Positions 1-64,000 of a stretch of DNA of 64,000 nt are shown in pieces (position 1 is the stretch's first letter; every line of letters begins with the position of its first letter). The translations under genes and the position numbers were made by a program. Origin of the DNA: Narcine bancroftii (taxonomy: Eukaryota); contig NC_091476.1 of assembly GCF_036971445.1 (NCBI RefSeq), positions 149,420,001 to 149,484,000 of the forward strand. The letters run 5' to 3'. The notes below the pieces were generated by a model. It did no database searches. It was given only the letters and a program-made list of their open reading frames with translations, and was not told the DNA's origin.

Positions 1-12284: not shown

Positions 12285-13330
12285 TTTTTTCAAAAAATAT
12301 ACTTTATTCGCAATAAATTAACTACAATACAAGACTTTTTACATTCATAGAGTCAATCATATCGATACATACTCATCATTGTATATTTTACATTCTTCTC
12401 TTAATATCCCATTACCACCACTGTGACACCATGTTCTTTCTCTTCCCCTGCCCCCCTGTTGGTTGAGGGGCTTCCCCTCAGTATCACTCTCTCAGTGTCC
12501 AGTAATGGGAGGACTATTGACTGTGGTTTGTCCCCACAGCGCCCTCGCATTGGCTGCACCAAACTTCAGTGTGTCCCTCAGCATGTACTCCTGCAGCCTG
12601 AAATGTGCCAGTCGGCAGCACTCCCAGATCAATATCTCAGTTTGCTGAAAGACCAACAGATTTTGGGCTGACCAAAGGACGTCTTTCACCGAGTTGGTGG
12701 TCAGCACAGCTGGCGTAATTGTTAGTGCAATGCCTTTACAGCGCCAGTAATCAGGACCAGGGTTCAAATGCTGCACTGTCTGTAAGGAGATTGTATATTT
12801 TCCCTGTGTTTGTGTTGGTTTCCTCTCACCATTTGAAATGTACCAGGGGTGTAGGTTAATTGGCTATAAATTTGGTGGCATGCACTCGAGTGCTGAAATG
12901 GTCTGTAATCCTGTTGTATGTCTAAATTTTAAAAAATTTTCAGCTGTTCTGGATGACGGATTCAGAGTGTGTCCCTGGGAACATCCTTCTCCACTCACTT
13001 TTTGCGAATCTACATTCAGCCAAGAGGTGGGCGACAGTCTTCACTCTACTTCAGCTGCCCTGAGGACAACATGTGTGGAGGGTGATGTTCCGGTTGTGCA
13101 AGAAGGATCCTCTCACCAGTCAGGCCAAGTCCTGGTGCTTGTTTGTGAGCCCTGGCGATGAGGCATTCTGCCAGATGACCCTTCCACCAGATCCATCGAG
13201 TCCTCATCTCTCAGTTTCTGCAGGATATTCTGTGCTGATCTCCGCCTGTTGGCCTTGTGGTCAAAAGTATTGTCCTGGCAAAGTCCAGCTAACTGGGATA
13301 TTGTATGTCAATGGGGCCAGGCTTATCCTT
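12285..13330 (-). mobile_element. Tx1/L1-clade LINE 3' fragment, interrupted by a V-SINE (~12705-12935)
   Basis: Minus-strand translation NSVKDVLWSAQNLLVFQQTE...ECCRLAHFRLQEYMLRDTLKFGAANARALWG resembles the Tx1-type ORF2 C-terminus; AATAAA-containing tail near 12290-12310. Confidence 0.6.
12705..12935 (+). mobile_element. V-SINE-type tRNA-derived SINE
   Basis: tRNA-like head with B-box GGTTCAAATG, followed by the TGTAAGGAG..TGTA..TTTCCCTGTG..GGTTTCC core. Confidence 0.65.
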
Positions 13331-14159
13331 CACAACTCCTGTGACAGGTAGAACCTCAGCACGTTCTAAATTGATTCTCCAGTGCAGAACTGAGGGAGTA
13401 CATCACATGAAAGGCATTAAGTGCTGGTCCTATAACCTCTCTCCGACACATCTAAGAATCACAGGCAAATTTATCTCTCATCTCATATAACAAAGCAAAA
13501 TTCTTAGGTAAGTTGTCTCGTCATTATCATTTTATCTTTGTGGATTCTTGTGTACACACTAACTATTGTGTTTCTGCATTACACATTAAACCCACATTCT
13601 CTGGATTCTTAAACAAAGCTATGATCAACAGTCAATACTAACAAATACTACATCATGCTATATAGGCCCCTGCTTGCTTTTTGCTTATACCTTGAAGGAG
13701 GCCTCAGGACCAAAATGTCAGTAATATATTTTTTACCTCCTATGGGTGCTGCAAGACCAGCTGAGTTCCTCCAGCATCACTGTGTGTTTTTAATATTACA
13801 CCACATTATGTATAGATCAAGGACAAACCTGGATCTATAAAGTAATTAATTTAGAAAAACTAAAGCCCAAAAGAAATTAATACTTCATGCTCCTGAATTA
13901 CCTAATGTTACATTAGGCAAGACTCAGATATCCTTGAATTTTCAAGGTTTTCCTTGGTAGCCTTTTTTCCCCCGAGCTCAATGATTCCGAAGTCCTTCCG
14001 ACTGAACGTAATCTTGCACCCCGTATAAAGTTGTCATTCAAAATTTGGGGTAAGGTTAAGGTAAGCAGTCATAGCCTTTTTCCCAGGGCAAGGAAATTGA
14101 AAATTAGAGGTCAGAGATTTAAGTTGAGGGGGGAAAGTGTTAAAAAGGGACCAAAGGAT

Positions 14160-14378
14160 GGCACTGTTAGAAATACAGCGCCAGCGAACGGGGTTCAATT
14201 CCTGTGCTTTCTGTAAGGAGTTTGTACATTCTCCCCGTATCTACTTGAGTTTCCTCCAGGCACTCCGGTTTCCTCCCACCCTTCAAAACCTACAGGAGTT
14301 GTAGGTTAATTAGGTGTAATTGGGTGGCACAGGCTCTTGAGCCGAAAGAGCCTGTTACTGTGCCGTATGTCTAATTTT
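14160..14378 (+). mobile_element. V-SINE-type SINE inserted in a CR1/L2 fragment (~14050-14605)
   Basis: GGTTCAATTCC B-box and GGAGTTTGTACATTCTCCCC...CTCCGGTTTCCTCCCACC V-domain. Confidence 0.7.
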
Positions 14379-14939
14379 TAAAAAATTATACATGTAAACA
14401 TTTTAAATGTAAAAAGGGGCATTTTCTTCATTAAAAAGATAGCGGGTATATGGAACGTGCAACTAGGGGAATAAATAAGAGTGGGGACAATTGTAGCATA
14501 CAATAGTCTTTTAGACAGGTACATTGGTATGAAAGGATTAGAGAGAAATGGGCTGAAAATAGGCAAATAGGACCATCTTGGTCACCATGGAAACTTTGGG
14601 CCTGTTTCCATGTTGCAGAACTCAAGGTCCTATTAATCTATCACTCCTATACTCACTGATCAATGCATCACTTATCCCCATTATAAAACCTGTGGCCTCA
14701 CCTATGTCTCTCCAACTTCCTCCATGCTTGTAACCTTTGAGATCTCTGCAATTCTCCAGATTTGGCATCATGCAAAATGTTGAGGCCATACCTTCAGCTG
14801 TTTAAATCAAATGAAATTTATAACTTTGGAGCCCACTATCCCATGCTGATTGAAAAAGAGACCTGACAGCCTAATCCCACGTTTCAGCAACATGACTAAA
14901 GCCCAAGTAAGACTTGTTCTGAAGCAAGTGAGTTGGGAA

Positions 14940-15185
14940 GTGTTCAACGTCAAAATAGAGAAATGCAGGAGGAGCTCAACCAGTTTGTAGTGCCCATAGG
15001 AGGTAAATATATATGTTATCGACATTTCAGGCTTTAGCCCTTCCTCATTCAGGAAGGACTCAGGCCTGAAACGTCAGTTATATATCATTACCTCCTATGT
15101 ATGCTGTAAAACAGGCCGAGTTCCTCCAGCATTTCTGTGTTTTGAATACAATCAGAGCACTTGCAAACTTTTGTGTTTCACTGCC
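14940..15185. mobile_element. Inverted (palindromic) pair of Penelope-like termini
   Basis: TAGGAGGTAAATATATA..GACATTTCAGGC..AGCCCTTCCT is the reverse complement of AGGAAGGACTCAGGCCTGAAACGTC..TATATATCATTACCTCCTA. Confidence 0.6.
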
Positions 15186-15589
15186 AGAGTTCTAGGCCAG
15201 CATATTATTGTTAGAGTGAAAGCCAAGGGTGACAAGATTGGGGTACTACAAACTTGCCAAAGGTGGTGGTAGAGGTGGGAGCAGTAACAATATTTGTTGG
15301 GCCCAAGATGGTGCTTGGCAGGGGCCATGAGCACTCTGGGGGAGCAGTGGATTAGCATAGGGCACCAGAAACAGGGAGAATACCCCCTGAAGAGGTAAAA
15401 ACAGAGGAAAAGACCCTGAGCATTGTGATCACGGTGGTGAGCCTATGATGGGTTCTGCAGCAGAAGGACACACACGGGCAATGAGCTGTGGGTGACTTAC
15501 AAGCAAGGAACCCACACGGGCTGCAGGCTATTGGCAGCTTGGTCCAAGGGTTCACACAATGTACCAGGCTACTGGAGACCGGCTCATGA

Positions 15590-15897
15590 GGACAGGTATT
15601 GGAACCGGGCTTTGAAAGGGTGCTGAGGGCAAGAAGGGCTCCAAAGCGGCCCGAGGTGCTAAAGGGTTCCTCATCATGTCGGAGGTTTGGATCTGGTTTG
15701 AATTGAACAGGAGTCTGTGTAGATGCAGAGACGATGGGAGTGCTGGAGGTGAATCCACGGACACTTGGGGACTCTGGGGTGACTTTCTACTGTTTCTCTT
15801 TCTGTAATTGAAAGGGCACTGGGCAATGCCAATGCTATTACACTAAAGGCAATTTTGTGTAATATTACATTTCTGTTTTATTACATGACAATAAATA
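15590..15897 (+). repeat. Unclassified interspersed repeat; inverted copy at ~42500-42840
   Basis: GGGTGCTGAGGGCAAGAAGGGCTCC...CATGTCGGAGGTTTGGATC and the tail TTTGTGTAATATTACATTT..TGT..ATGACAATAAA match the reverse complement of 42500-42840. Confidence 0.55.
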
Positions 15898-16344
15898 GCA
15901 TATGACTTAAGAAGCATCTGGACAGGTACTTAAATGAGCAGGTCATAAAGAATTAACGTACACTACATGGGATTAATATTAAAACAGAATGCTGGAGTAA
16001 AAGGGACGTGGAAGGAAATGACCGACGTTTTGGGTCACACTCCCACATCTTTAAAGTCTATTTCCATCCATGGATGTCGCCTGGCCCAGAGTTGTTCAAG
16101 CGTTTATTTGTTCTCCATTCCAGCATCTGTAGTTCCTTGTTTCCGGTAACAGCACAGGTAGAAATGACGGTTGGCACAGACACAGTGAGCCTCAGGGCCT
16201 GCTTCTAACCTGTACACCTCATTGGCTATCCATGGTTAACCCAAAGAGTTAAAGATTGTACCATACTTAAACAAAATGTTTGTATAATTAAATGAGGGTG
16301 ATAGGCTCACCAAATGAACAGAGCAGTAAATAAAAGTAAAGGGT

Positions 16345-16967
16345 TGTAATGCGCGTCGAAAGAACCAAAGACTGTTGATCCAAACCAAGGCTTTTATTAA
16401 CTAAAAGACTGGAGCATATCACAAGTAGGTCGACCAGTCCAGAATGATCTGGTCTGGCTAGGAGAAACCCTTTAAAACCTGCCAATAGGCGTGGCTACGC
16501 TCTCAGCCAATCACAGTCATCTTACACTTCTCTTCTTTCTTCTTTGGCTTGGCTTCGCGGACGAAGATTTATGGAGGGGGTAAAAAGTCCACGTCAGCTG
16601 CAGGCTCGTTTGTGGCTGACCAGTCCGATGCGGGACAGGCAGACACGATTGCAGCGGTTGCAAGGGAAAATTGGTTGGTTGGGGTTGGGTGTTGGGTTTT
16701 TCCTCCTTTGCCTTTTGTCAGTGAGGTGGGCTCTGCGGTCTTCTTCAAAGGAGGCTGCTGCCCGCCCAACTGTGAGGCGCCAAGATGCACGGTTTGAGGC
16801 GTTATCAGCCCACTGGCGGTGGTCAATGTGGCAGGCACCAAGAGATTTCTTTAGGCAGTCCTTGTACCTTTTCTTTGGTGCACCTCTGTCACGGTGGCCA
16901 GTGGAGAGCTCGCCATATAATACCATCTGTACATATACACATTGGTGATAGAATCTGGACTATCACA
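16345..16967 (-). mobile_element. Solo LTR (family A) split by an RTE insertion
   Basis: Reverse-complement homology to 11641-11879 on both sides of 16529-16920; perfect TSD AGGGT (16340-16344 / 16968-16972). Confidence 0.85.
16529..16920 (-). mobile_element. RTE-clade LINE, 5'-truncated young copy (AviRTE-like 3' end)
   Basis: Intact frame LYGELSTGHRDRGAPKKRYKDCLK...FPCNRCNRVCLSRIGLVSHKRACS with a C-terminal zinc finger; 3' end AAATCTTCGTCCGCGAAGCCAAGCC plus a (GAA)n-like tail. Confidence 0.85.
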
Positions 16968-17199
16968 AGGGTGAATAAGAAAAAAAAAATTATGGCATGA
17001 GATAAAGATCAGTGGAAATGAAAAATTTCACTGTAAGCTTTTGTAGAGATTTTTTTGGAGAAAGTAAATTTTGGTCCAATATAACAAAGTCTGAGGAACA
17101 AATATTGGAAAATCAGTATAATGGTGGGTGAATTAATTGCATCAGTTTTTAAGTGACATCCTGGAAATAGTTATTAATTGGGAAATGGAAAAAGGGAAG

Positions 17200-17583
17200 A
17201 AATTATAATGACCGAGGAAGTGGAAGCAAACAATTTGTTAGATCTGCAGGTTCACAAGTCTTCAGGTCCTGATGGACCTCATTGCAAGATCAAAGATGTG
17301 GCCAGTGAAAGAATTCATTTTAATTTTCTAAGATTCCTCAAATTCAGAGAAGATTCCATTAGATTGGAAAATAGCGAATATAGCTCCCTTACTTAAAAAA
17401 GACAGGGAAAAAAATAAGGAAACTGCAGGCCAATTGGCTTAACAACTGTCATTGAGAAAATAATTAAATACATTCCAACGGGATATTTTGAAAATTAAGG
17501 CAATCGGATTTTGTGAAAGGGGAGATCACATTCAAGGAATTTAGTGGAGTTCCTTCAAGTCACTTGTGTTGTTGATAAAAGGA

Positions 17584-17619
<36 letters not shown>

Positions 17620-19680
17620 TTAGCAAAGCTATAACCCTCAAGAGATGCACGATACACGAGATTGGATGCTGCTACCTATAAGTCGAAGCCTACACTGTTT
17701 ATGTGGTAAACTTCTTATTTCTAAGTAGGGAAAGTTCATGTTGGCCTCTGTAGAGGATATAATCCTATGGTAAATCCATGTCTCTATGTGTTCCAGTGTA
17801 CGCACTGATGATGGTTTTTTCCTTTTTCTCTTTTTCTTTGTTTAACTGGTTTTATATAGAAAGGGTAAGGAAGGGGGATTATCTTGATGTTTTGTTTTTT
17901 GTATAATTGCTTATTATGCTTAAAAATGAAAATAAAATATTTTTTAAAATAACTAATAGAAAGTACAGTATAAGCCAGTAACATGGGCATTTAGTATGAC
18001 TATTAAGACATATTATAGGTTACTTATGTAAGCCTGGCAGCACAATTGCTTTGTATACAAGAGACATGAGATACACGTGTTGTGTGCAGGAAGCTGTTGC
18101 ATTCGCTACGTCCCATTCTCTGATCAGGATTTCTGAACTCTATTATAACCTTAATGGATCACGGGTTTATGTGTGGTCAGACGTTGCCCGAACCAACATC
18201 ATACAGTGCATGACTGTATATAGATATATACAGATATAAATTTCCAGAAGCCACTTGATCAAGAGCCACATGTTAAGTCAAGTTTATTGTCATCAAATTT
18301 GTACAAGTACAACCCAATGAAACAGTGTTCTCCACAAACCCAGAACTAGACATTGCACACATACAGACAGACAACCAGTACATATGCAGGATAAGTATTT
18401 TATCTCTACAATAAATAAATATTGTTTTGTTCACATGAGATTCTCGGATGGTTAGTGTTAGCAGTTCCTTTGATTGTTCAGTGTTCTCACCGGTCATGGG
18501 AAGAAGCAATTCCTTAGCCTGGTGGTGCTGGCTCTGATACTCCTGTAAGATCATTGTGGGAAATATTTGTCATGATGCAATAGGTAACATATTGGCAATG
18601 GAATGAAGAGAGGCTGGTTTGCAGAAAACAGAGTAGGTACAAATGGGTCTTTTTCTGGTTGCCAGGATGGGTTGAGTGGGGAGCTGCAAGGAATAGTGCT
18701 GGGCCTCTACGTTTTGCAACTCATGACAATGGCCTTGGCGAAGGCACAAAGATACGATTGCAAAATTTGCCCATGTTGCCAAAGTAGGTAGGAAAGCAAC
18801 AAAAGTTGTGAAGAAGAAAGGATGAAGTTACAAAATGACAGACATAAATGAATGGGCAAAGGTATGGTAAATTATGTAAGAAAATGGGAAACTGTCCAGT
18901 TTGGCAGGAAAAAAAAGTGTTCTTCAAATGCTGAAAGACTGCAGATCTCTGAGAGGCAGAAGCATGTGGGTGTCCTTGTCCACAATTCATTTAAGGCGAA
19001 TTCAATATAAAGAGAAGCATCAGTTATGAAGAGCATTAATGAGCAACATCTGGAGTAGTGTGTTGAAAATAAATGTTAATTCATTGGAAGCAGCTCAGAA
19101 AAGGATTTACAAGACAAGTCCCTGGAATAGCTGAGATGACTTGTGAGGAAAGATTAGGCACACTCGGGTGGAAGCTTATTGTGCAGGGGGATCTGGGTGC
19201 CCATGTCCTTAGTTCAGTGATAGGGAGGTAAGATCTGGTATGCTTGGCCTCATTGGATGGAGCATTGGGCCAAATGGAAGTAACGTTGCAGCTACATAAA
19301 ACTGGTCAGGTCACACTTGGAATACTTTGTGCAATTCTGGTGGCCCCATTACAGAAAGGATATGTTGGAAAGGGTTCAGAAGAGGTTTACCAGGATGTTG
19401 CCTGATTTAGTGGGTTCTGGGGAGAGTTTGCTTTCTCTGGAGCGAAGGAGGCAGAGGGGAAATCTGACAGAGCTGTATGAAATCAAAAGAGGCAGGACAG
19501 TCAGAATCTTTTCCACAAAGCAAAAGCAGTGCATACAAGAGAAAATGGATTGAAGGTGAGGGAGAGGAAATTTAAGGAAGATGTGCAGGGCAGATATTTT
19601 ACACAGAGTGGAAGGTGCCTGGAGAAGTGGTGGAGTTAGATGCAATAGTTGCATTCAAGAGGCTTCTAGAATGACACATG
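17200..19680 (+). mobile_element. Fragmented old CR1/L2-type LINE ORF2 remnants with nested repeats and a (TA)n at ~17587-17617
   Basis: Motifs KSSGPDGPH and EYFVQFWWPHYRKDMLERVQKRFTRMLP, typical of CR1 ORF2. Confidence 0.6.
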
Positions 19681-19714
19681 AATTATATATTTTTTAATTT
19701 AATGTTGTTAAATT

Positions 19715-19940
19715 TAGAGATGTACAGCACAGTAACAGGCCCTTCCAAGCTGCCCAAATACACCAATTAACCTACAACACCCGTATATTTTGAATGGTGG
19801 TGGGAAACTGGAGCACCCAGAGGAAACACACACAGATTTGGGGAAAAATATACAAACTCCTTAAAGACAGTGTCGGATTTGAACTGGGTTACTGGTGGTG
19901 CAAGGATGGTGAATTAACCGCTTTGTTAACCATGCCACCG
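19715..19940 (-). mobile_element. V-SINE-type SINE
   Basis: GGGAAACTGGAGCACCCAGAGGAAAC...TACAAACTCCTTA, the reverse complement of the V-domain. Confidence 0.65.
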
Positions 19941-20929
19941 TAATGAATATGAAGGGGATGGAGGGATATCAGGAGAAAGCAACAGATTTAAGTTTGTTTT
20001 GGACATGATGTTTGGCACAGACACATGGGCCAAAGGGCCTGTTACTGTGCTATATTCTGAGGGGTCTTGCATGGGTGGATGTGAAGAGGATGTTTCCTCT
20101 TAAGAGAGAATCTAGAACTTGGGGTCAAAATTTAAAAATAAGGGAATATCTATTTATCTTTCACATGTCCTTGGAACTTTTTTCCTCAAAAGGCAGTAGA
20201 AATATGATCTTTCAATGTGTTTGGATCAGAGGTAGAAAACTATTTGATAAGTATAGAGATGAAAAGTTATCTTAGGAAGTGATGGTAAAATGAAGTAGCA
20301 GAGCAGATCTAAGGGGCAAAAGAGACCTCTTCCCATTCTCTTAATTTATACATATGTCTGCTTTTATAGCTTAAAAATTCAATATGACTTCTTAAACACT
20401 TTATCTTCCTGTCCTGATCATGGGCTTTCAAGCAAAAATTCCCTCTATCTCTCCACATTTCCTAATCTCATCCACTTCATGGGATATGTTTTTGCCTTGT
20501 TGAAACTCACCACACGCCTTACCTGAACCTCTGGGTCTCTGTCACATGTTTTTAAAACCAAGTCTTTCGCTATTTGCCTTAATATCTCCCGACATGGCTT
20601 GGTCTTGATGTGTGTGCAGTTGTGAAGAAAAGGTGAAGCGAGTTGGGATGGTTTTACTATTTTGAAAGTAATATGTAATGTGCAGAATTCCATTTATGGT
20701 ACAGTTTTGAGACTATGAAGGAAGCTCAGAGGCAAGCGGTGAAGGGAGATTACCTTTCAAACCACGGTCAGATCTTGAAGTTCCAGAGTAGAATGTGGCT
20801 AGGTACACAGGGGGATCAGTAGAGAAACACTGAATTTAATCCTTAAACATCTGAAGAAGTCATAACTAGTGACTTATCATGGATACTCAACATTTTCCCA
20901 TTATGTCATCCTTCCAAAGGAGGTCTATT

Positions 20930-21200
20930 AAGAGCGACCTGGGTGGCTGCATCACAGCGTGGTACAGATGCTGCAGAGAAATGGACCCTAAAAGTGGCAG
21001 AGAGGATCCCTCCCCCCCCCCCACATTAACATTATCTACAAAGATCGTTGACTGAAGAGGGGGCGCAAAATCATTGAGGACCTCTTTCATCCAGCACACA
21101 GCATCTTTCAGCAGCTCCCATTGGGGAAGAGATACAGGAGTATCAGAGCCAGCCCCATTAGGCGGAGGAACAGCTTCTTCCCACGGGCAGTGAGAATGCT
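20930..21200 (+). mobile_element. Rex1/Babar LINE 3' fragment
   Basis: GCITAWY motif, then a KIIEDLFHPAHSIFQQLPLGKRYRSIRA...NSFFPRAVRML-type C-terminus. Confidence 0.55.
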
Positions 21201-22464
21201 CACACTAACCATCTGAGGCTCCCATATTCATTAACAGTATTTATTTATTTGTACAGATTAAATACTTGTCCTGCATATGGTTGCCTGGAATGCATTTGCT
21301 TGGGATGGTGGTGGAGTCTGAAATGTTAGAGGTATTTAAAAGACTCTTAGGCACATGGATGAAGGAAAAATAGAGGGTTATGGGGTCGGGAAGGTTTCAT
21401 ACTTTTTTTAAGGGACAACATCGAGAGCCAAAGGGCCTGTACTGTTCTATGTTCTATGTATTCTTTGCAAGTGTGTTATGTCAGGATGTATGTTTGCATG
21501 TTTTGCACCGAGGACCAGAGAACACTGTTTTGTCGGGTTGTACTTGTATAATCAGGTGACAATAAATTTGACTTGAGTTTCTCCAGCACTTCTGTGTATT
21601 GTACTACACCCCTGCATCTGAAGATTTCTTGTTAACCACCAAGATTAAACAGCATTGCTGACTAGGGCAGCCCTTCCTTTCCACTTTTATATCCAACATT
21701 TTATTTTTGTGGGAGCAGGTGAAGGACTTCCTCACTTGAATAAGTAAATAGATAGCAAAGCAAAAGAAACACAAGGTGATGGTCTGAAGACAGATCTGGA
21801 AACTAGTGAAGTAGAAGGCAAGAGGAGAATGTTGCAAGCAAGACCAGCAGTTCAATGGTTAAAGTTAACACATCAATGGGTAAAAAAAAAATGTACAGGT
21901 AATAATACATCATGAACAGCATCCAAAACACACGCTCATAATCAGAAAATGGAAGCACTTGGTCAGTGTCAAATTAGGCACTTAATTATATGAATGCAAG
22001 AAAGAAATTTATTTCACAAATAAAGGTTTCAATAAGGTTATATTAATATCTCTGCCTCATTTCATTCTATTAAAGATGGAGCTTTGTCTAGGAAATATTT
22101 CCAGTTGAAAATATGGACAATTTGCAAACTAGGAAAATAAATGATTAAATGGTCAGCTTTCTTTTTCGATTGTTTTGCAGAAAACTACATTTGACTGGAT
22201 CTTAATGAAGCAAGAAATCTTCCTCCATTAGTTTGCATTATTCTATGAACCATCAGTTTAGCAACTTTTTGATCTCTCAACATGCCAGAAATTCAGCAAG
22301 GCCTCAGTGGACAATAGGTCCATTATTTTCTTCTCAACCTGAGAGACTGGAGGAATGACAAGGAAACAGGAAAAAAAATTGAAGGCAATTTAAAGTGAAA
22401 ACAGGTATGAGGATTAAAAAGAGGGGAAAAAAAATAAAGAAAATAAAAATGACGTAAAAAAACG

Positions 22465-22665
22465 TAGACATACAGCACGGAAACAGGCCCTTCCACCCCA
22501 CAAGCCTGTGTTATCCAATTGCACCCAATTAACCTACAACCCCCATACATTTTGAAGGGTGGGAGGAAACCGGAGCACCCAGATGAAACCCATGCAGACA
22601 CAAGGAGAACGTACAAGCTCCTTATAGACAGTGCCGGATTCGAACACAGGCCATTGGCACTCTAA
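22465..22665 (-). mobile_element. V-SINE-type SINE
   Basis: GGGTGGGAGGAAACCGGAGCACCCAG..GAAACCCA..GCAGACAC..GGAGAACGTACAA; B-box complement GGATTCGAAC. Confidence 0.7.
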
Positions 22666-23039
22666 TAAAGTTGCAGTTATAATGTTCCGCCTGCTTTTAT
22701 TTAATTTATTTATTTTAAAATCTCCTACAATTGTCTGAGAAAAAAACACAGTGTACTTGGTCAGTGATTGATTGACATTTCATTATATCAAAGAAAGTGT
22801 ATGTGTGCTGGTCATTCTGAACACTGAATGGCCAATTAGTAAGCAAATTCAGCAAATTAAAAAAAAAATAACAGAGGTCAAGAACAAGAAAAACCATGTT
22901 AAAAATAAAACTCTCCCCTCAAGTTTTCTTTTAAACTTCTTCCTCTCACCTCAAGCCTTCTCTTATTTTCTTAACAGCTTGGCATGGGGTAAAAATTCTG
23001 AACATCTATTCTTTTCTATGTTCTTTATAATTTAATAAA

Positions 23040-24300
23040 GTTTCATCATGTCATGCCTCACTCATCCTCCCCACTCCAGTAAAAATAAGCACAGCCTATC
23101 CAATCCCTGACAATAACTGGTCCTCCAATCTGGATCATATTCTGGTGAATTTCCTTTGGACTATCTCGAGCACAACCCATATCCTTTCAATAATGTGGTG
23201 ACCAGAACTGCCCACCATACTCCAGTCTAACTAGTGTCTTGTAAAGTTGCTACATATTGTCCTAACTTCTACATTGTACATCCTGGTCTATGAAGGTAAG
23301 TTGCTGTATCAACTGGTGTGGGCACATTCAGGGAAATAGAAGACCATAACAATTTGGAGCAGAACTCATGGAATTTATTCTGTCATTCAAATCATGGCTC
23401 ATATACTTTTCTTTTCAACCTCAATCTTCTGCTTTTGCGCCATAATCTTTGGCACCTTTATTAATCGAGCACCCTTCTATTAACTATATGTACCAACCCT
23501 ATTAGACCTACCAAAATGCATTATCTCCCACATCCATATTAAAATCTATTTGGCAACTTTCTGTCCAACTATCCATCTTATCTGCATCCTGTGTTGCCAT
23601 AGATGAAGTCTATCCCAAGATACAATGAAAAGCAAGAGCAGAGTAGCCAGGGCCCTAATGGAAATTCTTGCATCACAGATGATGTAGTTTTGCTCTCAAT
23701 AACATAACCAATGTTTATGTCATCTGAAAAGCTACTAACCATTTCTCCCACATTTACATCAGAACACTACATCATTGGTCAGATTTCCAATAAGGAATGT
23801 AACCTTCCACTACTACACTCCACCTCCTATAACCAAGCCAACTCTGGATTCAATCATCCAACTTGCCTTAATCTTTTGGACCAGCTTACTTTGCAGGACC
23901 TTGATGTATGCCTTATAGACCATTTTGACAATGTTTTTCACCCTGTCTTCATCAATCTTATTAGTTACTTTCACAAAAAATGTAATCAAAATAGTGAGAT
24001 AGAATTTTGCTGCACAAAGCCATGCCCTGATATTCCAAATGTATGTCAATCCTATCCTTTAGAATTTTCTCCAAGAATTTTCCAACTATATTTAAGCCTC
24101 CTGGCCTGCAGATAGTCAATTTCTCTCTGCTGGCCTCCTCACCCAAAATAATAAAATTAACTAACCTCCAAACTTCTGCAACATCACCTGTGGCTTAATG
24201 AAGATGCAAGAATTTCCATCAGGGCCCCCTGCTACCTCAACCCTTACTTTTCATTGTAACCTGGGATGGATCTCATCTACTTGAGGATTTATCCACAATT
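23040..24300 (-). mobile_element. Degenerate CR1-type LINE fragment
   Basis: Minus-strand IVGKFLEKILKDRIDIHLE and FVKVTNKIDE...VYKAY..KV resemble the CR1 RT region. Confidence 0.55.
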
Positions 24301-27300
24301 GTATAATCCATGACACTTAACATCTGCCCCTTCTTCATATTGAAATCCTCCAGTCTATCAATATATTACCCTCTTACCTCATCAAGTTTCTGTCTTTCCC
24401 CTTGGCAAATACAGAACAGATGTATTCATTTAAGAGCTAGCCCACATCATCAGGCTTCATACATAGATGACCTCTTTGATCTTAAAGCAGACCCATTCTC
24501 TCTCTGGTTACCTACCAGCACCTGATATATCAATTTCTTGTATCATTACCACAAGTGCATGAAGGATGAAGTATCATAATTCCTGCACCTGATCTCTTCT
24601 ATTTTATTATTCTCATACAACCATATTTGTAATGCAATGATTACAATATAGCAACAGGCAATTTAACATGGACGGGTATGGAAATTAATCAAAAAGCCTT
24701 CAGAGGGGTGGAAAATCAATGGATATAAATAAGATTCTGTTGTACAAAGCCCTGGTTGCACCCTTGACTTCTTATTAGTAGTTCTGGGGTAAATTGTTTC
24801 TAAAGGGCAGCCAATTTCCCACATTGATACTCAATCTAGTGCTTAAATTATGAGGTAAGAGTACATAACCAGGTTTGTGTTATCTGGAGTTTAGAAGATC
24901 ACAGGATGATGACTGAAGTTTTCAAGATGTTAGGAGCCAATGACAAAATACATCTGGTAGTTGCAATATCTGGGAAGAGCAATCACAGTTTAAAGATCAG
25001 AAACTGGACATTTAGATCAAGGAACAGCAAGGGAGAAGGAAGTTTGGAACTCTTTCTGCCACCTGCAAATGATGCAAGATCAATTTGTTACTTTTAAATC
25101 CCAGATCGGCAGCTTTTTGCTGGACCACAGCATGAGTTCATGGAGTGTGAGGCCAGACTCAGGTCACAGAGCAGACACTATTTCACTGGGTTTCTAAATA
25201 GCCTCATAACTATAGCCACTAAAATAAATGGACAATTCTGCCCTACGACCAGCACGTATTTGTGTGTAACCTCCACATGACTGAACTCCTAATCTTATTG
25301 GCCTCCTCTGCTCCTTATCTTTTTATCCTCCTTTCCTTTAATCTATTCTTGATGTCGATCATGGGACTTTGCTTTTGTCAATAATTCTACTGGTGCATTT
25401 CACAACCTCCAAGCTCAATGGAGAAATATTTCTCCTTCTATCCACCTTGTTTTTGCCCATTTAATCTAACATCCATTTTCTCTTCAACCCAACTTCTCTC
25501 ACTATACATCTCTTCTGTCCTATCATTACAAATCTTTGAACAACAGTGATTCCAGGATGGATTTAAATTTAAAATTTAAACCCATCCTGGATTCACTGCT
25601 TCAATAAAAACCACAACTGCTTCAAGCCTTTCTTTGCTCCCTGGATAATGGTGCTGACCCCTTTCCATAAGGTTGATGTATTGCTGACAATGCGAGCCTA
25701 CAGGTCATTTTAATGCCGGGCCTCCGCTTTGAGGCCGGCTCCATCCGCAGAGAAGTATTTGAACTTAACTTTTAAAAGGCAGCTCCTGCACTGTTTTTAT
25801 GAAGCGTCCTCCGGAGCTGATGGAGGATGGGCGACTAGCATTGTAGCACTGCCCGCCAACATGACATCATACACATGCGCCGAGTGGGAAAGAGCCCTAG
25901 AGCAGAATGGTGATCGCAGAGCAGGTGATAAACCATATTTTGTCTGAACTGTCAAGAAGCCAGACTTGCAGTTTTCACTCTTTGCATTTCTGTAAGACAG
26001 CACCTTCCTCTCCTATCAACCCCGAGTGGATTGAATTTCCTTTTTTCACTCAGGGGTCTGAATGACCCATAAGACTGGAATCTCATTGTCCTGTCAGGGA
26101 ATCTCAGCCTATTTTCTGATACATGTTATCCAACTCTTTATAATGTTCATTTAACCTGCCTATTTATTGGCCATTGATAACCAGTAATTGACATGTTTTT
26201 TTTTTGAGTCTGATTCGATAGGAGTGCTTAAGTTATATATTTTCATTATTTAGGTATGTTATTTTCTCACCACATCTGTACTTTTGCCATCACTGCGAAT
26301 TTTGGAACAATTCATTGCAATAGCATTGTCCGATAAGGTCGATCTATAAAGCATCAATGATTTCAATGGGCCAATTTGTACAACTGGCCACCCACAACTA
26401 CCATACACAATCAGTGAAAGGAGATCCAGCAGATGCTTTTTTTAAACCTCCGGTATTATGCACGTATAAAATATCGATGATTGTTGGTTGGCTCCATTAT
26501 TTATAAATGTGTGCAAAACATTTAACGTTTGCTGTCTGTATGCCCAATCCAAATCTGGAACTGTAATCAAAATATCAAAGCCCTGAAAATTCAAGGTAAC
26601 TAATTGGTGTGGAAATGACGCTAGATGGATAGACGGTCTGGAAGGAAAGTGCAGATGGATTTTCATGTCATTCTGGATATTTTAACTGAGAATCGAAAGC
26701 TGTTTATCTTTACATAGATACATAGATATTTATTCCCAGTTCTATCCTCAGAAGTGATTTACACTCAACAACTCATAATTTCATATTAGTGTATAAAGTG
26801 GGGGGGGGGGGGAATGTTGAAGACGGTAATGATAGCCTGCTCGCTGACTTATTCTGTTACGTGGAAACCAACAAGAATAAAATTCATAATTTGTTTTATT
26901 ATAACAACCCGGCCGAGGGAGTAACAATTTATCATTTAAACTATATGAATACTGTAGTCGGTTGAATGGTATGAGCCAATAATTAACGAAGGGATTTCAG
27001 GTTAGCATTGCCTCATTGTGGTTTCTGGCTCCGAGCTGGTTTCTCAGGACCCAGAATGATTGCTCGCTAAGATTTTGACTATTTTTGCAGATATTCTCAT
27101 TTTCAAACTCCTTTGTGTATAAATTGGTTGCAATTTAGAGAAATTCAACGTGAGTAAACCCAGTCACATTTTTTTGATGCCAAATCAAAGCACTTGATGC
27201 AAGAAGCAGTGACAGAACTACCTCATGAGATAAACATAATGAATTCACAGATAACATACTTCCAATTCAGACAATTTTAAGCCTGTTGCATGTTTGTTTT

Positions 27301-27347
27301 CATTCATAGGTTTCGGGTGTTGCTGGGCAAATTATATGACTACCCAA

Positions 27348-30300
27348 TGTTTCGCATCTACCACTACACTGGCCACACTGCTACCAGCCTCCTGCAGGGG
27401 GCAACCACTGTATTTGCAGGCTGGCAACCTGGGAGGTTGGCCCCACCTGTCTGCTGTCAATATAACCTGTCTGCTGGCCCATATAAAGACAAAAGCCGGC
27501 CCTTTTGGCGAACAGTCAGACACGTGGAGCCAGGAGTATACTGAGACCTGGTGTGTACAAGTTTAAGCTAAAGCTGTACAGTCTGTGGACTTTGCATCAG
27601 AATTATTCGCACAGCAGCACTCACAATTTATTTCCATCAAGAGGCTGGATATCGACCCTCAACATCTGGACGCTCCAGCATACTTTGAGATCTGGAAGCA
27701 TGTGATTGAGGTGATCATCCACACACAGGCCAAGGTCATCAACACAAACCAGAAAAAACTCATGGTACTACGTACCAAGCTGGGCCCACCAGATTACCAG
27801 GCTATCTGAGACTGCATGGAATACGAACCAGCAATGGCCATCCTGGAAAGCATGTACATGCTCTACACCTGGTACCTGTTCAGCATCAGTGTACAGCAGC
27901 CAGGTGAGACGGCAGACACTTACCTGGGGGCACTGCGAGAGCTAGATTGAAGCTGGGGAAGTGGAGCAACTTGTCCGAGATGACTGTATGCGAGGGTTGT
28001 GGTCAGGGGTGATTTGACAAAGACTGTTGGAGGAGAATAATGCTTCCCTTACTAGGATCATGGAGGTCGTCCGCTTCCTAGAAGCTGCAGATCACCATGT
28101 AGATGTTCGCCTCTCCCATCCTCTGCCAGGCCGACGCCGACGACAGCAGTCGCTGAAGGGCCCCACATGGATGAGGTAATCACCACCACCGATGTTGTCC
28201 ACCGCTGTAAGTACTGTGGGTCCTGGTGTGGGTCAGACAGGTTCTTCCGAAAGAGCTGCCCAGTGAGGATTACATTACTCCTGATGCGGCAAGAAGGGCC
28301 CTTTCGCTAAAGTGTGCCTCTCCAAACCCACCGGCAGCACCACAGTCCTCCACAATCAACCAGGAACCCCTCTCGATTCTCTGGGTGCTCCCATGTGCAA
28401 ATGCTGGGCAGTGCCATTACTCCGCCTGCACTAACGACATCACTTCTGGCTGTCCAACCTTGCCACCGCCATATGCTCACCATGGGCACTGCCATCTTTC
28501 ATTGCCCAACTTCCGCCCGCACCGATGACGCCACTTCTGGTTGTCTGTCTGTATGTGTGCCATGTGCATCTCTTGGACACTGCCATCATGGGCCAGCAGA
28601 CCCCCATTCACCACAACTCACCGACCAGATGGCGTGGTCAACACTCGTCAAATCCTGTGCTCCTACAGACACCCACTGGCCGCTACTCGCCACAACTGTC
28701 AGGGAGCAGCGACCCCGAGACGGTCCTAGCGTCCACCATGTTAACGAATGACATTCCCCACTGATATGGGCGCTTAATGATGGACATCGCTGTCATCGGG
28801 AAGGTAATAAAATGCCTGTTTGATAGCAGTAATGTGGTCCATATGTGGAAAATTTGCTATCGCTTTCGTGTCCTAGGACCACTCCATTACAGCACTATGG
28901 TGCTGCTAGGTGAACTTGACATGGGGAGGGGGTGGGGGGAAATCATACCAAGGATTCAGGCTACTGGTCATTCCCAAGCTCTGTGCCTTAGTTATCCTGG
29001 GACTACATTTCCAATGTCACCTCTACAGCCTCACCCTTGCCTTTGGTGGCCCACTCCCCCACTCACCATCCATAGCACATAGTGCAGCAACGGCTCTAAG
29101 TCTACCTGCTAACTCTCCACCTTATGGGTGCCCCCTCCATTCCTCTTCAACTACCTGATGCTGGACTGCAAATCTATAGCAGCCAAGAGCAGGTGCTACT
29201 GTGCAGCCGACAGGGCTTTATCAAGGCCGAGGTGAGACGGCTTCTGGCAGAGGGAGTTATAGAGCTCAGCACCAGCCCCTGGAGAGCCCAGGCCCTTGTC
29301 AGAAAAGTGAGCAGCAAACCAAGGATGTTCATCGACTATAATTAGACCATCAACCAGTACACCCTGCTGGACGCCTATCCACTACCCCGCATCGCATGGT
29401 CAACGATATAGCACAGTACAATGATTTTCTTCATGATTGACCTGAAGTCAGCCTACCACCAGCTCTCCATCCATGCCAGGGATAAACCTTGTACCAACTT
29501 TGAGGCAGACTGATGCCTTTACCAGTTCCATCGGGTCCCATTTCCGTGTTCCAGTGGGAGATGGACCACATGGTAGACCGGCACAACCTAAGAGCGACTT
29601 TCCCTTACCTGGATAATGTCATCACCTGCGGTCATGACAAGCAGGACCAAGATGCCAACCTGGAGAGATTTCTCTGGATGGCAGAGCCACTGAACCTTAC
29701 CTACAACAGGGAGAAGTGTGAATTCAGTACCACCCACCTCCCCATCCTGGGGTACATTGTGGAACATGGTGCCATTATTCCCAACCCTGAACCCATGTGC
29801 CACCTTATGGAGTGTGTCCCCCCCACATGCTCAAGGCCTCTTCTCTTACTACTCCCAGTGGGTCCCCCACTTCTCAGACAAGGTCCGCCCACTGGCCCAA
29901 GCCACCACCTTTCCCCTCCCCACTGAGGTGCAAGTGGCCTTCGCCAGAATCAGACAGGACATAGCCAATGCCCTGATGCATGCCGTGGATGAGACCACCC
30001 CATTCCAGGTGGGTGAGTTGCCTCTGATGTTGCCCTCACTGCCACCCTCAATCAAGTGGGCAGACCCATGGCCTTTTTCTCTAGGACCCTCAGGCACTCC
30101 ACCATCAAAAAGGAAGCCCAGATGATCGTGGAAGCAGCCTGCCACTGGTACCACTATCTGGCAGGCAGAAGCTTTACCCTTCTCACAAACCAGCACACAG
30201 TGGCATTCATGTTCAGCACAATCCTTAGAGGCAAGATCAAAAATGATAAGATCTCGTGCCGGAGAGTTGAGCTGGCCACATTCAGCTATGACATCCAGTA

Positions 30301-31683
30301 TAGGCCACGGAAGCTCAAAGACTCCCCTGATGCCCTGTCCCGGACCTGCGCCAGTGTGCAGTCCGAACAGCTTTAGGCACTGCACGGCATCCTTTGCCTG
30401 TACCACTTGATTAAGTCCCAGAACCTCCCCTTCACTGTCGAAGAAGTCCGGACCATGACCGAGTCCTGCAGGGTCTGTGTGGAGTGCAAACCGCACTTTT
30501 TCCACCCACCACAAGCCCATGTAGTAAAGGCACTCGGTCTTTCGAGCAACTCATTGTCGACTCTAAGGGACCACTGCCTTCCATAAATAAGAATGTCTAT
30601 TTCCTCTCGGTCATAGATGAATACTCCTGTTTTCCCTTCACCATCCCTTGCCCTTTCACCTCTACCGCTTCCGTTATCAAGGCACTGGCACAGATCTTCA
30701 CCATGTTCAGATACATGGCATTCATCCACAGTGACCAGGGGTCCAGCTTCATGAGTGAGGAGCTGTATCAGTACCTGGCAATGAGAGGCATCGCGTCTAG
30801 TCGCATGCTAGCTACAACCCCAGGCGCCACGGAGTAATCTGGAAGGTGGTCCTCCTGGCCCTGAGGTCGAAAGGCTGGTCCATCAACTATTGGCAAGGGG
30901 CCCTCCGTGAGGCACTCCATACGGTTGCTCTTGTGCATGGCTACCAATTAGACTCCTCACAAATACTTCTCCCTGCCTGGATGGCTGACATCTCCAAGAC
31001 CAGTACTCCTCCGTAAACACATGAGGACCCACACAAAGCCTGGTCGAGCAGGTGCACCTCCTCCATTCAAACCCAAATTATGCCTACTTCAGGAACCCTA
31101 ATGGACGTGAGGACACCATTTAGACCAGGGACGTAGCACCCCACCCCGGGCACCCTTGGCCCATCCAGCATCCCCATGGGAACCGATACCCTCTCTCTGC
31201 CTCTCCAGAGGGCTCCACTCCCCATGGACCTGTCCCACACCTATACCCCCACTCTGCTGGACACCATCCCGCCACCCCAGACCCAGCCGAGCCTCAGTTG
31301 GCCCTACCATTGACTAGGAGCTTGTCCTGTGACAGTCCCAGCAGCTCAGACGACCGCTAGACTGCCTGAACTTGTAGATACTACTTGGTACTGAGAACCC
31401 ACCCCCCCAGGATTCATTTTAAGAAGGGGTTGAATGTGGTGATACAACCACTACACTGGCTGCACTCCTACCAGCCTATTGCAGGGGGCAACCGCTGTAC
31501 TTGTACCCGGGAGGTTGGCCTCACCTGCCTGCTGTCAATCACCAACCCATATAAAAACTCAAGCCGACCCCTTTGGGGACAGTCAGACATGTGGAGCCAG
31601 GAGTATACTGAGACCTGGTGTGTACAAGTTTAAGCTAAAGTTGTACAGTCTGTGTCAGAACTATTCACACAGCAGCGCTCACA
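27348..31683 (+). mobile_element. Ty3/Gypsy LTR retrotransposon, near full length but decayed (LTRs 27348-27625 and 31435-31683)
   Basis: Two homologous TG...CA LTRs and a polypurine tract AAGAAGGGG just before the 3' LTR. Remnants in order: gag (RLDIDPQ), zinc knuckle (~28205-28315), protease (CLFDSS), RT (SPWRAQ..PRMFIDY, FPYLDNV), RNase H (RPMAFFSRTL..KEA..FTLLTNQ), integrase (IDEYSCFPF, IHSDQGSSFMS). RT-RH-IN order indicates Gypsy. Many stops and frameshifts. Confidence 0.9.
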
Positions 31684-32337
31684 CCCTCTTCAAGGCCAAC
31701 TGCAGTCTTTTTAATTTCATTTAATTTAGACATTGTGGTAAGAATATTCCCAAGATGCAGTCTGGCAGGGTATTCCAGGATGTTGATCCAATGATGTGGC
31801 ATCTCTCGATCAGAGTATTCGTGTGACTCGTAGAGGAATTTGGTGATGACCTCTCCATGTCCTGTTTGTTCCAAATTACAGGCTTAGAACGCACTTTTAT
31901 GAAGCCTCATTGAATTGTCGTGCTTCAATAGATGAAGGATGAAGGAGCAAAGTAGATATTTGACATGATTTTTGCTTTGGGGTGTCTCCTTCTTTAATGT
32001 TGGACCTACCAGTGAATAATTTAATTCTGCCTTGAAAAGACTTTGGAGAGTCAAGATAGTTATCCAGTGTGGATTTCCTGATCTTTGACATGGCCTTGAT
32101 GTCAAAGTTTAGTTGTTTTTGGTGGAGCATCTCTTATTATGTCTCTGCAGATGACAGGCTTCTAAGGCGATATGTTTGACTCTTAGTCAATCAGGTTGCA
32201 GTGGCCAAATCAGACTAGGTAGCACCAGATTTCCTTATTTAAGGAACAAGGTTCTCCCATAATAATGGAGTAGCTGCTCTTTCTGATTCTGAATTATATT
32301 CCAGATGTGTTTCTTCAACTGCTGTATTTTGAAATTT

Positions 32338-32538
32338 TGACATACAGCATGGTAACAGGCCCTCCACAAGCCCTTGCCCCCAAATACATCAATCAACCGT
32401 CAACCGTCATACATTTTTGAAGGATGGGAGGAAACCAAAGAACCTGGACGCAGACACAGAGAGAACACACAAATTCCTAATGGAATATGCAGGATTCCGA
32501 CCCGCTGTTAAAGCATTACGCTCACTGCTACACTAACC
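32338..32538 (-). mobile_element. V-SINE-type SINE (degenerate)
   Basis: GACATACAGCATGGTAACAGGCCC...GGGAGGAAACC homology with other copies. Confidence 0.55.
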
Positions 32539-33214
32539 TGTTGTGAGATTTGAACTCGTAGCTCTAAATGCCCACTAAAGTAACCACTGCCCAGTCGTGC
32601 GCACTGACCTTCCATGACTGATCAGTGATGCAAGAACTTAAGAGAGCATTAAGTTTGATTAACTTGACCCTTTTCACAATCCCCCACTCTTTCAATCTGA
32701 TGGTAGATTTTCTGTCCCTTCTGTAACATTTGAATCTCAAGAAAGTTTATCATAATTGGATGACGGTGTCATTGTGATGTCATCTGCCTGCTCCTAGCCA
32801 TCTGCTTGCAGTGGCCGTACATTTATGAAGTGAGGTGGAGTGCTCCGCTCCACTTCTGCCACAAGCCTTAAGGATCAGAATCAGTGTCTTGGAGCTACTT
32901 CCAGAGCATTTAGGAAGTAGAGTCTACAACGTGAGGGTGGAGAATCTCTGCCTTTACGGTCACATTTTTTCACAACGGCTTAAAGTTGCACAAATGAGCT
33001 CAGTTACATTTCCCCTCCACCACTCCACCAAACAGGCTCTGAAGGGAGGTCTATAAGGGGATGTAGAAATGAGCGCCATTGGAAGTCCACACATTTCTAA
33101 AAGAAAAAACTCTCTGGAAGAGGAAAGTTAAGAAGCAGTAACATATATGAGGAAGTTTGATCGAATTGTAAAACATGACTGCCTACTGAGATGGAAAAAA
33201 AACATTTGCATGTC

Positions 33215-33610
33215 ATCCTTCACATCCACATCGAAAATATCTATGGGGAACATTGCCGTCGGAGAGCAGCAGCAATCATTGAAGATCCGAATCACCCAGC
33301 ACATGCTCGGTTCTCGCTGTTACCATCAGGAAAGAGGTATAGGCGCCACAAGATTCACACCAGCAGGTTCAGGAACAGCTGCTACTCCTCCACCATCAAC
33401 AAACTCCATCGGGTCTCATTTAAGGACTCCTACTTGTTCACTTTAAAGATTTTTTTTCTCTCTGTATTTGTTTACACTTCTTTATTTGTTTACATGTGCA
33501 TGTTGAGTACAGTTTTGTTAATGCACTGCCAATAAGTAGTAATTCTGTCTTGAATCTCAGGGTTATATGTGATGTCATGTATGTACCCTGCATTAAATCT
33601 GAAATTTGAA
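33215..33610 (+). mobile_element. Rex1/Babar LINE 3' fragment
   Basis: IENIYGEHCRRRAAAIIEDPNHPAHARFSLLPSGKRYRRHKIHTSRFRNSCY. Confidence 0.65.
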
Positions 33611-36313
33611 CCTGAGAATGTCCAATGGGCTTTCTAAAAACAGTTAATTGCAGAACACTGACATGAATGTACTCTGAAAATAAATATGAACACAATAACC
33701 AATATGCCATTTCTGACATCTTGTGTAGATTTTAACAATTTTTGGCTTCAGGATAAATATTGACCAGAATAAAAAGCCACTTCCCTCTTCCTTCTTCAAA
33801 AAGGCATTGAAGTCAGCTTGTTTTAGTTTAAAATCCCATCTACGTGACCTTGCATCTCACTACTACAACAGTTTGCCAGCTTAGTTACTCAAGTCCAAGA
33901 CTCTGAAATGGGAAATGAACTCATCAAGCCCCATTCACCCAACACCAATTGACTTTGTGACATGCTTAGGCCAGCAATACCTCAGCTTTAATATTGTTAT
34001 CCTCCTTCTCTCATCACACTGGAATCTCATCCAAAATCCATAACCTTCTCCAAGCCCGTAATTCTTTTAATCCTCTCTGCTCCACCAATTCCAGCCACTT
34101 GCATATTGAGAATGTTCTTTAACCAACTATTGTAGCCTCCAACAATCATGACCCTGTTCTCCCCAAATACTTCAAATTCACATAGACCAATGCTTGCTGT
34201 TTTCCATTCAGTTCAAACACAATCACTCTCTGGGTAATACAGTTAAACACTATCAGGAGGTGTGCTCAGCTCAGGAAGGGAGGCTTCACTCTTTAGTTTG
34301 ACACTGAGAAGTTTGGGAAGGGATTTTCAAATGATAAGGTCCTAGGCAGCTGAAGGCAAGGTAGAAGGGCAAAGGAAGTGGTGGATCAAACAGAGGCTGG
34401 ATTTGAAGAGATGTGGAGATCTCAGAGGACCACACAGCTGGAGGAGGTCACAGTTTGGAAATGACACAGCGACTTACTGAGAATTCATAGGAGCTTGAAT
34501 GAGGGGGGGGGGGGGGGGAAGGGAGGGGAAATACTATCTTTGACATCACTGACAATTTCAGGTTATAAAGTCAAATTTACCCACTGATCTTAGATCTTTT
34601 TATGCTCCTTTGGGTACATGGGTCAGTGCAGAAAGGGAGGCTTCACACTTCTCCCACTCTTCCAAATGCTGCAGTAAGGCAGTTGGCCTGGATGTGGCGC
34701 TGTCCAGCTGCTCCCTTTACATCTGAAACAAAGAAAATCTAAATTCATTAACCCTTTCATCTTTTAAAAAAAGAGGCCCCAGAATGAAAAAATACATCAC
34801 CTGCACTATATAGTCCCGCTGACACTCACCACTCGAAGGTTCCACTGACTGGTGGAACACTGACAACAGAGGTGTGTGCAGTATTGTTCAGTGTAGCTCA
34901 TCCAAACACATCGCTCTCACCCCCCATTTTCTTCCACTAAATACTTTCAACAGTTATCAGCTGGGGGAGGAGATACTACTCTGACCACTTTAAACATTTT
35001 GTTCACACTTCATGATTTCAGGCAAGAAAGAGAGCTCGGGAATGGGGAAGGAGAGGAATTAATAATAATGCTGACAAATCTTTTTTCATATTCCAGACTA
35101 ATCATTAAAATTCATAATTCATCAAAGATGCTCTTCTTTATTTAACATAAGTAACATCTCTCTCTCTCTCTCTTTCCTTCCCCCACCTCCACCACACAGA
35201 TGCAGAAGCTTTTATATTTAGATAAATATGGAAGTTGGTAATTTTGCACAATTCCAATTTGAACAATCATTTGAAACTAAAAAGGATGCACTTGCACTCT
35301 ATGTGATCAAGATCCTTATTTCATCTCCCAAAAGGCAAAAGTGCATTTAAATCAGCATTTTAGCACCTCTGACTGATGCTGCGACCATCCTGGATCATTT
35401 TGGGCTAGGGAAAGGTTAAAGGTGTTACAATCTAGTGGCTTCCTGGCCAGCTCCTGTACCCTCCTTCATTTCCCAACATCCCCTATAAAAAAAAATCATA
35501 ATAATGTTAACTTGAAATATATTGAACAAAATGTAAAGCTGAATTGGTGGGAAGAACTCATTATTATTTAGTAACCTGAAGCAAAATGGTTGTTTACAAT
35601 TTTTAGATGCAAATGTAGCTCTGGGAAATTAGTCAGCTGACATATATTCAGATTTCGATCGCTCACCAACAACATTGGCATAAAATAGGAAAACACCCAT
35701 ATACATTTTAAGTAATATTAACTGGAACAGAGAGGAGGAAGGGATTAGCATTTTGGCTGGAATTCCCTTAAATTTGGAAAATAATGAGGACTCCGACCTC
35801 GATCTGTGTTTTCTTCTTCCAGATGCACACACATCCCCCTCACTATTCACAGCATTTTCTGTTTTTGCGTTATGGAAGTAGATGTGGGGGAGGGGAAGTC
35901 ATCGAGGTGGGGGAAGGGGATGAAAGTAGTGAAGGGTTGTATTAGGGGCGACTCTGCTCAGGCTTCCTTCGCAGTGATTTTTCTTTCTCGAATCTCGTCT
36001 TTGTCAGCCATCAAAAGACACAAAGACCTCAGCACGAAAATCCAGCAATAACAAAGCTGCAATCTGAGCATTTCTCACCATGGTATGTGCAAGAGGGAAA
36101 TAAACACTGAAGATTTGACACAATGAGAGCAGCTAAATGCTGCCTCATGTGTAGGATGTTACGCACAAGCTTAGGCACACAAATGTGCAGATATAATCAT
36201 ATATAATCATTAAATAAACTTGAAATTGGAAAAAAAATTTGGATTGGTGTAATCATGAAGCTATCAGATTGTTGTAAAAACCCGTCCCATTTACCATGGC
36301 TCTTCAAAGCACA

Positions 36314-36899
36314 CTGTATATACTCGATCAATAGTCGCCTTTTGTTGTCCAAAATTGAAGGGGTCACGTATCACATGCATACCTTTGACCCATGGTAAGT
36401 ACCTGTGTCATTCAAGGTGTCGGGAGTTCTGATGGGCATGCAGCTGGGACCAGTTAAGTCTGTGTTCGGGGTCTTGGGAGCTCGAGTGGGCAGGGCGATG
36501 TGGTGAATGTCTGCCAAGCTGCCTGTCTCCCCTCTGGCAAGCCTTGCCGTACTAACATTGGCTGTGCATTATCTCTACTGTTGAGGACATTCCCCTTGGG
36601 TAAAACTGTGTATGCACCTGTTGCCTTTTGTTATTGTACCATGAGTTTCTGCTAATAAAAGCCATGATTATTGTTTGGCCACCTCGTCCTTGTCTACTTC
36701 ATCAACTGGCGCTTCAGGCAGGCGGTTGGGATCAGGTGGTAAATCCATGTTTGGGGCATAGGGATTTCTGAAGGGCGGGCAGCTGGGACCTAGACGAGAG
36801 TCCACTGTCAGGGATTTGAGAGCTAGGATGGGTGGGTGGGTGGGTGGGTGGGGTCAAACATAGGCGGGGGGGGGGGGCGACTATTACGAGTATATATGG
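36314..36899. mobile_element. Non-autonomous Tc1/mariner (Tc2-like) DNA element with a probable solo LTR (36499-36716) inserted
   Basis: Terminal inverted repeats CTGTATATACTCGATCAATAGTCGCC and GGCGACTATTACGAGTATATATGG, followed by TA. Inner segment TGTGGTG...GCTTCA has AATAAA and an imperfect TSD GGCGA/GGCAG. Confidence 0.55.
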
Positions 36900-36900
36900 T

Positions 36901-37019
36901 AAACAGCACCTATTAGCCTGAATATGCCTGGGATTTTCTGATCTCAGAAGCTAAGCAGGCACAGGAATGGTCAGTACTTGGAGGGGAGACCACCTAGGAA
37001 CACCAGGTGCTGTAGTTTT
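36901..37019 (+). pseudogene. 5S rRNA-derived sequence (pseudogene or head of a SINE3, tail to ~37116)
   Basis: CTGATCTCAGAAGCTAAGCAGG..TGGTCAGTACTTGGAGGGGAGACCACCTAGGAACACCAGGTGCTGTAG aligns with vertebrate 5S rRNA including box A, IE and box C; many CpG-type substitutions. Confidence 0.8.
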
Positions 37020-37754
37020 CTGGGAGGGGTGCTGGACAAAGTGGGGTCTCTGTCTGCCTTCTGGCAGATAACAAAGAATTTCATGTATGTTTTCATGTAA
37101 TAATGAAACCTTTACCTAAATCTGCTGACATCTTGGCTGATCTGAGTGTAACTCCAGACGAACCAAGGCAGTCTTCTTCATTGGATGCACAATTAATATT
37201 GTGAATGATTAAATGAAATTTAAAAAATATATACATTTCAGATACAATTTATTATTTCCTCTCCCTGAAGACAGTGATTTAGGAGGAGATATGGGACTGA
37301 ACATTCTTTGATATACTTTGCATTTATGAGATATTGTTAAAGTAAAGCATCACATGAATATCAGCAATGTTTGTAATGTTGATGCAAGGTGACTGGAAGC
37401 TTGAATACTTCTGTTGAATGATAAGGGTAAAACAGGCATAAAAAAAAGGAGGGTCAAGCATCTAATTAACATCTCCGCTTCATGGAGTTCCAGGATGGAT
37501 TGAAACAAGTAGCAAGCAAATATCAATCTTTCAACGCCTGTACTGAATTGGTCATTTCCATGCCAAGGAGCGCAGAAAGTTGCAGAAACTCACAAATGTA
37601 GCCAGATCCATCCGACCTCTCATCCATTAAAGACTTATGTGAGATGCTGCCTCAAGAAGGTAGCCTACACTTACAAAGGAGGGCAAGTCTACAGATCTTA
37701 AAATGAAGGTATAAACGTTGCTGTGGGAAAGTCACAGTGGGGGGGTGGGGGGGG

Positions 37755-37758
<4 letters not shown>

Positions 37759-37817
<59 letters not shown>
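37759..37817. repeat. (GA)n microsatellite preceded by a G-run
   Basis: Direct observation. Confidence 0.95.
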
Positions 37818-37820
<3 letters not shown>

Positions 37821-38959
37821 AAATAAATAGCAACAGTGGATAATTTTTAAAGTGCAAGGAAAATTTGGTGGTGCTATTGCACACAATTTATAAAGACCAT
37901 GGGAAAAAGCAATGGTGGACCTGACTTCCCAGAATGCTGTGCAGCAGAGAAACCCCTCCATGAGTGCTCCATGCATTCAGTTGTGCACACAGCCCTTTCC
38001 CTGCTGCACGGAATTCTGAGAGGGCAGGTCCGCCATCGTTTCCCCCCCCCAAAGTATTTATAAATTGTATGCGATAGTGCTACCAATTTTCCCTCACTTT
38101 AGAAATAGTAATGCTACCAACTTTCTCACAGTCCCTTATAAAGATTTTTATAGGTCAGCATAATAGAAGCTGAAGGGCCCCTGCTGTGGTATACATAAAG
38201 CTTAATTATGTTATAACTAGACATGATTAATTTTGTTCAAATATAAATCATAATACATTGATCAGAACTTAGGGCAGGTCCACCATTGCTTGATGCATCA
38301 TGACGTCACCAGTAGAAGGTAGAACAGTCCTAATCCTGGGGATGGCTTCTTTCAAGTGTGAAAACATTCAGTATCCCAGTTAGGAGTGGTCAAGTGTGAA
38401 AAGCCAAAGCCCCCATTCCTATCCTGGGACATTGAGCGGCTGATTTAGTGGGACACAAGTGTAAAAGGGGCTTTAGACATTACTTTAGAAGTGTATGCGG
38501 CACTCAATAGGACTCATAGTCACCTCAGAACCTAGAGCTGGTGTGGAAGTCCTCCATCCTGAGGGATTGGCCGAGATGACAGATGGCAATAATGTATGGC
38601 AACTAAATATAAAGTGGCTGTGCTCACAACTTGTTCCAGAAAACTCCAGTGAACTGACCCCCATTCAGGGTGAATCACTCTGGGATCTAGGTTTGGAAAG
38701 TTAATCGAGGCTGCAGATACTGTGATGGCAATAAATACACAAAACTGCTGAAGAAACTCAGCAGGTCCCAAAGCACACATAGGAAGAAAGATATAGAACC
38801 TTGATGAAGGGCTCAGGGCCAAAATATTGGTCATATATCTTTGCCACCCAGAGATGCTATGGGACAGATTGAGTTTATCCAGCAATTTTGTGTATTTATT
38901 TGGAAAGTTATAGTGAAACACAAAAGTCTGCAGATGCTGTGATTTTCATAAAAACACAA

Positions 38960-39542
38960 AAATGTGGTTTCCTCTGCATCAGAGTGAATGGACACAGATT
39001 GGGAGATCACTTAATTGAGTGCCTCGGCTCGGCCCGCCGCAATAGCAGGATCTCCCAGTGGGCACCCATTTCAATTTCCTATCCCATTCCCTTGCCAACA
39101 TATCTGTCCATGGACTCGAACTGCCAGACTGCGATCACCCGCAAATTGAAGGAACAACCCCTCATCTTCCTTCTGGACATCCTCCAAGCGGATGACATTA
39201 AAATCAACCTCCAGTTTCTGTCAAACCTCCCAACCCCCCATCTTTTCTAATGTCTCCTTCCCCCTGGGTCTGCCTCTCTTACACAGAGTCCCAAACAACC
39301 CCCCCTTCCCTATAATTAATTCTCACCTTTCCTCTCTCCTGTGTCCCATCCTTATCCAATTAACACTTTTTGTCTGTTGGTCCGTACTCCTCTCCCTGCC
39401 CATTCTTCCCCTCCCCAGTCTTTTAATTCAGATGCCTGCCTGCCTTTCACTCATACCTTGAAGAAGAACTCAGTCCAAAACCTAGCTTTACCTCCAATGG
39501 ACACTGCGGTACCTGCTGAGTTCCCCCAGAAACTTTGTGTAT
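38960..39542 (+). mobile_element. Penelope-like element: GIY-YIG endonuclease remnant plus 3' terminus (inverted termini also at ~38705-38960)
   Basis: HRLGDHLIECLGS...TRKLKEQPLIFLLDILQADDIKI resembles the PLE GIY-YIG C-terminus (RLGDRF.EH...RKLEEQHLIFRLGTLQPDG.N). Confidence 0.65.
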
Positions 39543-39935
39543 TTATATGGCGAGCTCTCCACTGGCCACCGTGACAGAGGTGCACCAAAGAAGAGGTACA
39601 AGGACTGCCTAAAGAAATCTCTTGGTGCCTGCCACATTGACCACCGCCAGTGGGCTGATCTCGCCTCAAACCGTGCATCTTGGCGCCTCACAGTTCGGCG
39701 GGCAGCAACCTCCTTTGAAGAAGACCGCAGAGCCCACCTCACTGACAGAAGACAAAGGAGGAAAAACCCAAAACCCAACTCCAACCCACCAATTTTCCCC
39801 TGCAACCGCTGCAACCGTGTCTGCCTGTCCCGCATCGGACTTGTCAGCCACAAACGAGCCTGCAGCTGACGTGGACATTTACCCCCTCCATAAATCTTCG
39901 TCCGCGAAGCCAAGCCAAAGAAGAAAGAAGAAGAC
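39543..39935 (+). mobile_element. RTE-clade LINE, 5'-truncated young copy
   Basis: Near-identical to 16529-16920; intact reading frame and GAA-type tail. Confidence 0.85.
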
Positions 39936-40209
39936 ATCATTGTAGCACAGAGGACTTGATTATAAAGTGAGGAATTTAAAATCTAAGGATCAGCTATTTT
40001 AGAATTCCTGGCAGTAAAGCAAAATTAGATCATCTTATTGCATCACTGACCAAAATTTATCTGGGAACAAACACTTGCCAATGCGCATGTCTGTGATCCT
40101 AGGGAGGAGCACGCAGTACCTTCACAGTGCAGTCCATTCTTGTACTGCCAAGCAGAGGAACATATCTCACAATAAAAGATTCAAAATAAACCATTAACTC
40201 CACTGGTTC

Positions 40210-40346
40210 CCTTATAAGGGAGGCTATGCGCACAAGGTTAGATTATGCCTGTTCCACCTTTATTATCCCTGGCCAATCAGTTTCCCTTGTTATTTGCTTT
40301 GTGGGAAATGCTGGCTTCAGCCCACAACCAGTAGAACCTGATTGGG
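40210..40346 (+). promoter_or_regulatory. Putative promoter of Rho-like gene 1: CArG box and two CCAAT boxes
   Basis: CCTTATAAGG (40210-40219) is a perfect CC(A/T)6GG; GGCCAATCAG at 40271; CTGATTGG at ~40338. Confidence 0.45.
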
Positions 40347-40561
40347 AGGTCAACATTCCAACTCACCTCCTAAAACACTAGCAGCTGTGCCCGATTGTGA
40401 TACTTTGAACACTGCAGCAAAAGCAAGGAATAAATCACCTTGACGGGCAATGTTTTTGCTCCTGCACAATGAGACGTCTTCCTGACCAACAATTCCTCTC
40501 GTGGGCACTCAAGCTCCTCAGTATTTAGGAAAGGAAGAAGGACAGCCTTTTCAAACCAACA

Positions 40562-41146
40562 ATGAGTTTGAGAAGGAAACTGGTGATCGTTGGAGATGGG
40601 GGTTGTGGTAAGACCAGCCTGCTGTTTGTATTAAGCCGTGACGAGTTCCCTGAAGGTTACGTTCCTACCATCTTTGACACATACGTGGCAGATATTGTGG
40701 TGAATGAGAAGCGGGTGGAGCTGGCATTGTGGGATACTGCGGGGCAGGAGGACTACGACCGTCTGCGGCCCCTCTCCTACCCCGACACCCACATCATCCT
40801 GGTCTGCTTCTCGGTCGACAGCCCCGACTCCCTGTGGAATATCCCAGAGAAGTGGATGCCTGAGGTCAGGCACTTCTGTCCTGGGGTACCCGTGGTGTTG
40901 GTGGGCAACAAAAAGGACCTGCGGAGTGATGAGAGGATCAAGCGAGAGCTGGCGCGGAGCAAGAAGGAGCCAGTGAGGTGGGAGGATGGCCACACCGTGG
41001 CGGAGAAGATAGGTGCCTATGCCTACCTGGAATGCTCAGCCAAGACGAAGGAAGGTGTCTGGGAGGTGTTCGAAACGGCCACACGGGCCACTTTGAATCG
41101 CACGGAATCAAGGTGCTTCAACGGCGCTTGTTGTACAATGATGTAG
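40562..41146 (+). CDS. Intronless RhoB-like small GTPase, copy 1 (194 aa, CAAX = CTMM)
   Basis: Complete ORF with G1 GDGGCGKT, G3 [21 protein letters not shown]4 NKKD, G5 ECSAK and the Rho insert. RhoB-type residues ([24 protein letters not shown]). Single exon with a Cys-rich tail, like RHOB. Confidence 0.92.
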
Positions 41147-43576
41147 CGGGGCTGCAGATGGCACTGATCAAGAGGACAAAATGTTTAAAGCATCAGAGAA
41201 TGGAGGAGATGGGAACAGAGGGGAAGGATATGAATTTGAAAATAATTTGCAATCAAGTACAAGGATAAAAATATCAACCATGCTTCAGTGGGCAAAATTG
41301 TAGGTTCAAGAGATTTGAGGTCAAAATCCAGGCCGATTCAGCAATGAGGGTGCCCCGCATGTCTGAGTATTTTCTGCCAGATGAGATAATAAACCAAAGC
41401 TACATCCTGTGGGGTGGATTTCCAACTATTTCAAGGAGCAAGGCCGTTCTCTACATGACTCTCTCTTGAACAGTGTTTCGTCCCAGACAACATTACAAAA
41501 GTAAAATACATTATCTGGTCATTTATTTCAGTTTGTCTGTGGGAACTAGGAATGATAATATGGCATCCTGTTTCGTCTACTATATCAGTAACAGCACTTT
41601 AGCTTGATTCGATTGGCTGTAAAGCACTGGACATCTTGAGATCATATAAACGCAAATCTTCCTTTACATTTCAGCAAATGTTTCAAGTGGCTTAAAATAA
41701 TATCAAAGAGGGTTTGTATGATATCAGATTATCTTATAATCTTATCGTTCAATTGATAAAATAATGTACACCTATGTAAAGATGATTAAATTTTCTTAAA
41801 GCGTTAGGCCATGGGTAAAGGGCTATATTTTTGTGGTTTAATAATTTCCTTGCCTTTATACTTTCTATTTAATTAAAGTGTGAGAGGTTGAAAATGTACT
41901 TTGCAGTGTCTTGTCAAGCATGTGTAGTCTTGAATTTAAAGGGTATGGGAAAGTTGAAACAATTGAATCTCTTGTCATCACAAACTCTTTTTGACAGTAA
42001 ATTACAATAGATTGCATCCAATTATGCAATGGGGAGAAAGCCTTCAGCCCAGCTCTCCCCTTCTGCTTGCGTTTGACCCATATCCCACTTACTCACGGAC
42101 CTGTCCAATATAACTGTACCCACCTCCACCACTTCCTCTGAAGTGTGTGTGAAAAGTTGCCCCTTTTGTCTCCTTTAAATCTTTCCCTTTTCACCTTAAA
42201 TCTCATTTTAGAATGACATGAGAGGGCATTGATTCTGGGGGAAAATAAATATTCTCCTTATCTTACCCCCTCATAATTTTATAAACCTCTGTAAAGTCTC
42301 CCCTCAGTCTCTTGCACTCCAGAAAAAACAAAGCGAAGCCTAACCAATCTATTTTTTATCTCAAAGTCTTGCAAATTGCCTTGTGATGTTTTACAAAGGG
42401 TTATTCAAAAACTTTTACATCTTTGTAGGGGGGGGGGGAGGGGGGCTGAAGAAAACAGTAAGATTTCAGTGAATTAAAGGTCAGTGGAAAAGTGGGAAGA
42501 TTCAAGATTCTTTTATCGTCATATACTAAAACAGAAAATGTAATATTACACAAAATTCCCTTTAGTTTGCAGCATTGCAAGGGATTCCTTACAGTCAGAG
42601 ATTCCTTACAGTCAGAGAAAGAAGCAAGAGAGTCCCTTCAGAGTCCATGGATTTGTCTCCAGTGCACCGCGCCCGCAGCCTCTGCAGCTGCACAGACTCC
42701 TGTTCAAACTATAGGCAACCCGAGCTCAAGATCCAAACCTCCGACATGATCAGGAAGTCTGCAGTGACCAAGGCCCTTTGGGAGCCCTTCCTGCCCTCAG
42801 CACCCTGTTGATCCCGGTTCCGATACCTGGTTCCTATGAGCACTGATATTTTACACATAGTAAAGTATTTTACAATTGTTCGAATCTGGCACCGTCTGCA
42901 AGGTGTTTGTATGTTTTGCTCATGACTTTTTCACCAAGTTTCCTCCTACCCTCCAGAAACATACGGGGATTGCAGGTTAATCGGTGAATTCAGGGGGGAG
43001 GGGGGCACAGGCTTGTGGGCTAAATGGGCCTGTTACTGTGCTGTCAAAATTAAAAAAAAATGAGCAGGTGCTGTCAGATTCACCCACGTAATGATACCAA
43101 TCATTTCCTCCGGTAAAAATCCTTGCAATTGTGTAGTTGCAATACTATGAAAAATGTGAGAAAATAAAAGGCATTGAAAATGGGATAGAAGAAAAGGCTG
43201 GAAGTTGCAGGAAATAAGAAAACAGGAGAGAAAGAGAAGAAAAGTGGGCAACTTGGGCCTTGCTTTAACATTTCATCTGAAAGCTCTGTATCATAATATC
43301 AGACTGGATACAATGCTTAGTTTTCTGGAGCACCAGGAGGGAGGGTGTTACCCACTGAGACATGGACTATATCTGTATACAAGCTAGCAGAGTGGTCATG
43401 TTTAGCCCAATTTCCCATTCACACTTGACAAAAGCTTTGCAAAGCGTGCCCACGTATTACGTTTTTTCAGAGCTGCCTCAGATTCAGTGACATAAGAAAG
43501 TGTATTATATCAACATGTGACTTATGCAAGGCCAAAGACCTCAGCATCTCTCAACATGCAGACTTTATTTTGATAT

Positions 43577-44340
43577 TCTTTGGCTTGGCTTCGCGGACGA
43601 AGATTTATGGAGGGGTAAATGTCCACGTCAGCTGCAGGCTCGTTTGTGGCTGACAAGTCCGATGCGGGACAGGCAGACACGGTTGCAGCGGTTGCAAGGG
43701 AAAATTGGTTGGTTGGGGTTGGGTTTTTCCTCCTTTGTCTTTTGTCAGTGAGGTGGGCTCTGCAGTCTTCTTCAAAGGAGGTTGCTGCCCGCCGAACTGT
43801 GAGGCGCCAAGATGCACGGTTTGAGGCGAGATCAGCCCACTGGCGGTGGTCAATGTGGCAGGCACCAAGAGATTTCTTTAGGCAGTCCTTGTACCTCTTC
43901 TTTGGTGCACCTCTGTCACGGTGGCCAGTGGAGAGCTCGCCATATAACACGATCTTGGGGAGGCGATGGTCCTCCATTCTGGAGACGTGACCCACCCAGC
44001 GCAGCTGGATCTTCAACAGCGTGGATTCGATGCTGTCGGCCTCTGCCATCTCAAGTACTTCAATGTTAGGGATGAAGTCGCTCCAATGAATGTTGAGGAT
44101 GGAGCGGAGACAACGCTGGTGGAAGCGTTCTAGGAGCCGTAGGTGATGCCGGTAGAGGACCCATGATTCGGAGCCGAACAGGAGTGTGGGTATGACAACG
44201 GCTCTGTATACGCTTATCTTTGTGAGGTTTTTCAGTTGGTTGTTTTTCCAGACTCTTTTGTGTAGTCTTCCAAAGGCGCTATTTGCCTTGGCGAGTCTGT
44301 TGTCTATCTCGTTGTCGATCCTTGCATCCGATGAAATGGT
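43577..44340 (-). mobile_element. RTE-clade LINE, longer 5'-truncated young copy
   Basis: ORF ...LLKIQLRWVGHVSRMEDHRLPKIVLYGELSTG...; same 3' end as the other two copies; CpG-rich; small deletion in the PNPN region. Confidence 0.85.
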
Positions 44341-44559
44341 AAGACATTACACATCACAAACCTCAAGAAGTATAAACCAGAACAGACAGCCTCTTAAAAA
44401 AGGAAAAGGAAATGAGCTCATAGGAAATGATGTAATAGAGAAAGCATTGTTTCAACATTAAAAGCACATTTGTTCCCATGACTGACATTGACTTAAAATT
44501 TTTTTTTTGAGTTTTATCAGAAAAACAAACCACAAAAGCAGTAAATCAATTGCAATGAA

Positions 44560-45990
44560 ACCTTTGCAGATTCACAAATGATAACATATAGTACAGTAGC
44601 GATACGACTTAATTCTAAATCTAATGAGTGGTAATACATACAATATTATAAGAGATAAGTAAGAAAAAATGAAAAGAAGAAAGAAAAAAATTCAAACCCA
44701 CAGCAATCATGTTTAAAATCCATATTGTATGTAGTGTTAAATCCAAACAAGCAGTCTCAGGGGATCCAAACAAGCACGCCTAGTGACATCCATCATCATA
44801 CCTCATTAGTCAAATTATGGAAGTGAGCTATAAACGGGCCCCAAGTCTTATCAAAAAAATCTTGCTTTTGTGACATGATGCCTAATTTTCTCCAGATTTA
44901 AAAAGGACGTACTATCTAATACCATTGATTATGTATAGGTGAGAACTCATCTTTCCATTTTAACAGAATTGCTTTTCTTGCAAATAAACTGGAGAATGCT
45001 ATAACCTGTCTGATTAAAAGATGAAATAATATTTATATCTTTAGAAAAACCAAATAGTGCAATTAAAGTGATCCTAAATATGGTTGAAAAAGTTCTAAAA
45101 AGGTCAGTCAAATATTTTTGCAAATTTGGGGCAAGTCCAAAACATATGTAACAAAGAGGCATCGAATATTTTACATTTGTCACAAAGTGAACTACTATCA
45201 GTTATCAGAGTAAATTCAAGCAAGTTTGACTTTGGATAAATGTACACGATGTAGCATTTTGAATTAAATAAGACTATGCCCAGTGCACAATGATGAATTG
45301 TAAACAAGGCCCAAAATTGAAGTACATTCTCCCATTCAGTTTTAATTCCACTTAAAGAAATTGCTTTCATATTCAATAGTTTATAATATAAAGCAGATGT
45401 CATGCTTTTATGAGTAAATTGTAACTCGAATAGTTCATTGATAAAATTTGGGTCAGGAAGAGTAGGAGATGTTAAAAGTTTAGAGCGAATTTGAATTTGA
45501 TAGTATCTGAAATAATATCATCCCCAATTGTTGAAGAGATATAAAATGTTGTATAAAAAGATCTTTAAAAGTCTTTATACCTAAAAAATTCCATTCTTGA
45601 AAACCAGCATCTAAAATAGCTGGTTGAAATAAATAATTAGATATTATAGGTCTTGTAACTATAAATACTGTAAGTCTGAAAAATTTTCTGAATTGGTTCC
45701 AGATCTTCAATCTATGTGCCATTATTAAGTTCTTTGTCAAATTTTGAATAGTGATAGGGGTAAAGATGACCCCAATACCACCCATAGTCAGGTACTTCTG
45801 AGGGACTTCAACTCCATCTCAATCCAATTAGGATATTCATCTGTCTTTTCATAGTTGCAACAAAAAAATAACATATTTTTTATGTTTATAGCCTAATAGT
45901 AAAAACGGAAATTAAGTAAGGCTAATCCCCCATTATTTCTAGTGTTCTGAAGATATTTTTATTCAATCTATTTTTAAAGCTATAAATACT
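44560..45990 (-). mobile_element. Degenerate L1-clade LINE ORF2 3' region
   Basis: CDKCKIFDASLLHMFWTCPK zinc knuckle, LKIWNQFRKFF, W..LGIKTFKDLF. Confidence 0.7.
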
Positions 45991-46234
45991 AAAAAAAATA
46001 CACAAATAATGGTAGCACATTTATAGTTTATAAGTATTGATTTTGTGAAAATTTGCAACACAGCTGTTTCAATTTTTTACCTTTATTAACTTGGTTTCCG
46101 CCTTCCCCCACAGATAAGAAGTCTGGCTGGTTCTTTCACTACTCCTCTCCAGCTCTTATTCTTCTCAAGCAAAGGGTCTTTAAATTACGTCACTACATTG
46201 GCCTCCATCGTGGAACACTATAACAGAGTCAAGA

Positions 46235-46850
46235 GTAAAACATGAAAGTCTGCAGACACCATAGTTGAATTAAAAACACAATCCTGGAGAAACTTAGCAG
46301 GTTAAATGGTCTACTTTATATAGCAAAGATAAAGATACATAACCAATGTTTTGGGCTTGAGCGCTTCATTAAGGGATGAGCAAAATGGAGTCAGGCACCT
46401 GAACAAAATGTTGGGGGGGGGGGCGCGGGAGGGGAGGGTGGAAGAGGCTGGGGGAGGAGCACAGTTCCAAAGGCAGGAGGTAATAGGTAGATAAATGATG
46501 GAAAGGGAATCTCTAGGCATTCTCCAACTGGATGGTATTGACATTGACTTCTCCAGTTTCTGATATTCTCCCTCCCTCATCTTTCCCTCTAGCTCTCCAC
46601 ACCCTTCCCTCTCCATTCACAGAGTCATCCCTCCTCCTCCTGCTTGTTGGTGTGCCCTCTCTCCTTTCTCCACTAATTACTCCTGCCTTTGGGCCTATGC
46701 CCCACCTTCCAACCATTTTGTTTGGGCTTCAACTGACATTTTTTCATACCTTGATGAAGGACTCAAGCCCGAAATGGTAATGTATTTTTATCTTTGCTAC
46801 ATAATGTACATTGTTTAACCAGTTGAGTTTCTCCAGCATTGTGTTTTTAT
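46235..46850. mobile_element. Inverted pair of Penelope-like termini (minus 46235-46510, plus 46515-46850)
   Basis: CTGGAGAAACT..TAGCAAAGATAAA..GGGCTTGAG is mirrored by CTCAAGCCC..TTTATCTTTGCTA..GAGTTTCTCCAG; GILQLDGIDIDFSSF is the PLE ORF end. Confidence 0.6.
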
Positions 46851-47672
46851 TATAACAGAAACTCCATTTGCACTTTTAAACATTTCTAAAACCAAATTAC
46901 CCCTGGTACTTTGACCAAATATTTCAGGCTCAATCAATTTCACTGAAAGAAATAATCTTTTCTGGGTAGTTTCATATTTGTGAGACTACAAATATTAAAT
47001 GTTGTTGCATATAAAATCTTTAAAATTATTAATATCTAAAAAATTCTATACCAAACATCTTCATTTGTTGTAAAATGCATTGGAATGACTGAAAAACATC
47101 CATGATCCAAAAATTGCACTTGGCACAAGGGTCACTTGGCTGAAATCAAGACTAGAACCCCTAGGTGACAAGCAAGAGGTATTCTGCTCCATGTAACAAC
47201 ATTCTCTGAGAGTCTAGTCACTTAAACTGTTGGTCTGTAACTATCCCAATGGGAACTATGCAGGTATTCAGTAAGGTTAGCAGTCCAGGTGGATTAGATT
47301 CCCAACCTCTGATAAAATAATTAATAAACTCAATTAGAGCACTGGAAGGAGTGCTGTTATTGGCCAGAGTTCTACTGGAGATCTGAAAGGGGTGTTGTTA
47401 TTGGCCAGAGATTAGCTAGAAGGGGAGCTATTCTTGGCCAAGCATCCTGCATGGGAAGAATTGGACTTGCTCCTGACACAGCTCACCATTGAGTGATTGC
47501 TAACTGAGGATGTGGGAGCAGGATTGGCCTTCCTTGGTGACATAATCCAATCTCATGCCACATTCCTGCTCTGTAGAAAAGATAAAGGTTTGGTTTAAGA
47601 TTGTGAAGTGAACAAAGAACTTCATAGACCATGATACACTTTTGAAGTGTCATCTTCCTTATCATTTAAGGT

Positions 47673-48048
47673 CAGTGGTTCTCAACCTTTTTCTTTCCAC
47701 TCACATACCACTTTAAGTATTCCCTATGCCATAGGTGTTCTGTGATTAGTAGGGGATTGCTTAAAGTGGTATGTGGGTGGAAAGAAAAAGGTTTGAAAAC
47801 CACTGTTCTAATTGTATCTAATTCACTTGTTATGTGCATGGTTTCATAGCTCCAAAGGAAATTGGCCAATGACAATTTTTCTCAAGCAAAATATTTCAGT
47901 AACAATTGGGTCTAGAGTAGTGATTCTCAACCTTCCTTTCCCACTCACAAACCACCTTAAGCAATCCCTTACTAATCACAGAACACTGTTGGTCTAGGGA
48001 TTACTTAAAGTCATATGTGAGTGGAAAGATAAAGGTTGAGAACCACTG
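47673..48048. mobile_element. Composite hAT/Charlie-like MITE (two palindromic units flanking a ~110-bp core)
   Basis: Outer TIRs CAGTGGTTCTCAACCTT...AAGGTTGAGAACCACTG; inverted copy at 57358-57717. Confidence 0.75.
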
Positions 48049-48050
48049 TA

Positions 48051-48259
48051 AGCCATCCATCCTCAACCTTTTTCAGCTATGGCCCCTCTAGGACTCAAAG
48101 TTTGTGGGGCCCCTTCCCAGTGAATCAATCAAGTTTTAGTTTCTTCTGTATTTCTCTCCTACCAACTGCGGAACAAAACATAAAAATATTTATGTTACGT
48201 GAGGTGAAAAGAAAACAAGGCTTTTACTTTAATGTGCTGTGGCCCCAGGTGAATGGCTG
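48051..48259. mobile_element. hAT-type MITE (same family as 10906-11117)
   Basis: Internal AAAGTTT.TGGGGCCCCTTCCC..TGAA.CAATCAAGTTT homology; ends GAATGGCTG. Confidence 0.55.
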
Positions 48260-49079
48260 ATGTAAGGAACCTGAGTCCTGCAAACTCCCGTAAACAGTGA
48301 TAAAGTGATAATTATGATTAGTTTGGTGATGAGGGATAAACTTTTGCCTTGGAGAGCTGACCTGCTCATCCCTGACTTCCCAGAATAGGATCCTTTGTGT
48401 CCACCTGGGCACCTCTTTGGTGATAGCCCCCTCCAAAACACTTTGCAGCGTTCCCTTAGCATTTCACCATTGGTTTCAGTTTCCGCAGTGTTTTGAACCT
48501 ATGACCTCTTGCTTGATATAAGGTGTCTTCATGAGATAGTCCCATTCGCCTACATTTGCCCATGTCCATCTAAACCTTTCCTATCCATGAACTTGACCAA
48601 ATGTCATTTCAACTTTACAATTGTACCAACCTCAACCACTTCCTCTGGCTTCCCGTTCCATATATGCCCTTTCAATCTTTCCCCTCTCACCTTAAACCCA
48701 TGTGCTCTAGTTCTAGATTCCCCTACCCTGGATAAAAGACTGTGACTATTTACCTTATCTATATCCCTTATAATTTTTAAAACCGTTTCATCTTTGCTCG
48801 ACAATAAACAGAGCGAGCCTAGCCAGTTGCTCCTCATAATTCCAGCCTGCTAGTCCCAACGACATCCTTGTGAACCTCTCTGCACCCTCTCCAATTTCAT
48901 CACATCCTTCCTACAGCATAGTCTCCAGAGCGGCACACAATGTGCCAGGTGGATTCTCACCAGCCACAATATAATGTCCCAACATGATTAATACATTATA
49001 TTTTTATATTCAAACACATTATTTAACTGCTGAAGTTCCATTTGATCTGAAAGGTAATATCAGTAGAAAGGGGAGGCCT

Positions 49080-49315
49080 GGTTTGTCTAATAGTTAGCAA
49101 AATGTTGCTCTAGTAAACTGGGGTTCGAATCCACCGCTGTATGTAAGGAGTTTGTACAGTACGTTCCCCCCCCCCCCCCGTGTCTGTGTGGGTTTTCTCC
49201 ACATTCTCTGGTTTCCTCCCATCCTTCAAAATGTACCGGGGTTGGAGGTTAATTGGGTGTCATTGGGTAGCACTGACTCGTGGCTGAAAGGGCTTGTAAC
49301 AGTGCTGTATATTGA
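49080..49315 (+). mobile_element. V-SINE-type SINE
   Basis: GGGTTCGAATCC B-box; GTAAGGAGTTTGTAC..GTGTCTGTGTGGGTTTTCTCC..TGGTTTCCTCCCA. Confidence 0.65.
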
Positions 49316-49579
49316 AAAAAATATATATTTAAAATTTGAATAAATTTACATTATGTTAGGTTGTGGTGCAGGATTGTTATGAACAGGAGGATCTTCAGGA
49401 AAGGGTAACCATTTCACGGTATGAACCCACACATGAATAATTGGTTTGCAAGAGGATGTTTTCACTTCTGCCTGCAAGACAATAGATCACACAGCAAAGC
49501 CCACTGTTACAGCATTCTTACTGTCGTCCAGGTTATCCAAAAACAAAATACTATACACTGATGAAAGAAAGGTCTCAGA

Positions 49580-49960
49580 TTGCTGCATCACTCTCTGGTA
49601 TGGAGGTGCCAATGCACGGGACATAAAAAGACTACAAAGTGTTGGGAACTTGCCAGCACCATCATGGGCATCAGACTTCACTCCATCGAGAACATCTACA
49701 AGAGCTGGTGTCTTAAGAAAGCAGCCACTATCTGCAAGGACCTCACCACCCAGACCATGCCCTCTTCTACAAGAGTCTGAAGATGAACATTCAACGCTAC
49801 AAAAATAGACAATGAATCACAGAAACTACTCATTTTTTCTTCTACACTAATTTATTTATTTTTAATAATGTAATTTATAGGAATATTTGCACCTGTAATG
49901 CTGCCACAAAACAATGAATTTCGTGACATGCTTATGACAATAAATTCTGATTCTGATTGT
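49580..49960 (+). mobile_element. Rex1/Babar LINE 3' fragment
   Basis: CCITLWYGGANA.D.KRLQ and LHSIENIYKSWCLKKAATICKD; tail ACAATAAATTCTGATTCTGA. Confidence 0.6.
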
Positions 49961-50064
49961 AATTCTAAGTCAGGATATTGTTGCCTGGGGATTCTCCCAT
50001 GCTCCTCTATCTTCTATTAGAATAGTATTTTCACTCACATTTATCTCTACTTTTAAATTTAAAT

Positions 50065-50303
50065 GTTGACCTACGGCATGGTTACAGGCCATTCCAGCCC
50101 ACGAGTCCATGCAGCAAAATTCACACCTAATTAACCTACATCCCCAGTACGTTTTGAACAGTGGAAGGAAACCAGAAATCCCATGGAAAACCCACGCAAA
50201 CATGGGGAGAACATGCCAACTCCTTACAGACAGCGCAAGATTTGAACCCTGGTCCCGATTGTTGGCACTGTAAAGGTGAAGAACTAACTGCTACGCTAAC
50301 CAG
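50065..50303 (-). mobile_element. V-SINE-type SINE
   Basis: GGAAGGAAACCAG..GGAAAACCCACGCA..GGGGAGAAC..AACTCCTTACAGACAG; B-box complement GATTTGAACC. Confidence 0.65.
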
Positions 50304-52370
50304 CATTTTCTATTTTTTGTTCGCTGTTTGTCTCAAGGCCGAGATTATAATGCCAGCCATCACTGCTTTGTTCTGCATCATTGCCCTACTCTGAATATCT
50401 TCCTGACTCATCAGAAAGTTAATAGTCTACTAGCAAGAAAGCAGCAAACTCAACAAGAACAATTGGGATAATTGATAACAAATCTGTTATTGTCACTTCT
50501 GCTCTGGTGTTGACTATGGCCTTGAAGCAAATTTCCTCCCCAAAGTGCTGAAGGAACGAGGTCACATGTTTTTTTTCTCCAGACAATCCAGTAGATCTCA
50601 CAATTTTGTTTTCAATTACTTGAGTTTAACCTCCTCGGTTACAGTTGAGGGATTCAAACTCATGTCTCTTCTTGTTCAGGCCTTTGGATGTCTAAAGTAG
50701 ATAAATCCTGAATGACCATATTCTCTGCATTTCCTTCTGTGTCCCCTGTGATAGGAGAGAACTGTGATCGTGATCCCCACCACAGCAGCATTATGACTGG
50801 TGATGTCTTTCAGGCAGTGGTGGGTGGGGAGGGGGGGTGGGGGGGGCGGGGGGGGGTGTGGTTGGTCGGTTGGTCACTGAAAACTTTTTCACCTTCACAG
50901 CAATCAAAGCAGCCACTGCAAACTTATTGCAACCCATTGGAGCACATTCACCTTTCCAGGTCAGTAGTGGGTTATTTTCCCAGTGCCTATCCCACCTCTC
51001 ATCTCTTCCACCAATTCTACCTTGCCATAGAACCGCCACCTAGTTCTGGCTAACCAGAACTACACATCCAGAATAGAACAAGAAAAACTACCAGTGGGCA
51101 AAGTCATGCCTGAGTGAATCCACGTCAGGTTCTAAAGGTCAAAGATATCTCAAGTAGTAGGTAATAATTAACAGTTTCAATTTAGCCTTTATCAGGAGTC
51201 AGGAAATCTGAACAATAAATGAGGCACATTAACACAATCTAAAATAATTGCTTTAATTTCAATCAGCATTGCATTGTCAAGAAAATGGATCAATGTAACC
51301 TGGTTCCTCTCTCAATCCTCAAGAGCAGGCCAGGATGTGGGCTTCATTCTGCGATCACATTGTGGGGCCTGTTTTACTGGCAGGAAGAATAAAAGAAAGA
51401 AGGGGGCATGAACTGTGAACTGAGGAACCCTGTTACCAATTCAAAGCAAACAGAAAAGGTGTCAGGGCAGTTGGTGACGGAGAATGAATGTTATCTTTGC
51501 CATGGACATCCACATCCTGAAAAGAAATTTGAAAACAGACAAGCCAGTCATATTATTTTGGATGAATTTAACAATTTCTTCAAGCTTAGACCTGAATTAT
51601 TCTTGGTTGGTCCTTTGCCATCATTAGTCTCACCATTTCTGCCTTCTCTTCTGTTCAGCTACTTGCCCCTGCTTGTTTGAGTGAAGCAACATTTTGTGAA
51701 CAGTTCCCAATAGATCTTCTCTTTTAAGACCATTAGATATAGGAACAGAAACAGGCCATTCAGCCCATTGAATCTGTCCTGCCATTTAATCATCAGCTGA
51801 TCCATTTTCCCATTCTGCCCAGCTTTCTCCCCCTAATTGTTAACCCTGACTAATCAAGAACCTATCAATCTCTGCCTTAAATACACCCAATGACGTGGCC
51901 TCCACAAACACATGGCATCAAATTCCACAGATTTACCATCCTCTGAAGAAATTCTTATGCAGTTCTCTTCTCAGCAGGCACCATTCAATTTTGAAGTTGT
52001 GCCCTCTTGTCCTGGGCTCTCCCATCATGGGAAACAACCTTTCTACCTACTCTGTCCACACCTTTCAACATTCAACATGTTTCAATGTGATCCAACCTCA
52101 TTCTCCTAAATTCCAATGAGTACTGGCTAAGAGCTGTCAGATGCCCCTCATATGATAACCCGTTCATTTCTAGAATCATTCTAGTGAACCTCCTTTGAAC
52201 CCTCTCCAAGGACAGTACACCGCTTCTTAAACGAGGAGCTCAAAATTGCTCACAATACTCTGTGAGGTCTCACCAGTGCAAACATACATATTATAACCAT
52301 CTTATGACATTACTATATATATAAAAAAATAACAATAATAGTGGACGAAAAGTAAGGCCATGTCTTTAGT

Positions 52371-52562
52371 TCATTTCTCATTCAGGAATCTGATGGCAGC
52401 AGAGAAGAAGCTGTCCTTGTGCCACTGAGTGCTCGTCTTGAGGCTCCTGTACCCTTTTCCTGATGGTAGCAGAGTGAAGAGGGCATGACCTGGGTGGTGA
52501 GGGTCCTTGAGAATAGAGGCTGCTTTCTTAAGACGCTGCCTCTTGTAGATGTCCTCAATGAC
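52371..52562 (-). mobile_element. Rex1/Babar LINE 3' fragment (adjacent CR1-type 3' fragment ~51725-52280)
   Basis: IEDIYKRQRLKKAASILKDPHHPGHALFTLLPSGKGYRSLKT..KDSFFSAAIRFLN. Confidence 0.65.
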
Positions 52563-54107
52563 TGATGCCCTTTTGAAGAAAGTGGGAACCTCAGACTGCA
52601 GCCATGAGAGGTTGAAAAGCAATGAGAGCCAATCAGCTGGTGAGGTTTCCTTCCTTCATTCATTGAACATGGGTGAGGTTTAAGACTGGCTCATCATTAG
52701 CTGGCCCTTGAGAAGGGTGGTAATGAGCCATCTCTTGTCAATGACCACAGTCTTTCTGGCAAACTCCCATTTTGGAAGGGATTGGAAGACAGAGACAATC
52801 TATATATTGCACTGACTGGTTTCACTTGGGCAGTTAGATACTGTGGCTGGTGCAAGGTTCAAGAATTCCAATGGGAGTTTCGGATATGCCATGCAATAGG
52901 ATACACAAAACACCCTATTCACCAGGCCTCTTTTTGTGGGTTACAAATATCCAAGATATACAAGTCAATTGATGCATGTCCCTCCTATCATTCACTGTGC
53001 TATCTAATCCTTATGCACTATTTACAATGCAACAGTTCCATGCTTTATTTCCATATAGACAAGATACCACAAAGGGTTTTGTTACATATGGAAATTGAGC
53101 AGGCTACAACCACAAAGCAAAACTAAGTTACAACAGCAATCCCATGTACCAGTTGAAACACTAAGGAAATATCATTTCTGTTTATTCAGAGCCTGATCTT
53201 TTGTGATTGTGACACCCTTCCAGTAAAGTGATCAGATCAGGGGGTAGCTCTTTGAGGTTACAAGTTAAAATGCACACAAATAACTGAGATTTGTTACTAA
53301 TGTCACTGCATTGCAAATTTTGATAGAAAGCTGATGTTGTTTACTTCATAGGAAAGCTCTGATCTTTCTAAATGGAGGGTGGTTCCGTTCAGGATAATGA
53401 GGTCAGTATGTCTCTATCCTGCAGGTCCCTTCAGCATACTTCATCCTCTTTGTTGCTATAGTTAGCAAAGTCATCTTTTCACCAGCTGTCTTGGGATTTT
53501 AGATACTCAGTGACCACTACCTTTTCAGAAGTGGGATTGGGACGCAGAAGCCAAACGATCTGACAAACTGTATTCACCAATTAGTGGTGGCATTGGAGTG
53601 GCTCGGTGAGGGAGGGAATGGAACTTGTAACTCAATTTTAGTGGACTCAAGAGGAGGAGAAAGCAAAATGTTTAATTTGATCCAGTTGGCTGTTTGAGGC
53701 TGTAGACATCAGGGATCGGCTGTGCTTGTGAAGCCCCATCTGACATTCAGTTACATTCAGTTTCACTTCAACCATGCTGACACAGAAAGATACCTGAACT
53801 TACTTGGCAACTTTAAAGGTGATAGGAAATTGATACATCTTTGAAAAGGAACAGCATCCTGGGGTTTCTAAAGATAGGGAAATGGTAGAAAAAAAACCAA
53901 ATGAGATTGGCTTGTCCTTCGTTAATCAGTGTTTTGACCTCAGTTCTGGAACTTAACTAGGGGAATTATAGTGAAACCCTTCAGTAGAAAGTTATGAAGT
54001 ATGGTATTGGGAATGATGGGGATGTGATGTGCGGAGGAGGAAGACACAAAAGTCTGCAGACACCATGGATGAAGTAAAAACACCATGCTGGAGAAACTCA
54101 GCAGGTT

Positions 54108-54472
54108 TCAGCATTTTAGATTGAGGTCCAGACTTTCAACAGCAGGAAATGTTAGAGATAACCTACCAGTCTGTTCACAGAAGAATCTTTCTCATTGTAC
54201 AAGCTATTTTGTGACAAATGAACTCATGATTTGATTGCAGCAGTGTGTAAAGTTGCAAACTGGAATGAAAGCAGAAAACAATAGAACAATTTAGCAAGTC
54301 AAGTAGCATCTGGGTGAAGAAATGTAGAGTTAACATTTCAGGTGGCCCATGAACCTGGCTCACAATATGGCTGGTGGATGCGGCGATCATGAGGGCCCCG
54401 CAGGGACTAATGGCCGTTGACCTCCTGCATGGTGGGAAACAGTGTGTAATGGCAGGAATGCTGGCACTGTGA
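54108..54472. repeat. Composite local duplication: inverted copy of 55503-55738 joined to a direct copy of 55973-56102
   Basis: Direct sequence comparison; only a few substitutions in each segment. Confidence 0.9.
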
Positions 54473-57357
54473 GAGCACTAAGAGAGCAAAGATAAAGATA
54501 CCTATCCAATGTTTTGAAATGTAGGCAGACGCCTAATCAAAACCTTGGAGGGGGAGGGGCAGGAGGAGGAACACAATCCCACAGGCAGGAGGCATGAGGT
54601 GGGTTAGGAATGTGTGATTGTAGAATCTGTGAATTTTCACACAAGGAAAGAAATGATCAGGGGAAGAGGTGGTCCCACTCATGGCAATAATCACTTGCTA
54701 CAGTGACATTGGTCCAATGATCAATATAAATGGACCACACACAATAATGCCTCTGGAAGTGCCATCTGGGAACATGTGTCCAGATCTATGGCATTGTACC
54801 TTGAGCCGACATTCTGAGCCACAGTACGAGAGCAGACAGGATACTGAGCCATGTCAGGGAGGGAAGATGGTATGAGTAATGCAGTACTCCTTGGCCCTCA
54901 GTGAAGGAGGAGGTCTGCAGCGATGAAGAGAACCAGTCTGGCAACCAATGACAGTGGCACTCAGCATCCGGGTCAGCAGCTGCATGCAAGACCTGCTGAA
55001 CTTGGATGCTTGCCATGCCCAGTGCTGACTGTGAATGAGTAGGTTACATACAACGATCAAGGAGGCCAAGAAATACTTTGAAAGCGAAACAGAGAAAAAA
55101 GTTGAATGATGCATCTTCCTGTTGCGGTCGGATACTGCCTGTTTGTTTCCTTGAGCAGTTGGCAGCTTTTGCTCTTTCCAAGCTTCACACCATTCACTGA
55201 ACACTTCCAGCTGTAGAGAATCTTCAGGAACAGCCACAGAGCAACAGGAGCCTCAAATCAGCAGGAAAACATAAAGGCAGAGGCTTATATGATCAGTGGA
55301 TTCAGTTCTTTCTTTCTAAATTTCTACTTTGCAATGAAATTTAAAAAAAATATAAACACTCAGTAGAACAGGCAGCATCTATGGAAAAAAACAGAGTCCC
55401 TTTTTTAAGCCAAAGACCCTTTCCCACCACAAAATGAATTAACTTCTGAGTTTTTCTACCCCTGATTTATATTTGTTAGGGGTAATGTAGGAAAGGTCTA
55501 AGACCTGAAATGTTAACTCTACATTTCTTCACCCAGATGCTACTTGACTTGCTAAATTGTTCTATTGTTTTCTGCTTTCATTCCAGTTTGCAACTTTACA
55601 CACTGCTGCAATCAAATCATGAGTTCATTTGTCACAAAATAGCTTGTACAGTGAGAAAGATTCTTCTGTGAACAGACTGGTAGGTTATCTCTAACATTTC
55701 CTGCTGTTGAAATTCTGGACCTCAACCTAAAATGCTGATAGATGCTGCCTGAATCGCTGAGTGTGTTTTTTTGCTCTGAATGTCAGCACCCACAGTCTCT
55801 TCTGTCTCCTGCAGGTTCTCCCTCCTTTCACGAACCATCCCAAGATGGAAGAGTATACCAATCCTTCATTGTTGCTGGGTCTAAACTTAGAATTTCCTCC
55901 CCAATAGCACAGAGGACTGTCGGCAGTTTGACAAGATAGCTCACCTGAGGGAAAACAAGAGTGAACATGTAATGGCCCGTGAACCTGGCTCACAATATGG
56001 CCGGTGGATGCGGCGATCGTGAGGGCCCTGCAGGGACTAATGGCCGTTGACCTCCTGCATGGTGGGAAACAGTGTGTAATGGCAGGAATGCTGGCACTGT
56101 GATGATGTCATCAGAGGCAGGGAGTGAAACAATACATTTTTAGCAATGCACATTTTTTTGTTGTAGATGGTGATATCTACATTTGTCTAGATCTGTGCAT
56201 CTGTATGCATTTACGTGGTACTTTTAAGTCAGTAAACAGCCTGAGGAAGATTGACAGGGATGTTATCAAAGAGCATTTCACTACAAAACAGCCAAAACGA
56301 AATTATAGGGAAAGAGAGGTGGACACTATGGGGAGAGAATTCCTGAGCGTAGGGTCTTGCATGCTGAGGTCACAACCGCCAATGATGTCATAGAGTTTTA
56401 CATCACGGAAATAGGCCCTTTGTCCCAACTTATCTATGCTGACCTAGTTGTCCACCCAACCAAGTTCTGTTTGCCGGCATTTGGCCCAGGTACCTATCTC
56501 CTATCCGTTTACCTTTCTAAATATGTTTTAAAAGTTTAATTGTCCCCTCTCTACCACTTCCACTAGTAGCTCGTAACAAATACCCACCACCCTCTGTGTG
56601 AAAAATTGTCTCTCTGCCCCCTTTAAATCCATCCCCTCTCACCTTCAATCCAAGGCCTCTAGTTTTAGACTCCCCTACCTTGGGGAATGAGAGTATGATT
56701 ATATATCTTATCTCTGCTCTTCATAAATTTGGCAATTATGTTCAAAGATGAGTGATGGATATTAAGGTTGCAGAAGTGAAAACAATAGGGGTAAGAGCAC
56801 AGACGGAATCTAAAGTAATGAGATCATCTCTTGTTACTTGTTAAAAAATAATCTTAATTTTAAATTGAATGCAAACAGATAAGAAATCAAATTTGCCTCC
56901 TTGTCAGGATCTTCAACAGATTGAAGTGTTAGGATGGTACAAGTGTGACCCCTTGTGGTGAACAATTAATATCAATCTAAAAAAACCCATGATGGTTGTA
57001 GGAATGGAGCCATAGATTGTAAAATGATGGCAGGTCTTTTACAGCACAGATTAGTTGAGAAAAGAGCAGGGGATTGGAATTGATAGCACTGGGATTCCCT
57101 TTGAAAGAGCTTGTGCTGGCGGATCAGCAGAGTTGTCTCCTTCTGCACTGCGTTATTCTATAATTCCCCTCTGTATTTATCTTTGAGGCCCCAGCAGTGG
57201 CCACTTCTCATGTGAAGGGTGAAAAGAACAGATTTTGATCTGGGACCACATGGTCACAGAGTCATAGGGTTTAACAGAATGGAAACAGGCTCTTCAGCCC
57301 AGCCAGCAGAACGTGCTGACCACCCAAGTGAGTCCCATTTTTTTGCATTCTTCTTTC

Positions 57358-57717
57358 CAGTGGTTTTCAAACTGCCCCCTAAACTCATATTCCACCTATG
57401 CCATAAGTGCTCTGTGATTAGTAAGGGATTGGTTAAGGTATTATGTGAGTGGGAAGGGAAGATTGAGAACCACTGCTCTAGACCAATTGTTACTGAAATA
57501 TTTCGCTTAAGAAAAATTGATATTGGCCTATTTCCTTTGGAGTTATGAAACCGTGCACATAATGAGTTAATTAGGGACAATTAAAAGAGTGGTTTTCAAA
57601 CTTTTTCTTTCCAGTCACATTCCACCTTAATCAATCGCTTACTAATTACAGAGCATTTATGGCAGAGGGATTGCTTAAGGTGGAATGTGAGTTTAGGGGT
57701 CAGTTTGAAAACCACTG
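57358..57717. mobile_element. Composite hAT/Charlie-like MITE, second copy (opposite orientation to 47673-48048)
   Basis: TIRs CAGTGGTTTTCAAACTG...CAGTTTGAAAACCACTG; the core is the reverse complement of ~47806-47916; CTCTAGAC/CTCTAAAC flanks resemble the Charlie target consensus. Confidence 0.75.
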
Positions 57718-59252
57718 CTCTAAACCTTTCCAATCCATGCACCTGTCCAAATATCTTTTAAAGTCTACAGTTGTACCCATCTCTATCAATTCCTCTGCCA
57801 CATAACCACCACCTTTCAAATCTTTCCCCTCTATAATACATGGGCCTTATGATTTTCTAAATCTCCATAATGTCCCCCTTTACCTCCTATGCTTTGAGAA
57901 GAGACCCAGCCTATCTAGCCTCTCTGCCAGACCCAGTAACATTCATGTGTATCTATTCTGCACCCTTTCCAGCTTAATGATGCACTTCCAATATCTGGCC
58001 AACCAGTGCCCCCCACAATGTGTTATGCTACTCAATGGTAGACAGTTGCTGAGTGCCACCAATATTATTTCAGGGTTTGGGAAGTGTGACTCTTCTGCCT
58101 ACTCTCCCCATTGGCTCTGCCTGTGGGTTCCTGATCTGTACCTCTCTTTGAGAAGGGGTAAGTATTGGCAAAAAGGATTCAGATGCCAATTGATTCATGA
58201 GATCCTCATTCTGACCATAGGCTGTCAGTTGGCCTCTCCATCCCCATTCTACGATGGAGTACATGAAACAAAAACCTTGTATTTCTAACACATCCGTAGA
58301 GATGAGGAGAAATTTCTTCAGCCAGAAAGTGGTGAATCTGTGGAATTCGTTGCCAAGACAGTGGTATATTTAAAGTGAATTTGCTGGGTTCTTGATAAGT
58401 AAGGGTGTCAAAGCTCATGGAGATTGAATCAAGAGCAAAAATACATCAACCATGATTAAAATGGCAGAGCAGTCTTGATGTGCCACATGGCCTAATTGGA
58501 CTCCTCTGTCTTATGGATTTATTTTCATGTCCCATACAGGATGTTCCACAGAAGTTATGCCATAGAACATTAAAACACAGAAAGAGGCCCTTTGGCCCTT
58601 CTAGTCTGTGCCGATCCATTTTTTATGTCTCATCCCACTGACCTGCACGCAGTCCATAGCCGTCCATATCTCTCCCATCCATGTACCTGTCCAAATTCTT
58701 CTTAAATGTTAAAATTAAGCCCACATTCACCACTTCAGCTGGCAGCTCCTTCCACACTCTCACCACTCTGTGTGAAGAAGTTACCCCTAAACTTTACCTG
58801 TTCACCCTTAACCCATGCCAATGAACCTTAATAGACGTGCTGACGCCACTGTGGTATAGGAGTGTGGGCAGAGAACCTTGCCACAGGCAGGAGAAGTTTT
58901 AACCAGTGGAGAAAGGGTTAAAAGTCCTTTTTTTTTTCAACTCAGCCTGCTGTTCAATTAAGCAACAGACTGGCTATAAGACTGGAGCAATCAGATCCAA
59001 TAGGAAACTGGATGAACGCTGTCCTTGGGGGATGGCCTGAATGTCAGAAGTGTGAGGAAAGATGAGTAGGAGACACATTAATTTCACACTCAGCTGAACA
59101 GTCTTCTTCTGGTATTGTCTGTCACTACGGTGTAGCCTGGGAGAAATTCCAGTGGAAGAAGGAAAACAATACAGGGTGAAACCTACGGCTGGTTTTGAAT
59201 TCCAGTTCCTGGTCTGGGCGAGGATGTGGAAGAAGTCTCAGTGCTTGAAAGT

Positions 59253-59321
59253 GGGCCAATCAAATGGCACGGAGCAGGGTTGAGTCATAGAGCTAGGACA
59301 ATCTGATTGGGCAGCCAATCC
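59253..59321 (+). promoter_or_regulatory. CCAAT-box cluster upstream of Rho-like gene 2
   Basis: GGGCCAATCA (~59253), CTGATTGG (~59303) and AGCCAATC (~59313) within 180 bp of the ATG. Confidence 0.5.
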
Positions 59322-59431
59322 AGCTCTGATCCACAAAAACTCCCCTCTCGCTACGAGAACTGGTAATACACCTGACTGAAGGAGTGGTGTGTGTTGATCC
59401 TGAATCAGAGCAAACCCTTCCTGAAGCAGGC

Positions 59432-60016
59432 ATGGCAACTGTGAGGAGGAAGCTGGTGGTGGTTGGAGATGGGGGCTGCGGCAAGACCAGCCTGCTCTTT
59501 GTATTGAGCCGGGATGAGTTCCCTGAAGATTATGTCCCCACTGTCTTTGAGACCTACGTGGCAGACATTGAGGTGAACCAGAAACAGGTGGAGCTGGCTC
59601 TGTGGGACACAGCGGGGCAGGAGGACTACGATCGCCTGCGACCCCTCTCCTACCCTGATACCCACGTCATCCTGGTCTGCTTCTCGGTCGGCAGCCCTGA
59701 CTCCCTGTGGAACATTCCAGAGAAGTGGATGCCTGAGGTCAGGCACTTCTGCCCTGGGGTACCTGTGGTGTTGGTGGGCAACAAGAAGGACCTGAGGAGC
59801 GATGAGAGGACCAGGCGGGAGCTGGCATGGAGCAAGAAGGAGCCGGTGAGGTGGGAGGAGGGCCAAGCCATGGCGGAGAAGATCGGCGCCCACGCCTACC
59901 TGGAATGTTCAGCCAAGACGAAGGAGGGTGTCTGGGAGGTGTTCGAGATGGCCACACGGGCCACTTTGAAGGAGACCCAGATGGGATGCTTTGACTGCCA
60001 GTGCATCTTGCTGTAA
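59432..60016 (+). CDS. Intronless RhoB-like small GTPase, copy 2 (194 aa, CAAX = CILL)
   Basis: ATG at 59432 in strong Kozak context (GGCATGG). All G boxes intact. Tail [10 protein letters not shown] resembles RhoB GCINCCKVL. The upstream GTG start in the ORF track is unlikely to be used. Confidence 0.92.
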
Positions 60017-61379
60017 CAATGTACTTGAGCAGACAAAGGGAACTCGTGTTTACTGAAGACTGGTGATCTGGTGCAGGGGCAAATGACTGCATCAGACAGA
60101 GGACAAGCAGCATCAGATAGAGGTGACAATATTTGTTGAAAATACTATCAAGGGATGTGTAAAAACTTGGATTGTCAGTCTGTGAGAAAGAGAATGAATT
60201 TTAAATGTTTTCCAGCCTGTTAAAACTGATGTGTTTAACAGCTCTTGATTTCTTTAGTCAAATTCTAATGAACAAACAAAATAACTTTCTGTGTTGTGTA
60301 CAGCCGTTAATTAACCTAAATTGACCCTCTGGTCTCTCTAACATCAGAGGCTGAGCCTGTTTTCTCAGGTGGATTGTTTCTCAACACATTCCTTCTCAGG
60401 ACGGTGGAGGCACCCAGCAAGTCCGGCAGCATCAGGGAGGTGGATACAGAATTCGATGAGCCTTCCTCAGAACCAACAATGATTTCCCTCCACAGATGCT
60501 GCCCTGGCTGAACAGTTCCAGAATCATCTTTTTGAAAATCGCTAGAAATCTGCAGGTGCAGGAAACATGTGATTCAAACTCAGAAAATGCTGGAAGGTCC
60601 AGGTCGTAAAAGATTGTCATTTGTATGAAGGACATTAGCATGGATTGGGATCATGGAAGAGGTGGGTTGAAGGGCTTTACCAATTTATAATGCCATGACT
60701 CATTGAATGCGTCAGGATGCAATAGTATGTGTAGGCATCAAAGTTGGTGTTTAATTTGGGACTTGGAGGCAGGAAGGATGATGCTGTGTGGACCTGCTGC
60801 ATGAGGTTGGTTGAGGTGTGGGGGGGGGGGGTAGTGGTGGCTAGGCATAAGTACCTATCTTGCTAAGTATGTACCCCCCCCCCCCCCCACAGAGGTGGTA
60901 GCTCTATTTGGCTTCTGTTTTCAGGGTTGGGGAAAGAGATGGGAGAAAAGGAACAAACCCTAGTGTCATCCCCAAATAACCATCCTCTTTTCTGTGCATT
61001 TACTTTGAACTGGGGTTAGCTATAGCCTCTGAAGTTAGAGCCCACAGACTCTTTTAGTCATATAGAACATGTGGCTGTGAAGTATGTTTGCATGATTAGA
61101 GTTCAGGGAGACTGTAGACAGAAAAAAATCCATCCAGAACTAGCATTAATTAAGTATAAACCATTCTGGAGTACATTAATGAAGGGAACTGTATCTTTAT
61201 TTTTGCTGTATAAAGTACACTGTTTCACCTGCTGAGTTTCTCCAGTGTTGTCATTTTACTTCTCCATGGTGTCTGCAAACTTTCATGTTTTACCTTTAGC
61301 ACCTAGTTACTTGTCTGAAATGTATTAGATTCCTTGTATTCCTAGGACGGGATCCCAGTGTGTACAGGGAAGAAAACCT

Positions 61380-61575
61380 TTTGAATAATGTGTGTATAAT
61401 AGTTTCAAAAATATTTTTTAAAAGATATTATTTAATTGTTTTTGGTTGTAAAATTATATAATCATGTTTTTTTTTACACTGAAAACTAAACACTGAAGCA
61501 GAAGAAAAATAAATATTTCACAGCAAATGGTTGTGTTCTGTTTTGGAAATAAAACTTTCATTTGAATAAATTAAT
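61380..61575 (+). terminator. Probable 3' end of Rho-like gene 2: AU-rich tract with clustered AATAAA poly(A) signals
   Basis: AATAAA at ~61508, ~61548 and ~61565 following a U/A-rich stretch. Confidence 0.45.
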
Positions 61576-61804
61576 TTAATATAATGAAAACCTGTGCGGT
61601 GGTGTCTGAGTGAAGGTCAGTTTTGATTGAGGGGTTACTGAAGAGCAAAAGCTATACCCAGAAATTTCTGGAGCTGTGGGAGTCACTTACCTTTCAAAGA
61701 AGCAGTGGAGGAATGATGGTCTGTTTCCTTAATTCAAGATGGCAGGAGCTGTGGATTTGGAAAGGTTCTATTTCCAACCATGCAAACTCAATGGAGGTGG
61801 TGTT

Positions 61805-62280
61805 AGTGGATGAGCATAAGAAATAGGAGCAGGAGTCGGCCATCCGGCACGTCGAGCCTTCTCCACCATTCAATAAGGTCACGGCTGATCTGATGATCAG
61901 CTCATCTCCACCTATCTGCCTTTTCTCCATATTCCTTAATTCCCTTACTATGTAAAAATCTACCCAACCTTTGCTTAAATATATTTACTGAGGTAGTCTT
62001 CACTACTTCAATGGGTAGCGAATTCCATAGATTCACCACCTTCCAGGAAAAGTAGTTCCTCCTCATCTCTGACCTAAATCTACTACCCTGGATCTTGAGG
62101 CTCTGTCCCTGGTTCTAGTCTCCCCACCAATGGAAACAACTTACCTTCTTCTATCTTATCTACACCTTTCATAATTGTATAGGTTTCTATAGGATCCCTT
62201 CTCATTCTTCTGAATTCCAGTGAGTACAGCCCCAGACGACTCAATCTCCTCATAGGCTAACCCCTTCATCTCTGGAATGC
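61805..62280 (-). mobile_element. CR1-type LINE 3' fragment (similar fragments at ~48520-48985, 56390-56730, 58290-58520, 58560-58820)
   Basis: CATAAGAAATAGGAGCAGGAGTCGGCCAT...GAATTCCA.AGATTCACCAC is the reverse complement of a CR1/L2-type 3' end. Confidence 0.6.
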
Positions 62281-62974
62281 AGTGGGAAAGAATTCAGTTC
62301 AGTTGTGATGCCCTCCACAATCTGATTGATAGCTGACTAAGGTCACCAAATAAGTTATGGAGATAAACTACTGCTGAAACTTGCAACAGAAAATGATCAA
62401 GGTTTTTAGAAGAGGGGGGATGGGGAGGCTTTGTCCCAACTCACACTAACTCCCATGAGCCCCTAAACTTGTTCTGTGTGGATTACAGGTGACTGATGCC
62501 ATGGCTTTAAAATTTACACTGCACCTTTTAAACCCCTCTACTATCCCTCTATCTCTCTCTCTCTCCCTCCCACCCTCCCCATTGCTGATCTTGACATCCC
62601 TCCAGTATTTGAATCCTGGTGTGATCCTGCCATCGGGAACTGTACTAGAATCTGAAATCCCCTCAAATTCTCACCCTCATTAGCATGTTTTTCGAAGCCC
62701 ACTGTTTGGACCTAATTTGTGATCACCTGACACCACATCTATTTTAACAACTCAGTTAATGGTGTCCATTTATACTGCTGAGATTCATCTTAAGGCACTT
62801 TCACAAGGACAGAAGCAAATAGTAACAGGAGAAGGCCAATGACCTCCTGCATCAGATCCACCTCAAATAGGGGGATTAGACCTCAAATCTTCCTCTTTCA
62901 AAAATGTATCTCTCTTTCCCCCACTCCCCCTTTAAATCCCTCCAGTGATCTAACCTCCATAACTTGCCACAGTG

Positions 62975-63715
62975 GAGATTCAAAGTTCAAAATTATTGTC
63001 AGAGTAAATACATGACATCACATAAAACCCTGAAATTCTTTTTCCTGTGGGCCAGGCAGAATCTCTACTTAATCGTATCTGTAACTGTACTCAGGCAAAA
63101 AAAAAAGAGAAATGTAAACAAACTACCAGTGCAATACAGAAAAAAAAATTCAGTAATAAATAATGTGAAAAGAAAAAGTCCTTAAATGAGTCTCTGAATT
63201 TGTTGTTGAGGAGTCTGATGGTGGAGAGGTAGCAGCTGTTCCTCAACCTGGTGGTGTGAGTCCTGTGGCACTGATAACTCTTTCCTGATGGTAGCAGTGA
63301 GAACAGAGTGGATGCTGGGTGGTGTTGATCCTTGAAGATTACTACTGCTCTCTGACTGCAGTGTTCCCTGTAGTGGGGAGGGTTTTGCCTGTGATGTCCT
63401 GGGCTTTACACTCAGGGTTATTGGTGTCCCCATTCCAGACCATAATGCAGCTGGTCAGCACACTTTCCACGACACACCTGTAGAAGTTTGTCAAGGTTTC
63501 TGATGACATATGGAATCTCTACAGTCCTGAGGAAGTAGAGGCACTGAAGTGCTTGCTTCACGATGACATTAGTATGAAAGATCCAAGAAAGGACTTCCGA
63601 GGTAGTGACTCACAGGAATTTAAATTTGCTCAGCCTCACCACCTCTCATATTCCAATGATCAGGGCATTGTATACCTCTGGTTTTCCCAAATTCTTGGTC
63701 TTGGTGACATTGAGC
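62975..63715 (-). mobile_element. Rex1/Babar LINE fragment
   Basis: Reverse complement encodes ...LPSGK..RLRNSCYP-type C-terminus and an upstream LYFLR.L..F motif. Confidence 0.55.
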
Positions 63716-64000
63716 GAGAGATGATGAGAGATTCACCATTTTCAACAGGAGGAAAGTCCTATACATCACAGTTAGACATCATCATTTTAAATAACCATCC
63801 CTTTATCTTGTATATGGGTCCTTTCATTAAAATTATTCCCATTAGCAGAAATATCTCAAAGTCTATCCCATCATACCTCCTTAGGATTTCACATGTTGCA
63901 ATAAGATGACCCCTATAAACTCCAAGGAATTCTGCAGTTATGACTGCACAATTTTCCCATCCCACAAATTAGCCAAACAAGTCTGTTCTGGATCAAGTCC

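What the first reader, a model, noticed from the sequence alone, without database searches (positions are those of the whole stretch)
40562..60016. Tandem RhoB-like pair with a shared core but opposite predicted prenylation (CTMM vs CILL)
Seen: two intact intronless Rho genes ~19 kb apart in the same orientation. They are highly similar across the GTPase domain and diverge abruptly after ...ATRATL (nucleotide similarity ends at CCACTTTGAA). Copy 1 ends [16 protein letters not shown]; copy 2 ends [15 protein letters not shown]. Established: CAAX X=Met favours farnesyltransferase and X=Leu favours GGTase-I. Mammalian RhoB (CKVL) is unusual in being either farnesylated or geranylgeranylated, with different localisation (plasma membrane vs late endosome), and is palmitoylated on upstream Cys. 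Inference: the two lipid forms of RhoB are hard-wired into two genes here. Both keep upstream palmitoylatable cysteines and have no polybasic tail.
Basis: partly seen in the sequence, partly recalled or inferred. Interest (0 to 1): 0.82.

Follow-up and report, generated by a model that had tools for sequence, protein, structure and literature searches.

The report
Ancient shark RhoB-sister gene pair
Sharks, rays and chimaeras carry an extra tandem pair of RhoB-like signalling switches whose cores keep overwriting each other, while a short partner-binding patch, and less strictly the lipid-anchor tail, stay different between the two copies.

Summary
Both genes are real, intact and under purifying selection. 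They are not RhoB itself. They lie beside PUM1, whereas RHOB lies beside PUM2, and rays and sharks have a separate canonical RhoB. The best reading is a RhoB sister gene from vertebrate genome duplication, tandemly duplicated before chimaeras and sharks split, and found here only in cartilaginous fish.

In 17 species pairs the core is homogenised by gene conversion (97% identical within species, 87% between). The Met/Leu CaaX contrast holds in only 10 of 17 pairs; 4 pairs share the same X. Yeast screens support a farnesyl bias for CTMM and a geranylgeranyl bias for CILL, but not exclusivity.

D40, and the loss of E47, resemble Rac/Cdc42. Different partner specificity is inferred, not shown.

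The parts
40562..41146 (+). Copy A (PUM1-proximal) RhoB-like GTPase CDS, 194 aa; switch I type G33/D40/V47 (RhoA numbering); CaaX CTMM
40655..40714 (+). Copy A divergent island, codons 33-52 (switch I and beta2-beta3)
41096..41146 (+). Copy A hypervariable tail (16 aa); upstream Cys at -6 and -1 from the CaaX Cys, a spacing seen in no other of 34 family tails
59432..60016 (+). Copy B (distal) RhoB-like GTPase CDS, 194 aa; switch I type D33/E40/E47; CaaX CILL
59528..59587 (+). Copy B divergent island, codons 33-52
59969..60016 (+). Copy B hypervariable tail (15 aa); upstream Cys at -5 and -2, the family-typical spacing
1771..2232 (-). First coding exon of PUM1, head-to-head with the Rho pair; the synteny marker
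   Evidence: best hits all named pumilio homolog 1; 94% to Pristis; tblastn
40310..40379 (+). Weak 5' flank similarity to 59274-59341 around a shared reverse CCAAT-like word; possible remnant of the duplicated promoter
   Evidence: 1 of 300 mononucleotide shuffles reached the score; weak
41152..41271 (+). Weak 3' flank similarity to 60053-60165; possible remnant of the duplicated 3' UTR
   Evidence: 2 of 300 shuffles reached the score; weak

Best explanation
The two genes are a cartilaginous-fish lineage of RhoB-type GTPase. A single-exon RhoB ancestor sat next to the ancestral PUM gene. Vertebrate genome duplication gave RHOB beside PUM2 and a sister beside PUM1 (inferred from synteny and tree). 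The sister duplicated in tandem before chimaeras split from sharks and rays. Since then gene conversion has repeatedly homogenised the GTPase core (shown by comparison), but two patches usually stay copy-specific: switch I/beta2-beta3 and the C-terminal tail. Both proteins most likely work like RhoB: GTP switches held on endosomal or plasma membranes by a prenyl group plus one or two palmitates, without a polybasic tail (inferred). Copy B keeps the RhoA/B-type E40 and E47 and is mainly geranylgeranylated. Copy A has D40 and a hydrophobic 47, and so probably a different set of GEFs or effectors; in most sharks and rays it is also biased to farnesyl. The pair is kept mainly for the switch I difference; the prenyl difference is a secondary, dispensable tuning (inferred).
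For: Synteny: PUM1 exon in the window. PUM1 and a family gene share contig length (13 species) or adjacent accessions (Hypanus) in 14 of 14 species where both records could be compared. RHOB lies by PUM2, and PUM1/PUM2 mark paired paralogous regions (PMC1464127). Tree: family monophyletic 100/99 and family+RhoB 100/99 against RhoA/C and invertebrate Rho. Age and order: both types occur in Callorhinchus, and 5 of 5 fused gene models run A-type start to a distal L/I-ending tail. Conversion: residues 53-179 are 97.0% identical within species against 87.1-87.3% between species; the own paralog is among the nearest in 29 of 34 sequences. Island: positions 33 and 40 differ in 15 of 17 pairs, against at most 3 of 17 for any column in 53-179 and 5 of 17 in 5-32. 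Lineage-specific residues are shared by both copies at 27 and 29 and from 47-52 on. Silent differences in the window: 8 of 14 codons in 33-52 against 34 of 137 elsewhere, one-sided p=0.015. E40 is present in 72 of 74 matched named Rho proteins outside the family. RhoA E40 contacts a GEF (PMC4232260); Cdc42 has Asp38 (PMC8286826); RhoA E47/Rac M45 is one of five swaps that together gave IQGAP1 binding (PMC8625570). dN 0.047 against dS 0.489.
Against: The AU test did not reject family+RhoA/C (p=0.066), and RhoA and RhoC were one sequence each. With a fungal outgroup the family+RhoB node was weak (81/0). In the thinned tree the family nested beside acanthomorph RhoB (91/78). The switch I contrast at 33 and 40 has been overwritten in Hypanus and Rhinoraja. 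Silent divergence is also raised over 5-52 as a whole (17 of 41), so the peak may just be the 5' edge of conversion tracts. E to D is a conservative change. The 17 pairs are not phylogenetically independent, and in 4 of them one copy lies on a small unplaced contig. Synteny outside the window rests on contig lengths and accession order, not on DNA. No expression, lipid, localisation or binding data were obtained.
Confidence: 0.65

Rival explanations
1. One reading: the pair exists to separate a farnesylated (plasma membrane) from a geranylgeranylated (late endosome) RhoB form.
For: M/L in 10 of 17 pairs, spanning rays, Heterodontus, lamniform sharks and Pristiophorus. All 6 Met-ended motifs score 13.4-16.9 and all 12 L/I/V-ended motifs 0.8-5.9 on the yeast Ras-reporter score. 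The two pairs that lost the switch I contrast kept M/L. Distinct activities of farnesylated and geranylgeranylated RhoB are reported (PMC5997158).
Against: 7 of 17 pairs lack M/L, including the chimaera (I/L) and an M/M pair on one 84.5 Mb contig. Canonical RhoB is present separately. The two transferases overlap on Met- and Leu-ended motifs. PMC4160200 cites unpublished data that forcing either prenyl on the RhoB tail did not change lysosomal localisation. Tails lie at the edge of homology, where they can escape conversion without selection. The Ras score is a sum of class averages, so the Met effect is partly built in.
Confidence: 0.2
2. Dosage or expression duplicates: the copies are functionally equivalent (or differ only in where they are expressed), and the differences persist because diverged patches and gene ends resist conversion mechanically.
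For: Each difference has been erased somewhere (switch I in 2 of 17, X in 4 of 17). Flanks are almost unrelated, so regulation probably differs. Silent divergence rises towards the 5' end (pS 0.49 in 5-79 against 0.25 in 80-179, permutation p=0.009).
Against: G33/D40 are invariant in 17 of 17 A copies from chimaera to rays, and the island is flanked by converted residues only 4-7 codons away. No pair of 17 is homogenised in both patches, although only about 0.5 such pairs would be expected by chance, so this point is weak.
Confidence: 0.25
3. The genes are independent retrocopies, or derive from a RhoA/C or RhoB retrocopy that landed near PUM1 by chance in an early cartilaginous fish, rather than from genome duplication.
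For: Single-exon CDS; long stem branch (0.24-0.25); AU p=0.066; no bony-fish or tetrapod member among the best 120 hits of two searches.
Against: The position, head-to-head with PUM1, mirrors the RHOB-PUM2 linkage. RhoB-type residues E29, V86, V10 and R133 are shared. Faint similarity in both flanks favours DNA-level tandem duplication of the two copies.
Confidence: 0.12

Closest known systems
Vertebrate RhoB (RHOB, beside PUM2)
   Same: Single-exon CDS, two upstream Cys, no polybasic tail, residues E29/V86/V10/R133, tree position, neighbour is a PUM gene.
   Different: About 70% identical to shark and ray RhoB. Next to PUM1. Two copies. Usual Cys spacing -5/-2 rather than -4/-1. Family-wide S20, L25, non-Val 33, T41, G109, W141 and W168; G15 in most members.
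RhoA / RhoC
   Same: Top solved-structure hits, near-equal scores to RhoB; intact G boxes, switch II and insert helix.
   Different: No polybasic tail, palmitoylatable Cys present, single-exon CDS, tree groups it with RhoB.
Rac1/Cdc42 effector loop
   Same: Copy A has Asp at the position of Rac/Cdc42 D38 and Val/Ile/Met at the position of M45 in 16 of 17 A copies.
   Different: The rest is RhoA-like: it keeps K/R27, D28, E54 and D76, the other four IQGAP hotspot positions. Resemblance only.
Tandem paralogs under concerted evolution with a protected divergent island (general pattern, recalled; e.g. red/green opsins, RHD/RHCE)
   Same: Species-wise clustering of the core with trans-species copy-specific residues.
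   Different: Not found described for a Rho GTPase in my searches.

Membership tests
Rho-family small GTPase | G1-G5 motifs and Ras domain | tested here: met
Rho-family small GTPase | Rho insert helix and C-terminal CaaX | tested here: met
   gap-free alignment to RhoA 1-180; tails
Rho-family small GTPase | GTP binding, hydrolysis and cycling | not testable with these tools
   catalytic residues are present; no assay
RhoA/B/C subfamily | Closest solved relatives are RhoA/B/C | tested here: met
   E about 1e-93 to 1e-90 for RhoA/B/C against 1e-61 for Rac1
RhoB clade | Groups with RhoB to the exclusion of RhoA/C | tested here: inconclusive
   100/99 support, but AU p=0.066 for the alternative; weak with a fungal outgroup
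RhoB clade | Single coding exon | tested here: met
   RhoB single exon per PMC5997158
RhoB clade | Upstream Cys, non-polybasic tail | tested here: met
   34 of 34 tails have 1-2 upstream Cys and 0-3 Lys/Arg in 15 residues
RHOB ortholog | Locus beside PUM2/SDC1/HS1BP3 | tested here: not met
   neighbour is PUM1; canonical RhoB is a separate record in Amblyraja, Pristis and Pristiophorus
RHOB ortholog | Cys spacing -4/-1 of the RhoB lipidation motif | tested here: not met
   0 of 34 family tails; window copies are -6/-1 and -5/-2
Fixed farnesyl/geranylgeranyl gene pair | X=Met and X=Leu each conserved in orthologs | tested here: not met
   M/L in 10 of 17 pairs
Fixed farnesyl/geranylgeranyl gene pair | Different prenyl group on the two proteins in vivo | not testable with these tools
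   only yeast reporter scores
Concertedly evolving tandem pair | Paralogs cluster by species in the core while copy-specific sites persist across species | tested here: met
   (protein level; DNA available only for the window)
Genome-duplication ohnolog of RHOB | Remnant or ortholog at the PUM1 locus in bony vertebrates, or a pro-ortholog in cyclostomes | not testable with these tools
   no eukaryotic genome collection; none among the best 120 hits

The most novel reading that the evidence does not exclude
Cartilaginous fish retain a fourth RhoA/B/C-type gene lineage, lost in bony vertebrates, in which one tandem copy has acquired a partly Rac/Cdc42-like effector face (D40, hydrophobic 47, G33) usually coupled to a farnesyl-biased tail. 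Selection has defended that face against gene conversion since the chimaera-shark split, so the pair is a natural experiment in which a few residues on an otherwise identical GTPase redirect signalling to different partners and membranes. It would also date RhoB's retroposed origin to before the duplication that separated PUM1 from PUM2.
Probability: 0.25. Interest if true: 0.7.

Novelty: new variant of a known kind. Interest (0 to 1): 0.45.

Why it matters
It adds an apparently undescribed branch to the vertebrate RhoA/B/C set and suggests RhoB is older than the PUM1/PUM2 duplication. It also offers near-isogenic natural pairs (core up to 100% identical) that differ only in switch I, only in the tail, or in both. 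These allow a direct test of which residues set Rho partner choice and whether prenyl length matters for RhoB-type localisation. It does not show that RhoB's two lipid forms are encoded by two genes.

Tried and rejected
AlphaFold2 on the 34-sequence family alignment gave mean pLDDT 45; it was not used and no fold search was run.

Recent tandem duplication: rejected, because the flanks share no strong similarity and both types occur in the chimaera. Pseudogene or retro-debris: rejected (dN/dS about 0.1; orthologs in 22 named species). Independent duplications per lineage: rejected because A/B residues and order persist across species.

RhoD/RhoF affinity, suggested from memory by the G15/S20 P-loop: an N-terminal search listed RhoB/A/C first and no RhoD/F in the top 60. 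A real two-domain Rho fusion (320-328 aa database models): judged a probable annotation artefact joining tandem copies; not tested with reads.

The literature search for RhoA E40 effector mutants found 0 papers, so their effect on ROCK binding is recalled only and not used as evidence. PMC4919469, PMC6678527 and PMC9420404 (passages) gave nothing on the question. The motif tally matched 0 sequences through a pattern error and was redone.

The yeast GGTase-I score is noisy for this use: several Leu-ended motifs do not fall below 0.2 (CALL 1.10, CSLL 2.45, CLLL 0.71, CKVL 1.38). No complex prediction, atlas search or representative search was run.
Full report
Observation. The window holds two uninterrupted 194-codon Rho ORFs at 40562-41146 and 59432-60016, both on the + strand and 18.9 kb apart. 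Tails, CaaX boxes and upstream cysteines are as described. All G boxes are intact, and dN is 0.047 against dS 0.489 over residues 5-179, so both are under purifying selection. Flanks show no strong similarity, only faint patches that 1 and 2 of 300 shuffles matched. Residue numbers below follow RhoA, to which copy B aligns without gaps over 1-180.

What the genes are. The closest database proteins are from sharks, rays and the chimaera Callorhinchus (77-85% identity for the cluster representatives), followed by RhoB and invertebrate Rho at about 70-77%. The window copies fall among the rays in the core tree (97/94). The ORF at 1771-2232 on the minus strand is the first coding exon of PUM1. PUM1 and a family gene share a contig length in 13 species and have adjacent accessions in Hypanus: 14 of 14 species where both records could be compared. 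For the other 8 named species no comparable PUM1 record was listed. In human, mouse and chicken, RHOB lies beside PUM2, and PUM1/PUM2 mark paired paralogous regions (PMC1464127, passages). A canonical RhoB is a separate record in Amblyraja, Pristis and Pristiophorus.

In a 38-sequence tree (12 rows and the fungal outgroup removed from the 51) the family is one clade (100/99) and family plus RhoB is one clade (100/99). It shares RhoB-type E29, V86, V10 and R133. Against this: the AU test did not reject family plus RhoA/C (p=0.066), RhoA and RhoC were one sequence each, and with the fungal outgroup the node was weak (81/0). I infer a RhoB sister from genome duplication. No bony-vertebrate member appeared among the best 120 hits of two searches, each limited to 8000 candidates; that is weak evidence of loss. 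RhoB's origin by retroposition is stated in PMC3548309 and PMC5997158 (passages).

Age and concerted evolution. Seventeen species, the window included, gave both copies. Left out of the counts were two Scyliorhinus species (only B seen), four species known only from fused models, partial or chimeric Callorhinchus, Chiloscyllium and Rhincodon records, and three unnamed records. Copies were assigned by switch I type, and for Hypanus and Rhinoraja by N-terminus and tail. Both types exist in Callorhinchus, so the duplication predates the chimaera-elasmobranch split (over 400 million years, recalled). All 5 fused models begin with an A-type switch I and end in a distal-type tail, matching the window's order. 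In residues 53-179, paralogs of one species are 97.0% identical, against 87.1-87.3% between species, and the own paralog is among the nearest sequences in 29 of 34 cases. Lineage-specific changes, including a one-residue insertion in Rhinoraja, are shared by both copies. This is gene conversion. The window's pair (91%) is among the least recently converted.

The CaaX test. X is M/L in 10 of 17 pairs, I/L in Callorhinchus and Heptranchias, V/L in Mustelus, L/L in Stegostoma and Rhincodon, and M/M in two Chiloscyllium species. In Cetorhinus, Stegostoma, Rhincodon and C. plagiosum one copy lies on a small unplaced contig, but the C. punctatum M/M pair is on one 84.5 Mb contig with adjacent accessions. 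Among 27 named RhoB or RhoB-like proteins, 3 had aberrant ends; of the other 24, 13 end in L, 10 in M and 1 in I. So X is labile in this clade.

Prenyl bias. But GGTase-I accepts L/F/I/M/V. Met-ended motifs were alternately prenylated and Leu-ended ones were modified by human FTase in humanised yeast (PMC11152559, passages). All 18 motifs looked up exceed the FTase cut-off of 3. PMC4160200 (passages) cites unpublished data that prenyl length did not change lysosomal targeting of the RhoB tail, and says palmitate spacing matters; the family's spacing differs from RhoB's in 34 of 34 tails. The difference is a bias, not a hard-wired opposition.

The missed feature. Positions 33 and 40 differ in 15 of 17 pairs: A is G33/D40 in 17 of 17, and B is D or E33 with E40 in 15 of 17. 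Position 47 differs in 12 of 17. No column of 53-179 differs in more than 3 pairs. Converted residues approach within 4-7 codons on both sides (R27 in all rays, Q29 in Mobula, 47-52 in Pristiophorus and Cetorhinus). In the window, 8 of 14 same-residue codons in 33-52 differ silently against 34 of 137 elsewhere (p=0.015, one-sided), though 5-52 as a whole is also raised (17 of 41 against 25 of 110). Outside the family, 74 of 77 named Rho proteins matched the pattern: 72 have E40, 71 have E47 and 66 have V33.

What those residues do. E40 of RhoA contacts a GEF (PMC4232260, one passage). The equivalent residue in Cdc42 is Asp38 (PMC8286826, one passage). E47M is one of five RhoA-to-Rac1 swaps that together conferred IQGAP1 binding (PMC8625570, passages); copy A has only that one of the five. 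Hypanus and Rhinoraja lost the 33/40 contrast and kept M/L; the carpet sharks lost the X contrast and kept switch I. No pair lost both, but chance predicts only about 0.5 such pairs.

How it most likely works. Shown: sequence anatomy, locus, orthologs, conversion pattern. Inferred: both are active, prenylated and palmitoylated RhoB-like switches; B engages RhoA/B-type partners; A engages a shifted set; prenyl type modulates localisation in most lineages. Family-wide changes may alter regulation further: C20S (the redox-sensitive Cys of RhoA, recalled), N41T (the C3 exoenzyme site, recalled) and new tryptophans at 141 and 168. Expression was not tested.

Novelty. The proteins are in databases under automatic names (RhoB-like, ras-like RHO). 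Five searches of the held library (listings only) showed no paper on this pair. Subscription papers on Rho evolution (Boureux 2007, Fort's reviews; recalled, not seen) could cover it, and bioRxiv supplements were closed. Verdict: a real, apparently undescribed variant of a known kind, of moderate interest.

Noticed in passing
window 2258-2229 (-): An upstream ATG matching the tetrapod PUM1 start context (seen in P0194 and P0202) is out of frame here and opens a 9-codon uORF whose stop overlaps the main ATG (ATGA). All 7 chondrichthyan PUM1 proteins printed start at the downstream ATG.
   Followed up: partly
window 36902-37015 (+): Single 5S rRNA-like sequence, 44.3 bits against a gathering score of 38; probably a dispersed pseudogene or a 5S-derived repeat.
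   Followed up: no
window 16531-16928, 39543-39931, 43576-43955: Three copies of a ~390 bp repeat at 94-97% identity; two flank copy A in inverted orientation. Looks like a young LINE 3' fragment (recalled, untested).
   Followed up: no
window ~29500-30400 (+): Decayed retroelement pol fragments with an RT RNase H match (PF17917, E 2e-06) in a GC-rich block.
   Followed up: no
window 7611-7994: Two-copy 192 bp tandem repeat, 98% matches.
   Followed up: no
window 41114-41143 (+): Copy A's tail seems to have lost the family Cys at -2 and gained an adjacent Cys (-1) with a one-residue insertion; unique among 34 tails and convergent on RhoB's CC.
   Followed up: partly
P0049, P0078, P0088, P0089 (acanthomorph RhoB): These share T41, and mostly W168 and X=Met, with the family and grouped weakly with it in one tree (91/78) but not the other: convergence, long-branch attraction or hidden paralogy.
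   Followed up: partly
P0002-P0031, P0126, P0127, P0132, P0144: Many 306-340 aa double-Rho gene models in molluscs, corals, starfish, bichirs and teleosts suggest that tandem Rho pairs are common and often mis-joined in annotation.
   Followed up: no
P0046 (Mustelus copy A): G12S in the P-loop and several private changes; may be decaying.
   Followed up: no
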